Of a DNA stretch of 64,000 bases, positions 1 to 64,000 are shown piece by piece. Made by a program: the position numbers and the translations under genes. How positions within the stretch are numbered: the first letter of the stretch is position 1; each line of letters opens with the position of its first letter. The notes beneath the pieces are model-generated. The model did no database searches. It was given only the letters and a program-made list of their open reading frames with translations, and was not told the DNA's origin. Origin of the DNA: Plasmodiophora brassicae (lineage: Eukaryota); assembly GCA_036867785.1 (NCBI GenBank), contig CP145415.1:372001-436000 (forward strand). Reading direction: 5' to 3'.

Positions 1-3000
1 ACATCTGGTACCGCGACAGCAACGCGAAAAGCAATACATCCTCACCAACGTCCAACGAGTATCCAACGTCTGGCGCTCATCCGATCGATCCGGCGCCCGA
101 GCCGATGCGTGCTTTGTCGGCACGCCACGCCATCGACGTGTACGCGAACTCAGTAGGCCTACTGGACTCAGCGTGTTCCACGACGATGACGCCCCTGCGC
201 CGACATCTCAGCTGCTATCGCCAAGGCACCGGACCGGAAGTTGAGCTAGCCGATCTGTCGCGTACGACCACTTCCGGTCGAGGCGTGACGTCATTCGGCA
301 TGGATGTCCAGGCGACGAGTATCGATTCGCTGCACGTTCCCCGACTTGGCCAAGCGCTAGTATCAGTTGGCCAGCTCACCAGATCAGGTCACAAGATCGT
401 GTTCGACGGCGATACCGCGAAGATCTACTCGGGGGCCAACTGGACGGCGCCCGTCGGTCAGCCAGTGGCCGTCAGTCAACGAGGACACGATAACCTGTAC
501 CGGATTCCATTATCCGCTCCAACCTCCGCGCCCGGCACACTTCACTCTGCCCGAGTCTGCTCCTTGATCGCATCCAGCGTCTCATGCCGCGTCGCTAAGG
601 TCACCGCCGCAGCTCCAGCTGTCTGGCACGCTCGAACCGGCCACCTGGGTTACGGCAACCTGCGCATCCTGCACAAACGTTGTCGTGGCATGAAGTTCGA
701 CGGGCCAATCCCGAGGCCGCAAGATCGATGTCCATGCGCTGCATGTTTACTCGCCAAGGGCAAACGGTCATCATTCCCTCCCAGTACGTCGCGCGCGCGT
801 CGTGTTGGCGATCTCGTCCATAGCGATCTGTCCGGACGGTGGCCTGTCGTCGGTGTCGGCGGCTTTGAGTACTACCAGACCATGCTGGACGATTCCTCTC
901 GGTACCTGTCCGTCTATCTGCTACGTCGCAAATCGGAGGCGCTCGACGTCATCAAGCACTATGACGCGCGTCTTCGCAACCAGGAAGGACGTGGTATCCG
1001 GACGTTCCAGACCGACGGTGGCGGCGAGTACAACTCCAAGGCGTGCGTCCTGTTCTACAACGAGTCCGGCATCCTGCACCGCAAATCTGTCCCGTACACG
1101 CCCGAGCAGAACGGCCGCGCTGAAAGCGTCAACCACACGCTCTGCGGTATCGAAAGCTCAATCCGGTGCCACTCTCGCATGCCTGACTCCACGTGGCCCT
1201 GGTCGCTGTCCTACTCTGCGATACTGTACAACATCCACCCGAGATCAGTCCTTCCCGGGCGTCGCACATCGTTCGAGGCTGCTCGTCGCGCCCTACCTAA
1301 CATCTCGGCCCTTCGTGTCTACGGTTGCGATGCCTATATATGCCATGCGACCGCATCCAGCCACGAAGAAGCCGAGCAAGTTGGAGCCTCGTCGTGTTCG
1401 CGCTGTGTTTATCGGTTTCACGCCCGGCATGAAGGCTTGGCGGTTCTACGACGTGGACCGGGAAGACACGTTCGAGAGCACGACTGCCGAGTTCCTGGAG
1501 ACCTCGTTCACATTCGGCTTTGGAAGATCCAGCCCTGCTAGTTCATCATCAGCGCCACCGTCCAGTCCCGAGTCGAGCTCTGCGCCGAACGTTGACACGA
1601 TCGTCCCGACGCCCGTCTCTTCCGACGCCGTCATGGCACCTCTACCATCGACGTCAGCATCCTCTCTCGCAGCATCCCCTCCCGAGCCTCCGTCACCTGC
1701 CGCTGCGTCATCGCCTTCCGAGATCGTCCGACCGTCGCGCTCACCGTCTCCTGATGACGTATCCACCGACGAAGATGATGATGACGCTGAAGATGATCCC
1801 GACTACGAAGGTTCGGCGTCCAGCAACGACTCTCCCAACGAAGCTGCCGACCCCGACGTCCACGACAATTCCGATGCTGCTGATATCGTTGACCACAATG
1901 TCATCGACGTGCCACGCCCTCGCCGATCGAATCGTCGTCGTCAACCGCCTGGTGAATGGTGGAAGGCGCCGGAGGCGGCCAATCGTTCGTCGACACGGTG
2001 GTCCTCGACGGTCGACGCCTGGTTCCAGAATCCGACCCTAACGTTCCCGACACAGCGCCCTCCTCGTCGCTCCCGCCGACTGATCCGGCATTGGCAGCAG
2101 GTTGAGGAGCGCCGTCTGATCGATCAGGCCATCAGGTCCAACCGTCCGACATGTCGCGGCGCAGCTGCCAAGGCATGTCGAGCCAAGGTATCCGCCCCGA
2201 TCGACCCAGCCCGTCTACCACGACCCGACCTGTCGAAGCTGAAAGCGACCGACATTCCCGTACCCAACTCAATGGCCGATGCCCTCTCATCACCTTTCGC
2301 TGGCCACTGGTGGGACGCCGCCGTCACCCAGATGGCAACACTGGACGCCAAGGACACGTTCGGCCCGCTAATCGACCTGCCGAAAAGTAAGATCGCTGTT
2401 GGCGCCAAGTGGGTGTTCCGAGTGAAGTCCTCGCTCAGTGGCAACGGTGGCATCCGCGCGCAAGTTCACCGCCCGACTCTGTGCTCAGGGCTTCCGACAA
2501 CGCCCCGGCATCGACTTCGACGATACGTTCGCGCCGACCGCCCGTGCCACTGCGTTCCTCGTTATCCTAGCGCTCGCGGCGCAGCACGGCCTGCATCTTC
2601 GCCAGGTCGACTGGGTGGCCGCATACCTGAACGCCGACATGCTCCATGATGTTTACATTCGTCAGCCGGATGGCTTCACCGATCATCACGTCCCGTACCG
2701 AGTTCGTCAACTGCAAAAGGCCCTTTATGGAACGAAACAAGGCGCCGAACGTTGGTACAAGACGCTTCGGGAGATGCTGTTATCACTCGGATTCGAATCG
2801 ATCATCGCGGACCCCTGCGTCTTCCGGTACGATCGCGATGGAAAGTTCATGATCATGTCGGTGCACACCGACGACGGTCTGCTGGCGTACAATGACGTCC
2901 CGTTCGCGGAATCCGTTCTCGAGAAGCTCTCCACGATGGCCGAGATCACCGATCAAGGTGAACCGTCGACCCTGCTTGGCATGCGCATCCGACGCGAACC

Positions 3001-4059
3001 TGGCACCGGCGCCATCACCCTTGACCAAGCCGAGTACATCGAGAAGGTGTTGAGCGACTTCAACATGTCGCATTGTCATCCGGTCGACACGCCGCACCAG
3101 CCTGGCGTTCACCTATCAACGACAATGAGTCCACAAAGCGACCTCGACCGTGACGAAATGGCGACCAAGCCGTACCTCAAACTTATTGGCTGCCTGACAT
3201 GGCTCGCCCATCGATGCCGTCCCGACATCGCGTACATAACGAATGTACTGGCCCAATTCTCCTCGAATCCCGGCATCCAGCATTGGCGTGCGGGGCAACG
3301 CGTTCTTAAGTACCTCGCCGGCACCATGACGCACGGCATCCGATACGAACGCCAGCCCGAAGATCGTCTGATCGCATACGCCGACGCTGATTGGGCATCC
3401 GACCCTGACACGCGACGGTCGCGCTCCGGCCACATCATCCTGCTGGCTGGCGGCCCCGTGCACTGGCAGTCACGTCGCCAAGACCTGGGCGCAGTCAAAG
3501 TTAGCTTATCGTCCACACATGCAGAGATCAAGTCGCTGTGTGCTGTTACCCGCCAGCTGGCCTGGATCCGGTCATTCCTGACCGAAATCGGCTTCGCACG
3601 CTCCAGTCCGACGATCGTATACGAGGACAATCAAGGCGCGAAGGCCTGGTCTGGCTATCGTCGGATGGATGATCGCACGAAGGACATCGAGGTGCAGTTT
3701 CACTACACCCGGGAGGCCGTCGAGGCCAGTTTGATCGTGGTCCACAAGTGCCCGTCCGCCGAGATGGCTGCAGACTACCTCACGAAGCCCGCTCTCAGCA
3801 CCTCGTATCATGCGAACCTGCTCCTGGCCGGCATCATCGACACAAGTCCCAGGCCGTGTGCTGCTGGAGGGGGCGTGTCGAACAACGTATCCACTACGAC
3901 CAGCAGCACATGCCTGCAGCACGTGAACGCCGTCACGCACTCCGCGACTCCGTGCCCGCCGGCGTTGGCAACCGTTACACCGTCGGCGACTACGTCGCCA
4001 CTGTAACGTCCGCCGCACACGCCGTACGTAATACATCCACTTCATTATTGTCCTTCTCA
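1..4059 (+). mobile_element. Ty1/copia LTR retrotransposon, 5' part outside window; pol broken by two +1-frame shifts (~1340, ~2455)
   Basis: ORFs 105-1541, 802-2649 and 2438-4006 give protease (LLDSAC), GAG-pre-integrase (WHARTGH..C..C), integrase (HSDL, FQTDGGGEY, PEQNGRAE), RT (KARLCAQG-like, ALYGTKQ, HTDD) and RNase H (YADADWA, YEDNQGA, ADYLTK), in copia domain order. Confidence 0.95.
3876..4059 (+). repeat. Copia 3' LTR (~184 bp)
   Basis: Follows purine tract GGAGGGGGCG; starts TGTCGAAC and ends TTCTCA exactly where the gypsy A reading frame is cut; partner LTR not in window. Confidence 0.7.
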
Positions 4060-6419
4060 GCCTCTGGCTATGCGCTTAATGTCCCCTGATATGCCATTCC
4101 AAATGAACTTCTTCCTTAGAAGTTGTGTCATGTCATTGATGCTGCGATGCGCGAAGCCTGCAGCGTGCGCAATGACTGTTAGCCTGATCCTGAGCTCCAC
4201 ATCTTCTGACGGGATGACTATTTGGCCTCTGCTGTTGACTAGCAGGCCTGCGTCGCTCTTCTTCAGGTCGTTTTGCTTGTTGTTCGTCATGAACTTTGAT
4301 TGCCTCTCTCTGATTTCTTCCTCAGTTGGCCAAACAAGCTTCTTTCCTATCATGGGTTGGACTCGGAATTTGTCAGCGAGTTGCCCCCAGCGGTTGTGGA
4401 TTTCCGGATAACTCACTTGATCCTCATTCTCCCGCCCACTATTGTTGGGTACACCGCGTTGATGGGTTTCCGGATAACTCACTCGATCCTCATTCCCCAC
4501 GTCCCCATTCGAAGCTTCCGGATCACTGGAGCGATCCTCATCACTTCGAATTCGAAGTATTCGGAAGACGTTTGTGGCGTCCTCGTACTTTACTTGTCCG
4601 GTGTCGATTTGGGTTTCCAAATCAGCATCTCTTCTGAGACCATTGTCCACTCCCCATCGTGTCTGCAAATCCGTCCACACATTCTTCTCCCCAGGAATAT
4701 GTTCAATCGTGAACTTGTACTTCCTCAGCTTCATTCCCCAGCGTTCCAACCGCTCTGCTGCTGGTTGTGTGCATTTCTGTGGGTTATATATGTGCATGAG
4801 GTTCCTGTGGTCTGTGTACAGTCTGAATGGTTTTCCCGTTTGTAGGAGATAGTCCAGTTTTTCTACCACGTCCAACAGGGCACTGGCTTCTTTGTCTGGT
4901 GTAGACCAGTTCAACTCTGAGCCTGTGAATTTGTGTCCTGTGAATCCTAGTGGTTGGTGGTTGGCTTCCCACACTGGTTGGTCCTTATCTTCCAATGGGA
5001 TTTGCGTTACCATTCCCGCTCTGTGGAACTTACTGGCGTCTGCAAACACGCACTGAATCATATCCTCTCTGGGATATGCCAGCTGAGTGTTTCTCCCAAT
5101 CAATTCCTTCAGCTCTTCGAATGCTTTGTCATGCAGATCATTCCAGCCATGCCTCTTCAGTCTAACTCCCCCAGCGACTGATTTGGTCCTTCTTGGCTGA
5201 TCCTTCATGGATTTCTCATAGATGTCTTGCAGGGGTGAGACAATCCGACTATATTCCGGTATTGACTTACTCATCCACTGCACTGCATATAGGAATTGCT
5301 GCAAATCTCTTGCAGTTTTGGGACTCTGCATCTGCTGGAGCATTCTGATTCGTTCTGGATCGTGGGATACCCCTTCTGGCGTGAAAATGCGTCCAGCGAA
5401 TTTCACCTTCCTCAAGAAGAAGTCACATTTATCCAGGTTGAACTTCAGATTGTGTTTCTCTGCCAACCGCAGTGTGTTGTCTAACACTCTGAACCATTCT
5501 TGTTCAGTTTCGGCATGCCCCAGAATGTCGTCTATCCAGATGATGAGTGCCTTCATCAGTAGTTCACCGAATATCTCTGCCATCCTGGCCTGAAATTGTG
5601 GCGATGAATTCAACCCTCCTTGGATTGTTCTGGTGGGTGTGAATACTCCTCTGTCCGTTGCGAACGAGAACATTTCCTGACATTCCTTTGCTAGCGGCAT
5701 CAGCCAAAAGCCCTTGAATGCATCCAAGGAAAACCAGTACTTGGACCCTGCCAAGTGTTGTACAATGGCTTCCAGGAATGGCATTGGCCATGCGGTTGCT
5801 TCACACAACTTGTTGACCTCTCTTAGATCAACACACATTCGCCATCCTCTGTTGCCGGGTTTTCGAACAACCACCACTGGTGAGGCCCACTCACTATTGT
5901 GGTTTTCGTACACTAACCCATATTTCTTCAACAGTGATACGAACTGTGCCAGGAACTCACTTTGTTCCTTGCTGTACCTCCGCGCCTTACAACGGTACGG
6001 TCGTGCTCCCTGTCTTAACCGTGTTCGACAAGGTGTGACCTTGGCTGGCGGATCTGGTCCCAGCTTCGTTCTCCAGACATTCCATCTCTTGAAGGCCAAC
6101 CTTCGGAGTCTTCTCTTCCATTTGCGTGGCAACCCCTGTGTCATTGCTCGAGCGATTGCGTTGTCTATGCCCTCTCGAATGTCATTTGGGACATCTTCGC
6201 CAATGGCGACATCGTCCTCATCCTGATCCAATATGTACTCATCGCCGTCACCGCATGACGAGTCTCGATTCATACTTGCAATCAGGTATTCTAACGCCGT
6301 TCTCGGGTCTATGCCTAGTTCTTCTAGGAGATCTTGACCCAGGTAGATTTCCTTCACATACTCCACGTCCCATACGAGACATGTGTGCTTGCGGATCTGC
6401 AGCTCCCCAGCACGCGTAT

Positions 6420-6474
6420 TGTAGACCGGACCGCCCAACTACTCTCGTGGCCTAGTTGGGCGGTCCGGTCTACA
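6420..6474. mobile_element. 55-bp hairpin micro-MITE with 22-bp TIRs and 4-bp TSD GTAT
   Basis: TGTAGACCGGACCGCCCAACTA / 11-nt loop / TAGTTGGGCGGTCCGGTCTACA; GTAT at 6416-6419 and 6475-6478; removing it restores VDILLHTRAGELQIRK in frame. Confidence 0.92.
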
Positions 6475-8208
6475 GTATGCAAGAGGATGTCCACTTGGAT
6501 CTCGTGGGTGGCCTGTCCCACTGCTTCCTCGCTATCCGCCAGAATCAACTTTACTGGTTTCTCCAGTGCTGTCATTGTGGTGTTTGGATGCATCCTGCAT
6601 AGCCTCTTGGCTATTGCCATTGGTATCAGTGTTCTGTCAGCCCCACTGTCTAGTATGGCTGGCCGCGGCTCATCCAGCGCTGATAGCGTGACATTGATCT
6701 GGTTGTTGGCGCCCTGTGCATATCCAGCCTCAATGTCTGCTGCAAGTTGTCTTAACTTGCAGACTTGGGAGTTCTCTGTGCTCGTGCCTCTTTCTGCGTT
6801 TGCAGCTTGCTCGCCCCTCACCTCTTGCATGCTAGGTGTTGGGTGTTCGGCGGCTTCTTCTGCATCCCCAGCGCACTCGCGACTCCATTCCCTACTGCCT
6901 TCCATTGGGTGCTCGCCCTTGCATGGCGCACTGTCAGTGTAGCCGGCATTCTTCTGGGATTTATTTGATCGCTTGGATTTCATCTTCTCGAAGGCATTCT
7001 TCTTCTGTTCATCAGTTGCCTTCAAGCAGTCCCTAAGCGTGTGCGGCCCGTTGCAGAACCAGCATTTGGGTTTGCGTTCCGCGCTGTCTGACTTATGCCT
7101 CTTGGGGTCGGCATGCTGTTCCGGGCCTTCCGGGTTGGCACTGGCGTCGGTCTTCAAACGCCTCTTGCCTCCGCTCTCCTTCTTGAGCGGTGGGACCGTC
7201 TCGTCCTTCTTGGACTGTTTGGTCCTCTTTGCCTCCTTCGCGGCCACCATCTTCTGATAGTGCCGGATTTCGTCGAACATCACGGCCTTCTCTTCAACCA
7301 GTTTTAGCAGCTGGCGAGAGTCGGTTCTCAGCTCCTTTATGCTGGTCTCCGTGATTTCGGTGACGGCCTCCCTAAGCTCGTCTGGCCATATGCCGCGTAG
7401 CAGCAACTTGACCTTGAGCTTTTGGCCCTGTACACCTTCGAACATGTGGTGGCAGGCGTGCTCTTTCGCAAGTCTCGCGAACTGCGCGCCGTAGTCTGCC
7501 ACCCGTGCTGCCGCTTCTGGGATGCTCTTCTTCATCCGCATGTCTCTGAACGTGTCGACAAACTTCACACCACTCTTCTGTGTTGTCGTTGTCATGCGAC
7601 GTTCGAGCATATCCAGCAGCACGTCGTCCGGGATGTTGTCAGTCGTGTAGACTTCGTCCACCCCGTCCAGCGTCATGAGCGAAGCCAGCAGGTGCTCATC
7701 TACCATCGTTCGCACTTTCGCCTCGACGTCGTTCAGCCCCGACTCGCTCATACCTTGCCGGTACAGCTTGTACTGCCGGAACCACTTGACGAGGGCGGCT
7801 TGCCCTGCCGACGTTAGCTTTGGCTTTTTGTTGTCCTCGTCCTTCTGCACGAGGTTCCTCAGTTGGACCATCTTCGTCCTTGTCGATGCGCTTGGCTGCG
7901 ACTGCGGTCTCTGAGGCTGCTGCGTGCTGTCATCATGGCTGTCCATGCTAGACGCGCTCTCTTCCACAAATGATACCGCCTCGCGTTCTGCCTTCTCCCT
8001 CGACTGCTCCAGACCGGCGTTCATGTTGACGGACATGCTCTTCTCGGTGATCTGTGGGCTTCGTGTGTGCACTCGCTGTGTCTGATCTTGGTCGTATTGC
8101 AGAATGGACACGCTGGCCGCCTTCCTGCTTCCGAGACTGCGTCGCGTCGTGCCGTCTGGAACGTGACTCACGGGCGTCTCTCTTCTTGGTTCCGCCGGTA
8201 GTGATCAC

Positions 8209-8520
8209 TGTGACGTCCTTCAAGCTTCGAGACGTACTCGTTGAGAAGCTCGCTCCTAGCCCCTCGGTCTATGACAAGCAGCCTGTCGTCTGACTGCTGA
8301 TTGCCTGTCTGGTGACTATTGTCTGTCTGGTTTATTTCGGGCCGTCTGGCCTCACGCCCTCCACTGCGTCTCCGGAGTCCGTGACGGTCTCCGGAAGTCC
8401 GCGGTCTATTCTGGGACACACACGACTGGTCTGGCGGGACAGCTGACTGTGCTGGTCCGGAACGGATCGGCAATGTTGGCGGGCCGTGTCGGGACAGGGG
8501 TTATGACCGTGAACAACATC
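8209..8520 (-). repeat. Putative 5' LTR of gypsy A
   Basis: Ends ...GTCACA on the minus strand, like the LTR of element B; contains minus-strand AATAAA (~8331); distal end uncertain because no partner LTR is in the window. Confidence 0.55.
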
Positions 8521-8736
8521 ATAGGTGCTGCTATGCTGTACGTATGATACAAGTAGATTGAAGCCCTATATAACTGCATTCCGACTGCGCTGCGCAGTAC
8601 ATCCTCGACATGTATATTTGTACTCCGAGTGCACTGCGTAATACGTCGCTGGACATCCGATCGCTGACAACTATATCGATAATGTATGGGCTAAAATAAT
8701 ACTTGTGCTGTATCCGACTACAATACATTGTGTGTA

Positions 8737-9331
8737 CCACCACGGGAAGATGAATTTGCACGACGGGGACATAATTTTTGCATGACGGGGAACAAACTGA
8801 AGGATGACGAGCACAAAAAAAATGGATCGTGATGCATGTATTTTGTCTCTCTGGAACCGATTGCTGGAGCGTTAGGTGCGTACGCGTGGCGGCGGCTCAG
8901 CGAACATTGGGTCCAAACGAGGAATCTGCTCCGGGTTCATCGCAGGACGACCGACTCGCCTACGCGCGGACGTCTGCGACGATTGCAACCCTCCTACCTA
9001 CCGTGGGATATGAAGTCAGAATTCGGTACGGTAGGTACGTCGGCGATACTGTACGGTATCCGCTTACCGTTATCGGTTGTATCCCTGCCATTGTTCTGGT
9101 GACGTCGTCCTGCAACGGTACGGTAGGTACACAATGAGGCGGCCCGCTCGTCCGTCCCGACTGCATTGAGCCGATCCATTTATTTTGGGCCACTCATCCA
9201 CGCATTTCTTCCCCGCCATCCATTCGTTGTGTTCCCCGCCATCCTTCAATTTGTTCCCCGTCATGTAAAATTGATGTCCCCGCCATGCAAAAATTTCGTC
9301 CCCGTCATGCAAATTCATCTTCCCGTGGTGG
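8737..9331. mobile_element. ~595-bp non-autonomous TIR element (MITE) with TA flanks and subterminal ~21-bp repeats
   Basis: TA|CCACCACGGGAAGATGAATTTGCA at left and TGCAAATTCATCTTCCCGTGGTGG|TA at right; repeated TCCCCGTCAT-like cores in inverted orientation at the two ends. Confidence 0.85.
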
Positions 9332-10080
9332 TACGGATGCCATGTATTTCCAAGACTCCTGAAACGAATGGATACGCGTATTGTATTCACAATTCACAGT
9401 TTAGAATTTTCTGTGACAATACCATCGTCCCTTGCCGTTCGACAGGAGCGTCCTTGCCGTGCTAGATGCCGCCGGATCCAATTGCCGACGTGACGCGCCA
9501 AGTCGATCTTAGTGGGCAGCGTTAAGTTGTCGAACATCGGGTACTGGAGCGCTATTTCACTTCGCAGCACTTCCAGGAAGCAAAAGCATTCTTGCGGAAG
9601 GCCCTGGTGCAGCAACAGACCGACACAGCGGTCAACGATTCCAACGTCGTTTAGGACTGTATTAGGGGGTCGTTTGAGCAGGTGGAAGGTGAAAAGGCGC
9701 CTGTAAAAAGGTGACCACCTCCCACTGGGGGGTGGATGTCGTCAGTAGTGTAGATGGATCAACCAAAGTGAGGGCGATCAAAATTCTACGAACCTTGGAG
9801 GGCTCGGGCTCGTCCAGCTCTTAGACTCGCCCCGGAGTCGCCACTCTGCGAGACCCAGCACTGCCAGGCCGGGGTGAGCTAGCGTTCTGCGAACCACCCT
9901 ACGGTCCTCGGAACCGAGACCGAGGCGCCTGCGGAAAAGCGCAAAACGCAAATAAACTACTGTATAACTATAACTATAACTATAGTGTCCGGACACTACA
10001 TAGAGAGGGCTGCCATTGATCCAAATACAGTATTTGCTTCTAATAAGCCCCGAACTGAAATAATCGGGGTTCGGGGTCAT

Positions 10081-10223
10081 TGTACTACAAAAGTAGTAGC
10101 TCTGACCGTATGCATGGGATCGTCCCACTGTACCTTTGAATAAACAGTTCTCTTATAAGGCGTCTAGCGTGCGTCCAGCGTGTCGGCAGTCGTGTGGACC
10201 GCTGACGGCGCACCGAAAGCACA
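10081..10223 (+). repeat. 5' LTR of gypsy C
   Basis: TGTACTAC...AAGCACA, direct repeat of 28178-28320. Confidence 0.96.
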
Positions 10224-10614
10224 AAAACGTTTTTGTGTCGTGGAGAATTCACCTGAACCTGATCGCGTGAGCCGATCGCCCTGAACACAAGTGAGCCTGA
10301 ACCTGAATCCTGACCGCGACGATGAACGGCGCGGGACGTAGACGGGCGCCTGCTGCAGAGCCGGCCGACCCAGTCGCTATGGAAGAAGTACATGAACAGC
10401 CTGAAGAACAACCCGCTCGGCATGACAACGTCAACGGAGCTGCCGGAAACATGCTGAAGGGGCAAACTCCGATCTTTACACCTGTGACACCCCCGCAATT
10501 GAACAGCACTGACTACAAACGTGTGACAGAATTCTTGACGAAGTACAAGAAGTATGCGGCTCTGATTGAAGATCGACGAAATCGCCACAGCCAGGATATC
10601 TACCCGGAAGCGAT

Positions 10615-13600
10615 TGTGACAAGCCCTAGGCGTCAGGTGGACGACGAACGCGATGTCGACGTACAACACCAAAAAGACAAGTGAAGTGTATTACGCTACT
10701 CAGAAGGCCTTATTGTGAGGCCGCTACATTACCCTCCTCATCGAGGAACGGGTCCAATGCCGTCTACGCGCCCTCTTCGCGAGCGAGACGCTGTGCCAGG
10801 GCAGCCGCGTCCGGGTGAGCGCAGGTACGCAGCAGATGCAGTAAATGTTGCGGAATGTCCTTACGCAAGGATGCGTATGGCTCCCATGAGTCATAATCGT
10901 CGGAGAACCCGCGCCAATGGACGAGCAGTTGCCAGCGATGGGCTTCTTTGCGGATGTCGAGGACTGACTCGACCTCGTATGCCATGTCATGGAAGGCGAT
11001 CTGGTCGACGAGTTCCTCGGTGACATTCAAAAGGGCGTCGGCATATGGCCGGAGGCGTTGAACGTGACATTCGAAAATACTGCCATCGACAAGGTTTTCA
11101 AGGAGCGCGATGTACTCCGACCGCGTGTCGACAGCGCGAGCGGGTCCGCGCCAGAGTAAACTGAGTTTAGGGCCCTCCCGGCGGGGAACAGCGTACAGGT
11201 AATAATCACCAACGATGACGTTGAGCGAAGGGGCCCCCCGGTGAGCGTTGGCACGCTCGTGGTTGGCCGCCCGTTGAGCCGTCACGGCAGAGTGCATGTC
11301 GCGCAACGAATCGCGTAGGGTATGGTCGGAATCGATGACAGTTTGCGTGTCGACAGGAATGTCAAGATACCCCTGTCGAAAAGGGGACCAGAATGGCATC
11401 GAGAGGAGAACTCGGAGCCAGGCCCGTCATGATCTCGATGGGGGCAAGCTGAAGATCGGGGCTGATGCCGTTGTTCAGGGCGTATCGTAAAAGCCGCAGG
11501 AAGGTGGGCCATTCCTTGAAATGGACCCGGAACTCGGAACACCACGAGCGAAGGATAGCGAGGAGGTGACGGTTGGCGGTCTCAACACCAGCGTGTGTCC
11601 AGGGACAATAAGCCAAGAGATGGACAACACCAAAACGGGTGAACCAGTCAAACAGAGAGTCAGCGGCGTGGCGAGCAGTCGGAGTAGTGGTCGCAAACAA
11701 GTCGACGTAACCACTGAACTTGTCCCGTGTAACAAGGACGTGTTCGTCGCCAGACAGGGATGGTCCGACGTAAAGATAAACGAACTCAAGAACAGCATTG
11801 GGCCGATCAGCCGACGGATTCGACCCAAGCGGACGTGGAATGAGGGCGCCATGTTTGCTCGGAAGACAGTGAAGACACTGGCGCACGAATGCTTCGGCGT
11901 CGCGCTTCATACCGCGCCAATAAAAACGGGCAGCGAGAGCCTGATAAGTAGCCTCCATGCCGCGGTGTCCAGCCGAGCCGCAATGAGCGATGATGAGAAT
12001 GCGCAGCTGGAGGTCGATAGCGTCATGCGGGATCCAACAGACATTGCCCTCGGCGAAGAGGCCAACGTCGTTCGGGGAAAACTGACGACCATCAGTATCC
12101 ACGGGAGCGATCTGATTAGGGACGTGCTGTTGCTGAGCTGCACGAATAATGTCTGGGGTCGGGAAAGCGAAATCTGGGGACCCCAGCGGGCAGACGGTGC
12201 CGACAGGAACGCGGCCGACGCGACGAACATGCAAGATTTCGGGAACAGCGTCCGCGATGGGTGCCGCCCAGCGGGTGCACATATCGCTCCACACATTGAG
12301 GTGTCCAGGAATGTGTTCGATAACATAGTCGTGCGCGCTCAGCCGGAGTGCCCAGCGATGTAGCTTGTCGAGGGTGTGGCGTTTGAGAGTTGTGCCAGAG
12401 GATGACGGATCGAAGATGAATGATAAATTCCGATGATCGGTAAACATGCGAAATGGACGTGATGTGATCAAGAGATATGCAAAGCGGTCCACTGCATCGA
12501 CGATGGGATACGCTTCCTTTTCAGGGAGTGTCCATCGACTCGCGGCGCCGCGGAATGGGGTGCTGTAGAAGGCTAGTGGCGCGTGGGCCTGCTCCGGGAG
12601 CGGTTTAGCAAGCTCGTCGGGATGAAGTTGTGTAACCAAGATAGAACAATAACCGGTCGACGCGTCAGTGAACAGACAGCGCACGTGATCGGGATGAGGA
12701 TGTGCGAGCAGGACACTGTGTTCGAGGGCTGTGAGCATGTGCCGGAAAGCCTGCTCAACAGCAGGGGTCCACAACGCCTCCGGAATAGATATACGTTGAG
12801 CCGCACGCTTGGACCGATTGCGAGACGCATGCAGTAAGGTGGACAAAAGTTCCTGCAGCGGCTGGATGAGGCGGGCGAAATCAGGTACGTGGGATCGGAA
12901 CCACCCGGCACCGCAGACAAACTGCATGAGATCAGCGGCGGTGTGCGGGCGACCAATCTTAGCGAGGCCGTGAACACGAGCAGGGTCGTGGCGAGTACCT
13001 TCGGCAGAGTAAATCATACCGCACCATTTGGCTTCCGTGAGATAAAACTGACAACGAGCGGCGTTCAGTTTCAACCCCATGTCAAGACAGCGCCCCAAGA
13101 AGATGCGCAGCTTATGTAGGTGGTCCATTTCAGATGTTGAATGTCCCAGAAAATCGTCAGCAAAGATGAGAAGATCGCGGAGCGACAGCGCGGGACGGAA
13201 GACTTGGTTCATAGAACCTTGAAAGATAAAGAGAGCGTCACCATAGCCCTGAGGTAGACGCTGAGGAGTCAACGGCCCCAAAGGTGAGAGGAGAGTCAGG
13301 GCGTCGATATCACCGGTGATGGCGATCTGCCAGAAACCTTTGAATGCATCGGCCGTGAAGAATAGAGAGGAGCCCACTAAGTACTCCCCAAGGGCAGGCA
13401 GATATGGGATTGGGTATGATGAACGTAGCATTTGAGCATTGGGCTGGCGAAGATCCACCACGGCGCGGAACGTGCGCCCGGCACCGACTTTCGCGACGGC
13501 GAAAGAAGGTGAACCCCAGGGAGACGAAGGGTTTGGAATGACGAAACCGAACCGAACGAGGTCGGTGTAGTGGGTCGTCAGGAAATCCTGATGGAGGGGA

Positions 13601-15697
13601 GGTAGCGGTCGGGACCGAGACATAACAGGCTGGGCGTCCGGTTTGAGGCGCACTTCAGCAGGAGGAAGTTTGACGGGAGGGTCAGGACCCAATTGAACCC
13701 GGAACACGTCGAAGTACTCGACCAGGAGAAGTTGACGCAACTCGGAGAGGAAAGTAGCAGAAGCATGGTGCTCAGCAGCGTCATCGATGCAACGCTGGAG
13801 CGCGGTACGAACCGCGTCAGGATCAAGGGCGCCAATGGGCACCACGTCGAGATCGTGGGCAGGAAAGGACGGATCTACAAGGCTGAGGTCCTCTGATGGA
13901 TCGCCGGCGAACGGAGCAGAACGACGCGCGAGACTTCGTAGTTGTTCCTCGACGTCAATGCCCAGCGCGACGAGGAGAGGTCGACCGAGTAGAACCGCGG
14001 GCATGGTAGTGTCCGCGATGTACACAAGATGATCGTGTACGATGACGGGTCCAGCACTCGTCAGGATAGTAATGGACGGGATAACCGCCTGCCGAGATGC
14101 AGCGACGGGAGCGCCGTCGGCCATAGAAAAGGAGATGTGTGCGTCGGTGACGGGGATAGACGCGGCACTCATCGCGGCCCAGTGGTTAGCCCCAATGATG
14201 GTACAGTCGGCACCGTCGTCGACGCCGGCTGAGAAATCAAATGCGAGATCGCGGACGCTGAAACGAACCATCTGAGCGCGCGAGGATTCAGACGTCAAGC
14301 CAGATGAAGATGAAGCCGTCAGATGACAGGCCTGCGCGTGAGGCGAAGGGGAAGACGGACCCACATCGTACGTCGAAGGGGAGGGCGACGTACACGGGGT
14401 CGTGTCGGGTGGGACCACAGGACGAAGCCAAACATCGGGGTAGTCGCAATGAACGGCGAGCCGCCGTACATTAGCGCGTGTGCGAGGCGCGCCAGACGGT
14501 TGCCTGGCGCCGGGAGCGGCAGGCCCCGAAGACGCGGGACGAGCGGCAGCCCCCGAAGACGCGGAAGCGACCCCTGTACCAGCATCAGCATTGCGGGCGA
14601 CGCCTCCCGACGAGAGTCCCTGGGTGTCGGCGGTCGGCGCAGCAAGCGGTGAGGCGCTGTTGTCAGGATCGGCCGGCACCAGAGGCCGAAGTGGATTGCG
14701 CCACGGTGCGCGCGGCGGCTCTGCCTGACGTGTACCGTCGGACGTCGTCCCCGTTCGTCGCCGGTGGGCATTGTGATGCGCAGTAGATTCGTCGACAGCC
14801 GGTTTCGGATTACGTGGCTGAGGCGCCGACAGAGGAGGATCGCGGGAAGTTACCTCATCTTCCGGGGCGAACATGTAGTAGTGTGTGGTCACCTCCAGGA
14901 GAAGATTGAAAAATGCATCTCGGTCAGTCTTGCACTCGATGCGTTGTATGGCGACGAGCTTCGAGACGCGATTCCGTAACATCGGCGGCCGGAGCGCTTT
15001 GATCATCAGGCGAATCTGCTCTGCTTGTAATTCAGCATGTTTGTTGAAATGCTCGGTGAGGCCATTGGAGGCCAGAATGTCGCATTGATCAAAGAGGTCG
15101 GCAACACTCTCGGTGGCGTCTCCCAGGTGTCGAAAGGAGATGCCCTTAAATAAATCCGTGCTGGTCTTCGGGACCGTCACACGCGTGGCCGTAAAGGCAA
15201 GCAACTCGTTCAAAATATCTGAGTCGGAGGCCGTATCCCACGAAGCCGAAGATTTTCGTAGGGTACGAACCCAAAAATTCGTGATGACCGATGGCTTGAT
15301 CCGATCGCGAATGGATCGAGGGCGATAGTGCTCCCCGCCCGGCAATGCTTTCAAGTCGGCGACAGCCGATAAATATAATTTCCAATCTTGAATAAACTCT
15401 ATCATGACGTCGCGATTGAAGCGATCTAGGTATGGTGCCCTGACGGCCTCATACTGGATCGGATTCATCTTCTACGAAACCCCTGATAATCGGACAGACG
15501 ATCGGGCACACACGCAGCGTTTGCGTTGGCCGAGGAAAGGAGGCACGACAGCACCTGTTAGGCCGTAGTGTCGTATTGCGCAATGTGACAAGCCCTAGGC
15601 GTCAGGTGGACGACGAACGCGATGTCGACGTACAACACCAAAAAGACAAGTGAAGTGTATTACGCTACTCAGAAGGCCTTATTGTGAGGCCGCTACA
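10615..15697 (-). mobile_element. Ty3/gypsy chromodomain element B, defective integrase, inserted in gag of C
   Basis: Identical 114-bp LTRs 10615-10728 and 15584-15697; TSD GCGAT (10610-10614, 15698-15702); PPT TGAGGAGGGTAA; ORF 11362-15468 (RT ADAFKGFW, FADD; RNaseH) plus frameshifted 10764-11399 (chromodomain VHWRGF..DSWEP). Confidence 0.96.
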
Positions 15698-18600
15698 GCG
15701 ATGAAGAACTGTATGCCTGACAGGATCCTCAACAGCATTGCGAAATTTCGTATTCGGAAACCTGTTCAGAACATTACTGATGACGACATCAAAGGATACC
15801 TCGTGAAGATTCAGCGAGAAGCATTGTGCGAGGACATGAACGATTGCGACATCGATGAGCTGATACGAAAGACCATCGTTATGGACATGAAAATTGGTAA
15901 CTGTGAAGCCCGAGTTAACGCTCACTTTGGCAAATTTGATCAGTTTATCGAAGACCATGGCCTTGAATCTCATTTCTCTGGATCCGACGCTAAGGTAAAG
16001 CGCAAGATCAAATTGCTTCGAAAAGGTATACGTCCAGAAATCCTACGCAAACAACTGAAGAAGGATATGAAGTATGGTAACTATGAACACTGCTGGAAGG
16101 ACGAAATGGCGTTCTTTGACCTTGTAGACAAACGAGCCAAAGAGCAGAACCGATTCTTCCCGAAGAAAGTTCCCGATGATAACAACAATCGAAAGAATGG
16201 TAAGACCACCAATGCTCGGTCTAACGGGAAAAAATGAACCACACAGCACCACGAAGAATGACGACATCAACTCGCCGAAGAAGAAATTGAATGGTAAGAA
16301 TGAGACCAATCGGATTCCTGAACATATCAGACAGAAATATGAGGGTAAACCACCCCCTGAAGGCGGTTGCGCTTTCTGTCAAGGACCTCATTGGCTACCG
16401 ATGTGCACCAAGGTAAGTAAAACAGAACGGCAAGAGTTACTGAAGAAAATGAAATCAGACAAAACACCGTCTAATGACGAAACGACGACACACAGTGGCA
16501 ATGAAGCAGCGAAGACGAAGAATAAGCGGTTGGCAACGAGTACATCAACCCTAGGAACTGTCCGAGTTCACGAGTGCGCTACGTTCAACTACGAGTTTGA
16601 TAGTGCATGCACGAAGACAACGCTTTCACTGGAGCAGCTATCGCAGATCCAACGAGAAAAATTTGTTGCGGTAAGAATGTTTGAGAAACCACTGATGAGT
16701 ACCCTTGCGATAGGCAACGTACAAACGAAGATTGTTGGGTACGCTCTGCTTGACCTCAAGTTCACGTCGCAGCATGGAACTGTTGCAACCATCAGACGGG
16801 TCGAGTGCGCGATCTCTCAAGAACCTATGAGTGATGGTACTGTCTTAGTAGGCGTTGCTGAATTGGATGCTTTAGGGATCAACCCCGACACCATCTTTGA
16901 AGAGAAATATTCGAACACCTCGGAAACTGATGTGACTACTTACAGCCGAGATCCAGCGATTGAAATGTTACGCAGCAAGCGATTGCAGATGATCGCCCCA
17001 CAGGATGAAGATGAGGAACAAGATGATCCTGATCCTGGAAAGGATTATGACGTTGAAGTTGGGATATTCAACAAAACTGAGGTACAAATTGCATGTGACA
17101 ACATGATTGAACGTGCACTTCAGGAAGGATTCCCTCCCGACGACAAAGAACGATTGCGCTCTATAGTGCACAAATACCCAATATGGCGAACGAAGATCGA
17201 CAATATGCCACCGGCTAAGGTAACTCCGATGAAACTGCATGTCAAAGCAGATGTTAGGCCGGTTGTATGTCAACCACCAAAGTACCCGGAGACACACCAA
17301 GCGTTTCTCCACCAGCACACAACGACACTGATGGAAAACGGTCTCGTGTACCGCAATCCACATGCGCGTTTCGCCTCACGAGCGAATGTCCATGAGAAGA
17401 AAGACTTCGGTAACCGTGGATATCGAATGACCGCGAATTTTAAACCTGTGAATAGGCAGATTGACCGTATCAATTGGCCCATGCCTCACATTGATGTTAT
17501 TCTGATGTATTTACGTTCAGCTACGATTTTCATGCTGTTTGATGCATTTAAGGGATATTGGCAATTCCCTTTGCACCCTGATTCTCAAGAGTTCTGTGCC
17601 TTCATGACTCACGAAGGTGTTTTTACGCCAACTCGTATCATGCAAGGTATTATTGATGCCGTATTCGCCTTCCAGTCTGGAATGCAAGAAGTTCTTGGCG
17701 ACCTGCTGTATCTAGCCGCATTGTTGTGGATCGATGACGTACTGGGCTACGTCCGGGATCTCGCCGAATACTTCGTTATATTGGAGCGTATTCTGAAACG
17801 TTTCCATGAGTATGGTGTCATGTTGAATCCGAACCGGTGCCACCTGTGGTTGCGGAAAGTGACCTGGTGCGGCCGTGTTATATCTGCTGAAGGAATATCG
17901 TTTGATGAGTCATTGGTCAATGCTCTGAAAACCTTGGCAACTCCTCAGAATGCTGCTGATCTTCAGCAATTTCTATGTGCGCTCAATTGGATGCGTACTT
18001 CGATTCCTCGTTTTTCTGAACGCGTTCATCCCTTACAACAACTACTTCTGGAATCGTCACGTAAGATTCGCAGCCTGAAGAAACGTCAGTTACGCCGTGT
18101 CACGCTTAGTTCGGTTGGATGGAATGAGGAACATACACGCTGTTTCGAACGATTGAAGCAACAATTGGAGGAATTGATGGTGATGGCCCACCCGAAAGAT
18201 GGGTTTATTCGATGTATATTCCCTGATGCTTCGGACCATCATTGGTCTGTCTTCTTGACACAAATTCCTTGTGATGATTTGCCGAAACCACTTGTCGATC
18301 AACGTCATGAACCGATGGCTTTCATTTCTGGTTCGTTCCGTCACAATCAGTGTCGATGGGCAATCATTGAGAAGGAAGGTTTTGCGATTATCGAAGGATG
18401 CTATCGCTACCGACACTACTTGCATTCGGCTGATGCTTTTCGTATCTTCACTGATCATCGCAACTTGATGTATATTATGGACCCATTTCGTTTCTCTTCG
18501 AATTTGAGTCGCATGACTGGAGATCGAATTGAGAGATGGCGATTGCAATTCTGCGGCTCCGGGCAAAAACGCGGCAAACTGCTTTTTGGCCATTTTTGGC

Positions 18601-18720
18601 GTCCTGGGCATCGATCAACGCCATTTTTAAAAATCTTGTGGATTGCGCTGTGTATCCGTTGAGTTTGAGTGTCAACTGTCATACTTTCTATTCTTGGTCA
18701 TGGGTAAGCCCAACGTGCAC

Positions 18721-18753
18721 GGGGCGGGGGGGGGGGGGGGGGGGGGGGGGGGG
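18721..18753 (+). repeat. Poly-G tract (G4-C-G28)
   Basis: Directly visible in the sequence. Confidence 0.95.
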
Positions 18754-19447
18754 ATACGGAGTCCGTGGCGACGGGATGGCGTGTCCCGTATCCGCAGGCG
18801 TAAGCTCCGTAAATAGCATATTCACGGGGAGGCCCGGGTACTGTATCCCATTGTCGTTGCAACATGTTCGGTCGCCTTCTCACCTCGCTCCAATGCCTGC
18901 GCGTCCTGCTGCCTGCGGTCGTGCTGTACAGTCCGGCGACATCTGCCGACATGCGCCCAGCGGTTGATCCAAACCGGGACGCACACGTCCCGACGCCACG
19001 CAAGCGGCAGCGCCGCCCGGAACTGCACAAGAAGAACACCAAAGGCCTGATCATCAAGCCGACAGCACTGGTTCTCGTTGACGAACCGCCTGTTGCTGGC
19101 GACGCCCGTCTCCCGCTGGCGCCATGCTGTGCGCTGGAATGCCGTCAATGGGTCGCGACGTGCCCGACTGTAGCCTCCGCAATTACCCGGTTCATGTCGC
19201 TCACCACACAGCTCGAGCAGAACAAGTTCCTGCACCAGCGCATTGAGCGGTTCGAGTCGACTCGAGGCAAGCTGGCGTTTCGCTACGTGCTCGACAGCCC
19301 CCTGAACGTACCGCGTCGAGTTTGTCTGCCAATTTGGCTACAGTCGTTCATGATTGGAAAGCGACGCCTGGCAACACTGCGAAAGCACTACAAGAACCCG
19401 GACGGCTACAGCGGCCAACCCGTCGAGGAGAACCGCGGCAAGCACGG

Positions 19448-22400
19448 TGTGCTAACGCCGCCGCTGCCCACTACGGGGGCGGTCGGTCGCAAGAGTCGGC
19501 GCCTGGTGATATAACGAACTGATGTATTTGGACAGGATCGTCACAGCAAGGGCCGCTGCGGGGTCGAGTACGGTCATGATCATGTGACCGGGTGGCAGCA
19601 GCATCTGAGCAGCATCATCTGAGTACTGGTACTCTGGATGAACACTCCCCGTGTTAGAAATCTGCTAACAGTCGTGAGCAGAGCGGGTCTCCTTCGGCTT
19701 GTCGTTCGAGGAAGGCCCTGACGATATCAGGAACATCGGCCGCCATGACCGAGTAAGGTTCCCATGAATTGTCGGTGGCATCGAATCCGATCCAGTTGAT
19801 CAGTAGTTCAGTGTCACCTGACGTAGAGTTGACTCGAATGTCCTCGACTGCGTTGACTTGGTAAGCCACGCCGGTGAGCGCGATGTTGTGCTTCAGGGAA
19901 GAGGTGACATTCAAGTGCGCATCTGCATAGAACATTAAGCGCTGGGCGTGTACATCTGAGATACGATCAGTCAAGAGATCTCGAACTCGATACACCCAGT
20001 CGTTGATGGTGTCGATAATCTGGGCAGGTCCAGTCCAGTTGTACTCGGACTTGGAGTGCTTGCCATGGTTGGCCACGAGAACATAGTCGCCCGTCGTGAA
20101 GTTGATCTCGCGAACATTGCGTCGGCGACGCCGGGCGCGTTGCTTGAGATCACGTAGATGGGTGCGTGTACGTGCCACTGCTTTGTGCATGTCCTCGAGA
20201 GAATCGATAAGTTCCGTCGTCATTTCCTTGAGACGGTCAGGGGTCAACGGTACGTCGATAACCGCGTCGATGCGTTTGTTGAAGATAATCGAGATAGGTG
20301 TCGAGGGTGGCAAACCCGTAAACATCGTGACAGGCGCGTAGCCCACACTTGATCGAACAGTGTGATTTACCGTCATGTTGATCAGCGGAAGGACATACGG
20401 CCAATCCTGGAATGGAAGATTTAGCTCGGAGAGGAGGGACTTCAGCAGAAAGAGAAGCCGCTTGTTGACAACCTCAACCGTGCCGTTCGCCCAAGGTGTG
20501 TAGGCAGTTGTGAAATGATGGTTGCAGTGTAACCGGCTATTAAGCTCGGCGATAACCGCGTTTTTGAAGTGTGTGCCGCGGTCAGAGACATGTTGGAAAA
20601 CAATGCCGAAACGTTTGAACCAATCCAGAAGAGATTCGGCGACAACGCTGTGATCCGCGAATTGACAAGGAATTAACTCGACGAATGCTGTAGCGTCGTC
20701 CTTCAGAACCAGAACATAACGAAGTTGATGAGAATCGCCTGGACGAGGTTTGGATAAGAACAGAAAGTCATAGTGGATGACCTTATTGGGCTTGTCCGCA
20801 TGCATAGCCGTGCCATAAGGTCGGGGGATCATCGAATCTTTGTTGCGTAGGCAGTGTAAGCATTTGTCCACAAATGCACGAACAAAGGAATCGAGATCAG
20901 GCCACCAGAAGAGTTGCGCGATGCTCGAAATAGTCGATGCAGCAAGTTGATGACCAGACAGTCCCATATGTGAAATCACTGCGATGCGTAGCTGCAGTGC
21001 ATGTGATGGTACCCAGAGTTGATTGTCTGGAGTACGCCAGCCAGATTCCGGGCTAAGGTGGAGAGACATGTCCCCTTCGAGTTGGAGAATATCAGAAACG
21101 GCAGATAGGTCGTGTTGGCGAATGTAGTCGGTCTGAGCGTTACTAATCTCGTCGACAGACGGCCAGATAAACTCATCGGTCATCTTGTAATCGTCGAAGT
21201 CAAGATTAATTGCCATATGACGAATAGAACGGAACGATGGAGGGGAAAATGAGGAGAGTGGTTGCAGGGCGACGCCCCACCGCGTGGCGAGGTCGGCCCA
21301 AACGTTGTCCTCCCCAGCAATGTGCTCAATGTGAAAATCTAGGTCGATAATCTGAAGTCGCCAGCGCTCCAAGCGATCGCCGGTCGTCCGACTAATTCGT
21401 GCAACCGAGGCTGGGTTCAGAATGAAAACCAAATTACGGTGGTCTGTGAAGATTCGAAGTGCCAGCTTTGACATAGAGATGAAGTGTCTGAGGCGATAGC
21501 AGCCTTCAATGATGGCGTAGGCCTCCTTCTCAATGGTCGCCCACTTCAATTGAGAACCACGGAATGTCCCCGAGATGAACGACAAAGGTTCGTGGTGTTG
21601 CTCACCGTACGGGAGATCAATATCTTCCGGAGGGATCTGCGACAGGAAAACAGACCAGAAACGGTCACTCGCATCCGGAAAGAGACACATGATCCATTCG
21701 TCCTTGGTGTGCGCCAGCGTCATGGCCTCCGATAGTCGATGCTTCAGAGAATTGAAACTGGTGAGATGGTCAGTGGTCCAGCCGATGTCGGCTAAACGAA
21801 CTCGACGTAGGTGTGATTTCTTCAGACTGCTGACAGAACGAGAAGCGGACAGAAGTAGATCCTGTAGCGGATGAACATGTGCCGCGAATTGAGGGATAAC
21901 AGAACGGACCCAATTGAGGCCCGAGAGGAACTGTTGGAGATCAGCAGCCGTGATAGGAGTTGATAGATCGTGCAAGGCGTTGAGATACGAGCGATCGAAC
22001 GACACTCCATCAGCGGATATAACGCGACCGCACCATGTCACTGAAGTGAGATATAACTGGCAGCGATCAGGGTTGAGTTTAACTCCAAACTCGTCGAAAG
22101 CGTTGAGAAGAGATTCGAGTGTGTCCATGTAGGCTCCGAATCCAGATACGTAGCCGAGGATATCGTCGATCCAGAGTAGGGCGCAGATATATAGAAGTTT
22201 CCCCAACACCTGTTGCATTCCCGCCTGGAACGCAAACACGCAATCAGCGATTCCCTGGATGATGCGCCTGGGTGTAAACGTGGCGATGTGCGTCATGAAC
22301 GAGCAGGCCTCCTGCGAATCAGGGTGCAACGGAAATTGCCAATAGCCTTTAAAGGCATCGAACAGCATGAAGATGGTCGCGGAACGTAGGTAGGTCAGGA

Positions 22401-24783
22401 TGATGTCGATGTGAGGCATCGGCCATGCAATGCGTTCGGTCTGTTTGTTGACGGCTTCATTGATGTCGACGGTCAGCCGATGGCCGCGAACCTCCGTGTC
22501 CTTCTTGTCGACGACCAGACACGGCGACGCGTACCTGCTGTGCGGATTGCGGTACACAAAATCGTTTTCCGCCAAGGTTCCTACGTGATCATCCATGAAT
22601 TTTTGATGTTCGAGGGTATACCTTCGTGTTCGGCAACGAACAGGACGAGCATCTGCTTTGAAGTGTAGTTTCAGTGGACTTACTTTCGCAGGTGGATCAC
22701 GGCCAAGCTTCGTTCGCCATATGTCTTTGTGTCGATTGACAGTTGTGCGTAGACGCGGGACTTGATCGTTAGGGAAACCGGAGTCAGTTGCACGTTGTAT
22801 CATCCGGTCTATTGCCCTGTCCACGTCTGTATCGGAGTGTTCTCCGATTTCGACATCATAGTCGTCACCCGGATCATTGGTGTCCAATTGGGGCTCATGA
22901 TCGCGAGTTGTTCCACTTACCTCCGGGTGTCTTACCGCTCTCATCGTGATCCCTTGACCACCTGGGGCGTGACGTTCCGGGGTCGGATCCGCTTCGATGA
23001 TGATAGGACCATTTGCCTCGATTAACATCTCCTTCAGTTGTGTAGCTGGATTGATACCCAACGCGTCCAGTTCCGGGGCTCCTAAAAGGACAATGTCATC
23101 AGATAGGTCTTCGCGACATACGTTGATTTCCCGCCCGCGTAGATGTGCAGGTTTGCCATGCGAAGGTGGGACAATGGTGATGTCCACGATCGCTGTGGCG
23201 ACAATTGTTGTCGTAGCCCCGATCGTTGCAAGTTTCGCCTCCGTTGGATGGTCGAACACTTTGACTGGGACATGCTGGATGGCTTGAATCCGTAGCAGTT
23301 GCGATTGCGAAATGACGGTCTTCGTCGCACCACTATCGGCTTCGAATGGAAGGTCGAGCGAGTTCTGGAAGCGAAGTCTCATAGGGGACGGTGTTGACGG
23401 CGACGGCGGGCCCATGCGCTTTGCCGTGTCTGCGTTGCCCTTACTCTCCTCCTTCTCTTTGCGCTCTTTCTGGAACTTTTCAATGGCAGCTTTGCGTTCT
23501 CCTTGAGTTGCCTTCGGGCACACTTGGACCCAGTGCTGCTCCTTGCAGATTAGGCAACCTGCCTTTGGAGGATCCTTACCTTCGAAACGTTTTCGGATGT
23601 GCTCGGGGATGTCCCTCGATTCGTCTTTCGTTTGCGATGTGGACGATTGAGCTGTCTTCAGTCCGATCGGATTTGTCGGATGCTTGCCGCCATTCCTATT
23701 CGGAGCAACAACGTCCTTACCTTTCTTACCTGCAGGTGGGGACATGGTCTGCGCTGGAGACTTCTTCTTCTCAGCTTGCAGCCGGAAGTGTTTGTCCTGC
23801 TCTTTGGCAAGACGGTCGACGAGGTCGAAGAATTTGAGCTCGTCCTTCTCAGCGTCCCTGCACCCTCCGAACTCGATCGCGCGTTCGACTAGAACCGCAA
23901 GGTCAGTGGGACGGATACCTCCGCGTAATACCTTGATCTTGCGCTTGGTTCCTTTCGTTCCTTTGGCGTATGTGTCTTGTAGCCCATAGTCGTCGATTAG
24001 CTCATCGAACTTGGCGAAGAAAGACGTGACACGTTCCTCAATACTCTTGATTGACAGGTTCATGACCACTGTCTTCGTGAGAAGCGCCTTGATGTCTGTC
24101 GAACTCTCGACATCAGCCTCCCTGCGTTGGACTGACCTCAAGTAGCTCATGATGTCGCCATCCGTGATCGTGCTGGCGGGTTGACGTAGGCGATATTTCG
24201 ACATCCCTCTGAGGACGTCCTCGGTAATGCATGACTTCACCGTTGGCGGATGAATATCCTCCTTGTAGATCAGTCGGCGCTCGTTAACGATCTCGACGTG
24301 TTTCCTATATTTCTTGAGGAAATCGTTAATTCCGTCCTTGGCCGTAAGGCTCAGGGTACGTAGGATGGGCGGTTTCAAAGGCATAAAGATCGGGCTCTTA
24401 CCGTGCAGGTTTGTTGACTGAAGCCCTCGATCGATTTCGTCATCTGTCGACGATTCATGCTCCTTGGCCTCGGCGTCGGAGTTGGTCCTGGCGTCGTCCT
24501 CCATCTGTAGACGAACGGGCGCTCTGCGGCCACCTCCTGCCATTAAGTGAGTTCGTTTGCTTGGGGCTCTTTGCGCAAGAAGCTTCTGTGCTAACGCCGC
24601 CGCTGCCCACTACGGGGGCGGTCGGTCGCAAGAGTCGGCGCCTGGTGATATAACGAACTGATGTATTTGGACAGGATCGTCACAGCAAGGGCCGCTGCGG
24701 GGTCGAGTACGGTCATGATCATGTGACCGGGTGGCAGCAGCATCTGAGCAGCATCATCTGAGTACTGGTACTCTGGATGAACA
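19448..24783 (-). mobile_element. Intact Ty3/gypsy chromodomain element D, inserted in the Sola transposase
   Basis: Identical 197-bp LTRs 19448-19644 and 24587-24783; TSD CACGG (19443-19447, 24784-24788); PPT-like AACACGGGGAG. Confidence 0.97.
19654..24543 (-). CDS. Gag-pol polyprotein of element D (1629 aa; Gag, zinc knuckle, PR, RT, RNase H, IN, chromodomain)
   Basis: CLICKEQHWVQVC; ADSGAT; FDAFKGYW; WIDD; FPDAS; FTDHRNL; H..GH...CLHC; HYDF, SDRGTHF, NGTVE; INWIGF..NSWEP. Confidence 0.97.
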   Translation of the reverse strand: MAGGGRRAPVRLQMEDDARTNSDAEAKEHESSTDDEIDRGLQSTNLHGKSPIFMPLKPPILRTLSLTAKDGINDFLKKYRKHVEIVNERRLIYKEDIHPPTVKSCITEDVLRGMSKYRLRQPASTITDGDIMSYLRSVQRREADVESSTDIKALLTKTVVMNLSIKSIEERVTSFFAKFDELIDDYGLQDTYAKGTKGTKRKIKVLRGGIRPTDLAVLVERAIEFGGCRDAEKDELKFFDLVDRLAKEQDKHFRLQAEKKKSPAQTMSPPAGKKGKDVVAPNRNGGKHPTNPIGLKTAQSSTSQTKDESRDIPEHIRKRFEGKDPPKAGCLICKEQHWVQVCPKATQGERKAAIEKFQKERKEKEESKGNADTAKRMGPPSPSTPSPMRLRFQNSLDLPFEADSGATKTVISQSQLLRIQAIQHVPVKVFDHPTEAKLATIGATTTIVATAIVDITIVPPSHGKPAHLRGREINVCREDLSDDIVLLGAPELDALGINPATQLKEMLIEANGPIIIEADPTPERHAPGGQGITMRAVRHPEVSGTTRDHEPQLDTNDPGDDYDVEIGEHSDTDVDRAIDRMIQRATDSGFPNDQVPRLRTTVNRHKDIWRTKLGRDPPAKVSPLKLHFKADARPVRCRTRRYTLEHQKFMDDHVGTLAENDFVYRNPHSRYASPCLVVDKKDTEVRGHRLTVDINEAVNKQTERIAWPMPHIDIILTYLRSATIFMLFDAFKGYWQFPLHPDSQEACSFMTHIATFTPRRIIQGIADCVFAFQAGMQQVLGKLLYICALLWIDDILGYVSGFGAYMDTLESLLNAFDEFGVKLNPDRCQLYLTSVTWCGRVISADGVSFDRSYLNALHDLSTPITAADLQQFLSGLNWVRSVIPQFAAHVHPLQDLLLSASRSVSSLKKSHLRRVRLADIGWTTDHLTSFNSLKHRLSEAMTLAHTKDEWIMCLFPDASDRFWSVFLSQIPPEDIDLPYGEQHHEPLSFISGTFRGSQLKWATIEKEAYAIIEGCYRLRHFISMSKLALRIFTDHRNLVFILNPASVARISRTTGDRLERWRLQIIDLDFHIEHIAGEDNVWADLATRWGVALQPLSSFSPPSFRSIRHMAINLDFDDYKMTDEFIWPSVDEISNAQTDYIRQHDLSAVSDILQLEGDMSLHLSPESGWRTPDNQLWVPSHALQLRIAVISHMGLSGHQLAASTISSIAQLFWWPDLDSFVRAFVDKCLHCLRNKDSMIPRPYGTAMHADKPNKVIHYDFLFLSKPRPGDSHQLRYVLVLKDDATAFVELIPCQFADHSVVAESLLDWFKRFGIVFQHVSDRGTHFKNAVIAELNSRLHCNHHFTTAYTPWANGTVEVVNKRLLFLLKSLLSELNLPFQDWPYVLPLINMTVNHTVRSSVGYAPVTMFTGLPPSTPISIIFNKRIDAVIDVPLTPDRLKEMTTELIDSLEDMHKAVARTRTHLRDLKQRARRRRRNVREINFTTGDYVLVANHGKHSKSEYNWTGPAQIIDTINDWVYRVRDLLTDRISDVHAQRLMFYADAHLNVTSSLKHNIALTGVAYQVNAVEDIRVNSTSGDTELLINWIGFDATDNSWEPYSVMAADVPDIVRAFLERQAEGDPLCSRLLADF

Positions 24784-27700
24784 CACGGCAATCAGGTCCT
24801 GAAGTTCACACCTGATATACGCGCGAAGGTGACCCAGTTCCTGGAGAATCTGCTCGACTCGGTGTCGAGGCCGAGCCACTACTTGCGGTACAAGGGCGAC
24901 GGTCCAGCTCGACGCTTCTTACCGGCAATGTATCACACCGACCGGTACATCTATGAGGAGTTCCTCATGGACCACCATGGCCCTGGTTATTTCCTTTTGG
25001 CCCCTGCCGAACGAGATGAGCCGATCGTGTCGCAGCGCCGGTTCGTTGACTTCTTGTGCTCCGACTACGGCTACCTGCAGAAAAATCGCCCCAAGACCGA
25101 CCAGTGCGAGTACTGCCTGTCGTGCGAGCTGATCCTAACGGCCAGACGGTCGAAATTGTCATTGCCGCATTTGCCAGAGGAGGAGCGCGCCAACTGTCAG
25201 GCCGACATGAACGCCACCGAGCGAGAGCTTGCTCAGCACCGCCACGACAAAGAGTACGCCTATACTGTGCTACGCCATGGCGATCTGGCGGTGCAGTCCG
25301 TCAAGCGAGACGTAATCTCGGGCGACTATCTGCTCGGTCGATCGCAGCGATACCTGACGCTTACGGTCGACTACGAGAAGAACCTCCAGATACCCAACCT
25401 GGTCACGAAGCGCGTTCGGTTCATCGACCAGTTCACGGCGAACGTATTCGGCGTGTACGATGGCGGCATGGACCGGCATCATGCATACGTTTACGGCGAG
25501 GATCATGGCGGCAAGACCGGTGCTGAAGTCCTGTCGCTTGTCGATCGGTACATCAGCGAGAATGCGTACCCGGCAGCGAACCTGATCCTGTTCGCCGACA
25601 ACTGTAACCAGACGAAGAACCAGTTCGTTGTCGGGTGGGCGCATGAGCGCACGTGGCGTGGCGGTGCACACTTCATGTTCGACCGAATTGATTTCAAATG
25701 GTTGATCAAGGGCCACACGTTCTTGCCCAACGACCGTTTCTTCTCGAAGATCGACACGGCGTTCAAGCACAACCACGTGTTCTCACCAGATCAGCTTCCC
25801 GACCTGATCCGAAACGCCTTTACGGACGGCAACAAGCCGGGCGTCGACACGGCGACGTTCGACGGCATGCTCGACTGGAAATCGTTTGCCGAGTCGATTT
25901 ATTCGGTTGTTGGCCGGACCATTCTGGGAGAGCGTGGCGTTAAGTTCAACATCTCGGAATGCCAGTGGATTAGTCTGGGAACTACAGACGGCGTGTACCA
26001 TCCCGGCGAGCTGTACTTTAAGTACACTCTGGACGCGGCAACGCCATGGCGCAAAGTCAAGATCTTGAAGACGAACAGCGTTCGGCCGGCGGCGCCGTTG
26101 CCGCTCTACACGCAACCGCGGGTCGTCGACCCGGTGAAGCAAGATTCACTACACACACTTAGCCAGTATGTGCCGGAGCAATTTCGACATCTGCCAATGT
26201 ACAAGGCGGCGGACGTGGTAGCGCTTCAAGCGGCGCAAGCCGCCGTCAAGGCCAAACGAGCCGCCCGGTCCAACAGAGATGGCTAATCCACGTCTCACGT
26301 TTGATGAACAAGTCGGGAGACCGTTCCGCACGTACTGGCTCTGTGTGTGCAGTAGAATTCTGCTTAATTGGGACCATGACGACCGGCGAGACGACCTGAA
26401 CCTTCAAACGCTTTTTTCTCGGCCACGGTTGAAAAGCAGTTTGCCGCGTTTTTGCCCGGAGCGGCAGAATTGGATTCGTTCAATTTTGAAATCGAACACA
26501 TTTCTGGAGACGAGAATGTCTGGGCGGACCTTGCAACACGATGGGGAGCGAATGTCGAACCCGAGTCTTGTGCTCAGACCATATCTGCTCGTGCCCTACG
26601 TTTTACTCACAAAGCTGTACGTTTTGACGACTACCGTATTCATGACGAGTTCGTCTGGCCTACTGTTTCTGAAATTGCTCAGTCTCAATCTGAATATTGT
26701 ATTGCACATGGAATTGAACCTGATGCATCCATGCTCACCTTGGAAGGAACGTCGACTATCGTGCGACGAAATTCTGATCGTCTGTTTTCTACATCTGATT
26801 CTCAGATTTGGATCCCAAATGAATCGTTGATTCTCAGGATCATGATCATTGCTCATATGGGATTATCCGGACACCTTGTCGAATCGGCAACCTTGGCTAC
26901 GATTCTCTCTCACTTTTGGTGGCCTGGAATTGACAAGTCTGTTGCAGAATTTGTTAGTCGATGTTTGCATTGTCTTCGAAATCGACATGGAACTGCTGTA
27001 CCGCGTCCATTTGGATATGCTTTGCATGGTTCGAAACCGAACGCTGTCTTGCATTATGATTTTCTGTTTATCGAGAAACCGCGAGCATCTTGCCATCATG
27101 CACTCCGGTATGTTCTTGTACTGAAAGACGACTTCTCGGGATTTGTTGAACTTGTCCCTTCTGAATCTGCTGATCACTTTGTTGTTGTTGATAGTCTTTT
27201 GAATTGGTTCAAACGTTTTGGTATTGTGTATCAACACGTATCGGATCAAGGCTCTCATTTTATGAATCAAGTGGTGAATGATTTGCTACAACGACTTCAC
27301 ATTGCACACCACTTCACTACTGCTTACACCCCTTGGGCGAACGGAACCGTCGAGATTGTCAATCGTCGCATTCTGTTTCTGATGAAGTCCCTCTTGTCTG
27401 AGTTTGGTTTAAATGTACAAGACTGGCCTGATTTGATTCCGGTGATTAACATGGTGCTCAATCATACGATTCGACCTCGCATCGGATATGCTCCTGTGAC
27501 GATTTTTACTGGTCTTGAACCAAGTACTTTGTTATCTACTATCTTTGTTACCCGTCTTGATGCTACCCTTGACCTGCCAATAACACCTGATCGATTACGT
27601 GAATCGACTGCTGACTTGATATCGGCTATGGACGACATGCACAAAGATGTTTCGCACCGTCTAGCCAAACAACGTCGCTTACGGCACGAATCGCGCAAGC

Positions 27701-28177
27701 ACCAGCGTAATGTGAAACCGATCAACTTCTCTATTGGTGATTATGTCCTGGTTGCTAAGCGTTCTACTGCGCGCAAGACTACGTATAATTGGACTGGTCC
27801 TTACCAAATCGTTGAAACTGTCAATCCACATGTCTACACTGTCCAAGACTTGATTACGAAAGATCTGTCTACCGTACATGCGCAACGTTTGAAATTCTAC
27901 CATGATTCATCTCTGAATGTCACTTCGGACCTGCTACACAATATTGCTTTGACTGGTAACACCTACGTGATTGAACAAATTGATGATATTCGAATCGATC
28001 CTGTATCTGGAGATGTCCAACTACACGTTCGTTGGCTAGGTTTTCAGGATGATGATGCCACATGGGAACCATTTGAAACCATCAAAGATGATACTCCTGA
28101 CATCGTCCGACAATTTCTGGCATCACGCTCTGACACATTGTCCTGCACCCTGTTGCACGATTTTTGAAACAGGGGAG

Positions 28178-28320
28178 TGTACTACAAAAGTAGTAGCTCT
28201 GACCGTATGCATGGGATCGTCCCACTGTACCTTTGAATAGACAGTTCTCTTATAAGGCGTCTAGCGTGCGTCCAGCGTGTCGGCAGTCGTGTGGACCGCT
28301 GACGGCGCACCGAAAGCACA
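28178..28320 (+). repeat. 3' LTR of gypsy C
   Basis: Direct repeat of 10081-10223, preceded by the PPT and followed by the TSD. Confidence 0.96.
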
Positions 28321-29735
28321 GTCATAGAGCAATTTGAGGGTGTAGGGTCTTATTGTGAAACATTTTTTGTGTGGCTTCAGTGCTTGGGGTCTTATCAGAA
28401 GCACACTTTATACGTGGAGTTATGTAGCGAAATAAACCCGAAGTTTGGTCCCGAATAACCCAAACAACTAGAAATGGCACATTTATTTGTCGCACAGGTA
28501 CGCACGATTCACAGGGACAACATGATATCCTCCGACGCCATTGGTTCTCCAAGCGGATCCTGGCCCCGAAAACCTATCGTGTGCAGTTGTTCGATACGAC
28601 CACGATGTGGCCGTCGGGCATAGGCTGCCCGTGTATGGACGCACGCGGTGCAGTAAAAGAGCCGGTGAGTAGCGGTTGGCCAATTCGGAGTCGAAAACCT
28701 TGACAAAGTCGCCTTCACGGAAACTGGTTATCCGGAGTTCATACGACTGGATGGGCGCTTCGTCATCTGACGAACTAGGGTCTTCGAGATAATAGTCGCC
28801 TTCAGAAAATCCGCCGACACTGCCGTCGCTGCTGGCGGATTCTGTCTCGTCGTCGAGGTTGATGACAAACGGGGACGTCGGGGATAAACCGGTAATTATC
28901 AAGGCCCTGGAACTTAATCCGGATTTAGCATGGAATAATCAACGTGAACGAAATACATACCCTGTTGCAACATATCAGTAACGTTTGGCGGAAACAATAC
29001 GATTTCACCCAAGAACTTCATCCAATCGACAAACACTGGTGCCTTATGGGCGTGAAGGCTGCCGTACAGCGGTCTTGGTGTCGATCCACCCGTTTCAATG
29101 CAAAGGAATTGAGTCGCCTGCCGCTTCTCGGCTGCCTGATCGAGACCAGTCTTTCCAGACGTAGCACTTGATGAAATACCTTTCAGTAAACGTCATTTGC
29201 TCAAGAAGAACGAATAAGTAACCACAACACATACTGTGAGTACGTAGCAGCACCAGGACGTAAAGGGTCGAACATGATGCGACTCGTGCGGTCTTGCTGA
29301 TCCCATTCACGTCTACGGTACAGTTATTAACGAACGTTCGTGGAAAAACTCGCTGACCTTCATTCGATTCATCGAGTTGAGTGTTGTAGCTGGCCGGACC
29401 CCTGTGTTGCCCGATCCCTTGTAGCGGGCGGTAAACCCTCGTTCGAAGGTGTGATAATATCATTCAGCAGCCCAGATAGCTCACCGAGCTCTTCCAGCAT
29501 CGATAACATTAGCACAGAGGCAGCACAATGAGCTTGCGCCGCGGTATCACCGCAGTCCCTGCAGCAATAAGCAGCAAAACGTTGTTTGGAAGTTTCTAAT
29601 AAGACCCCAAACCTCTAAATTCAGCCCTGTGTCTCTTAATAAGACCCCGAATATGCCTCGAAAACGGGGTTTGGGGTCACCGAATTCAGGGTTCGGGGCT
29701 TATTACAGGAAATCTTATTAGAAGCAAATACTGCA

Positions 29736-29861
29736 TTTTGTCCCCGTGATCCAGTATTTTGTCCCCGTGGTCCAAATATTTTGTCCCCGTGGTCCAAATA
29801 TTTTGTCCCGTGATCCAAATATTTTGTCCCTGTATAATCCAAATATTTCTTCCGGTGGTTG
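29736..29861. repeat. Five ~22-bp tandem repeats (TTTTGTCCCCGTGRTCCAAATA) plus terminus; right end of a TIR element related to 8737-9331
   Basis: The array ends TCTTCCGGTGGTTG|TA, versus TCTTCCCGTGGTGG|TA at 9331; no left end identified. Confidence 0.7.
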
Positions 29862-30034
29862 TATTCTCTGGCTGCCGCTCCACCGTCTACCTACACTTTT
29901 TACAAGACGGAAGCTCGGACTCGACAGTTAGATGGAGATTTTAAATTACGTCCTTGTGACATATTGGGCTTCGTTTCCATATTGCATGCACACTGTAATA
30001 CACAGTTAAACACTCTGTCCGTGTAGCTGCATTT

Positions 30035-33000
30035 TTATGATGGTTGAGGTGTTTGACCGCCTGCAGTCTGGAGCAGCTGGTCAGCGGAGACGACGTTCGG
30101 TTCAGGTAGAGGTTGACTTCCAGCCACTTGTCCATCAGTTGCGTCTCCTCTGCTGGACAACATGGATTTGATCGTTGCCCGGGATGTGCTGCGGCGGAAC
30201 GATGTCGCTAACGGCAGGATGGTCGCAGTCCGTTGTCTAAGCCGTGTTGACAGTTTCGAACGGCGCTGGCGCCAGGCGGCCGCCCGCACTCGTAGGGCTT
30301 GCTGAATGCGAATGAAAAGGCCTGGTGACATGGGCGCCTCCGCATCATGCGACAGTCCTGGCACGCCGCCTGGCGTACTGGGCAATTCGTTATCGTTTTC
30401 GCCAGCAACGCGCCCATCGTCAACCAGAGATACAGTCGACGATTCCGAGACATTGCGAAGCTTGCTGTCCGTATTGATCTTGCGGTACATGTCCACGAAT
30501 GTCGTCTGTCCACCAAGCAGCTTGACCATGCGCACCGTTCGAACGATAAACTGGATCTTGGGCCACCCAGACACGTTCATCTGCAGATAAGTGCATGAAT
30601 TGGTCAGACCTGCCGCACCTGCCCCGCCCAGTTTGACGTACCCTGGACAGTGCGTACTTCTGCATGGAGGCAGCGAAATCGGGGAAGTGCCGCAACAGGT
30701 GCTTGGTCTCGGATTTCCTCAGGACGAGCAACTCACAGTGCGTCACCGCCTGGATAGTGAACTGGCGCCGCGTGCTCTCCAATAGACATTTCTCGCCAAA
30801 GAACCCGCCCTCTGCCCATAGGCCGAGCGCCAATCAGACATTCGGCCCGGCGTGACAGGGAACCCGATCACGGGCCGTACCTTTGAGTATGACGCGGTTG
30901 CGACGTGTGCGCTCGGGGATCATGACCTCGACCCTGCCGCGTACGATGAAGAACATCTCGGTACCTGGCTCGCCCTTGAGACAAATGTACTCCTTGGGGA
31001 GGAACATCTTCAGGTGCAGGCGCTCGATGATCGACAGGATACAGTTGCGGGACAGGTTGCGGAACATGGGCACATTGTTGATCAACTTCTGGTTCAGGGC
31101 CAGGTCCAGACGGATTTTCAGCGCCGAATGCAGATCGTCGAGCAGTTCCACGCCATGCAACGTGTTATCGTACGCGTAGTCGTAGTAGTCGAGGATACGC
31201 GTCTGCAGGGTGCGATCGATATCACGCGCCTTCAGGAACTGGTAAATTCGCTCCAGTTTGGTGCGCTTCTCGACGCCTAATGCATCTAGGTTCTGCAGAG
31301 CCGTCGTCATCGACCCGATAATGAAGGCGTACATCATGCAGCCGATGCAGATCGAGCCGATCGTGAATGCTAACGATGGCACGGTGCGAGGGTTGATGTC
31401 CACGCCAACGCCCGTTGTCGAGCAGATCGCCCAGAAGTAGGCCTGGGGCCACGCGGGGACTCAGTCTGCTGACTAGAGTTGCAATGGCGTGCTCCAGTAC
31501 AGCATTACCTGCATGTATCGCGACCCAAACGGTGCCGTCAAGTAGTAGGGCGACGGCGCCCATCCGCCGTCGTCGAACCCGTCGTACTGGGCGATGACCC
31601 AGTAGCCGCACCCGATCCAGTGCCACATGATCAGCAGCATGAGGATGTACGTGATCAGGCGCTGCAACGCAGGATTGCTCTGGCTGACCTGTACTCAGCC
31701 AGTTCGACGCGTTAGCAATTTGACGCTGACCCAGGATGGAAGCGGTAAGCTCGAACCTGCGAGAAGCGCTTAAAGATGCGGGACACCTTCAGAACGCGCA
31801 CCATCTTGAAACCTCGCAGCAGGCGGATCAGTTTGTTGAACGAGGCCGTGAAGCCGATGTTCAGCGCGTCAAAGACGACGTCCATCGGCACCGTGGCGAC
31901 CAGGTCGATCCAGAACCATCGCTTGAGGTACGTCTTGGCGATGTAGAACATGCGGGTCTCGACCTGTCCCTTCTGATGCCCGTGCTCGATGCGGTACGCC
32001 GTGAAGAAGTTCAGGACGATATCCAGGCCGAACAGGGCATCGAACGCGTAGTCGAGGTAAATGTTGCTGACGTCGTTACCGAAGGCCTACCCGCGGCCAC
32101 GGCAGTCAGCGTTCCCGCGGTACCAAACACCGCTTCACGAACGTACGAGTTCGATCGGCGTCATGATGCCGTAGTAGATGACCAGGAGCATGATGAACAT
32201 GTCCCACCGCAGGCGCCACGAGTTCGACGGCAATATGATCCACCAGTTGGTAACGATCGCATCCGACGGGTCGTCGCCCGCATCCGCATCGACGACCGAT
32301 TCGTCATCGTGCTCATTGCCAAACGCGTTGGCGTCCGCATCCTGCCCGTCGACGTCGTCGTCGCCCACGTGTCGATACTCGATGACCCTGCTGTTCTTGC
32401 GCATGTGCTTGAACCGCAGGTCGACTTTGACCTGCCTGGCGACGTCGGCGGGCACGGACGAGGCCGGCTCACCGATGATCTCATGCCAGTACCGTCGCCT
32501 GAACGGGTTCATCCGCCCCGTGGCCATCTTGCGGCGCTCCTGGGCCAGTATCTTGGAGAACATCGTGGTCGCACGAGGATTCGCCGCTGCGTCCACCGCA
32601 TCGGCATCCTCCTCGACTGCCTGCGCCGGATCGTGCGCCCCCATCTTCTGGCACAGCGACCGCAACGACGCGGTGGCCCAGACGATCTGCCCCAGGCACT
32701 CGCGGTCATCGTCCTCCCGGCCCAGCTCAGTCTGCGACGCTGGCAGCGGGGCACCAGCAGCAGCAGCAGCAGCAGCAGCACCACCACCACCAGAAGCAGG
32801 AAGCGCCGAGGCAGGCACAGCAGCGGGGGGATGACCGGTGGGGACAGCGGCAGCGGAGGCGGGTCGGGCTGCCAGCTGCCGTTGACCAGGCGTCGTGGCC
32901 GATACCGCATGGGCAGCAGCACGCTTCGGCGTAGGCGGTATGGCGTTGGCAGCCGTGGCCGCCGCGGTCGACAGGCCACTGAGCTGGACGATGGCGGCCG

Positions 33001-33283
33001 GGTTCGTCAGTGCGGACGGTGCCAGGTCGGTCAGCATCTCCTGGTGCGCCTCACGCACGGTCTCCAGTTGCCGGTACAGGCGCCGGCGCTGGATGGGATC
33101 GGCGAGGCCCAGGGCGACCAGGTCGCGCTCGGCCAGCGACATCAGTCGGGTACCGGTGATCTGAGCGCGACGGAAGCGCTCCCGACACCGGCCCATCCCC
33201 ATGGACTCCAGCCAGGCCTCCACGTGCGCCGTCGTCCACAACGAGACATCGCGAGGCGTCGAGCCGGCACCGCGCGCCTCCAT
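30035..33283 (-). CDS. SAM-domain cyclic-nucleotide-binding (CNG/KCNH-like) ion channel, paralog 1, multi-exon
   Basis: SAM (WTTAHVEAWL..FRRAQITG..L..L); S1 WDMFIMLLVIY; S3 WFWIDLVATVP; S4 RLLRGFKMVRVLK; C-linker; CNBD FFGEKCLL; first ATG at 33283. Confidence 0.9.
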
Positions 33284-33511
33284 CCAGGGCGCCGATGCAG
33301 CGTCAGGTCCCGGCGGCTGGACGGTTGGTCGGATTGCCCCCAACACGCGGGCGGGCGACGGCGGGCGTACCACCACCGTACCCTAGCTGGTCGTCTATAC
33401 AGTCGATTGACCGACCGACCTCGTCCGTTCTTTTAGTCGCGCCGGCGGGTTCGACGGGGACACGGGGCGCGACACACAGGATCGTCAGGTGGGTGCCAGC
33501 GCGCGCACACC

Positions 33512-36500
33512 ATGGACAACAACACGGTGGTGGCGCCAGCGACCACGTCCAGCCTGCCCCTGGACGTGTGCGCATGGAAGACGTCGCACGTGCTCGACTG
33601 GCTGCACGGCGTCAACGCCGACCGATACGCCGACCGTTTCCGTCGCGCGCGCATGACGGGCGCCCGGCTGATCGCCCTGACCGAGGACGACCTCGTCGGC
33701 CTCGGCCTGGAAGAGCCGCTACCCAGGCAGCGCCTGCACAGCCTGATCGTCAAGCTGAGGCAGACGCAGGACGCGGTCGGGCGGACGGGCGGCCGGCCGG
33801 CTCCCCTGCAGACGGATGTGTCGTCGGCCAGCTCGGATGGCGCGCCGCTGACGTCCGTGCCGCGATCACCGACCCGCCGCCGACCACGACCCCGCCTCCG
33901 TATGTACGCCCCGGCCTGCATGCATGGGCGTTGCTGACGTGCGCGCGCGCGCCTGACGCAGCGCCGATCGGCGAGTCGGGCGCGCCGGGCGTCCAGGAAG
34001 GCGGCCTGTCGAACGACCTGGAGGCGATGCGCCTGTGGATCAGCCAGATCACGGCCGGCGCCGACCGCCTCGTCGCCAAGATGAAGGCGGCCCTGAAGAA
34101 ACGCGAGGACGAGAAGGCGGCCGAGGAGGCCATGGGCGCCGCCGAACCCGGCAAGGACGCCGCCGTGGCGTCGCTGTTCACGCACGTCGTCGACAAGGTG
34201 GGCGACGTTCGGGTCTATGCGACCCCGTCTGCTGACGTGAGCGCCTGGTGGCGGCGCCGTCCCGTTTACAGGAGAAGTCCAAGAAGAAGAAGCAGACGAG
34301 CGCGCCTGTGCGCCGTCGCGTCCACTGGTACGAGGTGCTGTCGCCCAACAACGACGCCAGGAAGAAGCCCGCGGACGTGGCCGCCCAGGTGCGACACACG
34401 TGATCGACGGTGATGACCTGGCCCGGGCTGGAAAACGCTGAGCGCGCCGCCCTCCTGTGACGCAGGTCGCCATCGACACCAAGTTCCTTCGCCTGCGCCG
34501 GGACGGCCGCATCGTCGACTACATGAAGGAGGAGGGAGATTCGTCGGACGACGATGACGGCGACGGGGACGATGACGCGCACGAGGAGATCGACAAGAGC
34601 TGGTGGATCATACTGCCGTCGAACCGGTGGAGGCTGCGCTGGGATATCCTCATCTTCCTGCTCGTCGTCTACTACGGCATCATGACGCCTGTCCAATTGG
34701 CACGTCCCGTTCCGCCGCCCTATCAGTTGGGAACCGGCCCGTCCGCTGACACGCGCGCAGGCGTTTGCCGGCACCGAGCTCAGCAACGTCTACGCCGATT
34801 ACACGTTCGATGCGCTGTTCGCTCTGGACATCGCCCTGAACTTCCTGACGGCGTTCCGCGTGGAGTCCGGGCACGACAAGGGCAAGATGGAGGTGAGGCC
34901 GTCGGCCATCGCCAGGACGTACCTGCGGAAATGGTTCTGGATCGACCTGGTGGCGACCGTGCCGCTGGACGTGATCCTGAACCTGATGGGCATCTCGTTC
35001 AGCGGGTCGTTCAACAAGCTGGTCCGCCTGCTGCGCGGGTTCAAGCTGGTTCGCGTCCTGAAGATGTCCCGCATCTTCAAGCGACTGTCGCAGGCCAGCC
35101 TGGGCAACCCGGCCATGCAGCGCCTGGTGAAATCGTTCGGCCTGCTGCTGATCATGTGGCACTGGTTCGCATGCGGGTACTGGGCCCTGGCCGTCTACAA
35201 CGGGTTCGGCGACAGCGCCCGATGGTCCCCGGAAGTCCAGTTCCTGAACGCCCCGTTCCTGCTCCGGTACATGCAGGTCGGCTGAGTGACACGATCCGAC
35301 CGGGGACGGGTTTCCTGACAATGGGGTTGCCCTGTAGGCGGTGCTATGGGCGGTCAGTGCGAACACGGGCGTCGGGCGCAACATCACGCCTGTGACCAAG
35401 GCGACGACGGCCTTCTCCATCCTGGCGATCGCTACCGAATGCCTGACGTACGCCTGCATTGTCGGGTCGGCGGCCTCGGCGCTGGGCGACCTGGGCGGTC
35501 CGGCGGCCGAGAAGAAGCTCAGGATGGAGGCCATGCTCCAGTTCATGCGGCAGAGGAACGTCGACAAGGACCTGCAGGAGCGCATCCTCGACTACTACGA
35601 CTACAAGTTCCACAACACGTCCGTGAACGAAGACCTGCTCAACGAGCTGCACACGACGCTCAAGATGAAGCTGGACCTGGTCCTCAACCGGAAGCTGATC
35701 AACAACGTGCCCATGTTCAAGGACCTGTCCCGCAACTGTATCCTGTCGATCATCAAGAAGCTGCGCCCGAAGGTAACCAGGCGGCGGCCGTAGACTCCCC
35801 GTGGCAACGAACGCCCCAGGGCTGCCGCTCACATGAGTGCCTGCGCGCAGATCTACCTGCCCAAGGAGTTCATCTGCGTCAAAGGCGAGAAGGGCACCGA
35901 GATGTACTTTGTACTGCGGGGGCGCGTCGAGGTCATCGTCCCGGAGCGGACAACGACGAACCGTGTCATCATCAAGGGTGCGAGACACACACACACGCAC
36001 TGTGTTTGGCCGACAATGCTGAGCCGTCGGCGTCGTGTGCCGCAGAGGGCGGGTTCTTTGGCGAGCAGTGCCTGCTGGAGAACTCGCGTCGGCAGAACTC
36101 GATCCAGGCGCTGACGCACTGCGAGCTGCTGATCCTGGAGAAATCCGAGACGAAGCGCCTGCTGCGCCTGTACCCGGACTTCGCCGCCTCCATGCAGAAG
36201 TACGCTCTCGGAAGGGTACGACGCCGGGCGCATGGCACCGCGCCAGTTCTACCTGCAGCTAAATGTCCGTGCCCCGGGGCGCACTTAGGCCAATCTGGTC
36301 GGCTGGGCCAAGATCCAGTCCATTGTCAAGACGGTGCGCCTCGTGCGCATGCTCGGCGGGCGCATCACCGTCGTCGAGATGTTCCAGCGCATCAACGAGA
36401 GCAAGGACATGGCCAGACGGGGCGGCAACGCCCTGATCGGCACCGCCGAGCACGACGACGAGGTCCGGCTCGAACTGATTGACCGCATCAAGGCCATCGT

Positions 36501-36723
36501 CGACGACGCCGCCGAGAAACAGGTCAACCGCATGCAGGTGACGCAGCGCCTCGCATCGCAATGGGCCCGCGGGTTCCGCGTACGCCAGGCGGCCCGGCAG
36601 CGACGCGCCGCCCGCTGGGCCAAGAAGCACGGCTTCCGCCCATCCGCCGCCATCGTCCCGATCACGCAGAACAAACCGTCGCAGGCCGCACCACGAGGAC
36701 CGCCCTCAACGACTTCAAAGTGA
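33512..36723 (+). CDS. SAM-domain cyclic-nucleotide-binding ion channel, paralog 2, multi-exon, with a C-terminal IQ-like motif
   Basis: SAM (WKTSHVLDWL..FRRARMTG); WDILIFLLVVY; WFWIDLVATVP; CNBD FFGEQCLL; tail SQWARGFRVRQ. Confidence 0.9.
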
Positions 36724-37191
36724 CCTCTTCAGCGTAACTAACATATCGTATATCCATATCATCGAATACCGTATCGAGGTGGTCGAATTCCAAGATGGAG
36801 CTGCGTGCGATGATGGCAGGCACCATTACAGTAGGTAGTCCGGGCAGCCGTCCCATTGCCCGCAAGGTTTTAGAGGTTACGCATATAGGCCGGGCAGCGG
36901 ACGGAGCTGCTCTGACCGGATGGGAGCGACTCCAGTTCAGCAACGTCGGGGGCCGGTGTTGTGCAAGGCATAAATACCGTCCACTACCTACATAGTACAG
37001 CGCAGCAGCAACTGGACGATGCGCGGCGGTCGGTGATGTTTTGCGGGTCCGGCGGGGGCGCCGCGGCTGTGTCCCGCCGTGTGGTGACGCACGGGCCGGG
37101 CGCTCGGCACTGGCGCCGACTGGCCGCCGGCACTGCATCGCATCACACCGGTCGACCCCCGGTCCAATCGAGAACATTCGCGTACTGCCAG

Positions 37192-37224
<33 letters not shown>

Positions 37225-37259
37225 GCCAGCGGACCGGACCTGTGCCTGCGTCCGCGACG

Positions 37260-40200
37260 ATGGCGGTCGCGCGTGGTGTCGCGCCCAGTGGCCGATGCGT
37301 GCCTGCCTGGCCCACAGATCTCGACGGGCCCCATGGTACCGCCCCGAGTAGTACGCTCCATATCGATCCAATCGTACGCGGTTGTTGCGGGGCAGTCGTC
37401 GGCGACGGCCACAACGACGGCGACGACGACGACGATATGGATGGCAAGGACACCATCGAGGTGTGGGTCGAGATCTTCACAGGCAGTGATGGATCGCAGG
37501 CCGCGTCCGCCGACGACGTCAAGTCAGCGGCGCGATCGCATTTCCGCCTGGGCCGGGCATCGTACGAGGCGTACATGGCCGCCGACCTCATGCGAAAGGC
37601 GCAGGAGTCCAGGCGCGCCGCCGAGACCGTCGTGGCCGCGTCGACCGCCATCAGCAATGGGCAGCGGCACCGATCGGTCGACGCCGCGCTGGCCAAGCTG
37701 AAGACGATCAAGAAGACGCACAAGGACAGCGTCGCTGAGAACGATATCCGCCTTGTCGTCATGCTGAACGATTCCGGCGAGGAGCATCACGTACGTGCCC
37801 GTCGATATCTCTCTAGGCACACCTAGACACGCCGTTCTCACTGTCGGTCTCTGCAGGCGCTCCTGCAGCACGTGTTCCCAGCGAACAAGCCGCTGCTGGT
37901 CGGCGAAGCCTCCGACCTGACATCGCTGACGTACATGGAGGAGCCGAACGTGCTGCGATCCCTGCAGGAGCGGTACGGGCACAGGCAGTGCTACACGGCC
38001 ATTGCATCGATCCTGGTCGCCGTCAACCCGTACAAGCGCCTGGACATATACGGGGCCGACTACATGATGAAGTACAGGACGGAGGCGAACGGCGGCGCCG
38101 GCCACAAGGGCAAGCTGCCACCTCACATCTTCGCGTGGGCCGAGACCGCCTACGCCGACCTGTGCCGGCCGTTCTCCACCAGGAGGCAAGCCGCGCCCGT
38201 CAACCAGTCCATCATCGTCTGCGGCGAGAGCGGGTCCGGCAAGACGGAATCCTCCAAGTACCTGATGAGGTACCTGGCCAACCGGTCGCACAGCGCTGTC
38301 GGCGCCGGCGACGACGAAATCGAGAAGCACGAACGCCTGGTGGAACGACAGGTGATGATGCTCCTTCGCGTTTGATGCTGCTGTGGTCCGGGACAGGCGC
38401 TAACTGGTGCACACGGCAGGTCCTCGAAGCGAACCATATCCTGGAAGCGTTCGGCAACGCCAACACGCTGCTCAATCACAACTCGTCTCGGTTTGGCAAG
38501 TTCACCCGGCTGTACTTTGCAACGGAGAACGTCGGCGCTGGGCATGGCGAAGTCGTTGGAGCCTCGACGACGACGTACCTGCTTGAGAAGTCGCGCCTGG
38601 TGCGTCAGAACAAGGGCGAACGCAACTTCCACGTCTTCTACCAGCTATGCGCCGGGCTGAACGCGCGGGAGAAAGCCGAACTTCATCTGGAGGGTGTCGA
38701 CGCGACCGAGTTCCATTACATCAACCAGGGAGGGTGCATGACCGTGGACGGCATCGATGATCGCGAATGGTTCTCCGGTCTGTTGAAATCCATGGGCGTC
38801 CTCGGCATCACCGAGGCCGATCGTGCGCAGGTCTTTTCGGTGATCGCTGCGATCCTCCACCTGGGCAATATCGACTACGTTGAAGACCCAAAGACCGCCG
38901 GCGCATCCATCATCAAGCCGGCATGTGAAACGTCTCTGCAATTCGCTGCTGACCTGCTGGGTGAGGGATGGCGCTGCATTCGCGCGTCGGGCCACGTCTG
39001 ACAGGTGCTCCTTTGCAACAGGTCTGTCCAGCCCAGAACTGAAAGCGGCCTTCAGGAAGCGCTTGACGACCGTCCGAATCAAGACGCCGACCGAATGGAT
39101 CGAGAAGAACCTGTCGGTGACGGACGCGCGATTCAATCGCGACTCAGTGGCGAAATCAATCTACAGCGGCCTGTTCGGGTGGGTTGTCGGCCAGATCAAC
39201 CGCGCGCTCACGGCAACGACGTCGCTGCCATGGATCGGCATTCTCGACGTGTTCGGATTCGAGTCGTTCCAGACGAACTCGTTCGAACAGTTCTGCATCA
39301 ACTTTGCCAACGAGATGCTGCAGCAGCATTTCAACCAGGAGATCCTGCTGTCCGAGCAGAAGGAGTACGCCAAGGAGGCCATTCTCTGGCAGCCGATGAA
39401 CGTCCCGGACAACCAGTCGACCATCGACCTGGTCAGCGATTCCCGCACGGGTATTCTGTCCCTGCTCGACTCCTCCTGCCGCATGCGAGGCACCACGGTG
39501 GACGCGTTCGTTGACTCGCTCATCAAGGCGCACGCCAAGCACGAACGTTTCGATCAGGTATGCGTGCGTTCGATTGCAGCGTCGTCGTGGGCGAACGGGC
39601 CGTGATTGAGGACCCCCGGTGAACAGGTCGTGCGACGTGGCGTTAACAAGGACGTTCGCGCGGGCTTCGTCATCCACCACTATGCCGGCCACGTTGTCTA
39701 CAACGCTGCCGAATTTCTCGTCAAGAACAACGACAGCGACGACCCTGATTCGGTCGCGTTGTTCTCGCAGTCGTCGTCGGCGGTGCTGCGCGCCCTGTTC
39801 CAGGCGAACGGCGACGACGAGCCGGCGGCGAAGGCGGGCGGCCCTCGCAAAGCCCAGACGTCGTTCAGCTCCGTGTCGGCCACGTTCAAGAAGCAGCTGG
39901 CGTCGCTGATGGAGACCCTGCAGTCGACGTCGGCGTACTTCGTCCGGTGCATCAAGCCGAACACGAAGTGTGAGTCCTGGGCCTTCGACCTGGACTACGT
40001 GCGGCCGCAGCTGCGTTGCGGCGGTCTGGTGGAAGCGGTTCGCATGCTCAAAGTCGGGTTCCCCACGCGGGTCACCTTCGACCAGGTCTACGCGCAGTAC
40101 TCGCCGCTGCTCGATCCAGCACCCCGCACGCCCCTGAACAAGCGGGACTTCAGCCAGGCCGTCCTTTTCCTGTTCGGCCTGCGACGCAACGAATACCAGC

Positions 40201-41328
40201 TGGGCCTCACAAAGGTATGGGCGAGCCGTTGTGCTCAACGCTCGTGTGAGGTGTGCCTCGACGCTGATCTGTACACCTGCCCTGGTGTGCTAGGTGTTCT
40301 TCCGGGCCGGCAAACGCGCGTTCCTGGAAACGGTCATGAACCGCGACGAGAAACTGACGGCGAAGGACATGGCCGCCCTGATGGGGTTCATCAACCGCAA
40401 GCGGTGGCAGCGCCTGATCGGGACCGTGAAGTCCCTGGTCATCCAGTGGCGCGCCATCAAGCTGGAACGCTGCCTGGAGCAATGGCGACAGGCGGCCCGC
40501 ATCCTCTGCATCTACCATCGGTCGCTCGTTCGGCGCCTGCGCCGCGCGCGCCGAACGATCGCCGTTCGTCGCCTGCAGGCCGCCGTCAAGACGTACTCGC
40601 TGACCTGCGCCGCCATGGGCGAACTTCGCAAGGCGAAACTCGAGCAAGAGCGCCTGGCGCGCCTGGAACAAGAACGACAGGAGCAGTCGCGTCGTCAGAA
40701 GCAGGCAGAGGAAGCGGCTGCCGCTGCCGCTGCCGCCGCCGCTCAGGAAGACGAGCAGCGCCGTGCGGAAGCGGAACGCGCTGAGATCGCTGCCGCCGTG
40801 GCACGCGCTACGGCTGCTGCTGGTGGTGGTGCTGCTGCTGCTGCTGGTGGACGGGGGCCAAAGTCGTCGGCGTCGTCTCGGGTCGCATCTGTGGCACATT
40901 CTCGCGTGGCGTCGACGCTGGCCGGGCAAGGCACGGCGGCCCCTGCCGGTGCGGCCGGTGACAGCAAGCGCGTCCAGGCGCTGGAGGCGGAGAACGCCCA
41001 GCTGCAGGAGAAGCTGCGGACGGCGCTGGCCGAGATCGACAGGCTGAAGGACGTGGTCGACCAGCTCGACGACATCAACAACCGCCTGGTCGAGGACCTC
41101 ATGAACGAGCTGGTGCTGCGCACGCAGGTCCAGGAGGAATCGGCGGGGGGCGGTCCGCTGCCCGCCATGGCGCAGGGCGACATGTACGGGGCGGCGGCCG
41201 CCGAGGCGAACGTCGACCAGTTCAAGGCGTCCGGCGGGTTCGTCCCGCCCGCGCACGCCGGTCCGCGCCGCCAGCTGATCTCGCACGCGTCCGCTCGACG
41301 TAACGAGAGCGAGTGTGCCATTCAGTAG
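37260..41328 (+). CDS. Myosin heavy chain (N-terminal SH3-like domain, motor, IQ, short coiled coil, terminal CAIQ), multi-exon
   Basis: AVNPYK, LPPHIFA, GESGSGKT, EAFGNA.T..NHNSSRFGK, LLEKSR, LDVFGFE, INFANE, FVRCIKPN, TKVFFR; start codon tentative. Confidence 0.93.
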
Positions 41329-41924
41329 CCGCGGGCGACGATCGCCCTGCGTGGGGCACCTGGTCGACGTTTGCCCGTGCTACGCCTGCACTTTGCTTCC
41401 ATCATCTGCCTGAGCCTGTACTATACACACACACACATATATTATATTGCATACTGGTCAATGCGATCCCGTCGGCCGGTACCTGTTCGGTCCCCGTACC
41501 GTGGCACCCAGGCGCCACCGGCATCCTGTAGGTACTGCTATGGGGCGTACTTGCACCTGCACCTGCACCTACTGGCTCTGTTCCCGCCCACTGAAACTGC
41601 AAACACGCGTCTGCCCCCATTGGACCATTCCACATTGCGCTGTACATATTCCTGTACACACACACGCAGCAGAAAATGCACCTCCGTCAGGTGACAGGGA
41701 CACCTACTCAATTGCAGAGTGAAGCGTCCGCCGCGCGCCATCCAAATCGGGCGTGCGGCCCCCGTGCGGTCCCAGCGGCGAGCGCGTGGCGCCCCTGGTC
41801 GATCGCGGCCGGCGCCTCCGCCGTCATTTCCCATTAAGCAGCCCCGTGGGGTAATCTGTCTATATGACGGTACGGGCAGGCCCACCACCACTACCACCAA
41901 CACCACCGCCCTCCTCATGGCGTA

Positions 41925-43374
41925 TGCCCGCCTACGTCAGGCTGGCCCTGATCGGCATATCCCTGTATGCGTCGGCGGGCAAGGTCCTCCTGCTGGGCCG
42001 CCCATCTCACGTGAACGGCACCCGCGGCATTATGCACGTTGGTGACGCGTCTCGCGCGTCCCAGCCTCCCTATGACCGCAACTGACGACGCGTGCCAGGC
42101 CGATCATCAAGCCCATCTCGCCTTCCTTCGGGCCTGTGTCACCCATCTCAACGTCAGCCCTGTCCCGTCCGTCAACGCAGGCGCCTTTGCTCACGAACGG
42201 TGCCGCCGCCATAGGTCGACGAAACTCGTGCCGCTGTGCAATTCTTCGGCAGGGTGGCGCGCAAGGTACGCGAATCGATCCCAACGCGGTTGCTGGATGC
42301 CCCCAGGACGCAGCGTGTCGACCTCGGCAATGGCGTCGCCGGCGAATGGTTCTACCCCGGGATCGACGTCCTTGGACGCGACGGCGTCGTCGACGTGTCC
42401 AACCTGGACGCCGCCGTCCTGTTCGTACACGGCGGGGGATACACGCTAGGAGGTCGGTCGGCACCCGGTCGACGTTCCCGTTTGCCTGATGCGCGCGCGC
42501 GCAGACCATTACCTGTACTCCCCAGGCCTGTTTAAGATCATCGACGGGTCCAGCATCCGCCTGGCGATCCTCTGTGTACGAATGCCTGCCTGCCTGCCTC
42601 CACATTGCGCTCGGTGACTGTGGGTTGTCAGGTGGAGTACACGCTGTCGCCAGACGCCACGTTCCCAACGCAGATCGAGGAGGTGGTCGCCGCGTACCGA
42701 TACCTGCTGGACAGGGGTATGCCGGCGTCGTCGATCGCGTTCATGGGCGACTCGGCGGGCGACAACCTGGTCGTGTCGTCGAACCTGTGGATACGGGACC
42801 TGACGCTGCTGCCGATGCCGGCCGCCATGGTCCTGATCTCCCCGTGGGTCGACCTGCGCCACAACGCGTCCGCCTTCACGTGCAACGTCGACGTCGACTT
42901 TATCGGTGCGTACTCACAACGGGGGAGACGGAACGCCTGGTGCAGCAGGGCAACGGTCTGACGGCTCCGTCAGGTGGCCGCCCTGCCGTCCTGTCCGAGA
43001 TGACGGATTTGTATTTATCGGGGACGGGCGTCTCCCCGTCCAGCCCCTTCGTGTCCGTCGTCCTGGCGGACCTGTCGCGCATGCCCGAATCGCTACTCGT
43101 CTACGGTCAGGCCCTGCCCGAACCGGAACTGGGCACCTGACGGATCCGTGCGCTGCACGTTGCAGGTGAGCATGAAGTGTTCCACGACGACATCGCCGAG
43201 TTCGGCCGGCGCCTGAACGCGTGCGGCGTGCCCTCGGAAGCCGTTGTCCTGCACCGCATGCCCCATGCGGCCGGTTTGCTCGAAGAGGCGTTCGGGCCCG
43301 AATGCCGGCACTCGTTCGCCCGCATCGTCCCGTTCCTGCATCGAACACTGCAGCGACCACGACCCCGCCCATAA
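41925..43374 (+). CDS. Alpha/beta hydrolase (HSL/abhydrolase_3-like esterase), multi-exon; 5' structure uncertain
   Basis: VHGGGY, VEYTLSP..FP, GDSAG, LISPWVDL, SPFVS, E..HDD, MPH. Confidence 0.8.
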
Positions 43375-43528
43375 TACGAATACACTGTGGACGGGAATGC
43401 CTTCGGCAGGGGGCGTGGACATGGGAAGCAGAATGATTGTATGGGAAACCGTTTCCGGCCAGTTGTGTAAGCTGTGACAATTGCCAGGGAACAGAGCGCT
43501 GGTGGCCCTGAGGGTGGCGCACCGACGA

Positions 43529-46500
43529 TCAGCGACGCTTCGGGTTGTCTTCGTCCTCGTCCGACGACACGTCACCGTAGGTCCAGATGCCGGCGTGCTG
43601 CGCCTTCGCCTCGGCCTCGGCGGCCTTCAGCTTATCGAGCACCTTGCGCAGGCCCCGCGCCGGGCGACTTGGAACGCGTACAACACCATGACGAAGCAGG
43701 ACCTCGTTGACAGACGGCAGCGCCTTCTCCGAAGGCTTGCCAGTCGCTGGGTCGTTGACAGGCGTCAGCGTGACGTGCGCGATGCCCCTTTCGCGATCGA
43801 CCGCGTCAATGTGGGCAGTACAATGCGCGGTCCAAGCCTGTTCCGCGAACAGCGCCATGGCGTCGTCCAGGTAGTCCTTCGACAGAGCGATGCCCGACAG
43901 CGTCGCGTGCTTGGCCAGAGGCGGGACGCGCAGGGCAGGCACGCCTTCAGGGACAGGACGGACAGAGGTGACCTCCGCATGGTTGCCGTAGTCAATGAAG
44001 TTGACCAGATACCGGCCCCCGAGGCCGATCTTGTCGACCTTGGCGCGGCACCACGTACCGTCGTCGAACTGGGCGAGACAGACTGTTGTAACCAACCAAT
44101 GAGATCCCGTCCACAACAGTATGACTAACGCAGGGCGCCTACAGTCTCCGCGCTTCGGGGTGAACGCAGCCGAGCTCGACGGCAGCGCAGCAAGTGCATC
44201 GCGAACTTTGGCCACGTTGGCGTCCTTGACATCCTGGAAGTAGAAGTTCGTCGGGTCAAACAGTTCCGTGATCTGAACCGTCGCCGCCGTCTGCTGCTCC
44301 TGAGCCGCCGACCGCTCCTCTTCCTTCTCTTGCTCCCTACGCAACCGGTCGCGCTCCTCGGCCTTCTTGCGCTCGGCGTCGGGATCCCAGTCCTTCCAGA
44401 TGCCGACGCGCGCCTTCTGGGCGGCTTGCTCAAACGAGATCAGCTCCGCAGAGTACGGGCTACGCTCCGCCTCTCGGCGCATGACATGGGCGTACCCACG
44501 TTCCAGCAGCTGCAGGGCCAGGTTCTTGCGCTCGAAGAACAACGCGCCGACAAAGTTCTCCCCTGCCAACCGACAGATTAGACCAGAGCAGGGGCGATAC
44601 ATCACAACGTTCGCCACCTTTCTCCATAGACTGAACTTCGACTTCGACGTCTTGCTGGAAAATCTTGGAGCGAATGAATTCGTTCACCTCGGCCGCGAGC
44701 GGGTTGGGCGTCTCGCCCTTGCCAGACGGCAGCCGAATCCCAGCCAGCATAAACGTGAAGATGTGCGACATGGAAGGGACGAACAGCTTGACGCGACCGC
44801 CATTGAAAACGTACTCCACAACCGCCTTGACCTTGCCCGCCCGTTGGACAGAGGAGAAGAATTGGTTGGTCTTCATGCTGTGGTCTCGCTGCTTGCGCAG
44901 CTGCTCTTCGGTCGGGTTCTTGGCCGGCACTCGCACCTTCTCACTGAGATCAACCATCGGCTGCGAAGCAGGCTTGCTTCCGTGGATCCCCTTCTTGGCA
45001 GCAGCGGCCTTGCTTTCAGCGGCCTGCAGAGATTCGTAGTGCGCGCTGCGCTCGTCATCCATACGGTGCTTCACGACTTCGGCGAAACCCAGGGAGACAA
45101 TAACCTCGGCAATGTTTTCTTTGCCTTGGAACACGGATGCAAACACACGCTCATCCTGGTCACGGGCGTCTGCGGATGGCTTACGAACATAATCAATGCA
45201 GACGCGAACCTGCGCAGACGGAGTCAGTGTCATCATTGATGACGAAGGCGTTCACCAGGTATATACCTTCTTCCCGATGAGTCTCTTGCGAACCCATTCC
45301 TTTGCTTCCACAGACCAGAGGTCTCCTTCACGGTCCCTGAAGGGAAGGCGCGGGGCGCGAATGCTGGCAAGCGACAGACGGTGCTCCTTCTTGGCGCTAT
45401 CCTCGACAACGATGACATCGGCATTGACGACCTGGACGACTTTGCCAGTAAACTCTTTGCCGCGGACGTCTTCAACGGGTTCGGGCGCCGTGAACTTTTT
45501 CCAGAGACGAAGCTTCTGGGCCTTCGCTGCAGCCTCAGCCACTGCAAGATCGGACTTGTTGGGCGCCAAAGCAGCCGACCAGTCGATGTACTTCGCCAAG
45601 CCATGCTTCAGAAGTGCAACGGCAATGTCGCCTTGCGTAACGGAGACCGTGCCGAACAGGTTGCCGAACTTGTCGCATCCGAACAGCGTGACAGTAACGT
45701 CGCGGTTCAGCAGCCGAGCCGCAGTGAACGCCTGCGCCTCGACAGCCCATTCCTCCGGCTTGTCCTTGGACGTTGCCGCGCCTGTTCTTGCGCCGAGCGG
45801 GATACGCGGGGCCTGAGCACCAGCAAGGTGCACCATGAAGATGGTGTGCGCTTTACCAGGCACCTCGATACGCAACGACGAACCTTCGCGGACCTATTCC
45901 TGATTGTCATATTGGCAGCTCAGCAAACCGCACTAGCACGCTGCCTCGAACCTGGTCAACAATGCCCTGGAGCGCCTTGCCACGGTTTGCGTTGAAGAAC
46001 TCGCGAAGCTCCTCGGCCGTCGTTAGGTACTCAACCTTACGAACGGCGCTGGCGGCCGGCTTCGCCGCATGGACGCCTTTGTGGGCCGCCTCAGCCTCCG
46101 CCTGCGCAGCAATCAAAGGCTCCAGTTCCGGCTTGGGTTTCATGCCCTCTTTCGCGGGTTTGACACGCGCTGTACCAATGGAACTGTTAGGCCTATTGAC
46201 AGCGGCATCGACGCGCAGGAGGCATTACCCCATCCGTTCTTGACAAGGTTCTCCGACAGATCGCCGACACCTTCGAGTTCCGCCGTACCGTAATCGCGTT
46301 GCGACTCGGCATGCGTGTACGTGACGGCAAACTTGACGCGCTTGCCAATGACGAGGCGTCGCAGGTATTCCTTGGCCTCCCAGGCGAACGGCTCGTCGAC
46401 CGCCCCTTTCTTACGGCCCAGCTTCGGGACAACCAGCCCGGACAGGATCAGCGTCTTCTCTGGTGGCGGACGATCCGCGGTGGCGGCTCCGACCAGGACC

Positions 46501-46872
46501 TAGTGCGCCAGAGATAAATGTATCGTCACACGGCAGGCACCACGCGTACATCACGTACAAGGGTATCAGCGGACGGGACGGATTTGACAAGAGCCAGGCC
46601 GCTCAGTATGACGTTACCGGCCGGGGCCGCAGATGCATCGGGCGCATCGACCTTCTCGTCGGCGGCCGGCGTGTTGGCAACTATTAATAGTCGACACGAT
46701 GAGCCGACTGGCAGCACAGCGCATCGTCGTACGTACCGTGCTTCTGGTGGATGCCAAACGAGATCTTGGCCTGGGCGACGGGGTCGGCGTTGACGACCCG
46801 TCCGGCGATTTCGGCGACGGACGGCCCCATGTGCGCCACGGGCTGGACGTCGACGGGCGTGGGCGCCGACAT
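43529..46872 (-). CDS. SND1: Tudor staphylococcal nuclease (Tudor-SN/p100), multi-exon
   Basis: Repeated SNase domains (DEPFAWEAKEYLR, LASIRAPR, VEYVFNGGR), Tudor (CLAQFDDGTWCRA..FIDYGN) and terminal GIWTYGD. Confidence 0.93.
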
Positions 46873-47211
46873 GTCTAGTTGCGGGGCGGGTGTCAGGTGC
46901 TCTGGCCTAGCGTGCGGGCAGCGGGCGGTGTGACGCAGGACGGACGCACACGCACACACACACACACACGGACAGACAGAGAGACCCGGGGTGGTGCACC
47001 GCCGGACGACCAAAATACGAAATTGGTCAACGGGGGGTGAGAGTCCGTCGCGCAGTGCGCCGCCGGCAACCAGTCCACGTCACGACAAAAATCCCCCCGG
47101 CGGCAGCCCCAGCGGCCCAGCGCCTCCGCCTGACGTGTTGACTGCTATTATTATCGGGCAGCGCCAGGGAATATTCCGGCGTCCCGAAGCCAGGGCGCCG
47201 CGTCTGTATCG

Positions 47212-48708
47212 TTATGTGCTGTCTGCGAACCGGACCGGATCGGCAGTGCACTGCTTCTCCAGGTCCAGGGCTAGCGCTTGGCACATGAGGCACTGCGGGT
47301 CGGGCATGCTGCTCTGGGCGTGCAGGAACTTCCATCCCGGGAGCGTCGCCTCGACGGGAAGCGTCTTCCATGCCAGCATTGCGTCGTACGATGACGGAGA
47401 CGCAGACAGGGCGTGCAGGCGGTCGCTCAGCGCCTGGACGCCGCCGAGTGCCCGGTAGTCGATGATGATCTGGTCGCTGGGCACGGGCAGGAAATCCTGA
47501 ATGTTGGGCGCGCCGAGGTACACGGGTACGCAGCCCGCTGTCAACGATTGCCACACTGCACGCGGTGCCATCAGACGCGATGTCGCACAGGCGCCGAACC
47601 TGCTGGCTTACGCTTCTCGGTGACGTAGTCCTGGGCGATAGTGTTCTCTACAAGGGACACATCAGTCTCCTGGTTACAGGGGCAAGGGTGCCAGCGCATG
47701 CTGCCGGATCAGCTTACCCATGGCAACACAGAACTGCGACCCATGTGGTCAGTAGCTGTCTTACGCGTCAAACATGGGGACGCGGGCGCGCGTACCTTGT
47801 AGGTTGAGAAGAGTGCGACCTTGTCGTTGTTGAGTTCAGGCGGGAACTCCCGGTTGTGACTGCACGCTCCAAACGCGTGTACAGGATAGCCTCCCGGCAG
47901 GCGGATCAGCTCGTCCATGATCTGCTGCCTGCCAGACGCCGGTCCGCAGTTGCCGTTCAGGAACGCAACCGCGTCGACCTTCTTCGACTGCGGTATGGGC
48001 GGACGTGTGATGCCCGCCATCCACTCCCCCGAGTACAGGCAGGGGATCGTCGCCGACAACCTGTACGACATCTCGTAGTCGAACTGGCCCATGAAGTTCG
48101 GGTTGTCCAACTCGCCGTAATTCGCCGCGCTGCATGGATGACAATGAGAAACGGTCCGCGACGGCACACCGACGAGCTCGACGGTACCTCTCAATGCTCA
48201 TCACGACGAGCTTCTGGTTCGGGTGCGTTCTCTGGATGCCGCCTGGCGCGCCGGGCACGTGCACCCAGAGCGCGTGGCTCTCCTGTCGACGACTTGGCGT
48301 GTTGGAGAATTCGCACTGCAGGAATTCGCCGTCCCTCCAGGGGCACCGGTCGATGACGTGTGCGTAACCGGGGCCCAGGTAGTGCCCCGAATCAATGTAC
48401 ACGGTCAGCAGGCCGAGCTCCTGTGCAGTCATGGGGCGATACGGGTGCGCTACCGGTTGTCCTCGCAGGGCGTTCAGCTCCTGAATCGGCAGCGGCTTCG
48501 GGGGCGGCCGGGGGCTCATGGGGTCGCGGAATACCAACTCGGTGCCCACCTGCCGGTCGTCGGTCGTCGACATGGTCGCTATCAACAGGAACGACGCGAT
48601 GCTGAGGGCCATCGTGAACGGCAGCAGGTACCGGTGGCGGGCGACGCGCTGCAGCACATGGACCGAGTACGACGGGCGCCGATCCGACGATTTCAACGGC
48701 AACAGCAT
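47212..48708 (-). CDS. GT10 alpha-1,3/4-fucosyltransferase, multi-exon
   Basis: N-terminal TM anchor; spliced motif YK|FCVAME|NTIAQDYVTEKL|WQSLTAGCVPVYLG. Confidence 0.9.
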
Positions 48709-48948
48709 ATCGCACCCGCGGGCGTGCACGAACGTACGCTGGAGGCCCCCCTATCCCGTGCGGGTGCGTTTTGCAAGAGCTGATCACCCGCTCCACCAGT
48801 GCCAGGCCGCAGCGGAAGGCAACCCGCAACGCCGCGACTCGAGACGCACGCCGCACCGATTAATCATGCGAATAATGCCGACCCAGTAGACACGGCCACG
48901 TCGCGCGCGTTGGTAAGGTACCTACACGGCGGCGGGCTCCCGGCTTGC

Positions 48949-50286
48949 ATGGGAGCCGCCGGGTGGCCGCCGGCCCTACTACCAGGGCACATTTTTGCCA
49001 TGGCTGCTGCGTGTGGCGCGTCGCCGACTCTGCGCAGCGTCTGTCGGCAGCTCGTGCCCGCCTGGGCCGACCTGCGTGACGACGACATCGACGTCGACCC
49101 GTTGCTGGGCGGCCTCAGCAACAAGCTGTGGCATGTGCGCCTGCCGGCTCCGGGGGGTCGCCACCCGACCGAGATCGTCCTGCGGCAGTTCTGCACGACG
49201 TCCGGCCTCATCGATCGGCCCTACGAGCAGCGCGTGTTCGCATTCCTCGCCGACACCGGGTTCGCCCCGAAACTGTTCGGCGCCAACGGCGAGTTCCGTG
49301 CAGAACAGTACATACGTGGCGTCTCGCTGACTGTCGAAGTACGCCGACTCCGTATACTCATTGCTCTCTGTACCCGGTACTGAATGTCGTTCAAAGGAGT
49401 TCGGCCGGCCAGCGACACTGGAAGTCGTGGGGGACCTCATTGGGCAATTCCACAGCCTGGAACCGCCGCCGGACGTGACGCGCTATTCGCCAGGCTGTGA
49501 ACGGCCAGCGAACGTCCTCGAACAATGCGATCAATGGGTTCGGACAGCGCTGGACGCGGCCCAGCATGCCAATCCGGAACTGGTCGACAGGCTGCGGCGA
49601 TGCAAGGACGAGTTCGATCGCATCGTCAGGCCGCTCTTGCTCATGGCGCAGTCGCCCGTCGTCTTTTGCCATAACGATGTTCAGGAAGGCAACGTCATAC
49701 GATCCGACGACAATGAGTACTTTCTCATCGACTGTATGTCAGACCTTGCCCCGCGGGTCGAGACGCGCTAAACCTGATCTCACTGCATGCAGATGAAGTA
49801 AGCGTGGCATGAGCGTCGTCACGACCGCCCAGGTGCTGAGTGATGTCACCGTAGTATGCGGCCTGGAACTTCAGAGCATACGATCTCGCCAATTCTCTGT
49901 GCGAAACCGTGATCGACAACCAGGCCGACAACGAGCACGGGTTTGCAATACGACCGGATCTCGCACCTTCTCCGGATGCCATTAGGGGTATGGCGGTCTC
50001 CTACCTGAAACGCGTGCAGGCGCTCACGCCTCGCGGGCGCCGTCGCTCAATCACGTCGTCTGCGGTCGACGCTCTAATCGAGGTCTGTCTGCTGACCGGA
50101 TTCTATACGCATGTGCACCTGATTGGGACGGCTGCCCAGGAGGTCAAACTGTTCAAGCCCGTCTCCCATCTGCTGTGGGCGGCCTGGGCGGTGGCCAAGG
50201 TCCACGGCAGCGCCATCGAGTTCGGGTACGCGCAGTACGCACGCGCACGGCTCGACCTGTTCGACAGGGAGCTCCAAAGAGGTTAA
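48949..50286 (+). CDS. Choline/ethanolamine kinase, multi-exon, including a 5-nt micro-exon
   Basis: GGLSNKL, PKLFG, Brenner motif FCHNDVQEGN, spliced LIDYEYAAWNFRAYDLAN, SHLLWAAWA; start could be 48949 or 49000. Confidence 0.92.
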
Positions 50287-50395
50287 AACGGTATGCGGAC
50301 GAAGATGAGTAAAGCGTGGATCGCCAACTGGTAGTTCCTCAGGCGCGACTGGGAACATGATGTCAGCGTCGGCGCCTACTGGATGCACAGCGATT

Positions 50396-50468
50396 GCCCG
50401 ATTAGCTCAGTTGGTAGAGCATGCGTCTAATAAGCGCAAGGTCATCAGTTCGAGACTGATATTGGGCA
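50396..50468 (+). tRNA. tRNA-Ile (AAT)
   Basis: Acceptor GCCCGAT/ATTGGGC, D arm TAGCTCAGTTGGTAGAGC, anticodon loop CTAATAA, T loop TTCGAGA, downstream T tracts. Confidence 0.95.
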
Positions 50469-50766
50469 CGTACCGTTTTGCTATCTTTTTTGTCGATTGA
50501 GGCGGCCTACCTACTCCAGTGCAATAAGGAATGGCAAACGTGATCGGTGCTGCCACCGTCACATAAGGTGACCCACTACAGATGACTGGCGAACCTGGCA
50601 GCGCTCATTGGCGACATCTGTCTCCCCAACTGATGCCCTCGTGCAGTTGATTGGCTATTGTTGGATGTACCGCGTCAGGAGACTCGCCTGCGTCGACGCG
50701 TGCCCCAGGCCACCTAACGCGTTCCGAACGAAACGGTCTGCAAGTACTTATTGTCGCGTGACGTGA

Positions 50767-51910
50767 TCAGTGTGTAGAAATACGCGACTCGATTGCGGTC
50801 AACGACGATCTTAGCGCCCGCGTTGCATCGTGGGTCGCACTGTCCACAATCGAGCAGATATCGTCCCAAAGCGTGCCCAGACGCGGTTCAACGGCCATGA
50901 CGCATGGATCCACGATGCTGCTGTAGAGCGTGTTCGCCCCGCGATAACCGGGAAGCAGGCACCAGAGCACAAACACCACCTTCAACGGGTAATAGAAAGG
51001 GAAACTACGACACACGTTGAACCACGAGCGCGCCCGGCGCAGCAGCGACAGACGAGACCGACCTGGACAGGAACGAATCCGCAACGACCTCCGACATCTG
51101 GAATACGCCAAACACGACCTGACACACGTGTGCAGATCATCAGGGTGCCTTGTTGCATGCCGAACCGCACAGTTCCAACGGTGGTTACCCAGTACATCAG
51201 CCACGACGACACGTCCGACTTGCCGGGGTCATCGCTTTCCAGGCAGCGGAACGACGCATAGATCGGGTACAGGAACCCAATCCACAAACTAGGAGGACGA
51301 ACGTCAGCAAATGGGACCCCAACGTTCTGCAGCGGCGCACGCCCACACCAACGCTTACCACAGGGCGCTGCTGCCGAACCCGAACAGGATGAAGGCCATT
51401 GCTGCGGCGGCCGCCAGGATCAGCAGGTGCGCCTTGCGAATGCCCGTGTACTCCTCGATGTCGTTCAGCGCATCTGCCGTTCCCCACCGACCGAATCAGC
51501 ACGGTTCGACGTCGCGTGTCGCGGCCCAGTACGTATACCGTATTGCTCCAGGCGATCGTCCAGCTGTGCGGGCAACCCGTCAGCGACGCGCAACGAACGA
51601 CGACACCATCCACAACGACCTTCTGCAACTGGTCGACGGATCCTACCCGCCGCCCTGATACCGATGCAGGCACGGCGACGGGTCGTGCCGGCGATGTCCA
51701 CCCGGCCAGGGTCTGCGCCACCGAATTCAGGGCGGCGAACGCGGCCGCCGACGCCTTGTGCCGTCGCGCCCGGTTGCGCGCCAGGCGCCGGCGCCGCTCC
51801 TCGGCCGTCTCGGGCGGCATGCCCCGTTCCGGCGATGGCGACGGTCGCCGGTCGCCCGGGCGGCGCCGTCGCGGACGCCCGTCCGCCTCCGCATCATCCG
51901 TGTCCGCCAT
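50767..51910 (-). CDS. HVA22/TB2-DP1 (REEP/Yop1-like) ER-shaping protein, multi-exon
   Basis: IGFLYPIYASFRCLES...WLMYW; FPFYYPLKVVFVLWCLLP..RGA..LY. Confidence 0.85.
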
Positions 51911-52102
51911 TCGTTCCCGACCGCCAATGCGGACTCTCTCCCTCTCTCTCGTTCTGTGCCCGACCGAGCCCAGTTGCCGCCGGTCGCCGAGGATGACGTC
52001 GTATCATTTACTACGTTCTATGTTTAGATTCGGTTCGTCGCGTTCCTCAGGTGACCGATGGCAGGTTAGCATTGGATCGTGGCGTTGGCTGGCAGGCCCC
52101 AA

Positions 52103-54659
52103 TCAGGGCGGCGCTGCGCCGGGGAAGGTGAACGACGACAGACCGGGTTCCCTGTCAATGTGCTGCGCACGTCAGTACTCTGCTCTGGGCAGCGGGCGCA
52201 CCACCACAGGTGACAGATACAGTGTCGTCAGCGCCGGCGCCCTGCTGAATGCGCCCGTCGCGATGCACCCGATCTGGTTGTGGCCCAAATCGCTACACAC
52301 ACACACACACACACACCGGTCACGACCGTTCTACAATGTTCGCCAGGCGATCGCGGACGTACAGGGAGGCCAGCAACGGCAGGTCGCGGAACGTGTCCTG
52401 CTCGACGGCTTGGAGCCCGTTCTGCTCTAACGAACTGGGCATTCACTGCGTTGGTGGCATACAACGCCGACAATTCGCCATTGGGACGTACAGGTCGGCC
52501 AGCAACGTCAGGCCGTTGAACGTCCCGCTCCTGATCGAACCGATGCGATTCCTGGCCAGCGACCTGCGCCGCGCGTCTGACCGATCAGTTGATGGTGTCC
52601 GGTGGCTAAGACGCACATACAGGGCAACGAGCGTCGACAGCCCGGCGAACGCATCCTGCTCGATCATCTCGATCTCGTTGTCGCCCAGGTTGCTGCGCAA
52701 CGGTCAGTTCGCCGTTGTCGATTCGCGCATTGAACACGTACAGGAAGGCGAGCGAAGACATCCCGTGAAACACGCCGACCTCAATAACCTGGAGCCGGTT
52801 GTTGCCCATCCACCTATTGGCGATCCGTTAGTCGCTGCGCATTGGACCATCTGGCGTCATACACACAGAACGTTCAGTGCCATGCCGTCGAAGGCGCCCT
52901 TCTCGATCGCCTGGATCTCGTTGTCGTTTACGTAACTGGGCGGTATTCGATCAGTCCCGTTGGACAATGGCAGTGCTGGTGACCCGTACAGTTGCGCTAA
53001 CGACGGTAGCCCAGCGAGCATGCCTTTGTCGATCGATGTCAGGCGATTGTCACACAACGCGCTGCGTGCACAGCTGGTTCAGCGGATGGCGTCAGGTGGC
53101 GCCAGCGCCCCGACCGTGACGATACGTACAGGTGGTTCAGCAGCGGTAGCCCATGAAACGCGCCGCCCTCAATGGCCCGGATCCGATTCTTCGCCAAGCG
53201 GCTGGTGTGCCAACGTCAGTTATTCGCGGCCGGCGAGCATGCCGCTGTCGTACAGTTTGGTCAGTGAGGACATGCCAATGAACGTGCCAGCCTCTATCGT
53301 CCGTATCTCGTTCTGTATGAACGACCTGTGCAACGTTCAGCGACCGGGTGACGGGTCGGCGAGGTTCAACAACCGGCCCCTACAGGTCCTGCAGTGCCGA
53401 CATGCCAGCGAACGCGCCTTTCTCGATCGTCCGGATCCGGTTGTCATTCAGGTACCTGTTCAGCGATTACTGAGATGAAAATCACGTTGCGTTATGCATG
53501 TCGGTGGTGGATCCGCACCATGTGGTTAACGAGGGCAGGTCGGCGAACACGTCCTTCTGGATCGACTGGATCCGGTTACCGGACAGGTACCTGCACGAAG
53601 AGATGAGCTGGCCGCGCCCGGTCCGATGCCTGAACGATCTATAGGCGTACAAGGTAGAGAGGGTCGACAGGCCGTGAAAGGCGCCGCTCTCGATTGTCTC
53701 GATCCGGTTCCTCTCCAGGTACCTGGTGCACAGCGTCCGTTAAGTGGTCGGAGCGATGACGGGGATCGGTACGAACAGATGGGTCAGGCATCGGCACGCG
53801 ACGAACGCCCGACTGGTGATCGACTCGATGTGGTTGTTACTCAGGTCACTGGATAGCAGACCAGAGTTAATAGAAACGCGGGCGCTGGATACGTGTGCTG
53901 GCACCGTACAGTTCGCTGGACGACGAGACAGACGTGATATTGGCGAACCAGTCGTTCGATAAGCTCCCCCAGACCGCGGCATGTGTGCACCTGCTCGTCC
54001 TGGTCAGGCTTGCCGTACACTTGCCCTGAAAGAAGCTGCGCGCCATGCGCCTGACGAAATCGGTGATGAAATCGGCTGGTAGACGTACGCCCACCCTACA
54101 GCACTTGTCGGTTATATACGAAGACGTCCCCGTTATACGATTCATGACATACGCTGCGGCAGACGTCGCCAAGTAGTCAAACACACTCGACGACGACCAC
54201 ACGGGCGGTCTTGCTGGATCGGCGCTTAACGCCTGGACAACTAAATCCGACAAAGGATCCAGGACGCCTTGCATGTTCAGGTAATCGGCGATGCCCATCA
54301 TGCGAAACAGGGCTCGAGGGTCGTCCTCGGATGGCAGGACGCCGTCTACCATGTAAGCCTCCATCTGTGGACGGCCGGCCGACGTTATATGCCTATAACG
54401 GGCCATCGTCGCGATCGACACGACGTCAGGGACAGGCACAACGTACCAGTCGGAACCGCTCCGCGTTGATATATGGGAGCGAGAAGTTTCTGTCGACGTC
54501 GTCCGGTGACGTGCCGAGCATGTCGTGTATCATCTTGGAGTGCGCCACGACAATGGACATGTTCACGTACACGACGACGCCGTCGGCCAGCTCGAAATGA
54601 ATGCCGCCGACGCTGGCGGCTAGCGCCGACAGTAGAGCGAGACGCAGAAGCACTGGCAT
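52103..54659 (-). CDS. Secreted SKP1/BTB-like + leucine-rich-repeat protein; ~13 LRRs, each on its own ~72-nt exon
   Basis: Signal-peptide-like MPVLLRLALLSALAASVGG; HSKMIHDML..LPYINAERF..LFRMMGIADYLNM; repeats xLxxNxIxxIxxGxFxGLxxLxxL separated by GT-AG introns. Confidence 0.85.
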
Positions 54660-55314
54660 TCGCGAGACAGCTGGGTTGGCCGTTTGTCGATAATCGGGCG
54701 GATGTCTGGCTACCAGTGCGGCGGCCGAGGGGTGCGGTCGTGCGGACCTGCCACAAATAGAACGCCCTCGTCACCACTGACACGCGGTCGACCAGAGCGC
54801 CGCCGGAAATAGGTCAGGCCCTGAAAGTTAATAGGCCCTGAAAGTCATATACCGCACCGACGGCAGCAACATGCTGCGTTGGTGACGACGGTCGCCGTCG
54901 ACCACCATTCGATGGACAGGAACGCGCATGCGCTCAGTGCGCCCGGTACGTACCTGTGCCGTCGACGTCCCCGACCCGACAGACAGAAGCCTGCGCGCAT
55001 GCATGCAGCCCTGGCCGATGCCACGCTCGGCGCGATGATCGACGACGACATGACCGTCGAATGACGTACCCAGCATTCCGATATGTACCACAATTAACGG
55101 AGCTCAGATCGAGGCTGCGTCAACTCGCCACACGAGCGGCGACCGGCTGTTGTTCATCGTCGACAAACCACTCACTCGGTCTCTCATGCCCAACTGTAGA
55201 GCAGGACGCAGCTAGCGTGGATTCTTTGAACGTGGTCCGCGGTCGCTGAGAGCAACCTGGACGCCGAGGACATCCATAGGCACTATACTATAGACTAGGC
55301 GGTTCGGCATGCGT

Positions 55315-55798
55315 TTATATACGGTCCTTGGCGGCACGGCCGGCTTCGAAACTGATCGTGCGTAACAGCGTATCTGTGAAGTCGACCAGGTGCTGGTTAC
55401 GCTCCAGGGCATCAGCAAGGGCCTGGCGAGGTTTGCCCGCCAAGTCCCGAATAATGTCTCGCAGTTCCCTGCTGCGCAACGCGCCCTGCACCTCCTCTGA
55501 ACGCTCTACCGTACGACATCGCGGATTCAGCATCGGAGCGCAAACCCGGGAAGAACGCCCTACCAATCAGCGCCCGATCCGCGTCCGTCAGCAGCACCCA
55601 TTCCGAATGTTCCGCGCCCAGCGACCGCGCCGCATCGGCAGTACCGCGCTGGTCGTCGGCGACAGGTGCAGTGGGCGCGCACCCGGTCGCCGTGTGCGAT
55701 TTATAGCAGGCCACGGAACAGTACCGAGCAACGCGACAGGCCGGGCATCGGTACCGCGCCGATGCCGCGTCGCAGACGTGGCATGGCTCGTCCGCCAT
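55315..55798 (-). CDS. HIT-type zinc finger protein (ZNHIT3/Hit1-like)
   Basis: CHVC...RYRCPAC...YCSVACYKSH and a C-terminal L..EL..II......F.D.LL segment. Confidence 0.8.
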
Positions 55799-56463
55799 CG
55801 TTTGCCGCTCTGACCCAGTCGCCGCCCTGCAGTCGCGCAGTTTTCCAACGGTGCGGTCCCCGGGCCGAAAACGCGTTACCTGCCAGCCAACATCCGAGCC
55901 AGACACGAGCAGCCGCGCTGGACGGATGTTACATCGGATCATGCTCCCGGGCGACGACTGCAACGGTATATTCACCCAGCGGTCCCTAAGCGAATCGGGT
56001 AGCGCGCTGCGTTGCGGAACAATGACGACTCTGGGGTGCTCCGGTTTCAAACCGTGGTCATTGTGCACCCTTAGACAGCACGTCGCGCGTCGTACACCGG
56101 TACTCTGCGACGCAGGGCTGGACGGGAGTGCCATCGGGACGGAAAGGGGGGCACAGCCGGCGAGCGCGACTGGACGAAAAGTCGCGAACGCCGTGACTGG
56201 GGGGCCGGGGGAGGCGTCCAACTCCGCAGCGCACATTGACATAGCGTAGGACCGCACACAGCCGCGCGCCGGCCATCGACCAGATACGCTCCCCGTGACG
56301 CGTGACCATCACCACAGCTGACCGCCGCCAGAGTTCCATCCGGGTCCGGAAACACACACACGCGCAAGGCCCCGGGGCCACCGCCCGTCGCGTATCGTCA
56401 ACGTTCGGTGGTGCGGGTTCCGTTGCGGTACGACGTGGACGGTCCGGCTCCGGGCGTAACCAC

Positions 56464-57684
56464 ATGGCGACGCCTCCGCGCATGCCCCTGACTCCGCCGT
56501 TCCCGTTCCTGGAGTCGCCATTCACAGCGGGCATGGTGCCACCGGCCCCGCTCTGCCTGACGGGCGGCCCGTTCGTCCTCACCGCCGCAGGTCGGCCCCG
56601 ACTTAGGCCTATTTTTACGTCATCTCTCTCAGCATGAGTTGCAGGGGGTGGACCTTCCCTGTCCGTCAGCGATTCGCGAACGGCAACGATTGGCTCGGGC
56701 AGCAGCAGCAGCAGCAGCGGCAGTAGCAGCAGCAGTAGCAATAGCAACGCGACGCCCGCACCGCTGCCTGCCATTCGGATGAAGATTGCCGCCCACCGAT
56801 GGAAGGAGGTCACCGAATTCATGCCCGGCGGCATACCGGTCGTCGAGATCCGCCCGTACAATAAGGCGGATGGTAAACGGTACCTGTACGTGCGGGCGGA
56901 CCTACCGGACGGGCCTGCCCCACGAATGACGGCCCGATTCCGCGTCAGGAGACCCAGCTCGGGCGAGTGGCTCGGTACGTTTCAGGGTCAGCGCGCGCGC
57001 GCGACGCGACGTCCATTAACGGAACCGCTGCAGGGTACCTGACGCCGGCTGCAATGGACTCCCTACCGATCGCTGCACTGAAGACCGATCTGCGCCAGTA
57101 CGACGTTCAGGTTGTCGGCCGTTTCGCATCGTATCGCGCGTGTTGCATCTGACGGCCATGCCGCGTAGATCAAGAGCAACCTGTCGTTGCAGGTGAGCCA
57201 GGCAGTGGTGACTCGGTTGGATGGAGACAACATTGGCCGCTGTGTCACACCTCCCGTCACCGATCAGCTGCAGCTGGTCGTTTCCATGCGCGTTCCAAAC
57301 GATGGCAGCTGGAGAGACATCGCACGGCTACCATTCTACCGTGTCAAACGCCGCAACAAGCGCGGCAGCGGTGGGACCGCATCGCAACCCTGCCCAGCCA
57401 CCGACCAGGCCAACAAACGGCAATGTATTCCTCCGCCAATAGGTCGAACATCCCGTGGAACGTAACCTGGATGCATGGCGCTCACGTCCTCGTCAGGTCA
57501 ACAAGGCTCCCCGTTGCCGTTGCCGTCCGAAGAGTCGTCGATCATGTCCATGCTGCTGTCGGGGAAGCTGTTCGAGCACACCACCGTTGAATTCCCTCCG
57601 GTATCCTATTCGGAACACGATGACCACCATCCGCATGCGGCTCATCGGCACTTGCGCCCGATATGGGCCGACGATGACCAGTGA
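56464..57684 (+). CDS. Hypothetical multi-exon protein, unrecognised
   Basis: Open segments separated by plausible GT-AG introns; Pro/Ser-rich N-terminus; basic motif RVKRRNKR. Confidence 0.5.
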
Positions 57685-57796
57685 CGGGCGGGCCGCTACG
57701 TTTGCCCGGGCACAACCTCTTAGTCCACCACCATAACCGACTGTCGAAATGCGTTCCCTTCCCTGGTTAACATACAGAACAGCCGTTACCGCCTCG

Positions 57797-59311
57797 CTAT
57801 AGCACATCGTTTCCCGCCGTGTTATCGGACGTAGGGCTCGGCACCCTGTCCGGTAATTCCAGCTCCACCGTCTTCCCGTCCGTGGTCGTCGACAACGCCC
57901 TTCTTCGGACGGCGATATGGCAGAGGACAACAGCGAGTAGCGCCATGGTGCCTCCGAGCGTCACGTACTTGGCATGAATCGACAGCTGGAGGACAGGCCC
58001 ACAGATGAACTGCAGCGACACTTGCACGACGAGCGACAGCAACGTGCTGAACAGGATGGCGAACCCTCGCACCGATGTGGGCAACCTGTCCAAGTCGACG
58101 GTTAAAACTCTCAGACGACGACGACACGGAAGGGGCGCGGTTCCGAACTCGCAGGCAATGATGGAGGTGGCCGCCGTCATGCAGTACTCGAGGATGGCGC
58201 AAATGCCGCACAGGCAGGCGTACGCCAATGCGATCGTCGACGCCAGACCCGATACGACCAGCAGGGCCGCGATCGACACGGATCCACAGAGCATGATCGG
58301 CACCGGGTGACGGTTCTACGCCACAGAGACACACACATTAGTACCGTGGAAGAAGACGTCCAGGGGGTCGCATCTCACGATGAAACCAGATTGGCACCCG
58401 CTGAGCAGGGCAGCGCCAGCGGCCAGCAAACGGGAAACGGCGTAGATGATGCCGTTCAGGTTGGCGTTCGGGTCGATCTCGAAGAAGAGCGTCACGTGGG
58501 TCAGCAGGACCAGCTCCAGGACGGCATAGCCGACGACGAACCACACCGACCAGATCACGACGGACGGCGACGAATAGATCGCCCGGAGCAGGGCGCGGAG
58601 CTCGCCCAGCGACCGTAATCGAGGCGCCAGCGAGCCCGCAGGGTCGTGCTCGCACCGACGTGGCAGTCGCCGGGCGAACCCAATGACGGTTGCGAAGGAG
58701 ACCAGTGCGATCGCGATGCTGGCTTGCTGGACGGTGAAGAACCAGGTCCAGGCGGCGTGCAGGACATCGCGGAGCACCCAGCCGACCATCCCGCCAATGA
58801 CATGGGCGAGCAGGTTGCACGCTCGAACGTACCCGGTCATCTGGAAGTACATGGAGGCGGGCAGGATCGCGTACAGGTACGCGCTGAACGACACCTTGCA
58901 GGCGACGGCGATCCCGAACATGGCCAGCGCGATCTGATGCGGGTACAGGGCCGACGGGCGGGCGAACTCGTGCGCCAACGCCATGGCCAGGCGCAGGAGG
59001 ACGCCGACAACGATGACGGGGGCGTACCCCGCGCCGTACTCGCTGACGTACATCAGCGGGACGAGCGCCAGCGCCGACGTGTACGAGTACACCGGCCAGA
59101 TATGATGGCTGACGTCATCGTCGTGCAGGGCGCAGACGCGGACGAAGAACTCGTGCAGGTACCCGTAGACTGCAACAGTGGCGCGGCGTCAGACGCAGGG
59201 GGCCACGCGGGGTCCGCACGCGCGCGCACAGCACTGACTCGGGTTGACCGACTGGAACAGCGACACGGCCAGCAGGCCGGCGCAGACGACGTGCAACGCG
59301 CCGACACCCAT
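57797..59311 (-). CDS. Reduced folate/thiamine carrier (SLC19-like MFS transporter), multi-exon
   Basis: PSQ..L, IWPVYSY, Y.PVIV, AYLYA......MTGYVRA..L and NG...AV motifs; many hydrophobic helices. Confidence 0.8.
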
Positions 59312-59448
59312 GATCGACCGTCCCGATGACGACGACGGGCGCGCCGTTCCTATATTTGGGACGGACCTGAGTACCTACTCGGTCTCAACCACCTTCTGCA
59401 GGGGGACGTACGACGTACCACGGTTGCTTCCGGGGGGCGGCTGGGGGC

Positions 59449-59630
59449 GGGTCCGGTCCGGTCTGGTCCCAGATGTGCAGACCCGGTCCCAGTTCGGTCG
59501 TTGTGACTCGTGTCGCGTTCCGGTCCGGTCCCAGTGACGGTCCGGTCCCGTTTACGGTCCGGTCCCACTTCAGGTCCGGTCCGGTTCAGTCCTGGACCGT
59601 GGAAGACCGGTCCCTGCGGTTCGGCCCTAA
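59449..59630. repeat. Degenerate GGTCC pentamer array, possibly a hAT-like subterminal remnant
   Basis: Multiple GGTCC/GGTCCGGTCC copies ending in CGGCCCTA. Confidence 0.5.
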
Positions 59631-59925
59631 TAATGCCAACGGAATCCGTGACGTACCGGATCCGGTTGGGGCGCGTCGTTTGGGCGGGTCAACGTACGCG
59701 ACGCTCTCGATATGCAACCGGTGATATTCAACCTCCGCGCAGGGCCCCACCGGTATCGGGGGCCCACCATGGCCGATGGCCAGGTAAGGCTATGCCACGA
59801 CGGGACCTGCTTCGATGAAGGAGCGCGCCCGCCCCGCCAGTCACAGGTCACCAATGGCACATGCGTGGATCGAGTACGCTGCGATCTCTGCCCATATACA
59901 GTAGGTAGACAGGGACCGAAGGAGC

Positions 59926-61326
59926 ATGAGCGTGGACGTTCGCGACGCCGTCCTATGGGTCCTGATCGGGTCCAGCCTGCTGATCAACCCGATCCTGATG
60001 GGCGTCTACTGCGGGAGGCGGCACCTGCAGCCGATCGCGCCCCGCATGCCGCTGACGACGATCGTCGTGTTCCTGGCCCTGTGGATCGGCGTGCTCAGCA
60101 ACGCGGCCGGGCAGATCGGCGGCATCCTGCCCTGCTGGATCGCCAACTTTGTATCGTCGTTTGCCAGTTCGATCGGCACCGTCGGCTATACGCTCAGGTG
60201 CGGCGTCCTGTCCCTGCAATGTCGCATCGCCCGGGCCAAGCTGCGGACGATAACGCCCCATCATCAGACGCGAGGCGCCAGCGCTGGCGTCGACCCAGAC
60301 GCGTCGGCGTTCTCTGCGATCCCGGTCGACCCCAGCAGCGGCGATTCGCAGGACGACGGCCCGGCGCTGGATAGGGCACCGTTGTCACGAGCGGACCAGT
60401 GGTTCCTGGACCATCAGTGGATGACGACCAGGGCGTTCTTCGTGCCGTTCTGGGCCTCCATCCTGGTCCCGACGCTGGCGATGGCCGTCTTCTCGGCGGC
60501 GTCCGACCCGGCCACCTGGGGACCGTGCCTGAAGACGCCGCTGGCGACGCTGGTGGCCCAGGTCTGGGCCGTCCCCTGGAACCTGCTCATTGTCTTCTTC
60601 TCCATCCGCCTGGTCGTCTGCGTCGACGGGTTCTACATCAAGCGCGAGCTCCTGTCCGTCGCCGGCCTCAGCGTCGTCCTGCTGGTCGGCTACCTGATCT
60701 CCGGCCAGGTCGCCTACTACCTGATCACGTACAAGAACCTGATCATCGCCACCTACATCACCCTGCAGATCGACATGTTCGTCGTGTTCCTGATGCCCAT
60801 CGCCCTATCCTACACGACGTTCAGCAACCAGGGCTCGGATGACATTCTGCCCGTCACGCTGGACGCGTTCCTGGACCGCGGCGACAAGACGCTCGTGCAG
60901 GCGTTCGCCGAGTTCCTCTGCCGGGAGTTCGCCGTCGAGAACCTCCAGTTCCTGCTCGCCGTGCGGGCCCATGCGCGCCGGTTCCCGTCTGCGATGCGCC
61001 GCGGGAAGCGCTGGAAATCCCAGACCATGACGAAGGTGCCGATCGACGCGGACGACACCTGTCGGCTGCTATCGCCGGCCGAGGCCGAACTCGCCGACGA
61101 GGCCTCCTCAATCTACAACATGTTCATCGCGTCGGGGGCCCCGCTCGAGATCAACATCTCCGGGGACGACAAGGACAGGATCTCCAACCGCATCATGTTC
61201 GACGCGGCGCCGTCCGCCGACATCTTCGACGACGCTGTCAGACAGATCCGGTCCATGCTGGAGTTCGGCGCGTTCCATCGGTTCCTGCGGTCGGAAGACG
61301 GCCGGCGCGCCCTCCAGTCGGGGTAG
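59926..61326 (+). CDS. 7TM-RGS protein, copy 1 (intronless)
   Basis: Seven hydrophobic segments, then RGS box FAEFLCREFAVENLQFL..IYNMFI..GAPLEINIS..F..RFL.S. Confidence 0.92.
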   Translation: MSVDVRDAVLWVLIGSSLLINPILMGVYCGRRHLQPIAPRMPLTTIVVFLALWIGVLSNAAGQIGGILPCWIANFVSSFASSIGTVGYTLRCGVLSLQCRIARAKLRTITPHHQTRGASAGVDPDASAFSAIPVDPSSGDSQDDGPALDRAPLSRADQWFLDHQWMTTRAFFVPFWASILVPTLAMAVFSAASDPATWGPCLKTPLATLVAQVWAVPWNLLIVFFSIRLVVCVDGFYIKRELLSVAGLSVVLLVGYLISGQVAYYLITYKNLIIATYITLQIDMFVVFLMPIALSYTTFSNQGSDDILPVTLDAFLDRGDKTLVQAFAEFLCREFAVENLQFLLAVRAHARRFPSAMRRGKRWKSQTMTKVPIDADDTCRLLSPAEAELADEASSIYNMFIASGAPLEINISGDDKDRISNRIMFDAAPSADIFDDAVRQIRSMLEFGAFHRFLRSEDGRRALQSG

Positions 61327-61491
61327 ACCAATACACAGTATATAGGTCGCGTGTGAGCCATGCACATGGGCGCGACGATCAGCAATGGTGCCAGGGCGGT
61401 CGTCGTCGCGTCTACCCACGTGGTGGTGGTGGCCGTGCTCGCGTTGCTGGATCGAGGAGTACAGTGCCGGGTAGTGTTAGCTGGAGGAGTG

Positions 61492-62850
61492 ATGGGCAGC
61501 GACGACGACCAGGGCGCCCTCCTGTGGCCGCTGATCGGGACCATCCTGGTGGTGAACCCGGTCCTGATGGCCGCCTACTACAAACGACGGCACCTGCAAC
61601 CGATCGCCGCCCGCCTACCGCTGACAACGGTCATCGTGTTCCTGGCCCTGACGATCGGGGCGAGTGCGTCGGCGGCCGGGCAGATCGGCGGCGTCCTCCC
61701 CTGCTGGCTGATCGGGTTCGTATCCTCGCTGGCCGGCTCCGTTGGCACCATCGGCTACGCGCTCAGGTGTGGCGTTCTGGGCTGGCAGTGCCGAATCGCC
61801 CGTGCCAAGCTAGCCCGATCGGCGGCGCCTGCAGGCGACCTCGATCGAAGGCGGTCCGTCGTTTCGCCGGTCCCCATGGGCGCTGACATTGCCAAGGCGC
61901 CCATTACACGGCGCGATCAATGGTTGCTCGATCACCAATGGATCGTCACGAAGGCGTTCTTCGTACCGTTCTGGGTCGCCGTTTCGATCCCGGCGCTGGC
62001 CCTGGCGACGGCCACCGCCGTGTCGTACCCGGCGGCGTACGACCAGTGCCAGAACACGAACGACCTGGTGAACCTGTGCACCGATGTCTGGTTCGCGTCC
62101 TGGGACGTCCTCGTCGTTTACTTCTCCCTGCGCCTGGTCGTCTGCGTCGACGGGTTCTTCATCAGACGGGAGCTGATGCTGATCGCTGCGATGACCCTCG
62201 TCCTGGTCGGCCTGTGGCTCGTGCCCGCCCAGACGACGTTCCCGATTGCTCTCGTCGGGTACTGCGTTGTTGTGCTGCTCGACGTGCTGATTTGCTTTTT
62301 AATGCCCACTGTCCTGTCGTACACGACGTTCAACAGCCGAGCGGCCGACGACCTGCTGCCCATCACGCTGGACGCGTTCCTGGATCGACACGACCCAGCC
62401 CTGGTGGAGGCGTTCGCCGAGTTCCTGTGCCTCGAGTTCTCGGTCGAGAACCTCCAGTTCCTGCTCGCTGTGCGGCGGTACGCGCGCCGGTTCGCGTCGT
62501 CGCGTCGCAGGACGACCTGGATGGCAACAGCATCGCCGCCCCGGTTGTCGCTGGACACGTGGACAACGTCCGACGACGTCGCCGGCATCCAACCCACGTC
62601 CAGCGCCAACGACGACGCCCTGTCCATCTACAGCACGTTCGTCGCGGCAGGCGCCCCGCTCGAAGTGAACATCTCGGGCGATATCCGCGACGCCATCACG
62701 AAGCAGGTCCTCCTGGAGGCGACGCCTGGCGGCGGCGGCGGCGACGTCTTCGACGACGCCGCCAGGCAGATCCGCTCCATGCTGGAGTTCGGCGCGTTCC
62801 ACCGGTTCCTGCATTCGGAAGCGGGTCGGCACGCTCTGCAGACCGGATGA
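61492..62850 (+). CDS. 7TM-RGS protein, copy 2 (intronless tandem paralog)
   Basis: Same architecture, with EFSVENLQFL and APLEVNIS; ATG 61492 aligns with the start of copy 1. Confidence 0.92.
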   Translation: MGSDDDQGALLWPLIGTILVVNPVLMAAYYKRRHLQPIAARLPLTTVIVFLALTIGASASAAGQIGGVLPCWLIGFVSSLAGSVGTIGYALRCGVLGWQCRIARAKLARSAAPAGDLDRRRSVVSPVPMGADIAKAPITRRDQWLLDHQWIVTKAFFVPFWVAVSIPALALATATAVSYPAAYDQCQNTNDLVNLCTDVWFASWDVLVVYFSLRLVVCVDGFFIRRELMLIAAMTLVLVGLWLVPAQTTFPIALVGYCVVVLLDVLICFLMPTVLSYTTFNSRAADDLLPITLDAFLDRHDPALVEAFAEFLCLEFSVENLQFLLAVRRYARRFASSRRRTTWMATASPPRLSLDTWTTSDDVAGIQPTSSANDDALSIYSTFVAAGAPLEVNISGDIRDAITKQVLLEATPGGGGGDVFDDAARQIRSMLEFGAFHRFLHSEAGRHALQTG

Positions 62851-62888
62851 TAAACTGTGTGCATAGGGCGGACACACTCGCGTGTCGT

Positions 62889-63427
62889 TTACTGTGCGGA
62901 GGAGGCCTGGGCGGCGGCGCGGGCCCGCAACTCGTTCTGGGCGTTCGTGAACAGCTCCTGGATCTGCTGCACCTTCTGCTTCGACTTGTTCTGCTCGTCG
63001 CGCTTCGTGTTCAGCTCCTTGTCGATCGAGGCCAGCTGGCCCTGCATGAACGCCATCCGTTTCGCCGTGTTGCCCTTGGCTTCGTCCAGGTCCTGTCGAC
63101 ACCCCGAGGTAAGACAGTGGGCATCGAGCGCACGACGACGACGACGACGGCGTACTACCTGCTTGACGAGGACGGGGCCGAACATCTTGTAGACGGCACC
63201 ATCGGATTCATCGACGAGGGCGAGCCTGCGGATCAGGGTCAGGGTTCGCTGAACGCAACGCAGTGGTCTGCGGCTGACTCGCTCTGTACGTCGGCCGTCT
63301 CCTGGATCTGCGCCAGCAGCCTGGCCTTGTTGGCCTGCAGATTCTGTATGGGCGCGTTGAACGCCTGGAACGTCTTGTACTCGGCCTGGTAGGCCTCCTG
63401 CACCCGGGTCATCATGTGCTGGTCCAT
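62889..63427 (-). CDS. PFDN6: Prefoldin subunit 6 (beta type), 3 exons
   Basis: L.AQ..E...V..E|L.......VYKMFGPVLVK|QDLDEAK.N..KR. Confidence 0.85.
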
Positions 63428-63697
63428 GGTCGTCGTCGCACGTCGCGTCACGGACTCCGAGCTGCCTGCGTCTGCGTCGATCTACTGCCGCCGCCGCGCA
63501 ACGATCCGACCCCCGATGTGCGACTTGGTCAGCACGCCGTCTCGATGGGCGGCGTGCTGGCCAAGGGGGGAGGCGCACCAGATCGTCGACGGCGTGTATC
63601 GTCGCAACGCGATGGTCGACCTTTGGAAACGTCGCCGTCCGGCGTACTATCTCGAAACCAGGTAACTGACACGCTTGGCGGTCCACATATAGCCGCG

Positions 63698-63769
63698 TTC
63701 GGTATAGTTCAGGGGTCAGAATACGGCGCTTTCACCGCCGAGACCCGGGTTCGATTCCCGGTACCGAAA
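63698..63769 (+). tRNA. tRNA-Glu (TTC)
   Basis: Acceptor TTCGGTA/TACCGAA, anticodon arm CGGCG-CTTTCAC-CGCCG, T arm CCGGG-TTCGATT-CCCGG, downstream T tract. Confidence 0.93.
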
Positions 63770-64000
63770 CGACTTCGCCGGTTTCTTTTTGCCGGGCGAG
63801 CTGTGATGCAGTCTGGGGAACAGGGCGGTGGTCTCCTTCCTCCTTCCTGCACCGTTTGCAGGACCTGCGAAATCGCAGGGTACAGCGAGTCGATCCACTA
63901 GAGATGACGTCATCGACGCCATCGTCGGTGACGCAAGGAGAGTCGTACCAGGCAGCGGAGGCGTACTTCAAACAGCATGGCATCTTGCCGTTGTTTGACA

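Follow-up and report, generated by a model that had tools for sequence, protein, structure and literature searches.

How do LTR retrotransposons start minus-strand synthesis when no tRNA primer-binding site follows the 5′ LTR? Textbook routes are priming by tRNA 3′ ends, by tRNA halves and by cis self-priming of the Tf1 type. Several chromovirus and copia groups are described as having no primer-binding site found, without an explanation (PMC5006619, PMC5445492, PMC2864245). The question is raised here by four elements, A–D, located in a stretch of 64,000 nucleotides of Plasmodiophora brassicae DNA (the window), in which a palindrome takes the position of the primer-binding site.

Identity and boundaries of the four elements

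As classified from their sequence, A–D are Ty3/gypsy chromoviruses of P. brassicae, with B, C and D nested. Pfam matches to RVT_1, RT_RNaseH, Integrase_H2C2, rve and Chromo were found in that order in D, and the same set is distributed across several ORFs in B and C; this is the chromovirus pol order of RT, RNase H and integrase with a C-terminal chromodomain. A is 3′-truncated and therefore comprises RT and RNase H only, an integrase not being found in it. LTR ends of the type TG...CA, 5-bp target duplications (B, ATCGC; D, CCGTG; C, GTCAT) and a polypurine tract before the 3′ LTR were found for B, C and D.

Boundaries were checked using LTR pairs and target duplications in the window and contigs of other sequencing runs (X6, X10, X11); window regions uncovered in four runs were given no meaning. 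The two 114-nt LTRs of B show no differences and the 143-nt LTRs of C 1 mismatch. For D, 19448–19645 and 24587–24784 match identically; one G of this match is part of the target duplication, which leaves a true LTR of 197 nt. An empty site of B is present in an X6 contig that jumps from 10608 to 15697 (5088 nt, equal to B plus one duplication), and for C, an empty site is marked by loose contig ends in X10 and X11, which lie at 10080 and resemble the window from 28326 onward. The boundaries of D are marked in X6 by different flanks at 19447/19448, 19644 and 24587, and in X10 by a separate 197-nt contig identical in extent to its 5′ LTR. Sequencing depth was 135–1010 in D versus 0–17 in its flanks, and the D ORF is intact with 1651 residues from stop to stop. 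Judging from identical LTRs or LTRs 1 base apart, the intact D ORF, the empty sites of B and C and the depth of D, these three elements were apparently active recently. A second LTR of A is absent from the window, and we therefore infer the inner end of its LTR. One X10 contig diverges at 8496/8497 and supports this position as the outer edge, and the closest relatives of A (F1 and F3, see below) have verified LTR ends and the same palindrome geometry. All features are listed in Table 1.

TATA-like and AATAAA motifs in the LTRs were noticed by eye and not used. Also, contigs of an RNA library (X19) cover parts of D, including 24470–24648 across the LTR-leader boundary; such contigs cannot show transcript ends and DNA was possibly present in the library, and no transcription start site or R region was derived from them.

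Table 1. Positions of elements A–D and of their palindromes in the window.
Feature	Position	Strand	Remarks
A internal region	4057..8208	-	leader, gag-like ORF 6354-8204, RT-RNase H ORF 4057-6438
A 10-nt palindrome AGTGATCACT: last LTR base A, core GTGATCAC, then T	8200..8209	-	LTR end inferred
A putative 5′ LTR, 288 nt, TGTCCCG...GTCACA	8209..8496	-	inner end inferred, outer edge from X10 contig
C 5′ LTR, 143 nt	10081..10223	+	LTR pair, GTCAT duplication, empty-site ends in X10 and X11
C 18-nt palindrome CACAAAAACGTTTTTGTG	10220..10237	+	last 4 LTR bases and first 14 leader bases
B 3′ LTR, 114 nt	10615..10728	-	purine-rich tract 10729-10741 just upstream in sense; ATCGC duplication
B gag-pol	10764..15471	-	RT, RNase H, integrase zinc domain 11362-15471; chromodomain 10764-11426
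B 10-nt palindrome ATTGCGCAAT: last LTR A, core TTGCGCAA, then T	15575..15584	-	
B 5′ LTR, 114 nt, identical to 3′ LTR	15584..15697	-	X6 empty-site contig
D 3′ LTR, 197 nt	19448..19644	-	purine tract 19645-19652
D gag-pol ORF, intact	19654..24543	-	first ATG 24543-24541; RT, RNase H, integrase, chromodomain
D second palindrome TTGCGCAA	24571..24578	-	equal to B core, directly after first palindrome
D 10-nt palindrome AGAAGCTTCT: last LTR A, core GAAGCTTC, then T	24578..24587	-	
D 5′ LTR, 197 nt, identical to 3′ LTR	24587..24783	-	X10 contig with exactly those ends
C 3′ LTR	28178..28320	+	purine tract AAACAGGGGAG before it at 28167-28177

Palindromes at the LTR-leader junction

The junctions read ACA/TTGCGCAA/T in B, ACA/GAAGCTTC/T in D and CACA/AAAACGTTTT/TGTG in C, the last forming an 18-nt palindrome; with the inferred LTR end, A reads ACA/GTGATCAC/T. 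Thus, B, C and D each carry a perfect palindrome of 10–18 nt starting within the last 1–4 LTR bases. The window contains 119 palindromes of at least 10 nt in 64,000 nt (~0.0019 per position), and by our arithmetic the chance of finding one centred 4–5 nt after the LTR in 3/3 verified elements is roughly 5e-8. The LTR-abutting palindromes are real and far above chance. Rereading of the window reproduced the sequences and coordinates given in the original prediction, which had also taken the LTR ends of B, C and D as fixed by LTR pairs and that of A as inferred; this assignment is retained, and for B, C and D it is further backed by the target duplications, by the empty sites of B and C and by the contig breaks at D.

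Among metagenome relatives, ten further families were recognised (F1, F1b, F2–F9), all ten with an LTR-abutting palindrome. A palindrome is therewith present at the primer-binding-site position in 14/14 families with a recognisable junction (4 window, 10 metagenome), where LTR ends were independently verified in seven (B, C, D, F1, F3, F6, F7) and recognised partly from the palindrome itself in F2, F4, F5, F8, F9 and F1b; at 62 of the 80 metagenome loci the junction was off the contig or unrecognised, and palindrome-free clade members could exist. The palindromes start 0–4 bases inside the U5 end, have their dyad 4–5 nt after the LTR and are 10–18 nt long, AU-rich ones measuring 12–14 nt versus 10 nt for most others. 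The helix takes in the last LTR base in 13/14 families; in F1b, the 10-nt core is followed by C where others have T. Eight different palindromes occur among the 14 families, with compensatory changes at every pair position (e.g. AAGAATTCTT versus AAGATATCTT), and four of them within the clade of A, whose members have 57–67% RT identity to A. Palindromes in general were not enriched in the loci (277 in 240,629 nt versus ~235 expected). Family comparison shows that selection acts on self-complementarity rather than on any particular sequence, in line with the predicted conservation of structure without conservation of sequence.

When 100 nt around each junction were folded in 13 families, no structure common to them was seen around the palindrome. 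U5 hairpins or second palindromes were seen in some families (F4, F6 and F7, and as TCTACGTAGA in F1 and F2), though not in every one. Leaders are very short in F1, F3, F4 and F9, with the ATG 8–38 nt past the palindrome; those of A and B are longer than 90 nt. Picking the largest palindrome no more than 90 nt away from the first ATG of the upstream ORF proved too noisy as an automated search, given broken ORFs and the longer A and B leaders, and junctions were located by LTR-end anchors instead. Two loci whose LTR end was not fixable, L017 (GAGAAGCTTCTC, 11 nt before the ATG) and L073 (a distant element with 836-nt LTRs), were excluded from all counts. An inverted L002 copy was considered as a breakpoint at the palindrome 3′ edge; its sequence ruled this reading out, as the copy represents another family, F1b, and has a leader and an ATG of its own. 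No relatives were detected when viral contigs were scanned, and a protein atlas yielded gypsy-like clusters without usable taxa.

Priming routes compatible with the palindromes

A TGG primer-binding site is usual in Ty3/gypsy chromoviruses, yet not defining, as in Tf1 and Skipper. No TGG-type site was present after the 5′ LTR in any of the 14 family leaders, and in a comparison covering two host tRNAs, those in the window, the best complement had 7 nt, no more than expected by chance. Priming by a host tRNA, by a fragment of one or by a small RNA would find some backing in the 7 nt that D shares with tRNA-Ile in this two-tRNA comparison and in the half-tRNA priming of copia lineages (PMC6317226), but with 4 palindromes in one host and 8 in total, equally many palindromic host RNAs would be required, and matches of 6–7 nt are at chance level by our estimate; we regard this as the least probable route. 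Scarcely more credible is cis self-priming of the Tf1/sushi type, in which the transcript's first bases, inside the LTR, pair with the site. When the first 14 post-LTR bases were searched against the element's own LTR sequence, with shuffled LTRs as control, the best Watson-Crick run was 4–7 nt in 9/9 families and was equalled by 14–100% of shuffles; also, the Tf1 mode needs no palindromic site. What speaks for it is that A–D are chromoviruses like the Tf1/sushi group, and that the complement search rests on LTR sequences and not on mapped transcript starts. In these points, the original prediction is supported: it had stated that no leader begins with TGG, that no tRNA-type site is present and that the LTRs hold no copy of the palindromes, so that the Tf1 model does not fit.

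Calculated hairpin energies were 0.0 kcal/mol for 7/10 palindromes, weak hairpins being possible in C (18 nt, −4.0 kcal/mol) and F9 (14 nt, −3.2 kcal/mol), whereas homoduplexes of the 10 palindromes gave −9.0 to −22.7 kcal/mol, with F6 and F7 weakest. Since only the intermolecular duplex is stable for most palindromes, pairing of two RNAs is favoured over cis fold-back, in which the RNA would be cut after the palindrome and its 3′ half would fold onto the 5′ half and the U5 end and prime. Despite the C and F9 hairpins, such fold-back is quite improbable, and of the two mechanisms originally predicted, the annealing of two genomes agrees better with these energies than fold-back does. Dyad symmetry is typical of sites for dimeric proteins, and the palindromes have a fixed position relative to the LTR end; they might thus be bound, as RNA or DNA, by RT, Gag or integrase of the element or by a host factor, e.g. 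for initiation free of a nucleic-acid primer. Eight unrelated sequences with GC-rich and AT-rich cores, four of them coexisting in one host, would however demand eight specificities, and covariation that preserves pairing only points to a nucleic-acid helix, which leaves protein binding improbable. More serious, if still unlikely, is that the palindrome serves solely as a signal for dimerisation or packaging and abuts U5 by chance, with a different primer binding elsewhere in the leader. Self-complementarity and covariation are the hallmark of dimer initiation sites, D has its second palindrome just downstream, and the analogy is raised in the discussion of Donnart et al. (PMC5445492). Against it stand the dyad fixed 4–5 nt from the LTR end and the last LTR base in 13/14 helices, a registry with the minus-strand start point that dimerisation does not require, and the very short leaders without a TGG site, which leave little space for another primer site.

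We consider trans self-priming, in which element RNAs are paired and a cut in the duplex yields the primer, to have slightly less than an even chance of being correct. Two copies of the element RNA would pair via the palindrome, similar to a retroviral dimer initiation site, and RT/RNase H of the element, or another nuclease, would cut one strand at the 3′ edge of the core palindrome. The cut would lie inside an RNA duplex, as with Tf1 RNase H, whose cutting of the Tf1 RNA duplex into a primer is the precedent (PMC7175516). The freed 3′ OH of the 5′ fragment would then prime minus-strand strong-stop synthesis on the partner's U5. Thereby, the palindrome would be primer-binding site and primer at once and couple dimerisation to priming, and the conserved extra pair between the last LTR A and the following T would keep the scissile bond within the helix. 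With 10 bp, such a duplex would be short, and that of F6/F7 reaches only −9.0 kcal/mol. By our reasoning, symmetric cutting of both strands would leave no template primer-binding site for the second strand transfer, so asymmetric cutting or a third RNA would be needed.

Relation to known elements and significance

Retroviral dimer initiation sites such as the HIV-1 kissing-loop palindrome are short 5′-leader palindromes pairing two genomic RNAs; they occupy the loop of a hairpin, with a separate tRNA primer-binding site lying upstream, whereas here the palindrome lies at the primer-binding-site position, abuts U5 and is not accompanied by a tRNA site. The original prediction knew of no earlier description, but the same geometry was published in 2017 for fungal GalEa elements of the Ty1/copia type as Conserved Hairpin Site CHSeq1/CHSeq2 (Donnart et al. 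2017, PMC5445492). According to that paper, GalEa lacks a tRNA site, the 9-bp post-LTR sequence is palindromic with the final LTR A (CTGATCAGT or CTAATTAGT), variants alter paired positions, and a U5 complement was not found, the mechanism being left unexplained; CHSeq2 is a near-complement of CHSeq1 located 12–41 bp downstream and forms a hairpin with one conserved mismatch. Measured against this description, a post-LTR palindrome including the final LTR A is present in 13/14 of our families, and A (GTGATCACT) and F6–F8 (TTGATCAAT) even have the TGATCA core in common with GalEa. In contrast to GalEa, the elements studied here are gypsy chromoviruses (RVT_1, gypsy-type RNase H, chromodomain) instead of RVT_2/copia, the host belongs to Rhizaria instead of fungi, the cores measure 8 or 10 nt, and as many as 4 LTR nucleotides are taken into the helix. 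A CHSeq2-like near-copy (at most 1 edit, within 70 nt) was absent in 12 of the 13 families tested, the exception being A with GTGAGTCAC 29 nt downstream. A palindrome in rhizarian gypsy elements without a downstream hairpin partner appears undescribed in the searchable literature.

With the Tf1/sushi chromoviruses, our elements would share a short RNA-RNA duplex, formed without a tRNA at the primer-binding-site position and 11 bp long in Tf1, but the Tf1 site pairs with the transcript's own 5′ end in the LTR (PMC7175516) and the site described here only with itself. The chromoviruses Skipper of Dictyostelium (PMC5006619) and SM-Tcn1 of Selaginella (PMC2864245) lack both a tRNA site and a Tf1-type complement, and their authors propose an unknown priming mode; their leaders are pyrimidine tracts (polypyrimidine and T-rich, respectively), whereas those of A–D are palindromic.

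Across two superfamilies, comparison reveals a covarying helix held in register with the U5 end, and with identical LTRs and an intact reading frame in D, the locus offers a clean, apparently active test case. LTR annotation tools requiring a tRNA site will miss or downgrade such families. Should one and the same site act as primer and as primer-binding site, dimerisation of the genome would be linked to initiation, independence from host tRNA would be accounted for, and the target of repression by 3′-tRNA fragments, which works via the tRNA site (10.64898/2026.01.22.698655), would be removed. More tentatively, and with the chances leaning against it, the palindromes may mark a third general initiation route, in which two genomic RNAs annealed at the site are cut within their duplex by the element's RNase H and one genome supplies the 5′ fragment that primes on the other. 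Dimerisation, packaging and priming would thereby coincide in a single event, with independent origins in copia (fungi) and gypsy (Rhizaria and further hosts from soil and freshwater), and the element would be freed from host tRNAs and from tRNA-fragment silencing.

LTR retrotransposons of the window and their ends

The window contains nested LTR retrotransposons. Three of them (B, C and D) proved complete by direct-repeat search and examination of their junctions, with C being the insertion site of both B and D (see table). The LTR termini are TG...CA in all of them, and a purine tract precedes every 3′ LTR. According to their Pfam domains (RT, RNase H, integrase and a C-terminal chromodomain), the elements are Ty3/gypsy chromoviruses. 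D has a single reading frame of 1651 residues from stop to stop, with the first Met at residue 23. For the fourth element, A, neither integrase nor a second LTR was found within the window, so we inferred its LTR end, in agreement with the original prediction. The four elements are as divergent as had been claimed, with RT-RNase H identities to D of 60% (C), 39% (A) and 37% (B). A host gene of the window matches a Plasmodiophora brassicae protein with 100% identity across the alignment, followed by Spongospora with 70%, which identifies this rhizarian plant parasite as the host.

Contigs assembled from other public sequencing runs (X6, X10 and X11) confirm the exact LTR ends of B, C and D. An X6 contig skips from 10608 to 15697, and since these 5088 nt are B plus one target duplication, this is the empty site of B. 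Contigs of X10 and X11 depart from the window at 10080 into sequence resembling that from 28326 onward, which is the empty site of C. For D, a separate 197-nt contig of X10 has ends exactly equal to the LTR ends of the element, and X6 contigs have different flanks at 19447/19448, 19644 and 24587. The depth of D in X6 and X10 was 135–1010, that of its flanks 0–17; being roughly 10 to 100 times that of neighbouring sequence, it identifies D as a high-copy family. The depth of the LTR contig was ~1.7 times the internal depth of D, as expected for DNA of a multi-copy family. D (window 19448–24783) was detected in 20 listed runs, which belong to 11 studies and include soil and plant metagenomes. 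A single low-depth X10 contig links positions 8497 and 15583 on opposite strands, with the outer LTR edge of A lying one base away from where the palindrome and leader of B start. The contig may be a chimera, or may stem from another genome in which an A-family element inserted at the LTR-leader boundary of a B-family element.

Further features were seen in the window. A Ty1/copia fragment (694–4006, plus strand) with SH3_retrovirus and RVT_2 domains adjoins the truncated 3′ side of A near 4050; with a 5′ LTR beyond the window edge, it offers no copia comparison for the primer site. Within C, between the D insertion and the integrase ORF of C, an ORF with a DUF7869 domain (24781–26286, plus strand), unusual for gypsy elements, may be another nested insertion. 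Inverted repeats of 58 nt (93% identical; 8734–8791 and 9277–9334) flank ~500 nt just left of the C insertion site, and similar sequence is also located right of C (29691–29812); the repeats could belong to a small foldback or MITE-like element next to which C inserted. Tandem duplicates ~1.5 kb apart with 77–84% identity (59929–62846) overlap ORFs, of which that at 59905–61326 contains an RGS domain. LTR lengths of 114–197 nt leave little space for U3-R-U5, and in the C LTR an AATAAA motif was seen by eye upstream of a TATAAG motif (10137–10160); use of both would leave a very short R or none.

Elements of the window (A–D), families of related elements in metagenome loci (F1–F9, F1b) and their junctions, read on the sense strand across the 5′ LTR end
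Element or family	Location	Strand	LTRs	Target duplication	LTR end	Palindrome core	Next leader base(s)	Remarks
A	internal region left of 8209	−			GTCACA	GTGATCAC	T	palindrome 10 nt; gag-like ORF and RT-RNase H ORF
B	LTRs 15584–15697 (5′) and 10615–10728 (3′)	−	114 nt, identical	ATCGC	GTCACA	TTGCGCAA	T	palindrome 10 nt
C	LTRs 10081–10223 and 28178–28320	+	143 nt, 1 mismatch	GTCAT	GCACA	AAAACGTTTT	TGTG	palindrome 18 nt, extending 4 bases into LTR
D	LTRs 24587–24783 (5′) and 19448–19644 (3′)	−	197 nt, identical	CCGTG	AGCACA	GAAGCTTC	T	palindrome 10 nt
F1	L028, L010				GCTACA	AAGAATTCTT	T	
F1b	L002	−			GCTACA	AAGAATTCTT	C	
F2	L004, L005, L006, L008				GCTCTA	AAGAATTCTT	TA	
F3	L003				GCTATA	AAGAATTCTT	TA	
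F4	L007				GCCACA	AAGAATTCTT	T	
F5	L002				GCTACA	AAGATATCTT	T	
F6	L071; L037				GGAACA	TTGATCAA	T	L037: one mismatch, LTRs 92.6% alike
F7	L053, L062, L074, L077, L079				GTACA	TTGATCAA	T	
F8	L052				GCCACA	TTGATCAA	TG	
F9	L049				GACACA	GAACGTTC	TGT	
F1 and F2, U5 palindrome	L028 3645–3654; L010 505–514; L005 4125–4134; L008 5436–5445					TCTACGTAGA		

Palindromes at the LTR-leader junctions

Palindromes directly abutting the 5′ LTR, originally noted for A–D in place of a tRNA primer-binding site, were found at all four junctions and, beyond these, in metagenome relatives. As background, palindromes of at least 10 nt number 119 in the 64,000-nt window (~0.0019 per position) versus a mean of 76.7 (range 57–105) in the block-shuffled window. 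By our arithmetic, the chance that three of three verified elements have a palindrome centred 4 or 5 nt past the LTR end is ~5 × 10−8. In D, a second palindrome, TTGCGCAA, follows immediately after the first (24571–24578). It is the same as the B core despite only 37% RT identity between B and D; possible reasons are common ancestry of the site, with a shift by 8 nt, or a role as an additional site of pairing.

For the detection of relatives, metagenome contigs, which are mostly short, were scanned with an RT-RNase H alignment; 328 stretches matched, 102 encode relatives and 80 loci were kept (L001–L080). The 5′ LTR-leader junction was recognised in 18 of the 80 loci, representing ten families; in the other 62 it is located beyond the contig or escaped recognition, and clade members without the palindrome may exist. 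L017 and L073 were excluded from the counts due to unclear ends. LTR ends were verified independently of the palindrome in four metagenome families, by the LTR pair in F6, and in F1, F3 and F7 by the same end occurring elsewhere followed by an unrelated flank (L008:5462; L010:5789; L037, minus strand, 9759 and L060:649). For F1b, F2, F4, F5, F8 and F9, recognition of the LTR end relied in part on the palindrome, with support from purine tract, TG start and nearby gag ATG.

An abutting palindrome of at least 10 nt is present in seven of seven families with verified LTR ends (B, C, D, F1, F3, F6 and F7), and all 14 recognised families have an abutting palindrome, eight different ones in total. 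The last LTR base lies within the helix in 13 families, the exception being F1b. Palindromes are not generally enriched in the loci of the relatives (277 in 240,629 nt versus ~235 expected). F1–F5 and F9 are related to A with 57–67% RT identity, and this kinship supports the LTR end assigned to A. Comparison of the junctions shows a helix maintained by selection, with compensated variation at each of its pair positions and a dyad always 4–5 nt from the end of U5. The earlier reading that structure is conserved and sequence is not proved sound. A second 10-nt palindrome was seen in U5 of F1 and F2, ~11–17 nt before the LTR end, where F4, F6 and F7 carry a short hairpin; these may be structures acting together with the abutting palindrome.

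Primer types and proposed pairing of element RNAs

No leader of the 14 recognised families starts with TGG. The proposed tRNA search was run with the first 17 post-LTR bases against the two tRNA genes of the window (Ile-AAT and Glu-TTC) and gave at most 7 nt of complementarity, which we estimate to be chance level for these two genes. Judged from the leader starts and these two tRNA genes, the palindrome is not a tRNA site; more telling against a host RNA as primer than the tRNA comparison is the occurrence of four different palindromes in one host. Tf1-type priming is disfavoured by the LTRs, in which the best Watson-Crick complement to the first 14 post-LTR bases is only 4–7 nt in nine of nine families, a value matched by 14–100% of shuffled LTRs; this is in line with the earlier statement that the LTRs hold no complement of the palindromes. 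Within 70 nt downstream, a near-copy of the core was found in only one of 13 families (A, 29 nt downstream, with a one-base insertion), and no common fold was seen around the junctions. As far as sequence tells, the motif does not form a conserved hairpin with a second sequence in the leader.

The partner of a spacerless perfect palindrome is another copy of itself. Homoduplexes are predicted to have energies between −9.0 and −22.7 kcal/mol. Stable hairpins are lacking for 7 of the 10 palindromes, which argues against a fold-back in cis, originally considered alongside annealing of two genomes. At 12–14 nt, the AU-rich palindromes exceed the 10 nt of most others, as though to maintain the stability of the duplex. 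Because the palindrome is its own partner and forms stable homoduplexes without stable hairpins, pairing of two element RNAs is favoured. Less probably, the palindrome is a pure dimerisation signal, with something else serving as primer, or a site for a dimeric protein.

If two element RNAs pair at the palindrome, one strand would be cut at the 3′ edge of the core, and the 5′ fragment (R-U5-palindrome) would prime on U5 of the partner RNA. The extra pair between the last LTR A and the following T (in C up to CACA with TGTG) would put the cut inside the helix. Since the 3′ arm is the complement of the 5′ arm and the U5 end, the cDNA sequence would be identical wherever the primer ends in the 3′ arm. 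The weak point of this two-RNA model is its symmetry: with both strands cut, neither template would keep the site for the second transfer. Self-primers of Tf1 can reportedly act in trans between co-packaged RNAs. The palindromes are comparable in size to the 11-bp primer duplex of Tf1, whose RNase H cuts an RNA duplex and thereby provides a precedent for the proposed cut (PMC7175516).

Relation to known elements

Fungal GalEa copia elements are likewise described without a tRNA site (Donnart et al. 2017, PMC5445492). A 9-bp sequence directly after their 5′ LTR is palindromic with the final LTR A included (CTGATCAGT or CTAATTAGT), and a second, nearly complementary sequence follows 12–41 bp downstream, the pair being named Conserved Hairpin Site; the authors found no known model to fit and mention the dimer initiation site. 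Elsewhere in the full-text literature searched, this term occurs only in a bivalve TRIM study. The geometry at the LTR end is the same as in our elements, and the TGATCA core is common to GalEa, A and F6–F8. Unlike GalEa, the elements described here belong to another superfamily (gypsy) and occur in another host supergroup, have no downstream partner and differ in the breadth of covariation.

Among chromoviruses, priming is unexplained in Skipper (PMC5006619), SM-Tcn1 (PMC2864245) and, as mentioned in PMC7175516, Tcn2-5 of Cryptococcus, all with pyrimidine-rich leaders in contrast to the palindromes found here. Gypsy and copia are named as the main repeats in a 2026 preprint on the pangenomes of P. 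brassicae, whose accessible part does not mention primer sites. The phrases "palindromic PBS" and "palindromic primer binding" are absent from the full-text literature searched. The original claim that no prior description exists does not hold for copia, given GalEa (PMC5445492), and appears to hold for gypsy: the LTR-abutting palindrome is known from fungal GalEa copia elements and, within the literature searched, appears to be new in gypsy elements.
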